The notes below the pieces were generated by a model, which was not told the origin of the DNA, did no database searches, and saw only the letters and a program-made list of their open reading frames with translations. This document shows positions 1-64,000 of a DNA stretch of 64,000 nucleotides, piece by piece (position 1 is the stretch's first letter; each line of letters begins with the position of its first letter). Location: assembly GCF_000150275.1 (NCBI RefSeq), contig NW_002060949.1:4577216-4641215 (forward strand). The letters run 5' to 3'. Origin of the DNA: Trichoplax adhaerens (Eukaryota > Animalia > Placozoa). The translations under genes were made by a program, and so were the position numbers.

Positions 1-361
1 ATAACGTAGCTTCCGTTAAAGCTTGAGGTCATGTCAAGAAGTGATTAGATAATGGGATAGACAGCCTTTCCGCTAGCTAGCAATTTCTATGATAAAGATA
101 CATCGCCTAATACACATTATTCGTAGGCAAGTGAACCGACTTAATGTACTCGTATTGTCGGTTATATACTATGCATCTTCAAAGGTAATGTTCGTTGAAC
201 TAAGGACAATAAGGTAATGGATACAGTATAGACTAGTGTGTTGTATGTAGGGTGATAAAAGATGTACTACTAAATCAAATGAAACCATAACAATTATAAT
301 TATAGTGTTCGATTGATACTAACGCTTTTCCCATCATATCGACACAATCTACTTGTGATAG

Positions 362-1471
362 AACGATTCTAAATGGCTACACACAACGGTTGGCTTGCTA
401 CGTAGGGTTAACGAGACCAATAGAGAACCTGCAGAACCTGTCACTTTAGCTCGTAGGCTTGTTCCTGATGATGCTAATGTAGTTGGCAATATTCATGGTG
501 GTCATATTTTACAACTGATGGAAGAAGCTGGACATATCGCTGCAACCAAACACTGTAATAGCGATAAAAAGATGACTGAAACAGATAATACAACTATTTC
601 CAACACTGCTTATATGACACGTCTCGAGCATATGGATTTTCTGCAGCCAATGTTTGTGAACGAGATAGCTCAAGCAAAAGCTGAAGTAGTATTTGTATCG
701 GAGCACTCCTTAGCAGTAGAGGTTAAAGTTACAGCAGAGAATATATACAAGGGAACCCGACGATTAACAAATCGGGGCATTCTGTGGTATGTACACTTCA
801 ACGTTGACAAAACTAGCCAAAATTTAGATATCGCCAAAGTTCCTCCACTATCATACAATATTCAAAAGCAGCAAGAATATCGACAATTATATGAAAGTCG
901 AAAGAGGGATAACAAGCTGGGTAAAGATTTTCGTAATACCATAAATGAAAGTGATATTACTTCGGAGAATATTCATCGAAATGAAGCTATCAATCAAATA
1001 GAAGGTACTATCGTAGCATCTGAATCTGTTTTAGCACACTTAATTATGCCTTCTGATTGCTATGAAATAAAGTTTGCAACTGGTGGTTGCTTAATGAAAC
1101 TTATGGATACGGCTGCTGCTATGGTTGGTATCAGACACTGTAAGTCAGCTGCTGTCACCGCTTCCATAAACGATATTGATTTCTATAGGCCGGTTAAGTT
1201 GAGTAGTCTCATTACCATCGTTGGAAGATTAACTTTTACCTCTGGGAAATCGATGGAAACTAACGTTCGAGTGTTTGCCAAGAACATTCGTACCGGCAGC
1301 CAATACATCGCTAGTAGTTCTTTCTTTAATATGGTAGCAATGGATAGTAATTGTATGCCCCTTAAAGTTCCGCCATTAGTATTAACTACTGATGATGAAA
1401 AGCGACAATTTGAAGAAGGTAGAGTTCGTTACGAAAATAGAAAAAAAAGTAGAGTGAATAAAATGGATTAG
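362..1471 (+). CDS. ACOT7: Cytosolic acyl-CoA thioesterase 7-like (double hotdog fold), paralog 1; main coding exon, 5' exon(s) not resolved
   Basis: ORF 395..1471 has PDDANVVGNIHGG..MEEAG (N-domain) and PSDC...GGCLMKLMD..AA..RHC, LTFTSGKSME and FEEGRVRY (C-domain), all ACOT7 signatures. The frame is open back to a tgatag| acceptor at 361/362 (NDSKWLH...). Confidence 0.9.
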   Translation, partial: NDSKWLHTTVGLLRRVNETNREPAEPVTLARRLVPDDANVVGNIHGGHILQLMEEAGHIAATKHCNSDKKMTETDNTTISNTAYMTRLEHMDFLQPMFVNEIAQAKAEVVFVSEHSLAVEVKVTAENIYKGTRRLTNRGILWYVHFNVDKTSQNLDIAKVPPLSYNIQKQQEYRQLYESRKRDNKLGKDFRNTINESDITSENIHRNEAINQIEGTIVASESVLAHLIMPSDCYEIKFATGGCLMKLMDTAAAMVGIRHCKSAAVTASINDIDFYRPVKLSSLITIVGRLTFTSGKSMETNVRVFAKNIRTGSQYIASSSFFNMVAMDSNCMPLKVPPLVLTTDDEKRQFEEGRVRYENRKKSRVNKMD

Positions 1472-2880
1472 ACCATTTGCGTCACCTACCGTCTATCGTA
1501 TTGATTGATTGATATAGTCGTGTACTATATGTTGTGGACCAAAAACTTATCATTTGTAAGCTGTTATGCGTATATGTTAACTATCTGTGTAAAGGCATAT
1601 TTCATGTTGATGCTACAATTATCAATTAATTAATTATAATAAAGGCATATTTGGGTACTGGTACTCGTCGCAGTATCGAGTTGTAGTACGATTTTTGCCT
1701 TAGCTTAATGACTTCGGTATATCATAGTTTTATATAAAGAAAGACTTTCTATTTGATTTAATTTTTGTTATGTAATTCTTTAATGGATTTCTGTACAACT
1801 TTGGAGATGATTAAATGATGAATTTGACATTGCGGTCATGATATAAATACAATTATTTATTGAATTAAATACAGTTTTAATATTGGCGATAGTAAATAAA
1901 AATTGTTATTATTAATTACAGTGAATAGTATGCTATATGGTACCATAAACTGTACATATTAATGATCAAGTTCTCTTGTATCTCCAATAATTATGATATG
2001 ATTAACACACCCAAATGATATATTATTCAGGATGTGCGCAATATTAACTGTATAGTTTTACTATACAATATAAAACTATCAGTACAATATCGGATTCGCT
2101 ATGAAAGTTATTGCAACATAGTATCCGACATGAAAAAGAAAGTGAATTTCAATTTGTAAATTTTTGAAGTTGACTAGTGTACGTACATTAACTCTTTATA
2201 AAGTAGATTTGGTACGTTAATTATACCATATATAATACGTAAACGGGTACAATTTTGTACTATATCACTTATCTGCTTACGATATCGAATATGTGCACAT
2301 AATATATGCATGTCTATTCGTCTATAAAAGTAATCCAAGAACATCGCTACGCCAGAAAGGAGACATTTCCATTTAGATTGTAATTGAAAATTTCCAAGGA
2401 TCCAAATTTATAAATTAATTATTTATAGCAGATCTTAGCACGTATGAGTAAATACGGTAGATTTAGATGTAAAATTTATAACCTATCATGGCAAAAATGT
2501 AATCTATAAGGCCTATTACAGTAATTTAAGTTTTGTAAGATTGTAGAACTTTGTAAGTCCGAATAGTAGAGATTATATACCGCAACTCCGATGAGACTTT
2601 CTAATATAACATACTAGGAAAATTTTCCAAATACAACTGTGGTACAATATATTAGTTTGATGTAAGTTGATGTACAGAGGTGACATAACTGGACTAGCTT
2701 TTAGCAGGCGATCGTGAATATTCCAGTGTGGTTGAACGATATTGTATCGAGTAGTTAGCCAGGTATGAAGAACTTTACTTGACATTAGCATTATGCAGAC
2801 AACATTGGAATGGCCAGATTCTTACTAGAAGTGACCGTGATACGTTGGCAACAGATTTTCTTCAACTGGGCAAAGCTATT

Positions 2881-3987
2881 TTATTTCTTTTTAAACATTT
2901 TTTTCCTATTTTCATAGCGTATTCTGCCTTCTTCGAATAATCGCTTTTCGTAATCACTAGTTAGTATTAATGATGGAACTTTATCATTCTTTTGTAATAC
3001 CACAAAATTATAAAAGGCGCTACTAGCTACATATCGATTACTGTTATTAGCCCAGATATCTTCTGCGATAACTTGAACCTGAACTTCCATCGATTTTGTG
3101 GAAGTAAAGGTCAGCCTTCCTATAGCAGTTATAAGATTGCCCATTTTTACTGGCTTCAGAAAATCGATATCATTAATGGAAGCCGTTGCAATAGTACCTT
3201 TGGTATGCCTAATACATACTATAGCTGCTACGTTATCCATAAGTTTCATAAGGCAACCGCCAGTTACGCGCTGAATTTGATAACAGTCAGCAGGCATAAC
3301 CATATGAACTAGAACAGATTCTGAGGCTGCTACGGTAGCTTGTGTTTCCTTAGTAGCACCAGTTTGATCGATATTGCTTACTGAAGCTATGTTATCTTTA
3401 ATGGTAATATCATCAAAACCTTGAACTAATCGTCTGTTTTCTTTTTGTTGATTATATAGTTGAAGACACTTTTGGTACTTGTCAACATCGTAATGTAATA
3501 AAGGTGGAACTTTGGCGAGGCTTACTTGCTGACTTACTGGATCCTTGTTGAAGTTTACGTACCAAAATATTCCTCGATTCGTTAATCGTCGCGTTCCTCT
3601 GCTTGGGTCTTCTGCTGTTACTTCAATTTCTACAGCTAATGAGTGTTGCGATACAAATACTACTTCGGCTCTTGCTTGTGCTACCTCATTAACAAAGATT
3701 GGCTGTAAAAAGTTCATATGATCCAATCGAGCCATATAAGCAGCATTATAGATATTCTGATCGGTTTGAGTTACTCTATTATTATTGTTACTACTATAGC
3801 AATGTCTAGTTGCAGCAATATGTCCAGCTTGTTCTGCAAGTTGTAAAGTCTGACCCCCGTGGATAATACCTAATGGATTAGTATCAGCAGGAAGAATTTT
3901 GCGAGCTAAAATAATTGAATCCGATTTATGATCATTTTGATTATAAGTTGATCTATTAGGGGAAGTAGATACCCATCTGACCGTATT
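2881..3987 (-). CDS. ACOT7: ACOT7-like acyl-CoA thioesterase, paralog 2; main coding exon, 5' exon(s) not resolved
   Basis: ORF 2881..3735 extends without a stop to 3987 (NTVRW...LARKILPADTNPLGIIHGGQTLQLAEQAGHIAATRHC) and is preceded by the same tgatag| acceptor as paralog 1. The C-domain has GGCLMKLMD and FEEGRIRY. Confidence 0.9.
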   Translation of the reverse strand, partial: NTVRWVSTSPNRSTYNQNDHKSDSIILARKILPADTNPLGIIHGGQTLQLAEQAGHIAATRHCYSSNNNNRVTQTDQNIYNAAYMARLDHMNFLQPIFVNEVAQARAEVVFVSQHSLAVEIEVTAEDPSRGTRRLTNRGIFWYVNFNKDPVSQQVSLAKVPPLLHYDVDKYQKCLQLYNQQKENRRLVQGFDDITIKDNIASVSNIDQTGATKETQATVAASESVLVHMVMPADCYQIQRVTGGCLMKLMDNVAAIVCIRHTKGTIATASINDIDFLKPVKMGNLITAIGRLTFTSTKSMEVQVQVIAEDIWANNSNRYVASSAFYNFVVLQKNDKVPSLILTSDYEKRLFEEGRIRYENRKKMFKKK

Positions 3988-5496
3988 CTATCAGAAGCGA
4001 AGAGAAGGTAAAACGCAATTAGCTTAATCTGTCACTAACAAGTTAGCAATTACACGTATAATTATTGGGGATTGCAAATGTCAAAAATTTTTGACCTGTA
4101 CATCTATCAAATAGTCCACAACTGAGATTACTGCGAGCAAATGTTCATTAGAATTAATGTTTCGAATTATAAAAATGTATTACTACAACTTGTAGAGTTA
4201 GATTAGACATCCTCTCAAGTCGCAATAAAAAGATAGCATTTTCATATACGCGTATATTTACATAATAATATTTGATGTTTAAAGCTGCTATATACTAATA
4301 CGCATTGATTGGCATTGATTTCGAGTCATATTTACCGAAACTTTTATCTTGTTTGGATTATCCAGGTGTAACTTGATGAATGCCCATCTGGTTGTTATCC
4401 ATAATCTGCTCAATCTCTGTAAGCCAATATTATTGATCATGATCAATGTTCGAGTCTTGTCAATATACAATATTATTTTTAAAATATGAACATGGCTTTC
4501 AGTCTGCAAGTTTATGAAACAGCAGGATAAATTTTGCTGAATAGAAATGTAGATAGTAATGCAGTATCTAATGAACTATAAATTATCATTAATCATCGGA
4601 CTCGCAGGATGTAATAATTTAAGGTATGAAGTGATTGTGATCGATGCGTCGTTCAATTATAATTAATTATTAACGCAGGATGGATGGAATTGTAAGTATA
4701 TCCAATGGAAGAGCCACCATATAATCAATAAGAACTGGTTATTAGCATGGTGATCCAAACATAATAATTTAATTTCCTCTTAATATGATTTCATATCGCC
4801 ATCAACATCTGCAATATAAAAAGATCTCAGGGATTGTCCTCTTCAGTCTTGACAGCCAAGGTCCCCACCTACTCCCATTGATGGTCCACATCCGTCCTGC
4901 CGGTACCGGTGTGTACATCACGTATACTATCTATACTACACTGTATGACTCAGGGGGCTGTGTAGTATTATACAGTATAGACTCATGAAATTTTCCAAAT
5001 CAGATTCCAACGTGGACAGTACTCTACACTCTACAGTACAGTGCTTATCCATCTATTACTGTACTGTACACTGTGCAAAATGAATTGTCATTACCTGAGC
5101 GCTTCTTCTCCAACCAATGCAAGTATAACTTGATTAAGATGAATGGCATGGTGTGACAGCTTATTTGAGCATAGTAAATCTCTTATATAGAACGGCTAGA
5201 GGTGGTCAGGCTGCATCTGATTTGGAGCTAATGGATGGAGAAGCTCTTGATTTTGAGGTAGTGTAATCCGGTCACGGTAATTTGGTAGTAAGTAATCTAT
5301 GTCTACAAGATGTGATATAAATTTAACTTCTGCAGATTGAAATTGTTGTCACTGTATTAAGATTGGATTTTCTCTTCATTTGTAACAGTTATGGAATGAA
5401 TGAGCATTTCAACGAGTCAAATCGATTGATTTACTGTTTGCCTTGTTATTTAAGTAAGAAGCTTGTAAGATTGATTTGCTTGAGGCTTCTGATACT

Positions 5497-7954
5497 ATGG
5501 CTGAATGCGAGAAAATCAAGCTCTACTTACTCGACGATGATGCCTTTGTATGGACTGCGGACGGTAACAACCACTTACATTTGATATGTAGTGCTGCATT
5601 ATCAAATAATGCATTGTAATTTGCAATAGATGTACGCCTATCAAATCGGTTCTATTTATGAGTATACTTCAGCTTTACCTAAATCTCTTAGCTCTCATCA
5701 GAAAATAGTATAATTAGTCAGGGCTTAGTCAGTTAATTCTGAATTAAATTGTCTATGAAGACCAGTGAGCAGTAATCATTCATCGTTTAAAACTATGGCG
5801 TAACTCTTTTATTATACGTATACAATTACAAGATAATGTTATACAGTCTAAATACAGTACATGACTAGTCTTGTATGCTTTGTTACTTAATGCAATTAAT
5901 GCAAGACGTTTAAAAAAGTAGATTGGAAGCTATTGCGTCAGAACTACAGGATAAGTTGGCAATTACAAGATAATGTCATACAGTCTAAGTACAGTACATC
6001 GACTAGTCTTGTATGCTTTATTACTTAATGCAATTAATGCAAGACGTTTAAAAAGTAGATTGGAAGCTGTTATATCCAAATTATAGGATAGTTGGCAATT
6101 ACAAGATAATGTCATACAATCTAAGTACAGTACATCAACTAATCTTGTATGCTCTATTACTTAATGTAATTAATGCAAGATGTTTAAAAAAGTAGATTGG
6201 AAGCTGTTGCGTCGGAACTACAGGATAGTTGGTCATTTAACTGGTAGTTTACCTCGACAACCAAAGCAAAATACTTACCAAGGCTTACCACTTAAATTAC
6301 TACGAGAGGAAGCTACGTTACTTCTCGAAAAAGGTTCTTAACAATTCAATATAGCTATGGTATCTGAACACGTTGACAATTTTATATTATAATACGACTA
6401 TTTATTGAATGTATGATGTAACGGCAACTGTCTTAGACGTCTACATGTGCAGTTATATCAACAGATAAGCCTTTTCACTATGGTAAAAGTGTCTTAAAAT
6501 TTGTAGTACGCTTATTATTTACCTAATTTTAATCGTAGGTATTGCTGAATTGGTTACATGTAATATACCGGAAATAAATCAAAGTCAAATCGAGTTATAC
6601 AATCACAATCGTGAGAGTAATATTATGGAGCAGGTTTGTCGCTTCATTAATTATTTCTGTCTTATTTTGGTAATATTTCCAAAATAACTATAGTGACATA
6701 CTTATGTTAATTAAATGCGAATACTACATGAAATTATACACATACTTTTGCTAATTATTATCGACTTTGTTATCCTATATAGGCCAAGATAATTGCTAAG
6801 GAGAAGAACGAACGGGATCTATTTTATCGAGAGCAAAATCATCTACCCTGTATGTACAATAAATGATCATAGATAAGTGTAGTATGTAAGCTACCGATAA
6901 TGGTCTTTATACTACTGTAGGAACTTGTTGATAACACTACGCTATTCTTAGCACTCGGTATTTTGAAATTGATGTGGTGTTAATTTGCTATACGATAATT
7001 CTGAGATTTGAATAATATTGTACTATAATTTATTAAATCAAAGATACCAAGCTTCCTATGCACTTAACTACTTAGTAGTCAACACTATTTTGTTTAAAAG
7101 TTTCATCTGCTTATTCGCATTAGGTGATGTCAATAAGGAAGCTAATAAAGATATTTCTGATGACGAAGTATGAAATTAAATTATCAAATGTCCTTTATAC
7201 GTATACTTGTAATTATAATTGATCTAATATATATTAATCATTGGGATTGACTTTGGTAAAAAATGGTTTTATTGTAAAATATATAAATAGATCAAGAAAT
7301 TGCAATCGTCAGCTATAATTCATATATCAACGGGTTCGTAAAAGTAAAAATATGCTCTTAGAATTAACAGAGAATTTAAAAGATGCTGGATTGATAAATT
7401 GCCTTTTTCAGCAAACCTAGTTGATAGCGTTACTTCGAGCAACTGCCGCAAAATAACCTGGAAATACCCGGATGCTTTAAGTGATGTAATATAGTCGTCA
7501 TATTACTATTAATTGCCGAAAATTTTAACGAGTACTGCGAAAGGTGTGATCTAACATTGTTCTAAATTACTATAAATAGAAATTTCGATATGCTGCGTAT
7601 CGTGATTTATGGTATAAAGGATTCTATATTACACCGGGAAGAAAATTTGGTGGTGATTATCTTGTTTATGCAGGTTGTAGATTTATTTTGATTAAAGTAT
7701 CAACATACGTGTATGATGTAATTATTTAAACTGGTACTAATCTAGCAAAATTTGCTAATTCAAAACAAGATGATCCATATCTTTTCCATTCGCGGTATGT
7801 CGTTCGAGTAATACCATCTGAAAGAGAAATCAGCACGTACGACATGATTGCTTTCGGTAGATTATGTACAAATGTCAAGAAGATTGGAATATTTTGTTCA
7901 GTAGTGGAAGATAAAGTTAAATATTTATCTGTTAAATGGACCGGAATGGGTTGA
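5497..7954 (+). CDS. TSEN34: tRNA-splicing endonuclease catalytic subunit Sen34 (about 9 exons; possible extra upstream exon at 5231-5257)
   Basis: Exons joined at GT-AG sites with matching phase: MAECEKIKLYLLDDDAFVWTAD (5497-5563); WKLLRRNYRIVGHLTGSLPRQPKQNTYQGLPLKLLREEATLLLEK (6196-6333); ...; YRDLWYKGFYITPGRKFGGDYLVYA (7580-7674); DDPYLFHSRY...GRLCTNVKK...VKYLSVKWTGMG* (7770-7954). The Tyr-His-Lys catalytic triad is present. Confidence 0.92.
5823..6232 (+). repeat. 3 x ~137 bp tandem repeat spanning an intron 3' end plus the first ~37 nt of a TSEN34 exon
   Basis: Units start at 5823, 5960 and 6096 (caattacaagataatg...aaaagtag|attggaagct...ttgg). Confidence 0.95.
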
Positions 7955-8384
7955 AAGTTGCTCTTTGCTTAAACAAGAACTCAAAAGAACTCTTCAAATT
8001 ATTTCCTAGTCTATGATAGGTTATTTTCAGGTGGATAAAAATATCAGATGTATATTATATTCAATTTACAATTAGAATAGATTACACTCGTATCCACAGG
8101 AGTATACACGGTAACAATGTACTGTATATGGTGGCTCTATCAAAGATTAGTATTTTCTTTAAGTTATATCAAAATATTTCTTAATATATATTTGACAGTG
8201 TTATAGGCTGTACATTTAGAGAAGACATTAAAATTCATTTGTGTATACAACATTAAACAATATAAACGATTTAGCAGTACTATAAGAGTTTAGTGTGTAC
8301 TGCATATATTAGCATGATATTCTTCTGCACAACAAGCTGATACAGCAACTGATTCAATCATTTTAATGTTGCCAATATTATCAG

Positions 8385-11300
8385 CTACTGAGCTGGAATT
8401 AAGGCGTATCTAAAGCTATCATATTGACGTACATCGACTATCCAAGACGAAAACTCTTCTTTAGCAAGGCATTCCTTTAAAACTGTGTCGTTCTATTAAC
8501 ATTTAAGAATTTCGATATATTCATTAGATTATAAATGCCTGATTTTGTTCTTAATCAAGAGTAGATAATTTTCTCAGCTATCAATTAAATAAAGTAATTA
8601 TACGTATATACGCACGATATTTCCTGTTTGTTGTGCCAGATGATTAAGACTTGTAGGATATTTAGGAGTGCTATTACGACGGAATAGTGATTCAACCTCT
8701 GAGAGTTTGATGCTACGCGTACAATTTAGATGAGAACGTACTGTTCTTTTATCTTCTATAAACATTTTAGCCATATTAAGCTAAACATGCAATAGGTAAT
8801 TAGTACAATTTATGCAAGCAGATTTTCTCGATAGAGTATAAATAGCAATTTTAAAGTACACCTACGCGCTCGAAAAATAGTTTTTCCTCTGCGGTATCCT
8901 ATTGTTGTAGCAAAAGCATGTATAAGTAATTACAATTTCTATGATATTGTTTCATAATTACAGCCATGTATCTGCATGATTACAACATTGGATTATGCTT
9001 TTTACGTTTTTTCGTTAGTAGTATATTATTAATATACTAGTACATTGAAAGAAATCAATATTATAGTTAGCTTTTAGGGATAAAATAGTGATCCTAACAT
9101 GATTCCTACCAAATTTGACTATACGTATTTTGAAAGATTGTAGATTAAAGATGTAATTATCTTTTCAATAACAATAAATTTTAGTTGACGAGATTACTAC
9201 TGATACGTCGTATAATTTTAAACGCAAATACCAAAATTTTACGGTTAAAGCGAGATGACAAGGCGGCAACAGTATAACAAAGATAAAATAAGGCCTAAGC
9301 AACCAATATATAATACTGTATTGTATAATCTTGAATTCAACAGTCTCATTAGCGTACTTACGTGAATAATTAGGCGGGTAACTTTCAAGATTTTGCTTCG
9401 CTTCGATGCATAAGCTTTCGTTATCACCTTTTGGTCATCATAGATGTAGTAATCCCAAAAAACTATTCTGTCAACTTCTGTGAGATTAATATCTTTATTT
9501 TGAATTTCTTCCAGAGGAATAAAAAGTACTGATTGACTGTGTATAAATACAGAGCAATAATTTATAATTACAAACGATGAAATTATGTTAAATTCTGCTA
9601 TGATTATTAATTGTACAGTATCTAGAGTTTGCATTTTAAATATTGAAGGCATTTAACTTATTAGAATGTAGCATGATAAAGTTGAAATAGTTGATGTAAT
9701 TGTACTCATGTAGGTAGTAAATCTTAGTAAATTTCGACTTTTACCCTTTATATAGCTTCATAGCATTTTCATTACTATTTTGCGTTGTTTTTTGCCCAAT
9801 TATTAAATACTGGTGTTTGTCTAGGCCATTTATCTTTGAGAGTATCATTTCAAAAATACTTAACACGTTATCATCTTGGAGACAAAAATTGTAAACAACG
9901 ACAATTTTTTCGGAAGATGATAAACATAACTGGATTAAACAGTCTAGAATCAAGTATTTACTACAAAGTCCGGCTATATCTGGACTTGTAGCTAATTGAT
10001 TATTTTGAACTTTTGGTGTTGAAGCAGTTAACCAGATAGAATATAAATTTCTGTACCATTTTTGAATATCTGCGTCAGCTGTAAAATTGAAACATCAAAG
10101 AATGTTCGTTTTTCAATTATAATGATCAGAAAATTTGAAATATAACTAGCTAAATATATTAATGAGATAGATAAGATTTGTATAGTTGTTAAACAGCCTG
10201 CATAGTGCCTTTATAATCATATATCTGCTTCGTGAATTCTAAGACAGGTTACTAATAAAAATCTTACTGGCTATACCTTCCTGTCCGGTAATTGAAGGAC
10301 GATTGAGAACATCATTGTACAGTTGTGTTTGTTCGTCATTTAATCTCAGAAACACTACATGCTCTATCTTTCGATGGATACGGTATTGCGTATCAGTTAC
10401 ACTATACACCTAAATTATGAAGACAATCATATAATGTTTAAATCCGTGTGCATAAAGTGCCAAAGCCTGAGAATGTATTTAGCGACGTTTGCTAAACCAA
10501 TCAACTAAGTATTGAGTAGATAGACAGACACCGTAAAATCTTACAATTTTTAAGTAGATATAATATAACCATAATACCTTAATAAAGTAATCTAGGAGAA
10601 GATCTTCTCTAGCATCGTTGGAATTATGAACTTTCAAGGCGTCAATTATGTTATTTTGCACGCGATGAATCGAATTATGTGTAGGATTGACAAGAGCAAC
10701 CATTGTACTAACTACAGTAAGAGAATAAGAAGCGGCAAATTATGATTTTCAAGATGATAAATTACAGATAATAAAACATTTGTAATTTCTGGTTCGATAT
10801 GAAATACTAGTAAAATAACAGTAATACTATTTACTAAACTGACAAGAACGCTTACACTTAGTAATATCATCGCCATAAATATCAGCCAAAAAAACTCGTT
10901 GTCGAGTGTTTACTTTTGAAACCAGATCAAAAATGGCCGTCCAACGTTGTTCTGGTAAGAAGTCGTCATCACATATTACAAGATCAGATCCTACATGCCA
11001 GTATCAAAATAAGTTTTACGAATGACGAACAAATTAATTATTAGCTCTTTACATTTACTTATTACCTGGTGATTGGAGGCAATTTTTCATCTCTTGTAAT
11101 TGCTGTGATTTTGAGTGAAGTAGCTCAGAATATGTATTATAACTTAGTAGAAGTACTCCTGAAATCTGCTTCCATTGCTTTATCGTTGCATAATTGTCTT
11201 TTTGGATCGTTGCATAATTGTCTTTTTTATCAGAATTTGGACGTAGATAGTACAACTATCAAGAATTTACTAATGTTAAGAATTGTACTTTCAAAAATCT

Positions 11301-14300
11301 TGATAAAATAAAGGAAAACGGGGAAAACATTATTCAAGTACCTTTAAGTCAGTCCAATCCCTTTTTCGACGCTTATATTCGTGAAACCATCTATTTAACT
11401 TCTTTTTCGAAGACAGTAAAAGACATTTTCCTTTGTAAGACGTTAGAAATGTTAAAGTCTAAGAAATAAAGATGTATAGAAAATTAGTATGTGTTTTTTG
11501 TTATTAAATTATATAATATCGTATTTGCGGATTAGTACAATATACCGGCAAGTATCTTCCCAATTCTTCTGGATAAATAAAGACACAACCTTGTTTCTTG
11601 TAAACGCAAGCATGGTATATGTCGATAACACATTCAGCTTGATAGCGACATAATTGAGTGGCTAAATTGGTTGGTATTGTATTCTCATCTGATAAGATAA
11701 TATTCGTAACATTATCTGAACTGTCATACAGCACCTTACTGGAAGCTTTCCGATCTAAATCCCTCTGTCGCCTTATAATTTGATTATCAAGAAATTTATG
11801 GGCACTATCAACTATCTTGTCCATTTGATCTACTGATTTAGCTCTTGAATCTGTCCTTTTACGTTTTCTAGTCGTGCTACCTATTGGCTTACATGGTGAG
11901 GAATTACGTCTGTGTACGATCTTTCCACCATTACCAGATGCAGTGACTGATGTTGATTGATTCTTCGTATCACTTTGGATCGGAGTAAATGATGATTTGA
12001 ATTTAAGATCAGATTTTACTGAGTTAATAGTAGGAGATAAGGATAACGAAAGTGGAGACTTGTTATTGGAAGAATTAATTTTATTAGACTTTGATGCGGG
12101 CTGTTCCATCACAGGTAGGGTCATATTTGATATGTTACTTTCCTTATTTAAACCTTGTAATGATGGCATTTTGTTTTTTAATGAAGCCTCATGATAGGAC
12201 CCTTTAGGTATTGTTTTATTCCGAGTATCGAAGATTGGATTATCAGTAAATATCGCTGAGGAGCCTGCGCCAGAGATATTACTTCTCTGATTTATATCTT
12301 GAGATTTTGATTGTTCTTGCGACGGCTTATTGCCAAATGATCCATTTGATGGAAATAATATGGAACCATTGGATAACAAATCATCATTGTCAAGTATAGT
12401 AAATAAGCTTATATTAGAAGTACTGTTGCCTTCATTTTTACATTGTGATTGCATTTGTTCAATTACCGATGAACCACTACTCGGCTTAAATTTGCAGCTA
12501 ATGGAAATCTCGTTCGATCTAATTACTTCGGGATCGCTATAACATAAAGCTGTGTTGGTTTGTATTCGCTTAGAAGAGGGCAACATCGATTTCTCTGTGG
12601 TGTGAGAACTTTCTAATAGCTCTCTGTGATATAATGTGAAACGTTCGTCATAATTATCATCGTCATCATCGTTGCTTTCATCAAATATAATTGACGAATC
12701 ATCATACTTTTCGCCTAATTTCTTTCTGTGTTTTTTACAAATATGGTACCTGTGATAAATATCCAGATGGTCTTTTGAACTATTATTTCGTTTCGTTAGA
12801 TATTGTCTTAATTCCTATATTGCCATGTAATTATATTCAGGAATATGTTCCGTTATTGACCAGAAAACGAAATAAAATCGGGTAACTCTATCCTTATTGT
12901 TACTCACATTGTATTCAGACAAAAACGACTGTTTTTCTGTACCATTATCTATATCTTGCAATTTTTCTGTACTATTATCTATATCTTGCAATTCGTCCTA
13001 AAGGTGTCGAAATTTTTATCCTATGTTAGTAATTAGAGCACAGAAAAGCCAATAAGTCTGATACTGACCATAACAAAGTCTGAAGTTCTATAAATATCTT
13101 GATCTTGACTAGTCAATTTTTGCATGATAATGTTATTATTGATTTCATCGCAGACAACTCCTATTGACACAATTCATATCCGAAAGTTAATTTATAAAAT
13201 GCGTTCTTCTGTTTTTGTGATAATTATAGTAGGATCGCGAATTGTACCTCGGTAAATCAATTCCTTGATGTATGATTCATCCAGGTTAGTTTTTGATGAC
13301 TGATCCCAAATACTTTTACCGAGTTGTAACAAGAAATTTCGATGTTCACAAACATTCACCGTTGAAAGGTCTTTAATTTCAAGATACCAGGCGTACAAGA
13401 GAAGAAGCACAACCTAAATTTTCAACAAAAAAAATGAGATTTGTACTCCGTTAGATATGCCATCTACAGATAATTGTAGAAGTCTAGTTAAAACAGTGAC
13501 TTGCTATAATAAGTACATCAGATTAATAGTAATTGCGATTTTTTAAATCAATCTAATTTCTGAAGTGATTAAAATATTCCAATTTATAAATTTAAAGTAA
13601 AATAGTGCACATAATATATCGACTAGATTACTAGTAGTTATAAATAGACTACACAGTCGTTGTCACTTAAGCAGATACTAACTTTAGCAATTTCCAACTC
13701 GTCATTTTCTAAGTTTGTCAATTTTATCACCCCTTCGAAAGATTGGTAAGTGAGATCTGTAAAAAAAGTAATATAGCTTCATTTTTAATTATGTAAACTT
13801 TTAGCAGTATAATTTGTGTAGTTATGATAACGTATCATTTAAGGTTATAAATATCGTGATTACCATATGATTAGAATTAATTTTATAATATCAACAAATA
13901 CTATCGTAGTGTAAGTTGGCGCTAAAACTTTTATTTTTTCTGATAGTAAAATTTGTGGTGGGTACAGAAATCAGTTATCAAAGGACGTGGTATATAGACA
14001 GGTAAATATCTTTCTTGAGCTGACTACATAGACAGTAATAATAAGCTAGCGATTACCTTTAAGCGTTATAGAATCGACCAGCGATACTATCATTTAGTAG
14101 CAAATAAATTTTGATTCAACAAAACTCTATATTATCAAACTAATCTACGGTGATGTTCTTTGTTGCATTTGAAAAGCATGAAGAGTTAAACAAGAATATT
14201 TACGGGCCTGTATTCTACTTGTGTACCTTCGAGATAATCTATAATTCTAGTAAATCGTGATCGAACCGGTAATTTTACTAACGATGCATAGTCTAGTCCA

Positions 14301-14624
14301 TCCTCTTCTTCGCTATCACTATGACGAACATTAAAGAAGTGAAATTACGATTAAAAAAGATTGACCTTTAAGCCATGTTACCAATGTATGATCTGATATG
14401 TGAACTGTAGTATTAATAAGCGTTGATTAATTAAATTTGTAAATGTGACTTTAAGGAAATATGGATAAATTTATTTCATAAACAATTATAAAAAAAATAT
14501 TAATTAAAAATATATGTTGATATATTTCTTACTGTAACAGTTTTTCAGCTACGAAACATAATCGCTCGCTATTGGCAAATTGACGAAACGACGTAACTCG
14601 ATCTTCATGATGGTAAGTGTTGAC
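8385..14624 (-). CDS. ATRX/ARIP4(RAD54L2)-clade SNF2-family protein with degenerate ATPase motifs (predicted pseudo-ATPase); long N-terminal low-complexity region; multi-exon, 5' end uncertain
   Basis: The spliced translation is collinear with the ATRX helicase region: LCRYQAECV..GCVFIYPEELGRYLP|TLTFL; IKQWKQISGVLLLSYNTY..CLQSPG|SDLVICDDDF; KIEHVVFLRLNDEQTQLY; CSKYLILDCLIQLCLSSSEKIVVV; DINLTEVDRIVFWD; DTAEEKLFFER; NDTVLKECL..WIVDVRQYDSF..*. Splice phases are consistent in the junctions checked and no premature stop was found. Confidence 0.82.
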
Positions 14625-16492
14625 CTTTAGGAAACAAAAGTACTCGTAAAGAGGCAATATTATTAATGAATGTAATTGTTCTTATTTGAAAATAATTTAA
14701 AAACAGCACAGGGGTAATAGATTAAATCGTAATGTGAATATCCCTTAACTAAAGGTGTCATTAATTTTTGAATTATAATCATAATAGTAATTATGATTTC
14801 TTGGAAAGTACGCAAAGGTATAGATTTACCTTACGTGCGTTTAGAAAAGCTGGTAATGATAATGGGTTTATGATCCAAATATTACAGTAGGACAATTATT
14901 CCATGCAACATCAACATTTTCGGCTTAACAATGTCTTCGGATACAAATGTATACCATAGTATAGTAAATAGCGTTTTTGTCATAATCGACTCTTTGCTAC
15001 ATTCGACTGCGTACTAGTATGTTAATGATGGAAAAGGCATGTAATACCGCAATAAATAAGTCCTATTTTTTACAGTAGATCTTGTGGCAGTACCTCAATT
15101 CATCTACGTATTAACCATACTACTATATTAGGTATCGTGTGTAAAATACTGTGCATTAAAAAGGCTTGGTATTGATACCGTGTAAATTATACAGTATGTT
15201 CTACTGCTGTCCTTACGCGTATGTGTCATATCTCGCCAAGAACAATAATTATTATTATTACATTATTAGTCATTTCTGCTATCAATTAATGATAGGCAAT
15301 TATGCGAATTATGTTATAGGAGTGCCTGAATTCAACATCTAATTAGCCATACTTACAGTATAACACTGTATAGCAAATTGAGAAAATTTCTAGGTTTCCT
15401 GTGTTTTCTAAGCTAATTCAAGCAAAACATAGCCGATAAAGTATAGAAAATATTTTTACTGTGGCACGGTGATTATAATGTGAGAGACGGCACAAATTAA
15501 GTTTATTATCCAGGTAAACCTTTAGACTTGAAGTAGGTTGATCACAAGATGATAGACTTGAAAGCTTGATACAAAATCGGTATCATATATACTGTATAGG
15601 CATTGCATATATACGATATATATAATATATACAGTATAAATGGCGCGATTGGATACATTGCCTACAATACTCGCGCCAGTATCACTCTAACCAGGGCATG
15701 ATGGTAGCTGGAAATGACGAGAACTGCTTACGAGTAGAACACTGTCATCATTAATTATTATCATTGAGTAGAGAGCAAACGTAGACTGATTTGTCCATAC
15801 CGACAGATGTGCATGCTTATAGGCGGGAATTTCCCTACAAACATTACACGTAGGGCATAGGAACCCTTACTAAGGCAGTAAAAGAAGAAAGCGGACACTT
15901 TCCAATAACTTCTTGCTATCGATTTGGATATTATTTGACAGTCGTAGCAAGAGAATATAGTCATGTTTAGCTTTGGCATCAAAAACTTGCGTCTGTCCAG
16001 GACAGGACATCTGCATTATGGCATCTATGGTACAGCTCTTGATGCAATAGCTCTTGATTAAGTTATTATGATTATTATTTTAAGAAGAAAGTGGCGTTTG
16101 GTAAATTTGTCGTTCTTGCTCGTTGACAATTCATTAATCTGTATGCTAATGGAATAGTAAATGAATATTTTATATTGGAAAGAAGGAAACTTACCCACTT
16201 GAGTAAATGCTTCTTCACTTGATGGTTCATACCTCCTTGAGTAAGTTAATCTTGAATGAAAAATGAAGCGTCAAGAAATACTAGGGTGATTTTTGTCATG
16301 AATTCTTCACTTCTTTTTGCATGTATTGATCAATCATAAGCATACTCAATCGTCATAAGATCTACAGGTTGGAATCGCTGATTGTCCTCTCCAATTTCCT
16401 TTATTCAGAACATCATGTCAATCTTTGTCCTGTATTATTTGATTGTTCAGAAACTGGACTGTCTTTGGTATTGACTGGTAGAAATTTGCAGA

Positions 16493-17258
16493 TTATTTCT
16501 GGATAATACCGTGCTTGCTCAAGCTGTATATCAAGGAGTTCTCTTGTAAGGTGCATTGATAGCAGCATATATATCTGATATTTATTCCACTAGGTGTGGT
16601 GAAAAAGCATACAGGCATTACAGGGGCATGCCTTCCACATTAACTTGGCTGCTGTAACCATGGAGAAGTTTCTTACCTCACTAAATTGACTGACCATTAG
16701 ACCTGAGTGACCATGCAGTATTGAGTAATTGTGCTGTAGTCTACAGTACAGTACAGTACTGTATGCTCTACAGTCTACAGTGTTTTTACTGTTACAGTAC
16801 TGTACTGTACTGTAGTTCTTGCACGCAATGCACGGTGTAGTTGGTGCATAGACTGCAGTTTAATCCTCTATTATTTCTAGACAACACTGTGTTAGCTCAA
16901 GGTGGATATCAAGGAGTTCTCTTGCAAGGTGCATTGATAGCAGCAGCATATACTGCATATCTGCTATTAGTACCTATTACTACACTACGTAAAAAAGGAA
17001 AGAGCATACAGGGGTATGCCATACACGTTAACTTGGCTACGCTGTAACCATGGAGAGGTTTCTTACCTCTTACCATACTGTTCAGTATTGCGTAGTCTAT
17101 GCGTTATAGTCTACAGTACAGTATGATCCACAGGGCTTTTCCTGTCCTGTTACAGTACTGTACTGTACGCGTATTAATGTACTGTACTGTACAGTGTACA
17201 GTACTGTCGCTCTTGTAGTTGTGCATTAATTGTGCATGGACTGCAGTTTCATCTTCCT
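16493..17258. repeat. Diverged tandem duplication, 2 x ~380 bp
   Basis: ttatttct(g/a)ga(t/c)aa(t/c)ac..gtg..gctcaag...tatcaaggagttctcttg.aaggtgcattgatagcagca...taacttggct..gctgtaaccatggaga.gtttcttacctc...gactgcagttt occurs at 16493-16870 and 16871-17258. Confidence 0.85.
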
Positions 17259-17320
17259 GAGTGCTAAAAGAAATTCTTTTAGGATCTCTATTGAAGCTTT
17301 ATAACTGAGATGAGCCATGG

Positions 17321-17640
17321 ACTACTACTGTAGAAAAAGGCCTTGCTCTAGTAGTCCAGGTAGAGTACTGTATAGTACAGTACAGTATTGCAGTCCAGAT
17401 AGAGTACCGTACTGTACAGTACAGTATCTGTGACGTCATTCGCGTTGAAGCCTACAGTACTGTACAGTACAGTGTACAGTGTACAATACAGTAAAATGTT
17501 CGTACTTACTACTGTAGAAAAAGGCCTTGCCTACAGTACAGTACAGTACAGTACTGTAGTAGTCCAGATAGAGTAGAGTACAGTAGAGTACAGTACAGTA
17601 CAGTATCTGTGACGTCATTCACTTTGAAGCCTACAGTACA
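17321..17640. promoter_or_regulatory. Putative caspase A promoter: two related ~140-bp repeats (~180 bp period), each with TACAG arrays and a perfect CRE palindrome TGACGTCA (17431-17438, 17610-17617)
   Basis: Repeat units tactactgtagaaaaaggccttgc...cagtatctgtgacgtcattc....tgaagcctacagtac lie 230-550 bp upstream of the ATG at 17867. Confidence 0.55.
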
Positions 17641-17866
17641 CGCACGACTAAAGCAAAATGTAGCTCAAAAAAGCCTGTCTCTGAGAGTCACAACCATAGA
17701 GTAAAATGAAACAATTCCTTCCTTTTAACTCTATATTCACTAGTATGGTTTCAAACCAAGCCTTGAGCAGTGGGGCCCCGCTAGTTTCCCCTATATTGAG
17801 CAGGCGTAGAACAGGTTCAACAGGCAGCATCGTTTTGGCATTCTGACTGATCTCAACGCAATAAAA

Positions 17867-20800
17867 ATGGCTACGGTTGTAGGCCTAGCGAGAGAGGATC
17901 GCGATTTACTCCAGCATAATTACAATAATCTACTCAGCAACTTGCAGGCAAAAATTGATTTTGTCATTACTATTGCGTATACTAAGAAGTTAATCGATGG
18001 ATACGATAAAACTACTATTGAAGGAGAAAGTGATGCTTACAAGTAAGTACAGTACCATACTGTAGGTCATGATAAGCATAACATGAAACTGGATAGGATC
18101 GATGATGTTGAACGTAGTCATGTAGTTTTACACTGTTGCTATCTTGTTCAAATCTTGTGTTTCTCTCACTCTCTCTTCTCTTGTTACTGTCAAATGAATC
18201 AGCAAAAATACCGTATTAATACTGTTGGTTATAGTGGTCTACTTTTTACTTTCTATTCGATAAAAGTCTTTGAACTGGATCGACGGTAGTGTGAACGCTG
18301 TATTGATTATTTGCAACTTTATTGTCATTTTTAGTCAGTTTCCGTAGCGTTCAATAACACATACTGTAGCTGACATGCTTGATATTGACACTTAATTTTG
18401 AAATAAACATCCATTTTCAACTTAATATTTTGGGAAATTTCTCAACATACTGTACAGTACTTTATTGCACTGTGCTGTAAAAGCAATAACTCTACTACGG
18501 TACTGTACAGTACATTAATCTACACAACAGTACGACAGTATATTGAAATTGATCAAACTCGTTTACTTTCTATTTTGGTATGTGAACGTACATCAACAGT
18601 TATTCTTATTTAGGTAAGTATTAAAGCAGGATAAAAAACATGAAAGACAGTACAGTACATGCTTTTTTTTTAGCAGTACACCAGTAATACTGCCGCACTG
18701 TGCCTCGTACGTTAGTTTTAGTTTTTTTTTGATACAAATGTACAATCTTACGCAATAGCTATTACTGATGCCGTATTGCTAACATCAGTCTGTAAAAGTA
18801 GACATACTCGTACGTATTCGAAGAAGAAAGGTAATAACAGCATCAATCTTCATCAACGCACTGTATCTCATACGATAGTTTTATCATCTTACAATGCAGC
18901 TCAAACTGATACATTAGTCTGCAAAAGTAGATATACAGTAAATATTTGGACAAGCAAAGGGAAAAATGACATCGATGCTTATCAACACAGTACTATGTAA
19001 TAATACCCTACTGAACTACCTTACTGGATCTCATAGCTTACCTTTATGATACAGATTGATAATCTTACGATACAACTATTACTTATACTACTAAGATCAA
19101 TCTGGAAGAAATAGCCATTCAACTTGAAGACTAGCTGTTCGATTTTTGAAGTTGAATAATAAGAATACAGTAGTATATCTAGGTGTCTAAACAGTATAGT
19201 ACAGTGCAGATACGTCAAAATATTACGAGTGAGATGTTATACTTGTTCTGCCAGAAAAAGTAAAGACTGGGCTAATGTCTATCAATACGGTATCGCACTG
19301 TAGACTCGTATGTTAGTTTGATCATACAGATTGATAATTAATCTTACGATGCGGCTACTACTTACTGTGCTCTGCTAAGATAACTCCGGAACAAGTAGAC
19401 ATACACGCACTTGTTCTAAGAGGAAAAAGTTTAAACTACATCAACGGTGATCAACCCTATTTTAGAAAAACGCGTAAATTCTTGGATATCGTACCTTCTC
19501 GCGGATCGAAAGCTTTAGAATTACTATTGGAAGTAATTGATGAAACGGTAAACCCAGCTGTCAGCAAGGATATACGAGACCAGAGGAAGGCTAAACAACA
19601 GTCGCTTAAGCCAGGTAAACAGCAGTTAGACAATTTTAATGGTATAAAAATGCATCTAATTACTTTATTCCTCTGATTTTGTAAACAAGTGAGAAGATTA
19701 CAAAATTTAAGGCGATATCATGAATAAATAATTTGTAGGCTTACCTACTACAGTATACTACCTATAGCAACACATAGATACGAATACAATCCATTAACAG
19801 GAAAGATGGCAGTATTATACTATAAAGTATAGTACAGTACAGTACAGGACATACCTCAGTACAATCAAAATCGACCTACCCCGTTTCTCACAATAGCAAA
19901 ATATTGATATTAGACAATAAATATATCGACTATATTATTAGTTTCTAATTTTAAATATTGTCTCATTTTAACCTAACTAATGTAAATGAGGTATTATTAT
20001 CTTGTTACATATTGCAGCAAATCGTAAAGTGACTCCGAGATCAACAAATGAATCAGATTCTTCTACAGTTTCTACAGCTGAAAGCGAACAAACTTCAACC
20101 ATGGAAATAGGTATGAGAATAGCTACTATGCTGTGAGTTCATTGTAGATTATTGTAAACTGTATAAACTGTAGATTGGCAGGTATATAACGTAGAGCATA
20201 AGAGAAATCTTATCACAGCGATCTATGCGTTATTTTGTGTCACTAGTTAAAATTTTAACAAATATTGATTCAACTCTACTACTACATTTATAGAAATTAC
20301 TATAATATTAATACGTATCCAATTTCGAAATCGTCCTTGATTGGTGTTATTGGAGATCATTTTGGGGCATTCCAAACTAAAGTATTCAATTCTGTAAATT
20401 ACTATTGCATTTCTAGTTGATCCTGAAAGTGGCGGTGGTACGATATCACTATATGATGATTTTGATTCTGCACCGATAAGAAGAAGTCCTATTCTTAGTG
20501 AACAATATTTGTATAAGATGGAAAATAAGCCGCTTGGCTATGCTTTGATTATCAATAATAGGTTAATGATCTACGGTGATACGTTAGGTGTCATATTTTT
20601 TGTATTTATAAACTATCAATCATTAACCGTATACAATTTTATCTCTTTATCTTGTTAATAACTAGAAAATTCATTGGGATGCCTGAACGTAAAGGTAGCG
20701 ATAGAGACGCTAAAGGTATGCAAACTCTATTGGTAAATCTAGGCTACAAAGTAGCAATAGGCGACGATTTGAGTGCAGCTCAAATGAAAGATGTATTACA

Positions 20801-21401
20801 ACGATGGGCCGCCAAGGATCATAGTACTTGTGATAGCTTCGTATGCGTGTTATTAAGCCATGGCGAGCAAGGTAAAATATTTGGCACTGATACCGACGTG
20901 GATATCGAAGAATTACTTGGACTGTTTAGAGGTAATCGTTGCGCTTCACTGGCTGGAAAGCCAAAGTTATTTTTTATTCAAGCTTGTCGTGGTACAAACT
21001 TTGATGAAGCTGTCGATCACATTGACGGCGTTCCTGATGAATCAGCACTAAATGCAGAAGGTTATGAGGATGAAGTTGATGCTAAAACTCGACAAACATT
21101 ACCATCTGAAGCAGATTTTTTAATTGCCTATTCGGTTGTTCCAGGTTATTATTCTTGGAGAAATTCTACAAATGGCTCTTGGTTTATGCAAGCAGTTATT
21201 GACATTTTTACTAAATATTATAAGCAACTGGATCTTATAACAATGTTAACTATTGTTAATAATTCAGTTGCAACGGTCGAATCTTCAACAAGTGATCCGA
21301 GATTCAATAATAAAAAGCAGATCCCTAGCTGTGTTAACATGCTACGTAAGCTAGTCTACTTTAATTCAGAAGCAGTCAAAAATCACGGTATTTTTGGTTA
21401 A
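17867..21401 (+). CDS. Caspase A: N-terminal CARD + caspase-3/7-type catalytic domain (exons 17867-18042, 19466-19614, 20018-20110, 20417-20561, 20666-21401)
   Basis: CARD-like MATVVGLAREDRDLLQHNYNNLL...KTRKFLDIVPSRGSKALELLLEVI; YKMENKPLGYALIINN; LLSHG; GKPKLFFIQACRG; PGYYSWRNSTNGSWF; KKQIP. Splice phases match. Confidence 0.92.
18690..19460. repeat. About four degenerate repeat units in caspase A intron 1
   Basis: The motif (cgc)actg...ctc.ta...tagttt...atcttac...aagtaga.atac recurs near 18695, 18857, 19023 and 19294. Confidence 0.55.
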
Positions 21402-23046
21402 GTACAAACTGTTAACCTAGAGAATAACTATAGAAGATTGTGATTCTATACTTTTATTCGATGTACTACATTTACACGAATCCTTGACTAGTACTGTAGA
21501 ACTATAACCTTAAAACAGTATCCCTTTTTTACTAGCAGTATCTGTGATTATAATCGGAAATTTTTATCTATTGTTATGTAATCTTTGTAATGCGTTAGAC
21601 TAACATTTTCTATTAAGCTTTTAATATCTATCTTCAACGTAAATATTGGAATTGTGTTTTGTAAGTTCATTTCATGGTTGTACTGAAAAGAAATGTTTTT
21701 ATGCAGCGGTAATCTAAACTACTGTTTATTTGGCTTACATCTATAAACCCAGCTGATGACTTATAGATAGTTCCTCACTTACCTATTTCTGATGAAACCG
21801 TTTCAATAAAGTATACCTCCATGGTGAAGTATACGCGTACAGTAGTTAGACAATATGCAAATATACGTTAAGCATAATATTAGATATTGAACCCGGTATA
21901 TTAACTTTAATAATTTTTATAACAACTTCCTAAACTTAAACGTTTAAACCTCCTTATCGTTAATCATTAGAATGTTGTCATTAAGTAATTCCTATTGGAA
22001 TTCCAAAATCGTTCAATAATTGCAGTAATTATGCCAATTATTTAGACTATCGACTAATAAAGTTTTACAAATCTAATTTTAAATTCATTATTAGTTTTCT
22101 AGATACATTGAAGCTATCAATTCTGTAGATTATGTTTCTATAGTTCAATTAAAGATACTCTTTCTCTTTTAACTTAAATGTCTAAATCTTTGGTTAGGTG
22201 TCTATAATCTTTGCAGTTTATTACTAATTTATATGAGTTAAAAGATCGTGTAATAAAGTATGAACTATGGATTATAATAATTATTGAGATTTGTCAACTA
22301 ATAAAGCCTACTGTTAGGCATAAACGCAGTGCATTGATTGTTATTATTCTAGCTCGTCTACGTAAACGTAAATTCTGTTTGATGACGCTACCTTACGTTA
22401 CTATGCATTCCTTGAAATACTCTAAAGACTGTCACCTTCCTACTACTTTATATTGCTACCATTGATAAATTGACAAATAAAAGCGCTGTACTACAAGATT
22501 AGCAGATTTGAAGCACGTCTACATAGGACAGATTTGGATGATATTGTGGTTTAAGCACAAGGCCGTTGACCATATATTGTGTGAGAAGAAACAGTAGTTC
22601 AGCGCAAAAGAAAGAAAGAGTTATTAAAGTTTTATGAAATTTTATTGCAGCATTTCATTCTCTGTTTAATTAAAAATCCTCTTTATTCAAAGAAATATTA
22701 TAAAAATAGAAGAGGTAAAAATTCTCTAATGCAGTATGTTAATGCATGTAGTAATTATCATTCTGGAAATTGATTTTAGATCCTTAGCTAAGATAGTACG
22801 ATAACTATAAATCTGAAATGATGTTAAAGGTAAAAACTTTAATTTACGTTGTAGGCCAGCTCGTCTTCTATATAGGAATGAATGTTCATTGTAATACAAT
22901 ACGAGTCCAGTAAAGTATATTAAAACACTCCAACTTACAAACTTTCAATTTACGTTGGACGTCAGTTCGTTTCTATGTGAACGAATTTTTACTCCACTAT
23001 TCAAGCAAATAGTAATCTTCTTTTACTATTATCATTTGTGAATACG

Positions 23047-25982
23047 TTAGTTACTGTATGCTCCAGAATTTCTGGCAGCTTCGATTGAAAAAAAAAGATC
23101 TCGACGAAGTCTAGATACAATAGAAGGGATTTGTTTTTTGCCTCGATACATTAAATTATTAGATTGAGATTCTTTTTGAGCAACAAAACAACACACTCTT
23201 GTTAACATTCTCAATAAATCCATGTGTTGGTGATATTGTTCAAAGACTTCAACAACAGCCTGGATGAACCAAGAACCTGCACTATTTCGCCAGGCAAAAT
23301 AACCGGGGGCCGTAGCATATGCAAGTAAGAAATCGCCCTCAGATGGAAGAGTACTACCAACAAAATCAGTCACGTCTTCTTCCTCCGTTTCCTTACTAAG
23401 CGTAGAATCAGGTACATCTGCACCTGAATCAAAATTTTGACCACGACACGCCTGTATAAGTTTGTAAAATGGTATTCGTTAAGATAGCGGTATATGAGTG
23501 TTATGTAATACAATCATTTTAAACAAGAGGAGGTATTTTCAATGCAATCTATCATTACAGTAACGACATGAATATATAATTATAACGATGGAGTTATATC
23601 TATTACAGTAAAAACCTGAATAAAAAATATTTTTGGTTTTCCTGCAAGGGATCTACATTTATCTCCACGAAATTTTGCAAACATCTCTTCTAGATTTACT
23701 TTACCATCCTTTCCATAGATGAAATCGTGTTCCCCGTGACTAAGAAATGCACATGCGAAGCTATCGTAATTTCGATGATCTTTTTTGCTATAATCACTTA
23801 ATTTAGCTACAATTTTTTGAACTGTAAAGTTATCGCATCTATCCACGATATAATTTAGTCTTTTAAAAAGACTCTCGAGTTTATCAGCATCAACCGCACT
23901 TCCATCTCTAGCGTTCATCCCTGTCTGTTGTGAAAATTTTCTAAAATTTTTACAACGAAAACGATATTAGTACCCATTTAACTAATGATACATTTTATTA
24001 GTATACGTCTAATAAAAATGTAGGTACAGTATAATAGATGCATTAGGTGCTCTATAGTGTACATTTAAATTGGGATCGAAAGTGAAATATCAAAATAGTA
24101 AAATTTAATTTGTTTAATACGAAGCTTACTCCTGATTGAATATCACCATGTATCCATGAGGTTTCTTACTCATTTCATAGATTAAATTGTCCGTTTTTAA
24201 AGTATATTTTGCAGTAATTGGTACTTTCTTGATATCGAGAGGCGGATAAATGGAATCGATCTCTTCACCAACTACATGTATCAAGCAATATTAATGAACG
24301 CTTATTAAGGATCCTTCTGAAATCGATTAAATACCTACAATGTTTACTCATATTGTATATACTCTCATTTTAGACTTATTTATAATTCATTAGCATAAAA
24401 TATAATAAAACAAAATGCAATTTTACAAACCTGTAACGGACTGTACATCAACATCTATTTCTTTAGGTAACAGGAGCAGTGTTAACGGTATAAATATGTG
24501 ACATACATATATACATGATTAGAATGACAATGATAAAGTTATTGTAATTATTGTTAAATTTTAGATCGATACTGATAAAATTTAAAATTTAATGAGCTAT
24601 GAAAACATAAAAATTAGTTATTATATAAAGATATGAAATTGCTACCAGGTTGTTTTTCGCTAGTTGGCTCTATAATATATTGAATTGAAAACAAAAGCTA
24701 TGTGTTAATATAAAGTCGAAATATCCTTGCAAGTATGTACGCGTACATGAAAGACTAAGTAAATGCTTTATCAGACTTTGCCATAATACGAGTATATGTA
24801 TACAGGGTAAAGAAAATATTAATCAAGCAACTGTTTTGCTTGAAATACTGCACTTAAAACAGTATATAAAGATTCTTTCATTAAACACTTGAGAAACTAT
24901 GATTTAATCAACCCTGGCCTGATAGCGGTGATAACTAGCAAAATCACTTGGACTAGCATTAGATGGTAAGTGTAACCTAAATAAACTGTGCTCCGTCAAT
25001 TACTGTACTGTACTGTACTGTACATTACTGAACGTGCCTGTAGTGGATCGATTTCCCTGTGACCGTAAATGAGCGGATAATTCAGGATTGATATCAGCCA
25101 GAGCATCGCAAAATTTTCCGAAAGCTTGACTTCCACATGTTTTAATTTGCGTCAACAGTTCATCCACTTTTCTATGAATACAAAATTGCAGAATTATTAC
25201 GCTGTACTCTAAAGTTGATTGTATTAGAACTCCAATCAGACTACCAAGACTTCAATGCTCATCAACTTCGATGAGTTCAATTTACAGCATTTTTCAAGAT
25301 TGCTTTATACCATCAATTATATTACCATACGTTTACCGAGTAGTGATATCCTCATTTGGCTAACTACTGCACCTTGTACTAGAGTACGTTTGCACGATTG
25401 CATTTTGCTGTGTTGGTAAAATACGTAGACAAACAAGCAGATTTTAGTTCAGTCTTTGATTGTGATCCGTATACAAAATGCTCCATGCGTGATTATTTAT
25501 CTCCCACTCCACTATTATTTACCATGTTCATCTTTATTTCAGATATTTTAATGCAAATGTATATCAAAGTTATCGCTGTGTTCTAAAACATGTTTTATGT
25601 CTATGTCATACAGTCAGTATACAGTTGCAGTACAGTTTTATGTTAGTATAAAACGCTCTATTTGTGCGTTAGCTTTAATTCCATTTTTCCTTTTTTTTAT
25701 ACCTGAAATAAGTATCAACACGTTGTACTCTTTTGATGATACGAATGGTAACTTGTTCTACAACATGCACCTTGCGCGAATAGTTAAAATAGAATCGACA
25801 TACCGAAAGTGAGATCTTTGATTTCGAAGCGCGATTATAGAGTAATCATCCAAGACTTTATTGGCAAATAACCTATCACATAATTGTTCAACTTGCTCTG
25901 ATGACAAGTTGTTTTGGATGTTGATTAAGTTCTCTCGCAGCACATCTCGATGTTCTTGCGACATTCCAATAACTTTCGCCAT
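23047..25982 (-). CDS. Caspase B: N-terminal CARD + caspase-3/7-type catalytic domain (~8 exons; small linker exons at 24430-24980 uncertain)
   Basis: Exon 1 MAKVIGMSQEHRDVLRENL...LCDRLFANKVLD (25982-25804); KVDELLTQIKTCGSQAFGKFCDAL; YEMSKKPHGYMVIFNQ; FLSHGE; GKPKIFFIQ|ACRG (intron between Q and A); APGYFAWRNSAGSWFIQ; KKQIPSIVSRLRRDLFF. Confidence 0.9.
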
Positions 25983-27508
25983 TTTTACTTTCAGTTCTGC
26001 CCGTTTGAGATTTTTAATGTCTGGCTTCTTTTGCCTTTTGCCGCGATAGATGTCAAATGTGAAAAGTTAAGCAGAAAAGATAGCAAATTGCTAAGGTTTA
26101 GTATGGTACCGTACGGTTTATATAGGCCATACTACTGGACTACACTACTGTTAGTAATTCATGAATCAGGATACTCTATAGTATTATTATTAGACTGATA
26201 ATATAATTATAGTAAGAGACTATAATGCCCCAATGCAATTCTACGCAATACTATACTGTTATTAAAACGTACCATATGTGGCATACTGTAGTGAAAAGGA
26301 CAAGTAAAACTAGAATATCGTAGCATTTACAATCGGTTAAATGATGGACTTAGCAAAATATTGCTAAAAATTGGATCTTAACCATCACGATGGGCTACTG
26401 GAAATTACTACCAGTAATTAACCCTTTTATTTTCGAATGGTTCATGGCCTAACTCATACTTTCTAGCCTAGGGCTCTTGCTTCATGATTTAGCTATTTCT
26501 TATAGTGGTCTTTCAACATTCTGCATCACCTGCAGTGCCAAACTACAGCTTGTATATTAATAGCTAGGCTGATTACTAATTAGATATAAATTATTACTAG
26601 CCATTTTGCTGGCTGTTTCCTCTGTCTTTACAGCTAGTGATTTGGTCATCTTGTAAGGTACAGCCTATCACTCACACAATATCCTCTTACATCTTCTGAT
26701 TGCATGATATAAGCATTGATAATATAATTAACTAATGAGTAGACCCTAATATCAACAAATGGATATCATTACTTAATGTACATAGGCATGACCTGATAGA
26801 ATAAGAATAATTAGAAGGCTTTCTCTGATCTTATTTTCCATCTGCAATTTCACCCATACTCCTCTCTTCTAACTGTAACTGCAGAGTGTTATTTTACTTG
26901 CGTTTAGATTACTATTTTGTTGTTTTGTAGAAATTTACCAGAAATGTTATCAAGGTAAAAGTGCACCGAAATATTAGTCGAGATACTGATACATACTAAA
27001 CACATTCTACAGCACGTGTATAGCACTGTAATATCGAAAATAAAGTTAGGTAAATGGCTGGCTAATCAGGGACTGCAGCACTCCGCCCCAAAATTAGTGT
27101 AAACATGAAAACTCCTCTCCCCCGTACAAAATTTCTTCATATTGTAGTGGATTATATGTAAGTCCACATACCATAAATCGCTCCGATCTGTGTTCTACTA
27201 GATGAAAAGGTTACTTTTAATGTAGAGTATGTGTAAAATAGTGTTGATTCCATGAAGAAACCAAAGTGTAAAGTAGAGTAGAATATTTGCAATAATTAGA
27301 ATGTCAATAAAACATGACAACCTGCAGGACAGCAGTATGATGATGGAACAAGGAGAAACTTGCTGCCAGTTACAGTACAAGCTACACTAGCAGCTACCCA
27401 GACATGTGACAGCTACATATAGTACTGTACTGTATTGCACTCGGCTCCTCTTCCTTCCAGTAGTCCCTCTAAATACTTAGCAGATTATGGCCTATCTCCT
27501 GTAAGGTC

Positions 27509-28852
27509 ATGGACTACTCGGTTTCAGCTTCAAACATGGAAATAGGTACGAGAATAGCAACTATGCTGTTAGTTCATTGTAGATTATTATAAACTGTAGA
27601 TTGGCAGGTAGAGCACAAGAAATCAAGAGAGATCTTATCACAGGGATCTATGCGTTAGTCGATGTCACTAGCTTCAAAATTGAACATATATATTAATTCA
27701 AATTTTATACTCTGTCTTCAACTCTACTACTGCATTTATAGAAATTATTATTATAATATTAATACGTATCCAATTTCGAAATCGTCTTTGATTGATGTTA
27801 TTGAAGATCATTTTGGGGCATTTCAAATTAAAGTATTCAATTCTGTAAATTACTATTGCATTTCTAGTTGATCCTGAAAGTGGCGGTGGTGCCATATCAC
27901 TATATTATGATGATCTTCATTCTGCGCCGATAAGAGGCCCTATCCTGAGTGAACAATATTTGTATAAGATGGGAAACAAGCCGCATGGCTATGCTTTGAT
28001 TATCAATAATAGGTTAATGATCTACGGTGATACGTTAGGTGTCGTATTTTTTGTATTTATAAACTATCAATCATTAACCGTATACAATTTTATCTCTTTA
28101 TCTTGTTAATAACTAGAAAATTCATTGGGATGCCTGAACGTAAAGGTAGCGATAAAGATGCTGAAGGTATGCAAACTCTATTGGTAAAACTAGGCTACAA
28201 AGTAGCAATGGGCAACAATTTGAGTGCAGCTCAAATGAAAGATGTATTACAACGATGGGCCGCCAGGGATCATAGTACTTGTGATAGCTTCGTATGCGTG
28301 TTATTAAGCCATGGCGAGCAAGGTAAAATATTTGGCACTGATACCGACGTGGATATCGAAGAATTACTTGGACTGTTTAGAGGTAATCGTTGCGCTTCAC
28401 TGGCTGGAAAGCCAAAGTTATTTTTTATTCAAGCTTGTCGTGGTACAAACTTTGATGAAGCTGTCGACAACGTTGACGGCGTTCCTAATGAATCAGCACT
28501 AAATGCAGAAGGTTATGAGGATGAAGTTGATGCTAAAACTCGACAAACATTACCATCTGAAGCAGATTTTTTAATTGCCTATTCGGTTGTTCCAGGTTAT
28601 TATTCTTGGAGAAATTCTACAAATGGCTCTTGGTTTATGCAAGCAGTTATTGACATTTTTACTAAATATTATAAGCAACTGGATCTTATAACAATGTTAA
28701 CTATTGTTAATAATTCAGTTGCAACGGTCGAATCTTCAACAAGTGATCCGAGATTCAATAATAAAAAGCAGATCCCTAGCTGTGTTAACATGCTACGTAA
28801 GCTAGTCTACTTTAATTCAGAAGCAGTCAAAAATCACGGTATTTTTGGTTAA
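27509..28852 (+). CDS. Caspase A': CARD-less duplicate of caspase A (exons 27509/27536-27545, 27868-28012, 28117-28852), intact frame
   Basis: Homology to caspase A starts only at cttcaa.catggaaatag (27529 vs 20093). In-frame ATGs at 27509 (MDYSVSASNMEI) and 27536. Both introns keep GT-AG, and SHG and QACRG are intact. Confidence 0.78.
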
Positions 28853-30865
28853 GTACAAACTGTTAACCTAGAGAATAACTATAGAAGATTGTGATTCTAT
28901 ACTTTTATTCGATGTACTACATTTACACGAATCCTTGACTAGTACTGTAGAACTATAACCTTAAAACAGTATCCCTTTTTACTAGCAGTATCTGTGATTA
29001 TAATCGGAAATTTTTATCTATTGTTATGTAATCTTTGTAATGCGTTAGACTAACATTTTCTATTAAGCTTTTAATATCTATCTTCAACGTAAATATTGGA
29101 ATTATGTTTGTAAGTTCATTTCATGGTTGTACTGAAAAGAAATGTTTTTATGCAGCGGTAATCTAAACTACTGTTTATTTGGCTTACATCTATAAACCCG
29201 GCTGATGACTTATAGATAGTTCCTCACTTACCCATTTCTGATGAAACCGTTTTAATAAAGTATACCTCCATGGCGAGGTATACGCGTACAGTAGTTGGAC
29301 AATATACGAATATACGTTAAGCATAATATTAGATATTGAACCCGGTATATTAACTTTAATAATTTTTAACAACTTCCTAAACTTAAACGTTTAAACCTCC
29401 TTATCGTTAATCATTAGAATGTTGTCATTAAGTAATTCCTATTGGAATTCCAAAATCGTTCAATAATTGCAGTAATTATGCCAATTATTTAGACTATCGA
29501 CTAATAAAGTTTTACAAATCTAATTTTAAATTCATTATTAGTTTTCTAGATACATTGAAGCTATCAATTCTGTAGACTATGTTTCTATAGTTCAGTTGAA
29601 GATACTCTTTCTCTTTTAACTTACATGTCTAAATCTTTGGTTAGGTGTCTATAATCTTTGCAGTTTATTACTAATTTATATGAGTTAAAAGATCGTGTAA
29701 TAAAGTATGAACTATGGATTATAATAATTATTGAGATTTGTCAACTAATAAAGCCTACTGTTAGGCATAAACGCAGTGCATTGATTGTTATTATTCTAGC
29801 TCGTCGACGTAAACGTACATTCTGAGTGTGTCCATTTTTGTTTCAGATACTTGTATATGGGAATTATTGCTATATTCTATAACATGTTTTATATATACGC
29901 TCGTACAGTTGCAGTAGAGTTTACGTTGGCATAAAATACTATATTTGTGCGTTAGCTTTAGTTCTATTTTTTCCATTTTTTATAGTTGAAACAAATATGA
30001 ACACGTAGTACTCTTTCGATCACACGAACGATAACTTGTTCTACAACATGCACCTTGCATGAATAGGTAAAAATACAATCAATATACCGAAAGTGAATTT
30101 GTGAGTTCGAAGCGAGCTTATAGAGTGTTGATCCAAGACTATCGGAAAATAGCACGTCGAATAATTGCTCAAGTTAGTCTACTGACAAGTTCTTTTGGAT
30201 GTTGACTAAGTTTCTTGCAGTACGACTTGATGCTCTTTCGACATTCCAATAATTTTCGCCATCTTTACAGTTAGTTCAGCCCGTTTGAGATTTAATGTCT
30301 AGGTTCTTCTTTTGCTACGTTGGAATTCGAATGTGGAAAGTTAAGTACGATACAAATGTTAGCGAATAAAGTCGAAATAGGAACCGTAAGATCATAACGA
30401 AAAGCGCTTAAAATTTGACAGTGCTCAGATCAGTTTCATTAACAAATACTGATACAGGCTAATCACGATTTTTGTAATACTGTTTTCCAGTCGACTCTAG
30501 TATACCTACGGTATGATAGTTCATTCATTATCTTACAACGTGGATGCTATTGCTGTGCATCGTATGTACTCATTCATGCGTACAGCATAACATCAACGAA
30601 TAGATATCATTACTTAATGTGCATAGGCATGACCTGATAGAATAGGAATAATTAGAAGGCTTTCTCTAATCTTATTTTCCATCTTCAATTTCACCCATAA
30701 TACTACCTTCTAACTGTAATCGTAAAACGTTGTCTTACTATTTTGCTGTGTTGTAGAAATTTACTAGAAATCATTATCAAGGCAAAAGTGTACCAATATA
30801 TTAGTGGAGATACTGATCCATACTAAATAGATTGTATAATACTATAATATGGAAAATAAAGTTAC
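27529..30865. repeat. Tandem segmental duplicate of 20093-27047 with internal deletions
   Basis: 27529-29818 corresponds to 20093-22372; 29833-30345 corresponds to 25530-26072; 30592-30865 corresponds to 26751-27047. Confidence 0.9.
30088..30262 (-). pseudogene. Caspase B' pseudogene: only CARD exon 1 retained, frameshifted
   Basis: MAKIIGMSKEHQVVLQE is followed by a 1-nt deletion (GAA-AC-TTA vs GAG-AAC-TTA), and there is a TAA in the ancestral frame. All catalytic exons are deleted. Confidence 0.85.
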
Positions 30866-31331
30866 GTACGTGTACGTAGATTGTACTTTGGTACTCCAAT
30901 GTTGGCTACAAAATTTCAAGTAAATTACTTTAATGGATTGTACTAAATTTTTCAATTAATCATTGGTCAACAGACCAATGCATTTCTACGAATTATTTCA
31001 TTATCCATAAACAATTGCATTAAGCAATAATCTTTCTAACAGAGACGTCTTATAAATGCGTTAAATCTTTTATTTCAATTCTGTTTGGGAGTATGAACAT
31101 CTCCAATGATTAATAACAGGTCATAACATTCAGCCTGTTCTGGTCTAGTTGTAAAAATTAAACTATGCCAACATCCGCATTCACCTGGGTAATACCTTAC
31201 ACAGCAGCAAAGAGAGTAGCACGTAAGGGTTGCGGACGATAACGAATCGCAGAATGTTTGCATGTACAGTATGTCGTCGGTTAATTGAAAATATCTCATA
31301 AGTAAAATATGTAGCCGCCTTTGGTGTATTC

Positions 31332-34201
31332 TTAATTTGAAATGTATTCTTTATTAATACTTCTTCCGATCAATAGACGTCTGATTTCGCTAGTACCAGC
31401 ACCAATTTCATAAAGCTTAGCATCTCGCAAAATGCGACCAGTTGGATAATCGTTAATATAACCATTCCCACCTATAGCGCAATTGCAGATCGAGAATTTT
31501 AACACGACAATCTATTTTAAAATAGCTCTCTTGACTCATTTACTTATTTTATTAGCTTACCAAGAAGTTGTAGAGCATCAAGTGCAACTTTAGTAGCGGC
31601 TTCGGCACAATACAGAATCACACCAGCACAATCCTGCAACGAGATACAAATAAGATCTTAAAAGTCACATCGAGAACAATATTACAGAAATAGAAAAGAA
31701 TATAAAAGTAGAGCAGGTTATTAGGGAAATGAAGTTATCTTAAGAAGCATACCCTGCTGACGATTCGACCTGCATCACAAGCTCTGGCAACGTTGTATAA
31801 ATAACTTCTACAGGAATTAAGTTTTACGTACATGTCCGCCATCTTTGCTTGTATTAGCTGCGGGAGATTAGAAGCACGAGCAGTTTGAGATCCGATATTA
31901 TATATATACAATAACTCTACAGTCACTCATTAGATCGTGATATTGACCAGTGCTGATTAAATAAATGAATCCTATACAGAGCTTTATATAGGATCGTTTT
32001 ATTTTTGATCTTCTGTGAACTTTACGTAAGGTCTAAATCTATTTCAAATAATCAACAGTACTTTATACTAAAGATTATCATCTATTAATTTAATAAATCA
32101 CGAAGTCACCTTTACCACAGTAATAAAATGCATTATCACGTATTAGTATAGTAAGTAGCATAATATAGTAGTACAGTATAACGTTAAGCTTTTTTATTAC
32201 CTGAAATTGAGCTATTTTTGTATTAAATTGTTCACGCTGATGAACATAAGGATAGGCAACATCAACTGCAGCCTGCATCAAACCTACAGGTCCAGCAGCA
32301 AGGACCAAACGTTCTAAATCCAATCCACTCATTAATACGTAAACTCCTGTCAAAATGATAGTACAAAATGGATTTTAGACATTCGTCAAAACTTAGCTTT
32401 TGACTATATCGCAATTCAATCATTATAATTCATTGCAGTTTACCTTTTCCAGATCCTCCCATAATTTGCGATTCATGTACTTTACAGTCTTCAAATATTA
32501 GTTCGCAAGTATTTGAACCTCTCATTCCCAACTTATCTAACTTTGGGGCTGTTGAAAATCCTGGCATATTCTATAACATCAATTTGTGTTATTATAATAG
32601 TACAATATGTACAACACAACGCAAAATAACAAAAAATTTATCAAGGATACAAGATCCCATACACTACTGAGAATTTATACTTTTTCTATGAGAAAAGTGG
32701 TTATTCCGCGCTGTTTTGCGGATGGATCGGTTTTAGCATAAACCACCAATACGTCAGCATCCGGCCCGTTGGTAATCCAGAATTTACTTCCGTTTAGGAT
32801 ATAATAATCCCCTATTGGATGAATGTACAAGTTATGTTCACAAATCTTTCAAACAGAACAGTTTTTAGCAAGTTCGATCGATATTGAAAAACGAATTCTT
32901 ATATCGGTGCTAAAGCATGGCATTAACGATGTTACAGAATGAAGAGAGTTAGTATGTCTCACCCTTTTTTTCTGCTTTCAGACGCATAGAAACAACATCG
33001 CTACCCGATCCAGATTCACTCATTGCCAACGCTCCAATGTATTCCCCGCTAATGAGCTAGCAATTGTACTGTATGTTATTATTCTTGAGTTTAAACAGAT
33101 TACTTAATACTCGAAATGTAAATTTTAAGTGCTTTAAAGTCGTACAACTATACGTAGAAGAGTATAGGGATTTGATCATTTATTTTTTACTTCATGAATT
33201 GTTGCGATCGATACCTTAGGGAGATACTTTGCTTTTTGTTCATCCGTCCCATTCCTCACCACCTGATTAACACATAGATTAGAGTGAGCACCATAGCTAA
33301 GTGCAATACTGCCACTGCCACGGCTGATTTCTTCCAATGCAATACAATGATGGAGGAAAGTGCCAGCCGTACCACCGAATTCTGCTGGTGCGGTGATACC
33401 TAGTAAGCCCATATTGCCAAGCTTTTTCCAAAATTCTCGAATTTGTGAGAAATTATTGTTGCTATCTATTTCCTGTGCATATGGAGCCAGCTCTTCATTG
33501 ACAAACTTGCGTATTGCACTTCTTAACTGTCAACAGCATAGTAATTATTCGGAATCAAAACGAATAAAAGTAGTAATAATTAATATTACCAATTGATTAT
33601 AATCTCAATACTTTTTTTATTATTATTTTTTAGGTAACGTTCTTTTATTTGTGTTTAGTCTGAAAGTTGCAATATGTGTAGTCAAGTAGAATTTGAAATG
33701 AAATCTTCCAATCAGTAATAGTAATAATACTGTCTTTTATTTGTGCTTAGTTTAAAAGTTGTAGAGTCAAAATGAAGTCAAAATTTGAAATCTTTAAATC
33801 ATTTCAACCAGCTGTCAGCACATCAATCAACGTCAACCCATTCAACTGTTTACGATACTGTACGCTACTGTACAGTGTACAGTAGCGTTGCAGGCTTGCT
33901 TTCGTAAAACTCTTTGAAACATCGATTTGAGAATTGGAGGCGGTAGCTTCTTAATTTTAACTTCAACAGGATCTATCCGATGTACGGACCTCCTGTTGCC
34001 TTGTCCATAAATACCTAGGTGAGATCACATCGTATCTTCCTCTTGCCAGTCTCAAACGCGATGTCTCAAACAAGTCTTTACATTCACGCTTTACCGAGCT
34101 ATGCTCAAAGTAGCACCAAGTTGATCCCGACCTAGTACAAGATCAAATCTGATAGCGATGTATGGAGATTCATAGAGTAATGGTTGAAACTCTTCATTCA
34201 T
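31332..34201 (-). CDS. IVD: Isovaleryl-CoA dehydrogenase, canonical paralog (5' exon uncertain)
   Basis: [37 protein letters not shown]; [12 protein letters not shown]; [19 protein letters not shown]; [15 protein letters not shown]; [19 protein letters not shown]; [17 protein letters not shown] (catalytic Glu); [33 protein letters not shown]. Confidence 0.93.
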
Positions 34202-34636
34202 ATTACTAATAGTAACCAATGCTTGATTTTTGTTCTTGCGATCAACTATCAGTATTTGTTTGTAAATTCGATTGCAACTGAGGATACGCGTAAGCAAGTA
34301 TGGCTGCACACTCTACGTACAGTAAACCGAGTGTAGCCAGTCTGCACACTATGCCTAGTGCTTCTTCTAAGTACAACGACTATGTCAAAATAGTAGGCCA
34401 TTCTTTAGTGTTTTACCTCTTTTTCTTCATCTTGAAGGCCATAGAGATCATCGTCGACAGGAAACGCGGCAGCACAATACTTCCTATTAGCCACTGTTGG
34501 TCTTACGATGCCATGAAGTAATTTCGAGAAGGTCACTGATCGACGGCCGACGATCGAGGACATCTTGACTACCAGCTGGTGTTAAAATAAGAAGTGACGG
34601 CTTGCACTGGCTGACTTATCATTGCGAAATCCCTAG

Positions 34637-34850
34637 TGTACACTGTACAGTACAGTGTCCAGTACGTCTGTCTATCCAGATAGTGTAGTGTAGCGCTAGT
34701 ATACCTGACGTGCTAGTCACTCTGCAATACCGTACACCGAGTGTACAGTGTACAGTACAGTACATGGAGTGAGTACACTGTACTGTACAGTACTGTACTG
34801 TACTGTAGGTGTCTGTCGGACTTTGGAACTACAGTACAGTACATATAAAA
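34637..34850. promoter_or_regulatory. TACAG/CTGTA palindromic arrays in the divergent intergenic region between the IVD paralogs (putative bidirectional promoter)
   Basis: gtgtacactgtacagtacagtg and gtgtacagtgtacagtacagtac...cactgtactgtacagtactgtactgtactgtag lie between the two 5' ends. Confidence 0.45.
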
Positions 34851-35132
34851 GTCCATGCTGTGATACCAAAATATGGACGAGTTTTAGTAGTCTACAGTAT
34901 GACCAGACTGCGTTGCAGGAATTTCTTTCTTGTTCATACGGTACTGTAGTACCTGACCCTGTGACCTCGCATATACTGTACAATGTACATGCGAAGTAGG
35001 TTACTGCAGTGGGATTCTCCTGTATCGATGTATCCATAGTAAGATACTGTACTACAAGCTTAAACGAGCTGATCAACTTTTACTCACTGGCTAATTATTC
35101 AGTAGCTGCAACCAGCGCTAGGAATCGCCAGG

Positions 35133-38100
35133 ATGCATCGCATGATCTCGAAATATGTCAATCGACCTCTTTTCAGTCGATCCTTTATCCAACGTTATTA
35201 TCTGAGTAATGTAGCTCAAGTTGATGATGCCTTATTTCACCCGACTGAAGAAGAAAAGCAGGTACTTCAAGTTATATGCATACAATGTGTCGTAAGCTGC
35301 GCGTGCTATCATTCCGTAGTAACTTCTTTAGGGCAATCCAAAAGTATATGGGTCTATTTTATACCGTTCATATAATACAATCATGAGAGATTATTCCTTC
35401 ATGTCATTTTATGATACGAGCAATGATGAAATGTGAAGTTACAATTCCAGTTATAGCAACAATACAGTAGATCAGTTACATTCTTCGCCGTATCCTACAA
35501 CCGTAAAGTAAACTACAGATGTTTACGTACCATGTATGGACGTGCGTATGTTATGACGTAGACGATAGGTGTTACTTGCTGGAAATATTGGAGAAATACC
35601 GAAACCTAAACTTGTCAAGATCGCTTTCATGCAATTAAAATAGATATGTCATGACATATATACAGTATAGAACTATATACTTATTGACTATACTGAACAT
35701 GGCTGAAGAGCGTACTGTTCGGTATGTCCACATAGGATACAGTAACTCAATCAGTTCAATTTTGTGACGGTAGTCAATTCTCTGGAACAACTTACTCTCA
35801 ATAATACGTACACGCAAGTTTTGAAAATTTTACAATTTATTCAACGTGATCGATCAGCGGTAATGGTGATTTATTTTAGTTAAGTTACAGCTTACCCTAC
35901 AGTCATACGTTTTACGTCAAAAAGCGTAATTGAATTGTGCAATATAGGTAGAAGATATAGCATGTTAGATCAGTGTATCGGATCACTATATTCACATGCT
36001 TTCTTTGAGGAAGCTTTGGAGATCTGAATAAGTACTACACCTTACTGTACACTGTATAACTTGGGTATGAAGTCGTTCTGATGTGCATATCATACTCGTA
36101 TAGCTTCGACAAACTATTTTCAAATTCGCCCAAGAAGAGCTAGCCCCTTATGCGGCTGAAATCGATGCTAAGGATGAATTTACAGAATTACGATCGTTCT
36201 GGAGGAAGTTAGGAGACATGGGTTTACATGGGATTACAGTACCAGAGAGTGAAGGTGGTGCTGGAGGAAGCTATATGGACCATTGTATTACAATTGAAGA
36301 GCTAGCAAGGGCTTCCCCATCAGTTGGTATGAGCTACGCTGTCCACTCTAATATGTGCATTAATCAGTTGGTCCGAAATGGAAATGCAGAACAAAAAGCC
36401 AAATATCTTCCCAAGGTACTGTCAGCATTTCTTACTAAAATAGTATATGGCCTATTTCTCTGATAATTATAATCAATACTACTATGCAAGTTTGATATAG
36501 GCAATCAGTCATTGTGCTGTCAATTTTATTCTATACCATCTCATATCTTATTATTATGTTTGCTTTGTTTCTGTTGACATCAAATATTCCACTACTAAAG
36601 CTGATAAGTGGTGAATATATCGGTGCTTTGGCAATGAGCGAACCAAATGCTGGTAGCGATGTCATGTCCTTGAGACTTCGCGCGGAAAAACAAGGTTAGT
36701 ACGTTGTGTTGCTCCTATGCTTACTAACCAATTGCATCCGCAATGCTTGGATTGCAACACATGAGTTAGGATTTATTCACCATAAAGGTTAATACAGTTG
36801 TACATAAAACATGATGCGATCAATACATTTTTACGAAATATCCTTTCTACTGTTATCAATATGTATCAAATAGAAGAATGGTAAATGAACTTGATTGATA
36901 TTTTCACAATTTTCTTCACTTTAGGGAATCACTACGTTCTAAATGGAACTAAATTCTGGATTACCAATGGGCCTGTTGCAGATATTATCATAGTTTATGC
37001 TAAAACTGATCCTGCTGCTCACCAACATGGAATATCGGCATTTATAGTCGAAACGGTACGCAATCATTAGTCGTGAAATAAAATTAGCCTTGGCTAAGTG
37101 ATTACTTAAACAGATATAGCTATTGATAGCCTAACACCATTTCCGGTATATGTTACGTAGAAAACACCTGGATTTTCGATCGCACAGAAATTAGATAAAC
37201 TAGGTTTAAGAGGCTCAGAAACTGGCGAATTAGTATTTGAAGATTGCAAAATTCCTGAAGAAAATATTTTAGGGCGTGTAAATAAAGGTTACTTTGATAT
37301 ATTATATACAAGATATTTTGATGAGAATAAAGTTGATTAATACGATAATCCTTTCCCTAGGAGTTCAAGTCCTGATGAGTGGACTTGATTTGGAAAGAGG
37401 AACACTGGCAGGCGGTGCTATTGGCATAATGCAGTCGGTTGTTGACGTTGTCTACCCATACGTTCATACGAGGGAACAATTTGATCAGAAAATTGGTCAA
37501 TTTCAGGTAGAATGACCACCTCGCTTGGATTTAAGTTATTTTTCAAGGCGAATTGATCAGACTACTGTCACAGTCAATTCCTGCACAAGATTTTTTTTTA
37601 ATGTATAGTCGTGTGAATTAAAAGGAATTTTTTGATTTCACTTAATTATTCCATCTCGATGATCATAATCGTACCGTGTTTAAAATTTTTGTTTTCCTTT
37701 CAGATGATTCAGTCCAAATTGGCCGATATGTATAACACCTTAAACCTGTGTCGTAGTTATCTGTATAATGTTGTCCGAGCATTTGATAGAGGTGTTATTA
37801 GAAGCGCAGTGAGTATAGCTATATAACTTAAAATGAACTGTACTTCTGCGTATCCCTGTAAGGTGTAAAGATTACTTAACAATAATATCTTGTTTACTTT
37901 ATTAAGTTGCTTCTTTCAAATTTATGATCCTAAATCTATCAAAATCAATAATGATCCGATTTAATAGGATTGTGCAGCAGCAGGAATTCTGGTTGGAGAA
38001 AATGCTACACAAATGGCTTTAGATGGTATTCAATGTTTAGGTACGTCTGGTCTTTAGAATAGTGAGCTACCATTGTAGTATACAATACAACTTGTAAATT

Positions 38101-38313
38101 GGCTTCAACTGCATATCATATTTCTGTTTATGTAATTTATAAAATCACTATTCTCTCAATTTCTTGTAATTAGGTGGCAATGGCTACATTAATGATTATC
38201 CGACCGGACGAATGTTGCGAGATGCTAAGATATTTGAAATTGCTGGTGGAACTCAAGAAATTAGAAAGCTCATCGTTGGTAGAAGCATTAATGCTCACTA
38301 CATGGGAAAGTGA
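35133..38313 (+). CDS. IVD: IVD-like acyl-CoA dehydrogenase, divergent paralog with mitochondrial presequence (9 exons)
   Basis: Presequence [25 protein letters not shown]; exons 35133-35261, 36103-36415, 36601-36694, 36925-37055, 37161-37288, 37361-37506, 37703-37808, 37968-38040 and ~38174-38313, with the same intron positions as the minus-strand paralog; [15 protein letters not shown]; [17 protein letters not shown]. Confidence 0.92.
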
Positions 38314-40518
38314 GGCTTTGAATACCTCTTATTAGTCTCGTAGATTTATATTATAACCATTTCTACTATGGATATTTGATGAGAATAACTATCTTGTGAT
38401 TACCGTACAGTGTAATCATTACTTTAAATAATGCTAAGTTTATAAAATGCAAAACCTGATCAAGCACAGAAAACATTTAAAGGTAATTAAATTCGAAAGC
38501 TTTATCTGATCAATATTTCAAGCATATCAGAAAAAAATTGGGGGAGCAAATCTGCAGTTATTATTTTTATAACTGTAAGATACATTTCCAATAAAATTGC
38601 AATATCTACTCATTCAATGACACAACCAAGTGTTTGCGCTTATCTGTGAATTTTTAAAGTCAATCAATAAAATGAAGAAACATATGCAATCGCCACCATG
38701 TTACTTAATATTATTGCATAATACTGTATAAAGAATACTACTACGTAGAAATACGTACGTAGCAAAGTTCATAAATATTTTCTCTCCTGATCACTATCAC
38801 TTTCAGTTGGAGAGTAATTTGGTAACGATAATCAATGATACGCTTGGCCTGTACCATAGAATATTAGGAATAAAGCACAATATTGCACAATGGTAGACTA
38901 GGCTAGACATGTAGAGGAAAGTATCTGATTAATTCGATTAAGTTCATACTTGCGGAAGTATACCATTGAGTTCTGATATGAGTCATGTATTTAACTTGTT
39001 GCAATTACTACTTTAGCGTAATGTTAGAGTATGACTTATAAGTGATCTCTATAATTATTGAAATAGGAACAAATCAACCTATACTTGACGATTTATTTTA
39101 CTGCGATAGGTCAATCTAACCTGATCTAACTATAGTAACCTCTAGCAGCAAGTAGCAAAATGTGCGCTTACTGCATTTGTTTATACTCTTAGTCTGTGAA
39201 TAGCTTAGAGGATTGGTTGTACACTAAATTCAAGTCATCTTTCTATACTCTTTTTGTATACCTTACTGAGACTGATTTGCCGGTACATTATCTAAAAAAC
39301 AACAAAGTAGTTTCAGCAAAATATTCGAAAAGAGTATACGCTCGTATAGTATTGACGATAATTTTGTATAATTAAATTTATTGTTCGCTAAACGCGTATA
39401 TCTACTTGTGTCTAGCGATGTAAGCGGTTTATGACTATACTAAATACTAAATATGACTTGGTAAGAGATTTTTAAAGATCTTATAAGGTATTTCAGTATA
39501 AATATTTATATTCATAAATGCTATAGTCTAGGTAATGAGACTGATAGCGTAGTAGAAATACAGTACTTTATTGACTGAATTTATTCAAAAATAAATTATA
39601 GCAATGCTATTAACTTGAAATTGCACTACTGTACACTGAGTGTACAGTGTACAGTACAGTATAATGTATTCCGTGGAATTTTCACGGGTTTCGCTAGATT
39701 AAAGATATGCTCCTCTCCAAGATAGGAGTCAATTTTGAGTTTGAGCACACTTTCAATCTAGATGTTTTTAATTTTTCCATTTTAACTATTCATAGCTCAG
39801 CTGATCGATAAACACACAAAATTGCCCATCATTTCGTGCTATTACCCTTGAAAGAAGAAAGGAAAGTTAATTTCATCCAGACTGACAGACAGACGACCGA
39901 TAATATCGATGATGTCATGATTTACCTGTACGGTAATACAGTACAGTAATGTACTGTATCGCCTCCCGTACAGTACCGCTACTGTACAGTAAAGTACAGT
40001 ACAGTACTGCTGTACAGACCGTACAGTACCATGACTTGTGACGGCTTAAAAAGAATAAAAAGAATCTCCACAAGTTTTTGCTCGTCCTTTGAATCGAGAA
40101 TGCAACAGCGAAGAGGTTGAGAAAGGTGATTTGGATACTGTATCGAGCGAAGATTGGGAATAGAAATTATTGAATGTAAGTTGGCTTTGTATTTAGACAT
40201 CAGTTAGCCTTTGGCCATTGATTTAGAGGACTAACAAGATTCTGCGGTAGGCGGATAGTGTGCTCATACAAGCGTAGTGATCGTCTTAAACCTCATTTAA
40301 TCGTGCAGAAAAGGTGCCAAATAAATAGTGCAGTGTGCAAAAAAAGAGCAACATCGCTTAGAAGAGGTATACTGCCAAAGAGTAGGATAACCATTGCTGC
40401 GAGAATCATCGTCTATCCCACACCATTGGATAGTAGATAGGAGATAGAACTGGAGGTAGAGCTATAGCACTGGCTTTCTCTGACTTGCGATTGTATAGCG
40501 GAGCTGCTACCTAAATCA

Positions 40519-43500
40519 ATGGATGAAGTTCATACTACCAAAGTGGTGCTACTTGGCCGAACAGGCTCGGGCAAAACTTCCTTAATCGTTCGCTACATAT
40601 CATCTGTTTTCTCAGAAAATGTTAAACCAGTAAGTTAAATAAATGAAACGTGATCATAAAATTGGATATCTTACTTATTTTGTGCCATAAAGTAATTCAA
40701 AATTCAAGGCAGAGTAGTTAGTATAACAATATTAACATATTCTATCTACGATGTCCGTATTGCCTCTCAAAATGATTTACAGTAAGTGTACAGTACAATA
40801 CAACTAATCAATCAAGTACCGTCTTTGGACTATCATAAATGGATTTACCAATAGCATATATGTTCAAATAGGATCTTACTACAAAGATCGAGATTATATT
40901 AGAGAATTTAAGACTTCAAGAACGTGAGATAGACGGTAGCTGGGCTAAATGGACAATGCAGTATAATTTTATACATTGTTGCAATATTATAGTATACGAT
41001 TATACCTGTCAATACGGTATACTGCATGTGCGAAATATCATCCTGATTTAAAGATGCACAGTAGATGCTAATAGATTTATACAGTGAATGCAGATTAAAT
41101 CCAATCATTTGGTATCATTGCTTTAATAATTACTTTATTGTGACATCTTAGCAAGCTGTCAGAATAAAAGTTTTCAATAGCCGGGTTGAATAACCCCAGC
41201 TGCTACAGCTATCATCCTCCACTTTCATTCGTACCTTGAGTTTTCACCATTCTAAAAGTTGTAATCTTATGCTGGAAGGAATTAGGCTAGCCATAAAACA
41301 TTTTCGAAAGTCGTACTGAAGATTCAAATCTTGTTGCTATAGTATTGTAATATGCTCTTACTTTCCTTGATTATACTGTTCTTTAAAGTTGCACCACCTG
41401 GTATATCGATGTAGACCTTGTAATTGATTCCATGTTATCAATGTTGATGCGACCTAATAACGCATGCATTTGTTGATTTCATGCAATGGTAGCTTAGTGT
41501 GTTTATAATTCTGTAAGCTTTACAAGGCAAATTTCGCTAGAATTAATGCTACCTGCTACTAGTATGATACAAAAATTTTGCAGAGATGTCTAACAAGATA
41601 ACGGATATTAACTGAATAAATGCTATCAACGTACTCGTTCTATGCCTATTTTATGTTAGAATAGCAATTTGTGGTAAAGTCATCACAATCATTAAGAATA
41701 CAGTCTAATGATCCTAACACCCAGCTTAAGTAAAATGATACGGCAGAACATTTCGATCCTATCATCATTGCTTTTATGTGATAGCCGTAGTGTTAATTAT
41801 AACAGCTAACAATGTAATAACTTTCGATACTTCGTGACATTTCGTTCAACTATACTTTAAAATCAACGGTATACGTGTAGTCTAGTAGAAAATATTAATA
41901 TTTGTAATTGTTATGCGTAATTGCTCTTGGATAGGATAACTTACATGTGTAAAACAATTCGTACAGTATCATTATTTACTTTGGAAGCATACTGAACGTC
42001 AACAACGTATAATACTTTATTACAGACCATTGGAGCAGCTTTCTCAAAAAAGACAGTACAATTGATACATGGAGAAGAACGGAAACAAGTTGTATTGGCT
42101 ATTTGGGTAATTAAATCGAAATATGATAATATTTAAATTAAATCATATTAAATTTAAAACGATACAATTAAGATGCTGTCAAATACGATAACAAATAAAA
42201 TTTCTATTAGAGATATGGTTTTTGACTAATATTCGTGTATATCTAATAACCTCGATCACTCGAAATCTTTGTGCATACAATACGTCGCAAACTCTATGGT
42301 GTACTATCTCATAGTAATTTATGACTTCATTAACAGACTGTCCTATTGTCACATTTTGGTTTAACTTACTTTTAAAGGATACTGCTGGCGACGAACGTTA
42401 TGAGTCTATGGCGCCTCTTTACTATAGAAATTCATCTGCAGCAATTATCTGCTTCGGTAAATAATTATGTACTTTGTTATTTATACCGGTAAAATAGTGA
42501 CATCAGATCTCATCAATGCATTTTAAAGTTTTTATTATACTTTTTACATGCGTGACAATAGTGACGTTGTTACTACACTTGTTTTGTTACTACGCTAAGT
42601 TGTTATAAACGTGGTCACTGAAGAGCAGCTTTTACCTACTCTTCGCGAAATTATTAATTTTGGAGAATACCAATATATTTGCAATATCTATTGAATTTAG
42701 TAAACATTTTAATATTACAACATTGAATTGACAAAACAATTTTTATTTTACAGATTTAGCAGATCGGCAGAGTTATAATAAAGTTGATTTCTGGGTTAAA
42801 GAACTGGTGGAGAAGGTTGAGGTACGGGTTAACGTTTGTGTGTGTAGTCAGAGTTGTAATTGGTTACATTTACAATCACCGATATTTAGCAGGCTTAGCA
42901 TACTAAAATTGTAAAGAATTAATGCAAAATAAATAGCATCTCTCACAGAGCTATTATTCATTTCATTTAAGCAGAACTGCAAATTATACATCTGTGGGAC
43001 AAAAACTGATTTATTGGCGGAATATGGAGGCCCCCTGAAACGTGCCGTTGGCCCAACTGAAGTTATGGCTTATGCTAAAAGTGAGTGCAATATGAGATTT
43101 ACTATAAACTAAACGAATTAATTGATTTGTGTTGCGAAAAACAAGATCTACTAAGCAATAATAGCACTCATGTAAAAATTTGATGAGACCTACATATTTC
43201 ATTCTACTAGTATTAACATTTCCGTATAATATATTATATGTATCATTTATTCCATATTGTAATAATATTTATTTGTTTTTACGTTATCAAATGTACTGAG
43301 CTGTATATTATTTTGCATAATATTGCCTAATTTTATTTCGATATTATTTCTTATTCAGAGCTTAACGCAAAATTTGTAGAAACGTCAAGCAAAAGTAACT
43401 ACGGAATTGGTATGTTTTGAAGATGTTATGTCACTTACTACTTTAGTAATGCAACGTGCTACATGATTTATTGATTGATAAGCGAACTGGTGTGATACTT

Positions 43501-44034
43501 ATAAGAATTGACTTAAATTTTACACTTGTTTATTCGTTATTTTTTTTATTTAGATGACCTATTTAAATTAGTTGCGGCAGATTTTGCAGGCTTTACTCTA
43601 TGTGAAGGTATGGAGAAACGGAATTTATTAAATAGGTTTTATTATGTATCACCATGGCTACTATAATAATTTGGGAGGAGAAAAATAGATTATCATTAAT
43701 TTCGAGATATTGGTATTGCATTTATGCAAGTTTCATATAGTATGAAAGGAAATTGAATGGAATATTGCAAACTTTTGCTATAGATATACAAGTAGTAAAC
43801 TTTTGTACAATTAATACCGTAATGTACTTGCTAAGAGTTAATCATAATTTATATTTTGATTTGGCTTGGGTATGTCATCTTTTAATTATAGCATGTACAT
43901 TATTAACCTATGTAATAAAACATAGCGTAATTGTCTTTTTCATCTTTTCATTAGCTCCACCTATTGAAGATTCCTTACGTCTGCAAGAACCTAATCAAAC
44001 AGATGTTAATGAAAAGAGTTCCTGTTGTTTTTAG
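40519..44034 (+). CDS. RAB24: Rab24-like small GTPase (8 coding exons)
   Basis: KVVLLGRTGSGKTSL; TIGAAF; IW|DTAGDERYESMAPLYYR; FWVKEL; YICGTKTDLL (TKxD instead of NKxD) and ETSSK are Rab24 hallmarks; C-terminal SSCCF* prenylation motif. Confidence 0.82.
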
Positions 44035-47000
44035 ACACTTATTTATAGGATCCTTCATTATTAGCCTTCTAAATACTTTTCTTTACCAAATCTGCAACTA
44101 GAGTCTATGCAGTTTAATCACTAAAAAATCTTGTAAATTCAACGATTTATTTCAGCCAATCAAATCGTCAAAGAAAAATATTAAGAAAAGCACACCTTTG
44201 TGTATAATCGCAATTTTCCCAACTGAATATCTACACAGTATTTGTTAGTAATAGATAGTATGATATAAGAGTATAATATATTTATAGACACGCAAAAATC
44301 ATACTGAGAAAGTTGAAATAGCATAGGAACATATCACGTTGCATTATTAGATTTTATTATAAAATAGTACAGCTTCTTAGACGAATAGCGTATAGTGAAC
44401 GTTTAGTGTGGTTTATAATACTCATTTACTATTTCTGCGTTATGTTATAAATTGTCAAGATTTTATTTGGAGATTATTCTGATTTACTAGGGTGGTTACT
44501 GATACATTATGAATTAATTCTCTATGATTTAGCTTAGTTAACTTTAATTTTATAAAGTATAATTTAACTGTTCCTATTAATATAATTATAGATATTTCGT
44601 GTGAAATTTCTTTGCATACAATCATGTATTTATAATATATTGAGTATCGATCTTGAAATACAATCATGTAATATTTTAGTCACAAACAGTAGAAATATCG
44701 TATACACTCTGATTACCGCCATTTTTCTATAAAGAAGTACAGTATAAGAATTTAATCTATAAATAAAAAATGAAATTGCCAAATCATATCACCGCAAAGT
44801 CAGATAGACTGCATGCTACATCATTTACCTGAGTTATTCAATGAAGTAAATTAATGTTCAATGCCTTCATTCTCACTTGCTGATGTTTTTACAATTGAAC
44901 ATGCCGATCCATTGCCGTTAAAAAATGGAATCAGGTGCGATGATAACAAACTCATAACATACAGCTTATAAAGTAAGTGATGTGAGAATGTTATACGTAT
45001 GCGTGGGTATTTCAATGATCAGCAATAATGTTTTAGCGATTGTAACTGTTAGTAGAATATTAATACTCAATTACTATGTTGAGTAGCATATTCCCATAGG
45101 TGTTAATGAATTATTGTCGTGGTCATTCTTAAAAATGCTGACTGATCTATTTATTCATTAATTACGAATAGCGCTACATAAAGGGATTATAGTATTTATA
45201 GAATAAGAATACAGAGTAATACTAAGTTGAACTGTAGCCATGGCTTTAGCTAGCCAAAGTAAAATTGTATGCGTTAATCAAAAAGTTATCCGTAGGATGA
45301 AAGGAGGAGAACTATCAACAATATTAGTACAGAAACAAATATTATGCGATCAGCTTAATTAACAATAGCTATATAGATTTATGTGGTCGACCAAGGAAAA
45401 AGTATAATTATTTTACATAATTTTCATGTATTACAATCTCGGCCGTAACATTAGATTTTCCTGGTTTCTTGCGCAATAAATTTGGCCGTTGGTGCTACGA
45501 ATGAGAAATATTATTGCTAGGATTAAAATGCATTGGAAGTACTCGTATATAGGCAAAGGACACCCAGTAAAAATCGATCACTCAAGCTGTTTAACCTCTA
45601 TGATTTAACCCATTATCGGCGCTGGACTGGATTCCTGCCTAGGATTGTTTGATTTATTATGAATATTTCACGATTGGTATAGTTTCGGGAATGACTGACT
45701 ACTGATATCGCGACTAGACAATATCTATCTTGAATTTTGTGAAATTTCTTTAATAGTGTTATATACTGAAATTTTTCTTTATGAATGTGCATCAGTAAAC
45801 ATATATATAATAATTGTATATTTCGTTACGAATTCATGCCGTTATAAGTAAATACTTGTACATAAATCAATTACTACATGCTCTGATTTTCAAGTCAGTT
45901 AAATTTTCTCTAATATATATCTAAAGTACCTACTTTTCTTCTTAAACTGCTATATTTAGACTAACTAGTGAAAATATTCGGTAATATAAGCTATCCATAC
46001 TCGAAAAATTGTACTCCCTTAATAATTTGATTGTAAATAGGCCTATATAATAGATTACTATTCTATAGAGTAAACTTCGTACACTAGCTCCAATTACACA
46101 AATAAGTAACATGTTTTTAAATATTAAATTTTGTTTTTATTTATTTCCGTCATATATCTTCGTATATAATTATCCCATGCGAGGATTAGCTCTAATTAAT
46201 TGAAGTCTACTTTAGTTCCTGTTATATTTAATATTAGATTTATTATTACAATATGGCTAGTTACTATGAAAAACGGAAGGTGCTATAAATAATAAGCTAG
46301 AAATTTTATTAAACAAGTAAATAAAGTAATGTTTATCTTTTTATTGAAGTTTCAAAATTTTATCACTCTAATAGCGTGAGAATAGTTACAATGGCAATTA
46401 TATATTTGATATTCATCGAAAAACATTTCCTTGAAACTACCTAATTTCCCCATATGAAAATTATTTTAGTAAAATAGTTAAAATTTTACGTTTTATGACC
46501 GATATCATCACGATCTATTTTGCGAGTTTTAGGTTCTAAATTAAGAAGTCTATTATTTTTATTTTTATCAATCGATTCGATACCAATACTGAATTGTAAT
46601 TTAGTATGAATCGTATGTGCTAATGACATAGTTCTATAGCTAATATATTTTTCTCATTGAAAGGGCAATATAACGAATGTAATCCAATTCCCAAATATGA
46701 AAATAAAATTTTAAGCTGAAATATTATTTGAAGACTTCTGTGTATTACACATTTCGCGTAATTCTTTGCGTAGGACGAAAGCACTTTAAAGTCTAATAGT
46801 GCAAATATCAACCAATGCTTCGGTTATATTCAAAGTCAATCTTCTTCAATTGAACGTTATGGGAGTTTTGCAATGAGAGAGAAGATCATTCTTTTAGATT
46901 CTAGTTGAGAATAACGACTGGTTGGATAAACTAACACAAGACAGGTCTAATTACTGTATGTTGCACATTTTTAAACTAGCATGTCTCATGAAATACACCG

Positions 47001-50000
47001 TGAGTAGGTTGAGTTCGAGATTAGCATTTATTAGATTTCCAGTCCCTTAAATAATAATCCATTTTCGTGTAAGGCTTAGGGAAGTGGACACCTTGCATGC
47101 ACGATTAAAGTATGAATTACTAAACATATGATATTATCACGTATTAATTTATTGACTATATAATGCACACCTACTAGCTATAGTAATAAATATATTCCCG
47201 TACTAAAATATGTAACTCCGTCTGATTGTAAATTAATTTTAAATTTAAATACCTCACAACATTTATAACACTATGCAATGAAGTGGCTACAAGTCTTATT
47301 ATTTACTATGATAAGTGTATCGATAAGAATGTGCTCTCGTTACAAATAGTCAGCTTTAGGAACTAGCTATGAGGCTGACATTACACCAGCTAAAGACTTG
47401 ATACTTAGTCTAATATAAGAAGAAGTCATCTTCTGTTTCCCAATACACTTTCCAACATCAGATGTAGACATTAATCTTAATTCAGTTTTAAACGTTACTA
47501 TAGATTAATAATTGGTATGCTATCTTTTCTTTCATTAAAATGATCAAATACCGGTGTCTGAGTTTGATAATCAGGTATCAGTATGTAAGTTGAATTACTA
47601 TATAGGTGTAGGTACATTAATAAGCTTCAACGTTTTACAAAATTAAGTTATATATTTAGTTTAATTGTGTCATAAAGTATCTTTAAAATAATAAACAAGA
47701 ACTCCCTTTTCTTGAAAACTCTACTTCATTACATAAATCAAGTTCGTCTTACAACGGCCAAGGACAATCTGGCAGCAATCAGGCCATTTATCTTTATAAT
47801 TTTAATCTTAAGCTAATTTGGATCTGCAATGAATATTGATTTTAATAATTATTATGATTTTGACACTAAATTATAGAATATAAAATGCTATGCGACATTG
47901 TAATCTACTATAAGTACATCAAAATAAAGATAGTATTTAGTATTTTATTATCTCTAGGACATAGAAATATCGTAACGACAATTATCATATAATTTATGTC
48001 AAAGAAATTAGAGTTTGTCGATCAATAAATTATAAAATATTAAGTCATACAATGACATAACTATAATAAATGAATGTTAACGTCAGATTGACGTCAAACA
48101 GCTAAGATAATTGATAATATAGAATAATAATTTTAAAACGAAATTTCGCTTAGTGTAGGTGTGGCTAAAATGTAGATTAAAAGTTATTTCTATTCAGGTT
48201 TTAGTAAGAGCATTATACTGCTATTCGCGATATGTTGAAGTAGATACACAATTAGTCTGATCATAGCGTCAATCTTTTTATCTATAGATTACATTGTAAC
48301 TAAAAGATACCGCTTTTGTATTATTTTTTATTTAAAAATGAAGTGGAATTCTCATCTGATCTATAGTTACTCTGTCTTCAGTCTTAAAACTAATAAAAGA
48401 ATGTAACAATTTATGAGAATTTCTCAGTCATTCCGGTGAATAATGGATCACTATTGTCACCGAATAGAATACGAAGAAAAATCAATCCATTAGGAATTGC
48501 GTTTACGACTCGGTGGAAATGTTGATAATGATTAAAATGATTTATTCAATAACTATTCGTAAATCGTATAGTTATGTGTTTGTATTTTATGTTAATTATC
48601 GTAAGTTTCGATAGATTATGTAATTAATAAATTGCTCTTTAATTTATTTATACAACCGCAATTTATAATTAATAATAATCAAAGAGAATATACAGTAGCA
48701 GTTTATTGGAATTAACTCACTGATCAATCTTTCTGTCTTGGCATCAATTAAATATTTACCGTTATTTTTAAATTATTAATTAAGCTTGATCATCGAAAAA
48801 TAATTTTCTGAATGCTCCATATAAAATATATTGTTATAAACTTTGCTATTTTCTCATAAATTATAATTTTTTAATTTACTGAATGCATATATGATATGGT
48901 GGCTATAGAACACACTGAAATACTATTTTAGAATAATAATTATAGATAATGAAATATTTAAATTAATAAGTTACATTCTTTAACTCTGCCAGTCAGCATG
49001 ATCCAGTTTGCCCTGCATTTAGCTGAGCTATTTAGCCTTGTATTTCATTCAAATAAACCTAGAGACATATGATCTTGAACGAAATAGCTTTAAATATTGT
49101 TTAATTACATATTATACGTTTATGAATTAGTTTTACGTATATCAACGTTGCAAATAAGGCTATGCAGACAGTATTCTCTCTTTAGTCGAGAATAGTATCC
49201 TTATGTTTATATAGCTAGTGGTAATATAAAATAGTACGTTCTAGAGTCTTTATTATAACTGATTTCTCAAATTGATAGGGTGAAGTAGCTATAACAATAT
49301 TCTACGATCGTGATTTTAATAGATACAACTGAGAGCTGATTGTTGTAAATGGAGTATTTCAGGCATTAAATAAATTTACTCCAAGATTAATATAGATTTA
49401 TATATTATCTTTTGCGCTAATCTATACATCTTTTTGTAATTATAAATGGATATCATATTCATAGCGTGACGCTGCCCCAGGACGTTCTCATGCCTTTGTA
49501 TTTTCGCACTAATTTAAGATTCTTTAATTTTTGTTATATTACTACTTATGGCTTTCTAGATTGATAGGCATCTACAATAGATGGTCAAAAATTTCAATTT
49601 GGTAATACTGATAATGATTTAATAACTTTAACAGATACTTATTATACTATTGGAGTTATAGCGACCGTTACTTGCATGTATAAACATTTATTTATTATTC
49701 TAAGTCGTTATCTTAATAGTTTTTTTATATATCGGCAATATCCTGTTACGATAATTTATTTAAGGCCTGTCTAAGATAATGTTGGAATGAAATTTCTAAA
49801 TTTTAGCTATTAAATGGCAGGACACTACAGATTTGAATTAATTGCGTATATTCAAATGATGAATTTTATTGCACTAGCACCTCCGAAATGTTCCACATGT
49901 CTGCAATATCTATATCAATTACCAGTAAGTAAATGGTATTAGTATTGTAGAATATGTCCTACAAAAGTATTTGCTCGAAGAGTCCAGGATTGATTCTGTA

Positions 50001-53000
50001 AAAAAATGCATATACTATCATTTAGAATGATTTAATTTTGACAAATTATACGACGTGCAACTAATTTGATTGGTTTTGATATATCCTGGTACTTAGATAG
50101 AATACTAAAATGAAGATTTCCGCTAATAACTTTGTATTCTAACTGCATAATCGTCGCTTTGTATCACGCCTAATTATAACTGGTATCTTTCAGCATTCAT
50201 TACCTTCAAAGCATTCTATCGCTAGATTATTCAAATATCAAATTGCTATTATTGTAACTACAATATATTTTCACAAGAAAGACCTATTACTCGTTCTAAT
50301 GCTTTGTATTCTAGTTTAAAAATGAAGAATGGTGCTTTGATAAAGAAAATTGCCTTACTGACACTGGTATTTCTTAATAACTGAGTGGATAAGTTTAAAT
50401 ATTACATAATTCAATCTCCTTATGGCGTCAGCGATCATAAATTAAAGTATAGAGAAAATACGTCTCATATTTATAGGTGTATACTGTATAGTTCAACTAT
50501 CGACTACGATAACTCACTATATCGTCTAAATTCATGGTATTCTTATACTATATCACTAAGATATAATCTCAATCTGAATGTATTGAGCAGCATAGAAAGA
50601 TGCAATAACTCATTTAATCTAATCTAAGGTTTACAGTATTCAACACCAGGCCACCATTATAGTTGACTATAAGAGTAAGTGCATTTCGTCTTAAGTTTAT
50701 ATAATACGGAATGCTTTAATCGTTTGAAAGGACATAGTCGAGATTGATACTGTAATTCATACCTATTGATGACATGATAAGATATGGTGGTAGTATTACT
50801 GCTCTTTCTCATCAATATACGCGTATAATAGCATTTCAATTTATCGGAATAGTAACTTATAAAGGATGCTTTAATGGAAGTTTACAATATAACTATTGTT
50901 ATCTACAATCGACTATGAAATAGTATGGCGTCTAAAGATTTTCCTAGTTTCCAATTAGCTATTATAGTAAAGTTCATAATTTATCATATCGCCTATTATC
51001 AATTTATTAACAATTTGATGAGATGACGACAATTTTTTTCCTTTAATTATATATTTTATAAATTTTGATGTTATTCTATTTTATTAAGAATGTAGACTAA
51101 TTGAGATAAAATAGTTATAAGCCAGCGTCATTGAATTTTTGATTGATTAATGTAGCTTAATTTAAGTAATTTAGCTAGATATGAGCAAATGGTAGATGAT
51201 TCTTTACTAGGGCCTCATCAACAATAACATCAATTATATTATAAACGCTAGTCTAAATGGCACTAGAAGAACATGGAAAGAACTCTGTTTAATCAGGCTA
51301 ATTTTAATGAACCTGTGAAATATTGAAATTTTTATGGAAAAGGATTGATCATTATTTCAATAAGACGAAGAATAGGTTGATACTGTCATGAAAATCGCTA
51401 AGTTGATATCGTACCGTAGTTGACTTAGCTATACAGTATACCCAGTATGGGGCCCTATATACTATACAATTATAATCATTTATGCACATTTAGAACTAGA
51501 TAAATATTCTATTTCTATTACGATACAATGCGATATCGAAGTTTGTAAGATAAATTTATTGCTGGTGAAGGAAAAACTTTGTAGTATTACCTTGAAGCTA
51601 TAATTATCATGAACTATTATTTATAGTCGTCATAAGTGATAGCATTAGCTACGACAGCTCTGAAGAAAGAGTTCATTTTCATTCTCAAGGAATAATAATC
51701 ATCTTGCTAAAGATTGGCAATTTTACTATACGCATATTATTATTTTACTGTATTGCTTTTTTTTCTATCATCAATTTCTTTGACTTGAATAGAAATTAGA
51801 ATTTATTTTTATCAAATCGTTAAATCATGTTTGAATGATAATATGTTGTTATTCTTTTTTTTATTGAAGTTACATCTTTTAAGGAGGTCAAATAGACACA
51901 AAAGAGCGGTATTTTAATGAACTATCAATCTACAGGCGAGCCTATTATTCAGTAATTTTTATTTGATTATTCTGTCCAATTGATTTATCACTGTAGGCTG
52001 ATGTTTTTATTCCATATTTAATTTAGCATCATCGGATAGATTTATCTATATACAATGTTAATTAAATAGAGAACAATATATCAGTAGGAAGAAGAATAGA
52101 TGAGAGATCTTTTCTTCGTCAATTGTATAGAATTGAATAAAGTAAGAACGTATAAGACGTTAGTTGTTCCCTCAAACCATTTGACAGTATTCAAGCTACT
52201 ATTGTTCATCAATTTTACTATGGATTACTATTGAATGTTTTCCTGTTATCATGTATTTTTTCCTTCCTTGCTCTCTTTTTCTCTATCGCCTTTGCCGTTA
52301 TTAATTTAATTTTTTTTTTAATGTCCCTGCTAAGACAGCTTAAGCACTTTTTCTATCGATATTGTCTGCCTTTTAGCGTTGAACTATGCTAGCGCTGTTA
52401 TCAGAATATGTATTGGCTTGATAATTTTTATTTTTAAAAGCTATCAAAGAGAATAAAGAGGATTATTGCTGAAATTTTTAAGATCCTTGCATTCCCCACC
52501 CCCTCCTATCTGATATTTCTTGTTGTTAAAATCAGTCTATCGTCGATGATGTAGATAGTATCACTGAAAATAGGCTTGCTTTGTTATCTTTATGACTTGT
52601 CAGTTTAACGAGGTTTATTTTTGTATGATTAATTAGTTGACCATGAGACATTGCAATATCATCATTTTAAGCTATCACAATTGCATATTATAATTTATTC
52701 AGGACATCAAACACACATCGAATTATTAATTAGGCTATGATAGAAGGTAAATTGGTATTACACTCGACAAGACTTTGCTTTTCTAGGTAGTTTAATGAAG
52801 AAGATCTTGATTTTTGATCTGTGCTATCTCTCCACAACTATAATCTATCCTCATAATTTATTTTCGACACAAGTTGCATTGTCTGCTATGCCTGCAAACT
52901 TGACATGTTTTGCAGTTTACGGCATCTTCTTGATTCTTATCCTTGTCCTACCTTTTTTTCCTCCCCCTATAATACGTATACTGTACCGTACTGTATGTGT

Positions 53001-53148
53001 AGCGTATATTGTTCTGTGAATAAACAATGATTAGCTTACGTAGAGCATTATATTGATGATTCGAGATAGAGTAGGATAGAGAGATTTTAGAGGAGGGAGT
53101 TTCTCCTACCAGCAGCATCCATGCAATTTTGGCTGAGTTGAGGCCATT

Positions 53149-53179
53149 TTGTCGAGGATTGGAAACCAATCCTCGACAA
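53149..53179. repeat. Perfect inverted repeat, 14-bp stem / 3-nt loop
   Basis: ttgtcgaggattgg-aaa-ccaatcctcgacaa. Confidence 0.9.
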
Positions 53180-53350
53180 GCCGCCATCCTCCATACTGCG
53201 ACATGCGATAGTAATAATAATAATTAATAAATAAATATACAACGAATAGGGCTACTGTTTCGGTACGTTTAGTCCAATCCAGTCTAGTAAAGGCAAGTTC
53301 CTGTCGTAGGTCCAGTTGTTGTCGATACAGTGGTACGTACCATGGAGAAC

Positions 53351-53492
53351 TGACGCATCGTCGTGTTCACCGTCATAGGTTGTACGTTTTACCGTACATC
53401 AGCGCAGTCTTGACGTCAGTCGTTCCACGTCAGTGATTCGATATGTCGTACAGTACAGTACGACAAGACAGTAGTACAGTACAGTATACTGT
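53351..53492. promoter_or_regulatory. Putative promoter of the downstream + strand gene: CRE/ATF-like sites plus TACAG array
   Basis: TGACGCAT (53351), TGACGTCA (53411-53418), CCACGTCA (~53425) and cgtacagtacagtacg...agtacagtacagtatactgt in a locally GC-richer island. Confidence 0.45.
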
Positions 53493-56400
53493 AATCATGA
53501 GACAAAAGCGCTCAAGTCTGGCGGTCATTTCTGAATGTACAGGACTGTACCGCGAAACCATATACAGTAATAGCGCACATTACCGCAGTATCATTCGTAG
53601 TAAGTCCAAATCTTTGGCGAACCGAAGACATCGAGCAAAGACAGAGAGTTACCTTGCCATTTTTTCCTATTTTTAAGACTTTTGTTGAACTCTTCTTAAC
53701 TTTTCTGACTTGATCTATTTTCCTACTCATTATTTTCAATTTGCTCGGCCATTTATTTGGGTAAATTTAGACTTGATCATCTTGGCCGTAATCAATGTCA
53801 ACTCAGTGTAAATACATGGATCATACGCATTCATAGCGCTGATACGATCGATTCTATGGATATAGTTAGCAATGACTGATATTTTTGAACTGCAAGAAAG
53901 TTAAAGAAAAATACATTGATTGGTAATTACATTTGAACAAGCAGGAAATACCTCGATAGAATCCTCTTGTTTTGCAGAAAATTGAAAAAGGAAAGTCTTT
54001 ACTCATAAAAATTGGCAGTAAAAATTGGAGTTGAAAGAAAAGGATATCTTGCTAGTGATACTATTGATACTACTGTGCTATCCACTCCTTCACTGTGATA
54101 AAAGAAGCCTCTTTCAATAGGTATGTCAAATAATAAAAACGAATATGTATTACTATAAGAATACAATAATGATAGGAAAAAACAGCAAGAGGAAAATTCA
54201 CTGAATGACATCTCGCAATCCAATTTCTCTCAACCTTGACATATTGATGTACATTAGCGCAAAATGGCTCTATGACATGACTTTCTCTATCGAAATTGAA
54301 TTGAATTCTCACTGCAAGAGTACCCTAAATTGAGTCAAAAAATAATTCTTGAACTGGTTTTACAGTTAAAGAAAAATAATAATAATAATAATCATAACAA
54401 AGCCAGTTAGTACAGTATATTTACAGCTTGTTATATTCATCATGTTGATAAAGAATAGCGTTATTATCGGCCATAGACTTTGTAGACCAGCTAATGACAG
54501 AGACATAAGATAAAATGATTGACTTGTACTCCACTGTATACTGTACAGTACACTATACGTTCATATAGTGTACGTCGTATACTATACATTTTTACCAACG
54601 TGAGATAACGAAAATAATTTCCACAAATTTATATCGTATAAAGCTATCATTGACAGGGTGATCATTATGTGATCTGAATTAGACCAGTAGGAACTTCTCA
54701 ATAAAAACTTACCAGCATAAAAAAGTGGTAAAATTGCTATTTGCCAATCAGAGTAAGATAGAAGAGTTTGAGAATAACACAAGACAACCTTTCAAAAATT
54801 TTTTTTTCCAGTAGTGCGCTATTAACGGCAATCATATCCCAACATTGCTATCATTGCAATCGTCTACAGCGGAGTTTTATAATAATATAAACAGCATTCG
54901 AAAATTAATAAAATAGTGTGCATAAATATAAAAATACTAGTTGGGAATTTGATGTTTCGCAATTGCAAGGTGTCACTTTTATATATAATATATAATTTCG
55001 TATAATCAAACCCTCTTTCATACTTCCTTCCTCTTTGCCATCCAAAAAGTCATTCATCAACATAATTAAAATTAAAATTCATGGTGTATATTAGAGTATA
55101 TAAGTGGAAAGAATCCTGATTTAAATTACTTTATCCGTGGTGAAACTAGTAATTGCTTTTGAAATATGCGATTTACAGTTAGTTAAGTTAGAGCCCATCC
55201 CATCTTTAAAAATATATAAGACCGCTGAACACCGGTTAGGCATACTGTCGATGATACTAGTCATAGTACTGTACGCTAACATCAGGTGAGTACACGCTAT
55301 ACGATATCATCATTTTGTACTGTCATTCTAACTCTTTTCTCCACTGGAAATCTTAATCCTTCTTCTTTTCACGCGTGCGATTTTTTTTATCTAATATTGT
55401 AACATAGCTACTAGACTACAATTTAGAATCCTAATACCCCTTAGAAGCTTGCAAAATCTTGCTCTACATAATTTATCTATTACAATTAAAAACAAAATTT
55501 CTTTCTTTCTATCTCGAGATGATTTCATGCCGTACTCTAATATTAACGTTCTGTGACGCGATATGCCACTCAATTACGTGTTAGACAGTCAATTTGTTAA
55601 TTACCATAATAATTTAAATTTTAGTTTTTCCGATCGATGCATAGTTGAGTAGTGACTATGAAAATCTTGGAAACCGTAAAAAAAGTTGTCATTTTTACTC
55701 CTAGCCATGATTGATATGAAGTATTTCATTTCTCATTATCTTTTTAACCATATAAATTACTGAATTTTTTAACTTAGCTTTGTATCCTCGACTCCAAGTC
55801 GATATCTTTTTATTGGTAGTGTTTACATGTACTAAGCAATGAATACGTATCTCTAACTCTGTAAAGTACAGTGTACTGTAGTTATCAAGATACGACAACA
55901 CACATTTTTCTATATCCTAGATATTTTTAGGTAATGATACTACAACAATCCACTACTTTTTATACTCAATATTCTTCTATTCGGTAATATTGAGATTTTA
56001 ATATACAGTACAGTACAATACCATTACTGCACTGTGAGTACTTGTGTAGTTGATCAGTTATGATCGTTATATCCTACAGTAGCCTTGAGGATAATTACAT
56101 ACGCGTATTATGAACGTGGACTTAAAGATAGAAATTGTTCATTTCTTCTCAGATCTTTCTTCAATAAATCTGGCATTGCGCTAAGGTTGTCGTGTGTACG
56201 TTGTCTTTTTAGTTATACTGTACTGTACTGTATACTGCTCGTTTTACAGCAACAACTTTATAGCTACCCATCGATTAAAGATAATGTACTGTACAGTATA
56301 AGACTGATTTACTGTGACTATATATTATATATTGTATTATTTCTAATTCGATTAATATGTTAGATTACGTTATTTTTGGTCATATGGTTTTGATATTTCC

Positions 56401-58361
56401 TTCCCCTTTGTCAAGTCAAGTATAGGCGTCTTTTCGTAACCGATGTACTAGCCCAGACCTCCAAAGTACACCGGGTATACTGACTGTACTGTATGCGAAC
56501 TGCATTCAAATTAATTAGTCTTTGACTTTGACTGTCTAACATATCATAAAAAACAAGGAATTTTTAATACTTGGGATATATTTGAACACTTGGCATATAC
56601 TGCATTTTATGTTATTGAACTATGAGTTGATTTTATAATTTTTTTTTATCGTCCGTACAAGTGTGCAAGTACTGCAAACTATTTGTATCCTACAGTACAT
56701 GGAACAGGATTATCTTTGTACTCTTTTTATTGATTAGTATATTACGGTCAATCTTGAGGGAGGGGATATATTTACTTGAGAGGCACCTGATCCTGGCATA
56801 GTATAATTGGTACTGCCTAGAATTCCAAATATACGCGATTAAGAGACTCTAGCAATTGCTTCATAACGCTAAATCAATCAATCAATTGCAGTTATTATTG
56901 TATTTTTTTATTTAGGTTTATTTTAATAGATAGATTTGATAGTCTATGATGCAGACTGGATTAGCAAAATTTCTAAATTTATTGATGAATCTTGCATCAC
57001 AACTATATTTGCTTATCCTTGGTATTGGTGTTCTAAAATTTCTTATTTTTAGTAAGAGCTGGCTTTAAATTAATAAATTACTATCCTTCTGATGATCATG
57101 AGGCAATAAAATCACAAATTTAGTAGTCTACTTTTTTTTCTGATACAGTTAGTAGATAGTAATATTGGTGACTGATAATGCTACTGAAAGGAATATGCGT
57201 TTACAGTATTCTTGAATTTCACTAACTGAAATTGCCGTTCTTCTTTGCTGAATTTAGAGTTATTGAATTGAATTAAAGAATGAATTATAGTTCTTCACTT
57301 ATTTATATCAAGTTTGGATAGCATAAACGTTACTTACTCGCGGCAGAAGAACGCAAAAATTCAGAAAAGGTAAATGGCGTTGAATAATATCAAGTTGACC
57401 TCAATACTTGCGTACGGGTGTATTACTACGAGTATTAATCGGCTATTCGATAACGGCGACAACAAGAATGGGAGCATTCTTGTTACTTATCATGAATCTA
57501 CTATTGAGTTAATATGTAGGAATATTAATTGAAACTTAACTTCACTCTTGACATCTTGCTTGTAATGATACTAGTTCGCATTACTATTGAGATTGAGATT
57601 GAATTCAGTAGACTAACTTATGATTGTCACATTATATCAATACGCTATGCTAACGATTGGATGCAATTAAAGGCTTTCTTTCCCTTATATACAATTTACT
57701 ATAACTACTCTTTTAACTTAATATCATAATAGCGTAGTTATGTTTATTCTACCTTTATTTTTATACCTACTGTACGTTTCTAGAGTGTATTAGCTAAACT
57801 GTTGAAGTTTCCTCCAACGTAATAGTTCTATTCCAAATCATATTCGTAATATCAGTTTGATTTAATTTTATAATCATGCTATCTGTAAACATACACTAAC
57901 CTTTAATTATAACTAATCTACCTTACTATTAGTATAAAAAAGTAATCTTTTTATCTAATGATATCCAGGTAAAGCTAACAATTTTCATTTCTTAAATTTA
58001 GTTTATTACTCGTTAGGCAATTGGAGGAAGTTTGGCTTTTATTAACAGCAACATTAATATACGTATATATATTTACTAGCCCAACAGGAGATTCGTAGCG
58101 GAGTAGTATCAGATTAACTAAATTGAAAATATTTCTATCAATAGCGACTTACAAGTATCAAGGTAAGAGGTTAAAAAATCGAAATAAAGCATAGCTTATA
58201 TTTTTCAAAGTTTTACTTTAATCGATGAGATGGATTTATAGAGAATAGGCTGTTGTAAAAAAATTGTATATTTTGAAATTTAACTTTTGACCATCTCAAT
58301 AATTAAATTCATAACAAAGATTGTAGATCTAAACTAAAGTGTAAAGATCGAAAAATTAATC

Positions 58362-61300
58362 ATGGGAAGTGGATCATCGACTTGCGCAAGTGATAAATCG
58401 GTTGAGATAAAATTAAAAATGAAAGGCAGCAGCTCCATACCAATTCGTAGACCGTCTGCCATCTTAAATGCAGAAATTAATACAAAGCATTTAACTATTA
58501 ACCCTACCACGGCTTATCGATTAGCAGTAGCAGCTCAAGGCGGTACTGTGAGCACTACCAATACTGGCAATAACTTACCTAAAAAGAATAAAAATCGGAT
58601 AGTACGTAATCAAAAGTATCAAAAACCTCATTTTGAAATCTTTAAAGCTAGCAATGGTGAAGAATACACTATTTTTGTGAGAACTGACAGTCATAGATTC
58701 TATATCAATTGCATTACTCAGGTAAGGAGATAATAAAAAAATTACGTGCAATAGCTATCTAAATGAAAGACGAATATTGTCTTAATTTACGATATTAAAT
58801 ATTATTTTGTCTATGACGATGCCTGATATCGTAAAATCATACTTATTGCTTTCAGCTGATTACATTTTTCACACAATCCAGTGCAGTAGAACTTCTCATC
58901 ATATATAAGTAGTGGCTTTTCTTATACACAATACTTGTACATTGATATCATACAAGATAGTACTGTCCACAAACATGCGATTTTGTTTTTTATGCGCATA
59001 TTTTATCAATATAATGTAATGCACCTTTATTGCTGTATTTATTTGTTATATTATATTCATTTACTGTTTAATTGTATTGATTGTTAGATAATTGCTTTAC
59101 TGCTAAGCTTCCATATTTTTATCTCTTAAATATCAAAAATGGACCGAAGGTTTTATCTGCATACTATAACATTAGAAGAACATAGTTAACTATTAATCAA
59201 CAACTCCACAAGTTACAATTATCCGTATCGAAACAATTACGCTAGCATCTTTGATTAGCGGCAATTTTTTTGAATTCATCGTATTTTTCTATCCTATACT
59301 CACATATCTAACTTCCTACATAAGAAGCTATGATCAATTTCTATAATTAAATATACCGTATATCGCTTTTCGCTCTCCTTATAATCCTTTATAATACAGT
59401 CTACCAGCTATCTCTTTTGATAATTTACAGGTACCAGCTGTATTAGAATAACAAATAAGGATTAAGTTACCTTGTTTAGTCTACTATTATTTTCTGTACT
59501 CTTCATAAATCCTACTCCGAATGCCTAGTATTTTCAAAGATTAAGGATTACGGTTTCCAAAGTAGTATCTTAAGTTTTATTGATAAATGATCTCCATGAC
59601 TGCATATAGGTCTTTATTGAAAAGTCTTTTCATCTGTTGTCAAATACTGATAACATGACAAATTTAATAATACAATTTTTCTTTATTGACTTTTAAAAGA
59701 ATACTCCGCATCATTATCAATCTACATTATAAAGGAACATTTTTTTACGCTTTAAAGTAAATTAATGTCCAAGACTGCATTTGCCAATAATTTAATTGCT
59801 GATTAGATAGCTAATTGGAGTTAAAATAAGATAGGCTTTAGAAGGGACATTGGCTCATACATCGATTCATACATTTACGTATCTCATGTAGCTATCAGGC
59901 TGTAATGCAAGAGAATACTTTTGTACGCTTGAAATTAAGTCGATATCAAAAGATTGCACAGACTATTAATTTAACTACTAACTAGAGAGCCGACAGGAAT
60001 TAAATAAGATCCGTAAATTAACTTTAGAACGGATATTGACTAATTAATACTCCTGAAGTACAACAATATAATAATACAGGATGTACAACGTAGTCTTGTT
60101 AATGTTTGTTTTCATCTCTTTAAACTGCTATGAAATAATTCTATATGTAAAAATTTTAGTCAAAAGGGAATTGAAACGTATTCTTAGTTTAATTTATGCA
60201 GTTCATTATCTAAGCTTATTTAATGATATTAGAGGCTTCTAGTATACGCGTATGGATATGACACGTATCTACAAGAACAAAAAAATTATAATATACAGTA
60301 CGTGTTCTTCGTACACTAGGCTTGATGAGTTTGTAGCCTTTGTAAAAGGTATTTATTTAATCATGCATCTGTAAAGAAAAATAAAAAAGTTATTGTTTTA
60401 TATTGGATTGATAATAATTTAATTAGATCATGATGATTGATAAAAACGGATTGATTTTGAGATTTCTCTTCTCGAAAGTATTGATGGCAATGATGTAATT
60501 AAGAAATTAGATAATGATATGAATATAATATGATTGGAGTTGAGACTGTGCGAGAAGTTAGCTCTGTTGCAGCTAAAGACAAATTTTATTAAGTATGATA
60601 AAAATGATCACTTTCCTTATGCTTTTAGGTACAAAATACACGCGTGTATATGTATGTACATACATGTACTGTTTGTACGCCTATTACAAGGGTACATTGA
60701 TGATTGCTAACAAAAAAGTAAATTAGTTTATTAATTTAAGGAGATTTTATTTTATCCACTGTGTAGAGTATTTTAATACTCTGGGTTCTAGTAATTCGAA
60801 TGCAAAATGCTTAAATACCATTTTCCTCGCTTGTATTCCATTTGTTCAGCTTAGATTTTGCGTTACGTTTAATGATCTCTATAATTCATTACGAAAATTT
60901 TTAATTTGCAATCTTTGCACGATATTTATGAAATTAATGAGCCTATCGCACGAATTAGTCATTTCTTGAACTGTTATGGAGTGAGTAGATTAATTTATCT
61001 GATCCAACGTGGTATAATTTGTAGTGAAAATTTCTGTCTAGGTTGGTACGATACACTCAATTTTTGGTTAAGGTGTTATTTATCTAGAAAAGATGCCTGT
61101 TCATTTATATATTGTTATCAAGTGATTGATGAAGATAGAAAGAGACTCTTTTATTTTGCATGCTTTTATGGTTAAATAATAGATGTAAAAATTACAAGGC
61201 TAGATTTTTATTATGGGAATCATTTATTTTTGTGCCGCTTCCGGAATGAAGAAGTATGTATCTAGCATGGGTTTTATAGGGTGAATACAGACTATAGAAT

Positions 61301-61878
61301 GATTTATTATTTATTAACAGTGAGATCAAAGGTAATAACTACAAAAGTGTACTTGAAAAGATTTTAATTGGAGATGCTATTTAATTAAACGAATCGAGAC
61401 AGCCGATTTGACTTTTATTTTCGTTCAGTTTTGCACGAGATGATCTATTGTATACTTATCTTCATTACCTTCGATACGGACTGGTATAATTGGCTGACTT
61501 AAATAGCGGAGAAAGTAGTAATTAATTTATTGTTAATTACACACTACATCTATACCGATAAATGTATTTATGTAGCTACCCTTAAATCGATGAAATAATA
61601 TTCTGAAAGGTCTGCGTGAATATTATTTCAAGATTAAATCATTTCATACAATGCTAAATGTTGATATATTTTTAGTTTACCAGCTCTTTTTGATCATAAA
61701 CTAGTGTCTTGACTATTATCAGCACTGCAGATATTGCTATAAACATATAAGTTACTTGTATAGTAGTCTTTTAATGTTTATAAACCTATATTTCGTCTTT
61801 TGATAGGAATGGAAACCTATTGACTCGTCATGGTATGATCATGGGACATTTTTTGCCTGCGAGCAACATGAAGCGGAG
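58362..61878 (+). CDS. Uncharacterised protein, 5' part (exons 58362-58721, 61807-61878): N-myristoylation motif and WW-like aromatic segment; 3' end not in window
   Basis: Starts MGSGSSTC. A phase-0 junction joins EEYTIFVRTDSHRFYINCITQ|EWKPIDSSWYDHGTFF with consensus sites (cag|gtaagg, gatag|, gag|gtaaag). Candidate 5'UTR exon at 58017-58162. Confidence 0.6.
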
Positions 61879-62097
61879 GTAAAGTGACTATCATTTACGA
61901 AAAATGTAATTATGATATCATTTAATGGTAAATCAACGACTAGCATAAATATATAGTACATTATATGGCTTATTATCCTCTTCTATAAGGAATACATTGT
62001 ATAAATTTTTACTGAACCATAAAGTGGTCGCGAAATTTATTAATACCCTAGTAACTATCTTAAGTCATTAAATTGCGCCAAAATCTGATGCTACGGG

Positions 62098-62277
62098 AAA
62101 TTTTTTAGTATTGTATAACGAAACTAACTTTAAAGAATCCTTGAAATTTTGGATAATACTGTCCTAGACGTGATCTAGAAACTGTCAAATTTTTTAGTAT
62201 TGTATATCGAAACTAATTTTATAGAATCCTTGAAATTTTGGACAATACTGTCATAGACATAATCTAGAAACTGTCAA
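62098..62277. repeat. 2 x ~89 bp tandem repeat (intronic)
   Basis: aaattttttagtattgtata.cgaaactaa.ttta.agaatccttgaaattttgga.aatactgtc.tagac...atctagaaactgtc occurs twice. Confidence 0.9.
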
Positions 62278-62784
62278 TCTTCATTGTTCGTCAACTGACT
62301 GCCTGTTCTTTATGATATAGTGTAGTAGTTGCTGTAATATCTTATTTAAAAATAATTTAAATTTATGAGGTGTTGGCATATCTAGAATTTAAATATCATT
62401 AGTTATTCACTCTAGCGTTAAAAATTAGATAAAACACTCTACATTATCATTAATTACTTCTAAAATATTGAAAATAACGTAGAATACTAGTAGTGTATCA
62501 CTTGTGAGTAGCTAAGCTTTAATAATATCATGATATACGAGTACGCAGAATACTATTATTATATTAGCCATTATAATGGTATTTTCTCATTGTTGTTGCT
62601 TTAATCAACAATTGCGGCTATTCATTTTAACATGAACTCCTTTTATTTCAATGAAGCGATAATGTTATTTGTGTCGTGGAGGTTACTCTACTTTAATTTT
62701 AGATTATGAATTATAAGGCACATTTCGTAGCACGTATTGATCGGTTATTACGGTGACATGAAAATATGTGAATAACTTTGTTTG

Positions 62785-62834
62785 NNNNNNNNNNNNNNNN
62801 NNNNNNNNNNNNNNNNNNNNNNNNNNNNNNNNNN
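62785..62834. other. Assembly gap (50 N)
   Basis: Run of N. Confidence 1.
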
Positions 62835-62835
62835 C

Positions 62836-64000
62836 ATGGAAATAGGTATGAGAATAGCTACTATGCTGTGAGTTCATTGTAGATTATTGTAAACTGTATA
62901 AACTGTAGATTGGCAGGTATATAACGTAGAGCATAAGAGAAATCTTATCACAGCGATCTATGCGTTATTTTGTGTCACTAGTTAAAATTTTAACAAATAT
63001 TGATTCAACTCTACTACTACATTTATAGAAATTACTATAATATTAATACGTATCCAATTTCGAAATCGTCCTTGATTGGTGTTATTGGAGATCATTTTGG
63101 GGCATTCCAAACTAAAGTATTCAATTCTGTAAATTACTATTGCATTTCTAGTTGATCCTGAAAGTGGCGGTGGTACGATATCACTATATGATGATTTTGA
63201 TTCTGCACCGATAAGAAGAAGTCCTATTCTTAGTGAACAATATTTGTATAAGATGGAAAATAAGCCGCTTGGCTATGCTTTGATTATCAATAATAGGTTA
63301 ATGATCTACGGTGATACGTTAGGTGTCATATTTTTTGTATTTATAAACTATCAATCATTAACCGTATACAATTTTATCTCTTTATCTTGTTAATAACTAG
63401 AAAATTCATTGGGATGCCTGAACGTAAAGGTAGCGATAGAGACGCTGAAGGTATGCAAACTCTATTGGTAAAACTAGGCTACAAAGTAGCAATGGGCAAC
63501 GATTTGAGTGCAGCTACAATGAAAGATGTATTACAACGATGGGCCGCCAAGGATCATAGTGCTTGTGATAGCTTCGTATGCGTGTTATTAAGCCATGGCG
63601 AGCAAGGTAAAATATTTGGCACTGATACCGACGTGGATATCGAAGAATTACTTGGACTGTTTAGAGGTAATCGTTGCGCTTCACTGGCTGGAAAGCCAAA
63701 GTTATTTTTTATTCAAGCTTGTCGTGGTACAAACTTTGATGAAGCTGTCGATCACGTTGACGGCGTTCCTGATGAATCAGCACTAAATACAGAAGGTTAT
63801 GAGGATGAAGTTGATGCTAAAACTCGGCAAACATTACCATCTGAAGCAGATTTTTTAATTGCCTATTCGGTTGTTCCAGGTTATTATTCTTGGAGAAATT
63901 CTACAAATGGTTCTTGGTTTATGCAAGCAGTTATTGACATTTTTACTAAATATTATAAGCAACTGGATCTTATAACAATGTTAACTATTGTTAATAATTC
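62836..64000 (+). CDS. Caspase A'': third copy of the caspase A catalytic region (62836-62845, 63152-63296, 63401->64000), truncated by the gap and the window end
   Basis: Near-identical to 20101-21265, including introns; SHG and QACRG are intact. Confidence 0.75.

What the first reader, a model, noticed from the sequence alone, without database searches (positions are those of the whole stretch)
8385..14624. Intact but catalytically dead ATRX-like SNF2 protein (pseudo-remodeler)
Seen: an open multi-exon gene collinear with the whole ATRX helicase region, including the ATRX/ARIP4-type stretches 'W....GVLLLSY..Y...L..PG.D.VICD' and C-terminal 'DTVL..L...WIV....YDS'. Every ATP-handling motif is changed: Walker A GCILAHCMGLGKT -> GCVFIYPEELGRY (~11546-11592); Walker B DEGH -> DDDF (~10959-10970); motif III TGTP -> ADIY; motif V STKAGSLGINL -> PLEEIQNKDINL; motif VI Q..RVYR.GQ -> KVITKAYASKR (arginine fingers lost, ~9395-9430). 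No ADD/PHD finger was seen upstream. Instead there is a long S/N/K-rich region with an NLS-like RKRKR. Established: dead SNF2 folds exist (Drosophila SUUR, yeast Hda2/Hda3) and act as scaffolds. Inference: an independently evolved ATRX-derived chromatin scaffold or dominant-negative regulator; I do not know of a described one in this clade.
Basis: partly seen in the sequence, partly recalled or inferred. Interest (0 to 1): 0.85.

Follow-up and report, generated by a model that had tools for sequence, protein, structure and literature searches.

The report
Dead ATRX copy with NuMA hook
Trichoplax keeps and expresses a copy of the chromatin remodeler gene ATRX that has lost every ATP-handling motif and has a NuMA-type hook domain in place of the usual histone-reading ADD domain, so it most likely works as a non-enzymatic nuclear adaptor.

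Summary

- **Expressed:** RNA contigs from four studies show 15 GT..AG introns and one open frame.
- **ATRX-like:** residues 591-1144 match the ATRX helicase core (BLASTP against Trichoplax ATRX 2e-16 and 2e-5; hhalign 98%).
- **Motifs lost:** I GLGKT>ELGRY, II DEGH>DDDF, III TGTP>ADIY; V and both motif VI arginines are gone. Only 52 of 170 ATRX-invariant columns survive.
- **Parent gene:** its ten introns match canonical ATRX in order and phase. The intact ARIP4-like paralogs differ. This points to DNA-level duplication of an ATRX-type gene.
- **Canonical ATRX:** present elsewhere, with ADD-like region and GLGKT.
- **Selection:** a second placozoan keeps the frame and the pseudo-motifs (DLVICDDDF identical); dN/dS is about 0.27, so it is not a pseudogene.

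Public records name it automatically as "ATRX-like" and as a NuMA hook protein, and no paper was found. Loss of ATPase activity and the adaptor role are inferred, not tested.

The parts
8385..16230 (-). Whole coding region of TRIADDRAFT_58308: 18 exons, 3435 nt CDS, 1144 aa. ATG at 16230, stop at 8385-8387.
   Evidence: 15 splice joints seen in RNA contigs of 4 runs from 4 studies, all GT..AG once the tool's stated cut shifts are applied. A 16th intron (14319-14532, GT..AG) is inferred from a loose end of the contigs. The open frame was rebuilt. It has the same length and exon structure as Trichoplax sp. H2 protein P0133, and differs from it at 10 residues. Exon 1 and intron 1 rest on the public models P0001 and P0133 only.
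16195..16230 (-). Exon 1 (aa 1-12, MNHQVKKHLLKW), followed by a GTAAGT donor.
   Evidence: Found by matching P0001 to the window. It lies outside the stretch on which reads were laid. The X6 and X9 contigs run about 255 nt past 14318, further than the 92-nt exon 2.
13372..14624 (-). Exons 2-5 (14533-14624, 14227-14318, 13683-13756, 13248-13413). With exon 1 they encode the NuMA-type hook domain, aa 7-112.
   Evidence: Pfam PF21670 HOOK_N_NuMA: E=7.7e-11, 42.4 bits, above the cut-off of 27; E=4.7e-11 for P0133. phmmer hit to human NuMA hook structure 6qja, E=0.005. Atlas look-alikes are HOOK-domain clusters at 0.85, a lead only.
12587..13371 (-). aa 113-290: acidic, predicted helical region (net charge -15). 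Includes exons 6-7 (13069-13160, 12908-12997) and the acidic run NDDDDDNYDE at 12644-12673.
   Evidence: Composition. Low-confidence helices in the AF2 models. Coordinates.
11687..12586 (-). aa 291-590: S/N/K-rich low-complexity region inside the 1269-nt exon 8 (11546-12814). The basic NLS-like TRKRKRT lies at 11852-11872.
   Evidence: Composition: S 57, N 28, K 27 of 300 residues; pI 9.7. pLDDT below 35. 34-37% identity to the L038 orthologue, which keeps a basic KKSRRT at the same place.
8388..11686 (-). aa 591-1144: ATRX-type SNF2 core (both RecA-like lobes plus the ATRX/ARIP4-type C-terminal extension). Covers the 3' end of exon 8 and exons 9-18: 11342-11458, 11066-11255, 10856-10990, 10578-10711, 10277-10409, 9745-10078, 9362-9536, 8866-8898, 8616-8780, 8385-8492.
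   Evidence: BLASTP against Trichoplax ATRX, E=2e-16 and 2e-5. hhalign 98%. AF2 with an ATRX alignment gives pLDDT mostly 70-93 over aa 590-1045. Foldseek top hits are all SNF2 motors. Atlas feature hits are SNF2+Helicase_C clusters at 0.96.
11552..11590 (-). Degenerate motif I (Walker A): GCVFIYPEELGRY, where ATRX has GCIlAHxMGLGKT.
   Evidence: Alignment, coordinates. The L038 orthologue has GCIFIYPQQLGRT.
10959..10985 (-). Degenerate motif II (Walker B): DLVICDDDF, where ATRX has D.V.CDEGH.
   Evidence: The sequence is identical in the L038 orthologue.
10866..10892 (-). Degenerate motif III: FLADIYGDD, where ATRX has vLTGTPLQNN.
   Evidence: This block is not conserved in L038, which has FFTNLDCNH.
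9392..9523 (-). Degenerate motifs V and VI. FIPLEEIQNKDINL replaces ATRX FLISTxAGgLGINL, and KVITKAYASKRSK replaces ATRX QxIfRxYRFGQxK. Both motif VI arginines are replaced.
   Evidence: This exon is 68% identical to L038, with dN/dS 0.15, making it one of the two most conserved blocks of the gene.
11181..11225 (-). Tandem KDNYATIQ repeat. It carries an in-frame 24-nt presence/absence polymorphism among strains.
   Evidence: 24 letters are left out at 11182 in the X6 and X9 contigs. Repeat coordinates.

Best explanation
This is a real, single-copy, expressed placozoan gene: TRIADDRAFT_58308 in T. adhaerens and RDD44780.1 in Trichoplax sp. H2.

Origin. It arose by DNA-level duplication of an ATRX-type gene. 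The copy kept the two-lobed SNF2 ATPase fold and the ATRX/ARIP4-type C-terminal extension. It lost every motif needed to bind and hydrolyse ATP. It has no ADD histone-reading domain. Its N-terminus is a NuMA-type hook domain, followed by an acidic helical stretch and a basic, serine-rich linker with an NLS-like motif.

Likely function (inferred). It cannot translocate on DNA. It acts as a non-catalytic nuclear adaptor. The dead remodeler core would serve as a static binding module for DNA, nucleosomes or former ATRX partners, as the ATP-motif-less SNF2-like domains of yeast Hda2/Hda3 do. The hook domain would bind a second partner, the obvious candidate being the conserved C-terminal helix of dynein light intermediate chain.

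Shown: gene structure, expression, homology, motif loss, conservation, purifying selection.
Inferred: loss of ATPase activity, nuclear location, binding roles.
For: Expression and structure: spliced RNA contigs in 4 runs from 4 studies show 15 GT..AG introns and one open frame. The H2 protein model has the same length and structure.

Homology:
- BLASTP against Trichoplax ATRX (P0003): E=2e-16 and 2e-5, collinear.
- hhalign against the ATRX alignment A2: 98% probability, E=2.8e-13, 480 columns.
- Language-model look-alikes are all SNF2+Helicase_C, score 0.96.
- The AF2 model is confident over aa 590-1045 and matches only SNF2 motors in the PDB.

Motif loss: motifs I, II, III, V and VI are replaced in register. 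Only 52 of 170 ATRX-invariant columns are kept. Pfam no longer recognises SNF2 or Helicase_C.

ATRX parentage:
- Its ten introns have the same order and phases (0,0,1,1,0,1,2,0,0,0) as canonical ATRX, including a shared 33-nt micro-exon.
- The intact ARIP4-like paralogues read through at least 6 of these sites.
- A tree places the gene inside the ATRX+ARIP4-like clade with support 96/99.

Selection:
- The L038 orthologue is collinear exon by exon and keeps QGC[VI]FIYP..LGR and DLVICDDDF.
- dN/dS is 0.27 in the core and 0.15 in the V-VI block.
- H1 and H2 differ at 1 of 554 core residues, against 6 of 300 in the linker.

Hook domain: Pfam E=7.7e-11, above the cut-off.

Precedents: Hda2/Hda3 have SNF2-like domains without ATP motifs that bind DNA and scaffold a complex (PMC7793584). 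The NuMA hook binds dynein LIC (PMC11812572). Trichoplax LIC keeps the EGVLANFFSSLLNKK helix.
Against: - No biochemical test was possible. Motif loss predicts loss of ATPase activity but does not prove it. SUUR was also predicted to be inactive, yet it hydrolyses ATP.
- The SNF2 DNA-contact motifs Ia, IV and V are also degenerate, so DNA binding by the core is not assured.
- Strain polymorphism is rich in amino-acid changes: 14 non-synonymous against 5 synonymous, pN/pS about 0.73, from small numbers.
- The AF2 model used an alignment of ATRX proteins, so the fold match is not independent. The single-sequence model failed, with pLDDT 35.
- The hook domain could not be checked in the second species, because the L038 contig starts at aa 215.
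- Only two lineages are available.
Confidence: 0.6

Rival explanations
1. Competitive (dominant-negative) regulator. The dead core still occupies ATRX or ARIP4 binding sites or partners without remodelling, and so damps the activity of the canonical enzymes.
For: It derives from an ATRX-type gene and keeps the family-specific blocks and C-terminal extension. The canonical ATRX and two intact ARIP4-like genes coexist in the genome. The most conserved block is the former motif V-VI region of lobe 2.
Against: Only 31% of ATRX-invariant columns are kept, and the branch to this gene is saturated, so shared binding surfaces are doubtful. It has no ADD domain to target the same chromatin marks. The hook domain suggests a function of its own.
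Confidence: 0.15
2. It is not dead. The core keeps nucleotide binding or an atypical, partner-stimulated ATPase, as was found for Drosophila SUUR.
For: SUUR was thought to be inactive but hydrolyses ATP, and its partner stimulates this (PMC9917439). Remnants persist and are conserved between species: G-R-[YT] in motif I and an acidic DDD in motif II.
Against: Motif I has Lys>Arg, acidic EE (QQ in L038) in place of the ATRX M-G, and Tyr for Thr in T. adhaerens. Motif II has lost the Glu and His of DEGH. Motif III is gone. Both motif VI arginines are replaced in both species. My own knowledge, not checked here: the Lys>Arg change alone is the standard ATPase-dead mutation in SNF2 enzymes.
Confidence: 0.07
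3. A transcribed relic under relaxed constraint, on its way to becoming a pseudogene, with no maintained function.
For: High pN/pS among strains, about 0.73. Extreme divergence from ATRX. An in-frame indel polymorphism. Pfam cannot recognise the core.
Against: The 1144-codon frame is open in an AT-rich genome. All observed splice sites are canonical. The orthologue at dS about 1.2 shows no stop or frameshift in the aligned coding blocks and keeps GT and AG sites at the equivalent junctions. dN/dS is 0.27 overall in the core and 0.15 in the V-VI block. The core is the least variable part between H1 and H2.
Confidence: 0.08

Closest known systems
ATRX (canonical; Trichoplax TRIADDRAFT_25002, P0003; orthologues P0016, P0062 and others)
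   Same: Collinear SNF2 core over both lobes, the pre-core basic region and the C-terminal extension. Ten introns have the same positions and phases. Family-specific blocks are kept: W..GV(L/M)..SY and PG.D.VICD.
   Different: All ATP motifs are replaced. Only 52 of 170 invariant columns are kept. There is no ADD (GATA-like plus PHD) domain; a NuMA-type hook sits at the N-terminus instead. The large insert between the lobes is much shorter: the exon is 334 nt against 658 nt.
ARIP4/RAD54L2-like paralogues of Trichoplax (tandem pair on contig C1411, loci L033 and L034). The ARIP4 name is my recollection, not a test against a named ARIP4.
   Same: Same ATRX+ARIP4-like clade, support 96/99. They give the best exon-level tblastn matches to the W..GVLLLSY and PG.DLVICD blocks. 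They share the C-terminal EHESLL-type motif.
   Different: They are catalytically intact: GLGKT, DEGH, LTGYPIQNN, RIYRYGQ. Their intron positions differ from those shared by ATRX and this gene.
Yeast Hda2/Hda3 (non-catalytic SNF2-like domains)
   Same: An SNF2-type helicase fold without an ATP-binding motif, used for DNA binding and as a scaffold of a chromatin complex (PMC7793584). This is the closest functional analogy.
   Different: Hda2/Hda3 resemble only the second lobe plus the SNF2-specific helical subdomain, and are followed by coiled coils. They are fungal and are not derived from ATRX. Here both lobes are kept.
Drosophila SUUR
   Same: An SNF2-related protein with a divergent helicase domain, long assumed to be inactive, that acts on chromatin without sliding nucleosomes.
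   Different: Recombinant SUUR does hydrolyse ATP (PMC9917439), so it is not a clean pseudoenzyme. Its domain context is also different.
NuMA (NUMA1; hook structure 6qja)
   Same: An N-terminal hook domain of the NuMA type, above the Pfam threshold. Both have a basic NLS-like element.
   Different: No Pfam domain other than the hook was recognised, and the C-terminus is the SNF2-like core. Only about 170 helical residues follow the hook, at low confidence. NuMA's long coiled coil is described in PMC11812572. Its LGN- and microtubule-binding C-terminal modules were not specifically searched for here.

Membership tests
SNF2 family ATPases (Pfam SNF2-rel_dom PF00176 + Helicase_C PF00271) | Two RecA-like lobes collinear with the SNF2 core (homology) | tested here: met
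   BLASTP E=2e-16 and 2e-5 against ATRX. hhalign 98%, 480 columns. Foldseek hits are all SNF2 motors, on a model built from an ATRX alignment.
SNF2 family ATPases (Pfam SNF2-rel_dom PF00176 + Helicase_C PF00271) | Scores above the Pfam gathering thresholds | tested here: not met
   PF00176 scores E=3.6 and 7 bits, against a cut-off of 24.9. There is no Helicase_C hit. The gene is not found in the genome-wide PF00176 scan.
SNF2 family ATPases (Pfam SNF2-rel_dom PF00176 + Helicase_C PF00271) | Walker A GxGKT, Walker B DExH, motif III, motif V, motif VI arginines | tested here: not met
   ELGRY, DDDF, ADIY, PLEEIQNKDINL and TKAYASKR stand in register with the ATRX consensus. The same losses are seen in the L038 orthologue.
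SNF2 family ATPases (Pfam SNF2-rel_dom PF00176 + Helicase_C PF00271) | DNA-stimulated ATP hydrolysis | not testable with these tools
   This needs recombinant protein.
ATRX subfamily | N-terminal ADD domain (GATA-like plus PHD fingers) | tested here: not met
   No such Pfam hit and no Cys-rich region. The canonical Trichoplax ATRX locus L036 does have an ADD-like Cys-rich region, with only a weak, sub-threshold match to DNMT3_ADD_GATA1-like (E=0.0073, 16.9 bits against a cut-off of 27).
ATRX subfamily | Descent from the ATRX gene (shared gene structure, clade membership) | tested here: met
   All 10 intron positions and phases are shared with Trichoplax ATRX and not with the ARIP4-like paralogues. 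The gene lies inside the ATRX+ARIP4-like clade, support 96/99, but its position within that clade is unresolved.
NuMA | N-terminal NuMA-type hook domain | tested here: met
   PF21670 scores E=7.7e-11 and 42.4 bits, above the cut-off of 27. phmmer hit to 6qja, E=0.005.
NuMA | Long central coiled coil and C-terminal LGN- and microtubule-binding region | tested here: not met
   About 170 helical residues (low confidence) are followed by a disordered linker and then the SNF2-like core. Pfam recognises no domain other than the hook. No specific search for NuMA C-terminal motifs was run.
NuMA | Hook domain binds dynein light intermediate chain | tested here: inconclusive
   The complex prediction of the hook (aa 1-165) with the Trichoplax LIC C-terminal exon gave no verdict. 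This is evidence neither for nor against binding.
Processed or decaying pseudogene | Disrupted frame, no introns or no transcripts, dN/dS near 1 | tested here: not met
   The frame is open over 1144 codons. There are 17 introns, 15 seen directly in RNA contigs. dN/dS is 0.27-0.29.

The most novel reading that the evidence does not exclude
The protein is a chromatin-to-dynein tether built on a dead remodeler. The ATRX-derived core holds chromatin or DNA, and the NuMA-type hook recruits dynein through the conserved LIC helix. Placozoans would then have a NuMA-like nuclear or mitotic organiser of independent origin, possibly standing in for part of NuMA's role. No second NuMA-type hook was detected in this genome, but that search worked exon by exon and has little power.
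Probability: 0.1. Interest if true: 0.8.

Novelty: new variant of a known kind. Interest (0 to 1): 0.55.

Why it matters
Non-catalytic relatives of enzymes are a recognised way to make scaffolds and regulators. Well-supported cases in the SNF2 remodeler family are few: Hda2/Hda3 keep one lobe, and SUUR turned out to be active.

Here a full two-lobe ATRX core has lost all ATP motifs. It has nevertheless stayed open, spliced and constrained across a placozoan split with synonymous divergence near saturation. Its N-terminus is a hook domain otherwise typical of the spindle protein NuMA.

The gene is a natural experiment on what an ATRX core can do without its motor. It shows which surfaces stay conserved: the former motif V-VI face, the PG.DLVICD strand and the short block just after motif VI. 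It also poses a concrete, testable question about a link between chromatin and dynein in an early-branching animal.

The family was seen only in placozoans, so the broader impact depends on what the protein turns out to bind.

Tried and rejected
- **Exon-by-exon Pfam scan:** one weak SNF2 hit only (E=0.015). Uninformative.
- **Genome-wide PF00176 scan:** does not pick up this gene.
- **tblastn of the model against genomic loci of SNF2 paralogues:** only E of about 0.002 to the ARIP4-like pair and nothing to ATRX. ATRX exons are short, so this was misleading. Spliced proteins were needed.
- **MAFFT of P0001 with L038 exon fragments (A1):** fragments were stretched and misaligned. Discarded.
- **Single-sequence AlphaFold2:** pLDDT 35, unusable.
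- **Complex prediction of the hook (aa 1-165 of P0133) with the Trichoplax dynein LIC C-terminal exon:** no verdict. Not evidence either way.
- **The search for homologous proteins with the core of P0001:** only the protein itself.
- **Representative search with exon 8:** only the protein itself and P0002.
- **Metagenome scan with P0133:** nothing.
- **Search for a second NuMA-type hook in the genome:** nothing convincing. An exon-split domain gives this search low power.
- **Earlier findings of the scan:** nothing on this gene.
- **Literature:** no paper on TRIADDRAFT_58308 or on ATRX in Trichoplax.
- **Pseudogene reading:** rejected on frame, splicing and dN/dS.

The joined spliced model was never typed into a search tool. 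Whole-protein searches used the public records P0001 and P0133, returned by the tools. Exons were searched by reference. The joined model was used only inside scripts.

Full report
**What and where.** The window is contig C1408:4577216-4641215 of a 105.6-Mb, AT-rich genome. Database names identify the organism as Trichoplax adhaerens. The finding lies on the minus strand.

**Expression and gene model.**
- I laid RNA contigs from four runs, belonging to four studies, on 8380-14379. They show 15 splice joints.
- All 15 are GT..AG on the minus strand once the tool's stated cut shifts are applied.
- A loose end of the contigs matches 14533-14562. This defines a 16th GT..AG intron and shows that 14533-14624 is exon 2.
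- The spliced frame is open. Its first exon (16195-16230, with the ATG at 16230) comes from the public model and was located in the window.
- The full CDS has 18 exons, 3435 nt and 1144 codons.
- The NCBI model for T. adhaerens (P0001 = XP_002114462.1, 1096 aa) has a mis-spliced 3' end.
- The Trichoplax sp. H2 model (P0133 = RDD44780.1, 1144 aa) has exactly my RNA-supported structure.
- The gene is single copy.

**Is it SNF2/ATRX-like?**
- Pfam does not see it. SNF2-rel_dom scores E=3.6 and there is no Helicase_C hit.
- Against the canonical Trichoplax ATRX helicase region, BLASTP gives two collinear HSPs, E=2e-16 (aa 598-866) and E=2e-5 (aa 901-1083). That reference is P0003 = TRIADDRAFT_25002, whose best database matches are all ATRX.
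- hhalign against a 10-species ATRX alignment gives 98% probability, E=2.8e-13, over 480 columns covering both lobes.
- A language-model look-alike search returns only SNF2+Helicase_C clusters, at 0.96.
- AlphaFold2 failed without an alignment, with pLDDT 35.
- With an alignment of ATRX proteins it gives pLDDT mostly 70-93 over aa 590-1045. Foldseek then finds only SNF2 motors: CSB, ISW1, INO80, ALC1 and Rad54 (1z3i). This fold match is not independent of the alignment.

**Motif loss.** In register with the ATRX consensus (coordinates):

| Motif | ATRX | This protein |
|---|---|---|
| I | GCIlAHxMGLGKT | GCVFIYPEELGRY |
| Ia | PxNTxLNW | SSKKKLNRW |
| II | DEGH | DDDF |
| III | LTGTPLQNN | LADIYGDD |
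| V | FLISTxAGgLGINL | FIPLEEIQNKDINL |
| VI | QxIfRxYRFGQ | KVITKAYASKR |

- Both motif VI arginines are lost.
- Only 52 of 170 columns invariant among ten ATRX proteins are retained.

**Which parent?**
- The genome has a canonical ATRX on C1410. It has an ADD-like Cys-rich N-terminus and GLGKT.
- It also has a tandem pair of catalytically intact ARIP4-like genes on C1411, with GLGKT, DEGH, LTGYPIQNN and RIYRYGQ.
- A tree puts the dead protein and its orthologue inside the ATRX+ARIP4-like clade (support 96/99). The stem branch is saturated and the position within the clade is unresolved.
- Gene structure resolves the question. The ten introns in the SNF2-like part have the same order and phases (0,0,1,1,0,1,2,0,0,0) as the ten introns of the Trichoplax ATRX helicase region.
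- Five of these coincide exactly in the MAFFT alignment. Three more are exact in the BLASTP register. Two lie within 1-3 residues, in variable segments. Both genes share a 33-nt micro-exon.
- The ARIP4-like genes read straight through at least six of these sites and have introns elsewhere.
- The simplest reading is DNA-level duplication of an ATRX-type gene.

**Is it maintained?**
- A 4.1-kb contig from another placozoan (L038, carrying P0002) holds the orthologue. It is collinear exon by exon from aa 215 to 1056, with GT and AG sites at the equivalent junctions.
- Identity is 34-37% in the low-complexity linker, 42-59% across the core exons and 68% in the former motif V-VI exon.
- The pseudo-motifs are themselves conserved: QGC[VI]FIYP..LGR, and DLVICDDDF is identical.
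- Nei-Gojobori dN/dS is 0.29 overall, 0.27 in the core and 0.15 in the V-VI block. dS is about 1.2, near saturation, so these ratios are if anything overestimates.
- Between T. adhaerens and H2, 1 of 554 core residues differs, against 6 of 300 in the linker.
- Against strong constraint, strain SNPs in the RNA contigs are 14 non-synonymous to 5 synonymous, pN/pS about 0.73, from small numbers.
- Canonical ATRX's own N-terminal exon is only 42-61% identical to that of another placozoan. The overall divergence of this gene is therefore not extraordinary for this phylum.

- Residues 7-112 are a NuMA-type hook domain. Pfam PF21670 scores E=7.7e-11, above its threshold. phmmer against the human NuMA hook 6qja gives E=0.005. 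HOOK clusters appear as weak look-alikes.
- Then come an acidic helical stretch (aa 113-290, net charge -15) and a basic S/N/K-rich linker (aa 291-590). The linker holds TRKRKRT, which is conserved as a basic patch in L038.
- Trichoplax LIC keeps the EGVLANFFSSLLNKK helix.
- A complex prediction gave no verdict.

**Mechanism.**
- Shown: an expressed, constrained ATRX duplicate without ATP motifs, without an ADD domain, and with a hook domain.
- Inferred: it cannot hydrolyse ATP, it is nuclear, and it acts as an adaptor. The dead core would be a static binding module, by analogy with Hda2/Hda3 (PMC7793584). The hook would recruit a second partner.
- Rivals: a competitive inhibitor of ATRX or ARIP4; residual or atypical ATPase activity, for which SUUR is a warning (PMC9917439); or a decaying relic, which is disfavoured.

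**Novelty.**
- No paper was found.
- Public records carry only automatic names: 'ATRX-like protein' in H2, and 'NuMA N-terminal hook domain-containing protein' in UniProt B3S1J1.
- The family was seen only in placozoans at the sensitivity available. Animal proteomes could not be searched with a profile, so an older origin is not excluded.

**Method note.** Whole-protein searches used the public protein ids P0001 and P0133, and exons were searched by reference. The joined model was built only inside scripts and was not typed into any search tool.

Noticed in passing
L033 and L034 (G000:C1411:1641000-1660999): Two nearly identical, tandemly duplicated, catalytically intact ARIP4-like SNF2 genes lie about 10.3 kb apart. 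Their terminal branches in the tree are 0.007 and 0.035. They have GLGKT, DEGH, LTGYPIQNN, RIYRYGQ and a C-terminal EHESLL. The duplication looks recent.
   Followed up: partly
window 11181-11225: An in-frame 24-nt presence/absence polymorphism removes one copy of the KDNYATIQ tandem repeat. It is absent in the contigs of runs X6 and X9, and present in the window and in X5 and X10.
   Followed up: partly
window 8385-8900: The public T. adhaerens model XP_002114462.1 (P0001) skips the 33-nt micro-exon 8866-8898 and mis-splices the last exons. The RNA contigs and the Trichoplax sp. H2 model agree on a 1144-aa product.
   Followed up: yes
window 8963-9310 and 13811-14256: Low-depth contigs (depth 3-4, against 23-37 for the spliced contigs) lie inside introns. 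They are probably unspliced pre-mRNA or traces of genomic DNA in the libraries.
   Followed up: no
L036 (G000:C1410:4322000-4331999): The canonical Trichoplax ATRX locus has an ADD-like Cys-rich N-terminal exon of 745 codons, but the public protein TRIADDRAFT_25002 (807 aa) starts downstream of it. The public ATRX model therefore appears to be truncated at its N-terminus.
   Followed up: partly
P0001 aa 590-1060 (window 8616-11689): The nearest ESM Atlas clusters by language-model features are SNF2 helicases of giant viruses (Nucleocytoviricota). This probably reflects shared AT-rich composition rather than kinship.
   Followed up: no
L046:1360-1653 (G000:C1414, minus strand): The C-terminal exon of Trichoplax dynein light intermediate chain carries EGVLANFFSSLLNKK, which I take to be the adaptor-binding helix 1. 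Its near-identity to the human LIC1 helix is from my memory and was not checked against a human sequence here.
   Followed up: partly

What the first reader, a model, noticed from the sequence alone, without database searches (positions are those of the whole stretch)
27400..28852. Birth of a short-prodomain 'executioner' caspase by partial duplication
Seen: the duplicate begins a few nt before an internal Met of caspase A exon 3, so both CARD exons are excluded. New flanking DNA supplies an in-frame ATG (MDYSVSASN-MEI), a good-context aaacATGg and a short TACAG-type motif at ~27420. The next exon has compensating +3/-3 indels (still 145 nt) and mostly amino-acid-changing differences, including loss of the now unnecessary prodomain cleavage site (DDFD|S -> DDLHS). 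The linker DxxD and DEVD sites and the catalytic dyad are retained. Inference: an initiator/executioner pair arising de novo at one locus, with CARD-caspases A/B activating CARD-less A'. Together with the dead B' CARD exon, this looks like a caspase system caught while diversifying.
Basis: partly seen in the sequence, partly recalled or inferred. Interest (0 to 1): 0.8.

Follow-up and report, generated by a model that had tools for sequence, protein, structure and literature searches.

The report
CARD-less caspase copy from partial duplication
In the placozoan Trichoplax, an old tandem duplication copied only the protease-coding half of a CARD-caspase gene, leaving an intact caspase-3/7-like gene with no recruitment domain that gene conversion keeps nearly identical to its parent; whether it is expressed or acts as an executioner is untested.

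Summary
A copy of CARD-caspase gene A (17867-21401) starts at 27528, matching A from 20093, 8 nt before an internal Met codon. Nothing upstream is homologous, so both CARD exons are excluded. The copy (A') has three exons, intact splice sites, an open frame of 305 or 296 codons, the catalytic dyad and the linker Asp sites. The same junction occurs in the independently assembled Trichoplax sp. H2 genome, where A' is annotated as a separate 296-aa gene, so it is not an assembly artefact.

- **Age:** the duplication is not new. It was a ~7.4-kb tandem unit (3' half of A, neighbour B, intergenic DNA). The B' remnant is 21-23% diverged and frameshifted.
- **Gene conversion:** A/A' divergence falls in steps from 10% to 4.5% to 1.5%, which points to repeated conversion.
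- **Selection:** the excess of amino-acid changes is also seen in neighbouring genes between H1 and H2.
- **Function:** A' has only three copy-specific protease-domain changes shared by H1 and H2, no expression evidence is within reach of these tools, and another locus may already encode a short-prodomain caspase.

The third copy at 62835-64000 is a 1.2-kb orphan contig, probably an allele of A.

The parts
20093..22377 (+). Parental segment of CARD-caspase gene A that was copied: last 18 nt of exon 3, intron 3, exon 4, intron 4, exon 5 and 3' flank
   Evidence: Self-BLAST at 95% identity to 27528-29824; per-feature identities
27053..27527 (+). Unique DNA upstream of the junction. It supplies the new ATG (27509), a 5-codon upstream ORF (27487, H1 only), an (ACAGT)n motif at 27371-27446 and a polypyrimidine-AG at 27440-27460. 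It is the candidate 5'UTR and promoter, and lies head-to-head with gene B
   Evidence: Single copy in the genome. No homology to A upstream or to the region after 30868. Conserved in H2 apart from a 22-bp indel
27509..27545 (+). A' first coding exon (MDYSVSASNMEI, phase 1). Nucleotides 27528-27545 are inherited from A exon 3; the alternative start is the ATG at 27536
   Evidence: Read from the sequence; the H2 gene model starts at the MEI ATG (P0001)
27868..28012 (+). A' exon homologous to A exon 4, 145 nt, with +3/-3 indels; DDFD|S is replaced by YYDDLHS
   Evidence: 12 substitutions, 6 synonymous and 6 nonsynonymous
28117..28852 (+). A' last exon: whole Peptidase_C14 domain with SHG, QACRG, DNVD|G, DEVD|A and the stop codon
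   Evidence: Pfam PF00656 E=2.4e-64; 98.4% identical to A exon 5
28853..29824 (+). Duplicated 3' flank of A', 98-99% identical to 21402-22377
29829..30345 (-). B' remnant: dead copy of the B CARD exon and its surroundings, 77% identical to 25525-26071, with frameshifts and a stop. The B catalytic exons (22378-25524 equivalent) are deleted
30576..30868 (.). Last recognisable piece of the second duplication unit, 79% identical to 26735-27052
62835..64000 (+). A'': 1,166-bp contig between two assembly gaps, 99% identical to A 20100-21265. Its exon-5 residues match the H2 allele of A. Probably an allelic contig rather than a third gene
   Evidence: proteins P0003 and P0121

Best explanation
A' is a genuine CARD-less paralogue of CARD-caspase A.

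Shown:
- An old tandem duplication copied a ~7.4-kb unit: the 3' part of A from the middle of exon 3, the convergent neighbour B, and the DNA upstream of B. The second unit was placed directly after the first.
- The left breakpoint fell 8 nt upstream of an internal Met codon. The copy therefore kept a usable start codon and the whole caspase-3/7-like protease, and lost both CARD exons.
- In the second unit B' decayed: its catalytic exons are deleted and its CARD exon is frameshifted. A' stayed open.
- A and A' have exchanged sequence by gene conversion several times. Exon 5 and the 3' flank now differ by only about the allelic level (1.2-1.9%). Intron 3 and most of exon 4 differ by 10%, and the B/B' part by 21-23%.

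Inferred:
- A' is transcribed from the DNA it now shares head-to-head with B and makes a 296- or 305-residue zymogen the size of procaspase-3 (odds about 0.6).
- Its linker sites are essentially those of A, and its protease domain is about 97% identical to A's. Active A could therefore cleave it, and it should pair with A protomers as readily as with itself.
For: - Junction and colinear blocks.
- Same junction, gene order (A 432 aa with CARD, B 407 aa with CARD, A' 296 aa, IVD, IVD) and open frame in the de novo H2 assembly, which carries its own SNPs and a 22-bp indel.
- Domains: the H2 orthologue of A (P0121) has CARD plus Peptidase_C14; the H2 orthologue of A' (P0001) has Peptidase_C14 only.
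- Nearest solved relatives of A' are caspase-3 and caspase-7 (E 1e-69 to 1e-60). The alignment to full-length caspase-3 starts at residue 21, so the N-terminal peptide has the length of a caspase-3 prodomain.
- Mosaic divergence: noncoding intron 3 at 88.9% identity against intron 4 plus 3' flank at 98.5% (Fisher p=2.6e-12). In the converted part, paralogue distances are no larger than H1-H2 distances.
- B' is dead, while A' kept its frame, its splice sites and two in-frame indels through 10% divergence. Exon 4 has dN/dS 0.24, P=0.027 against neutrality.
- A more distant placozoan (contigs L008/L009) has the CARD-bearing A orthologue with the A-type exon 4 (DDFD kept). CARD-A is therefore ancestral and the A' states are derived. 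dS to that lineage is about 1.1, so the duplication is younger than that split.
Against: - No transcript data could be reached. The H2 MAKER model may rest on protein homology, and the JGI H1 models are partial.
- Gene conversion from A could keep a silent copy looking intact.
- Exon 4 substitution density (10.1%) equals that of the adjacent intron (11.1%), and the selection signal rests on 12 substitutions.
- The protease domain shows no A'-specific change at functional positions, so nothing marks it as specialised.
- In corals, CARD-bearing caspase-3/7-like enzymes behave as weakly dimeric initiators and do not directly activate the short-prodomain caspases (PMC7586219). Removing a CARD from such a domain need not give an executioner.
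- The 475 bp upstream of the junction has no counterpart at the end of the second unit, so a simple tandem model needs an extra deletion.
Confidence: 0.6

Rival explanations
1. A' is a transcriptionally silent or non-functional gene fragment. Repeated gene conversion from the functional parent A refreshes its exon 5, so it looks intact without being under selection of its own.
For: - Exon 5 and the 3' flank are at allelic-level divergence from A, with no orthology signal.
- Variable codons in exon 5 are 14 nonsynonymous to 4 synonymous, the neutral ratio.
- Exon 4 substitution density equals that of the intron.
- The conserved DDFD motif is lost and differs again between H1 (YYDD) and H2 (DDDD).
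- No transcript evidence was found, and the H1 copy has an upstream out-of-frame uORF.
Against: - The part not recently converted (exon 1', its donor, the acceptor and most of exon 4) is still intact after 10% divergence, whereas the adjacent B' is riddled with frameshifts.
- Both exon-4 indels are in frame, and exon 4 dN/dS is 0.24 (P=0.027).
- The neutral-looking ratio in exon 5 is shared by A itself and by neighbouring genes, so it does not single out A'.
Confidence: 0.27
2. The A' exons are used as alternative 3' exons of gene A. Transcripts from the A promoter would splice exon 3 (phase 1) to 27868 and give a CARD-bearing isoform with a variant linker, not a CARD-less protein.
For: Splice phases are compatible by descent. 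A' has no demonstrated promoter of its own.
Against: - It would need read-through of A's own 3' end and a 7.8-kb intron spanning gene B on the other strand. A's own introns are 0.1-1.4 kb.
- H2 annotators modelled A' separately.
- A' keeps a start codon in good context and the donor site of exon 1'.
Confidence: 0.06
3. The copy is an assembly artefact: a mis-joined haplotype or a collapsed repeat in the Sanger assembly.
For: A 99%-identical fragment of A sits after an N gap at 62835, starting within 7 nt of the same breakpoint. That shows this assembly does misplace or fragment caspase sequence.
Against: - The H2 genome, assembled de novo from other reads, has the same junction and gene order with its own SNPs and indel.
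- The A' 5' part is 10% diverged from A with five intron indels, far beyond allelic variation.
Confidence: 0.02

Closest known systems
Vertebrate executioner procaspases-3 and -7
   Same: They are the best sequence matches (E 1e-69 to 1e-60, about 50% identity). Shared features: size of 296-305 aa, an N-terminal peptide of about 30-45 residues without CARD or DED, SHG and QACRG, GSWF, and DxxD sites in the intersubunit linker including a literal DEVD.
   Different: A' is not an orthologue of these proteins. It is a recent truncation of a CARD-caspase and is still about 97% identical to that parent. Its oligomeric state, activation and substrates are unknown. The motif at the position of the prodomain cleavage site (DDFD in A) is lost.
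Coral CARD-bearing caspase-3/7-like enzymes (OfCasp3a, PaCasp7a) and their short-prodomain partners (Shrestha et al. 2020, PMC7586219)
   Same: Parents A and B have the same unusual build: a CARD on a caspase-3/7-like, DxxD-type protease. Corals also have short-prodomain caspases alongside them.
   Different: The coral short-prodomain caspases are distant paralogues with a different specificity (VxxDases) and are not directly activated by the CARD forms. Here the CARD-less form is a near-identical truncated copy of the CARD form.
Primate CARD-only proteins CARD16/COP, CARD17/INCA and CARD18/ICEBERG next to CASP1 (from my own knowledge)
   Same: They are tandem partial duplications of a caspase gene that keep one module and sit beside the parent. 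The usual outcome is a regulator of the parent.
   Different: They are the mirror image: those copies keep the CARD and lose the protease, whereas A' keeps the protease and loses the CARD. The only CARD-only piece here (B') is dead.
C. elegans csp-2 and csp-3, partial caspase paralogues that restrain CED-3 (from my own knowledge)
   Same: A truncated caspase paralogue could act by pairing with the full-length enzyme rather than as a downstream protease.
   Different: Those proteins lack catalytic parts. A' retains the full catalytic machinery.

Membership tests
Caspase (peptidase C14A) | Significant match to the Peptidase_C14 profile over the whole p20/p10 domain | tested here: met
   Window 28103-28849: PF00656 E=2.4e-64, profile positions 10-233. 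H2 orthologue P0001: E=2.6e-69, positions 2-233
Caspase (peptidase C14A) | Catalytic His-Cys dyad (SHG, QACRG) and the S1-pocket motif region (SWRN...GSWF) | tested here: met
   Read directly in the exon-5 translation. Identical in A, A' and H2 A'
Executioner (caspase-3/6/7-type) caspase | Short prodomain with no CARD or DED | tested here: met
   No homology to the A CARD exons upstream of 27528. In-frame stops at 27461 and 27470. Pfam finds only Peptidase_C14 in P0001
Executioner (caspase-3/6/7-type) caspase | Protease domain closest to caspase-3/7 | tested here: met
   The top 60 PDB sequence hits are all caspase-3 or -7, and the top named database hits are caspase-7/3-like. The CARD-bearing parent A shares this property
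Executioner (caspase-3/6/7-type) caspase | Asp cleavage sites in the intersubunit linker | tested here: met
   DNVD|G (H1) or DHVD|G (H2), and DEVD|A. Cleavage itself was not tested
Executioner (caspase-3/6/7-type) caspase | Constitutive dimeric zymogen activated in trans by an initiator | not testable with these tools
   Needs size-exclusion and cleavage assays. Coral CARD-caspase-3/7-like domains are only weak dimers (PMC7586219)
Independent expressed gene | Own transcript with its own 5' end | not testable with these tools
   Only gene models exist: H2 MAKER 296 aa, with evidence that may be protein homology. No transcript-derived protein appeared among the hits
Unprocessed pseudogene | Frameshifts, stops or lost splice sites | tested here: not met
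   All three exons are open and GT/AG sites are intact in H1 and H2. The neighbouring B' does meet this feature
Tandem segmental duplication with concerted evolution | Colinear paralogous blocks, with divergence that changes stepwise along the block independently of coding status | tested here: met
   Blocks. Divergence strata of 21-23%, 10.4%, 4.5% and 1.2-1.9%. Fisher p=2.6e-12 on noncoding sites

The most novel reading that the evidence does not exclude
A' is an expressed CARD-less caspase driven by the upstream region it shares head-to-head with CARD-caspase B. It works as the trans-cleaved effector, or as the free dimer partner, of its own parent A, while gene conversion keeps enzyme and substrate matched. 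That would be a natural, datable example of an initiator-type caspase gene giving rise to an effector-type one by a single partial duplication.
Probability: 0.25. Interest if true: 0.65.

Novelty: new member of a known kind. Interest (0 to 1): 0.42.

Why it matters
How short-prodomain effector caspases arose from domain-bearing ancestors is usually inferred from deep, saturated phylogenies. Here the event can be read at nucleotide level in an early-branching animal: the breakpoint, the recruited start codon, the decay of the co-duplicated neighbour, and the conversion tracts that tie the copy to its parent.

If A' is expressed, it offers a simple system for asking what removing a CARD does to an otherwise unchanged protease. 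Parent and copy are about 97% identical and could be compared side by side in vitro.

If A' is silent, it is a caution that gene conversion can keep a truncated copy looking like a gene. Either way, placozoan caspase counts should treat A, A' and the A'' contig with care.

Tried and rejected
- **Homology upstream of the junction.** By eye, SVSAS resembles TVSTAES. Local and anchored alignments were no better than shuffles, so this was rejected.
- **Remnants of the A CARD exons or introns in 25900-27560.** Only (ACAGT)n low-complexity matches were found.
- **A counterpart of 27053-27527 at the end of the second unit (30300-32500) or elsewhere in the genome.** None was found. The simple tandem model therefore needs an extra deletion, or filler DNA at the junction.
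- **JGI metagenome scan with the H2 A' protein.** It returned only a 37%-identical non-placozoan caspase, so it says nothing about A' in other placozoans.
- **Literature.** Searches for Trichoplax caspase, CARD and prodomain, and for the H2 locus tags, found only the note that H2 has two neighbouring CARD-caspases (PMC6321704). Nothing on A' turned up.
- **Positive selection on A'.** Rejected as unsupported, because the nonsynonymous excess also appears in A and in neighbouring genes.
- **Sequence beyond 64000.** It reads N.
- **Steps not run.** Exons were searched one by one by reference, and the natural H2 protein P0001 served as the full-length proxy.
Full report
**Source and setting**

The window lies on contig C1408 of a 105.6-Mb genome in 1,414 contigs. 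An earlier scan note names the genome as Trichoplax. The locus is 99% identical to Trichoplax sp. H2 contig NOWV01000022 (GCA_003344405.1). GC content is about 32% and the genes have spliceosomal introns.

**Anatomy of the locus**

- **Gene A** (plus strand) has five exons: 17867-18042, 19466-19614, 20018-20110, 20417-20561 and 20666-21401. Exon 2 matches Pfam CARD (E=3.5e-5) and exon 5 matches Peptidase_C14 (E=2.5e-63).
- **The H2 orthologue of A** (P0121, 432 aa) has CARD at residues 14-97 and the caspase domain at 180-419.
- **Gene B** (minus strand, 23047-25982) is a second CARD-caspase, 407 aa in H2.
- Kamm et al. 2019 list exactly these two genes (TrispH2_002831 and TrispH2_002832) as the N-terminal-CARD caspases of H2 (PMC6321704).

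Self-BLAST gives 20093-22377 matching 27528-29824 at 95%. The alignment starts 8 nt before the ATG of the Met in exon 3 (...STMEI). The 93 nt before it are 21.5% identical, and gapped alignments of the flanks do no better than shuffled sequence. Both CARD exons are therefore outside the copy.

The copy, A', reads as follows:
- ATG at 27509 (MDYSVSASN), in frame with the inherited ATG at 27536 (aaacATGg).
- Donor GT at 27546.
- Exon 27868-28012, 145 nt, carrying +TAT and -AAG relative to A.
- Exon 28117-28852, open, Peptidase_C14 E=2.4e-64.

In-frame stops at 27461 and 27470 exclude any longer N-terminal extension. The product is 305 residues from the first ATG or 296 from the second.

SHG, QACRG, SWRN...GSWF, DNVD|G and DEVD|A are all present. 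DDFD|S in A reads YYDDLHS in H1 A' and DDDDLHS in H2 A'.

Exons were handled one by one by reference, and the natural H2 protein P0001 (296 aa) was used wherever a full-length sequence was needed.

**Not an artefact**

The H2 genome was assembled de novo with MaSuRCA from its own reads (PMC6057997). It has the same order: A, B, A', IVD, IVD. It has the same junction at L007 9992|9993, with its own SNPs and a 22-bp indel just upstream of the ATG. H2 annotators called A' as a separate 296-aa gene starting at MEI.

**What was duplicated**

Three colinear blocks link the two units:

| Unit 1 | Unit 2 | Identity |
|---|---|---|
| 20093-22377 | 27528-29824 | 95% |
| 25525-26071 | 29829-30345 | 77% |
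| 26735-27052 | 30576-30868 | 79% |

The unit was therefore the 3' half of A, then B, then DNA upstream of B, repeated in tandem. The second copy starts where the first ends.

In the second unit the equivalent of 22378-25524, which holds all the B catalytic exons, is missing. The B' CARD exon carries 1-nt and 2-nt deletions and a stop.

The 475 bp before the junction (27053-27527) occur once in the genome. They have no counterpart after 30868. Either that part of the second unit was lost later, or filler DNA was inserted at the junction.

**Age and gene conversion**

Divergence between the two units falls into strata:

| Segment (A coordinates) | A vs A' divergence |
|---|---|
| B / B' blocks | 21-23% |
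| Intron 3 plus the first 119 nt of exon 4 | 10.4%, with five intron indels |
| 22378-22760 (kept only in H2 A') | 4.5% |
| 20536-22377 (end of exon 4, intron 4, exon 5, 1 kb of 3' flank) | 1.2-1.9% |

The contrast holds for noncoding DNA alone: intron 3 against intron 4 plus 3' flank gives Fisher p=2.6e-12.

In the 10% stratum, H1 and H2 copies pair as orthologues at 0.9%. In the 1.5% stratum, paralogue distances are no larger than H1-H2 distances, and individual variants are shared across copies.

This is the pattern of an old duplication followed by repeated gene conversion centred on exon 5. A more distant placozoan recovered from two ENA metagenome contigs (L008, L009; 82% protein identity) has the CARD-bearing A orthologue. 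Its exon 4 keeps the A states (T, DDFD, RR, E). dS to Trichoplax is about 1.1 with dN/dS 0.11.

CARD-A is therefore ancestral. The exon-4 changes in A' are derived. The duplication is younger than that split but far older than the H1/H2 allelic divergence.

**Is A' under selection?**

- **Exon 4** (not recently converted): 6 synonymous and 6 nonsynonymous substitutions plus two in-frame indels. dN/dS is 0.24, with P=0.027 against the neutral 3.7:1 expectation. Its splice sites are intact. However, its overall substitution density equals that of intron 3, and three of the five intron indels are also multiples of three. The signal is modest.
- **Exon 5**: 14 of 18 variable codons among the five sequences are nonsynonymous. 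That is the neutral ratio and is far from the long-term 0.11 (P=2e-5). The same pattern holds for A between H1 and H2 (9 nonsynonymous, 0 synonymous) and for neighbouring B and IVD exons (8 to 5).
- This fits the strong allelic variation that Kamm et al. 2018 report for these clonal, admixed lineages. It is not a mark of A' neofunctionalisation.
- Only three A'-specific amino-acid changes in the protease domain are shared by H1 and H2: R13K, K50R and D124N. All three are conservative.

**Function**

P0001 matches caspase-3 and caspase-7 best (E 1e-69 to 1e-60). It aligns to full-length caspase-3 from residue 21, so its N-terminal peptide is prodomain-sized.

Its linker sites are essentially those of A. 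Active A, which presumably processes its own linker, should therefore be able to cut A'. With about 97% identity, the two protease domains should pair with each other as readily as with themselves. Both points are inference.

Three points count against a simple executioner reading:
- The parent is itself caspase-3/7-like, so similarity to executioners is inherited rather than acquired.
- Coral CARD-caspase-3/7-like enzymes are weak dimers that act as initiators and do not directly activate the short-prodomain caspases (PMC7586219).
- Trichoplax has other caspase loci. One of them, on C1402, has an ORF starting MDSYDEKENS... 33 residues before the YTM motif. That suggests a short prodomain, but upstream exons were not excluded.

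No transcript evidence was within reach. The evidence given to MAKER included proteins as well as transcripts. No transcript-derived protein for A or A' appeared in the protein search.

A plausible source of transcription is the 1.5-kb region that A' shares head-to-head with B. It carries a small (ACAGT)n cluster. Larger clusters of this motif precede A and lie between the two divergent IVD genes. This is weak, correlative evidence.

**The third copy**

A'' (62835-64000) is a 1,166-bp contig between a 50-N gap and a long N run. The JGI model P0003 stops at 63998, which fits a real assembly gap there.

It is identical to A for 609 nt. After that it carries the residues of the H2 allele of A (E, K, M, N, T, A). 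H1 and H2 share alleles at most loci (PMC6057997), so A'' is most simply the second H1 allele of A placed in a scaffold gap. A real third copy hidden in the gap is not excluded.

**Verdict**

The sequence observation is confirmed, and an independent assembly also carries the junction. The evolutionary reading needs correction: this is an old tandem duplication kept similar by gene conversion, not a newborn gene. The functional reading of an executioner activated by A or B is plausible but untested.

The object is a new, undescribed member of a known kind: a short-prodomain caspase made by partial gene duplication. It is of moderate interest.

Noticed in passing
window 62785-64000: A'' is a 1,166-bp contig flanked by gaps. 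It is 100% identical to A over 20100-20708, then carries H2-A-like residues in exon 5, and it begins within 7 nt of the A' breakpoint. It is probably an allelic contig of A placed in a scaffold gap, though a hidden third copy is not excluded.
   Followed up: partly
L007 12294-12880 (H2) versus window 29641-29824: In H2 the A' 3' flank continues for 383 bp more of A-flank homology (A 22378-22760, 4.5% diverged). A 20-N gap follows, and then 184 bp are repeated. This suggests a structural polymorphism or a haplotype mix at the B' deletion, so the extent of the B' deletion may differ between haplotypes.
   Followed up: partly
window 20712-21021 and 20534: The A copy in the main H1 scaffold carries five amino-acid changes in exon 5 (E16K, K24N, M31I, N33D, V119I) and a sixth, H to L, in exon 4. 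All are absent from A'', H2 A and both A' copies. The more distant placozoan agrees with the other copies at four of the six sites (K24, M31, V119 and the exon-4 His) and is uninformative at the other two. No synonymous change accompanies them.
   Followed up: partly
window 27891-27985: Of the 12 exon-4 substitutions from A to A', 9 are AT to GC and none is GC to AT, in a 32% GC genome. The last 80 nt of the adjacent intron show six GC-to-AT changes. This may reflect GC-biased conversion at a tract edge, or selection on exon definition. It remains unexplained.
   Followed up: no
window 27487-27508: H1 has 22 bp between two ATGG repeats that are absent in H2. They create an out-of-frame five-codon upstream ORF (MAYLL) just before the A' start.
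   Followed up: no
window 27440-27460: A textbook polypyrimidine tract plus CAG lies 48 nt upstream of the A' ATG, so exon 1' could be an internal exon. Spliced from A exon 2 or 3 (phase 1), it would hit a stop after six codons and give a CARD-only product.
   Followed up: no
window 16742-17632, 34646-34941, 39937-40022, 27371-27446: Clusters of the (ACAGT)n pentanucleotide repeat lie upstream of A, between the divergent IVD genes, and in a short form upstream of A'. The repeat may be promoter-associated in this genome.
   Followed up: partly
G000 C1402:1308641-1316400 (L010, L012): Two further tandem caspase genes lie on the minus strand. The downstream one has an exon starting MDSYDEKENS... 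that looks like a short prodomain. C1412:5381549 and C1:35-412 hold another weak Peptidase_C14 match.
   Followed up: partly
L008 (ERZ27263980) and L009 (ERZ23499115): Two ENA metagenome contigs carry the CARD-caspase A orthologue of a different, unidentified placozoan lineage (82% protein identity in exon 5). They are useful as an outgroup.
   Followed up: yes
window 31353-38292: Two isovaleryl-CoA-dehydrogenase-like genes lie head-to-head as an old inverted duplication (70-78% DNA identity in exons). Another scan note (s1-744569) covers the plus-strand copy.
   Followed up: no
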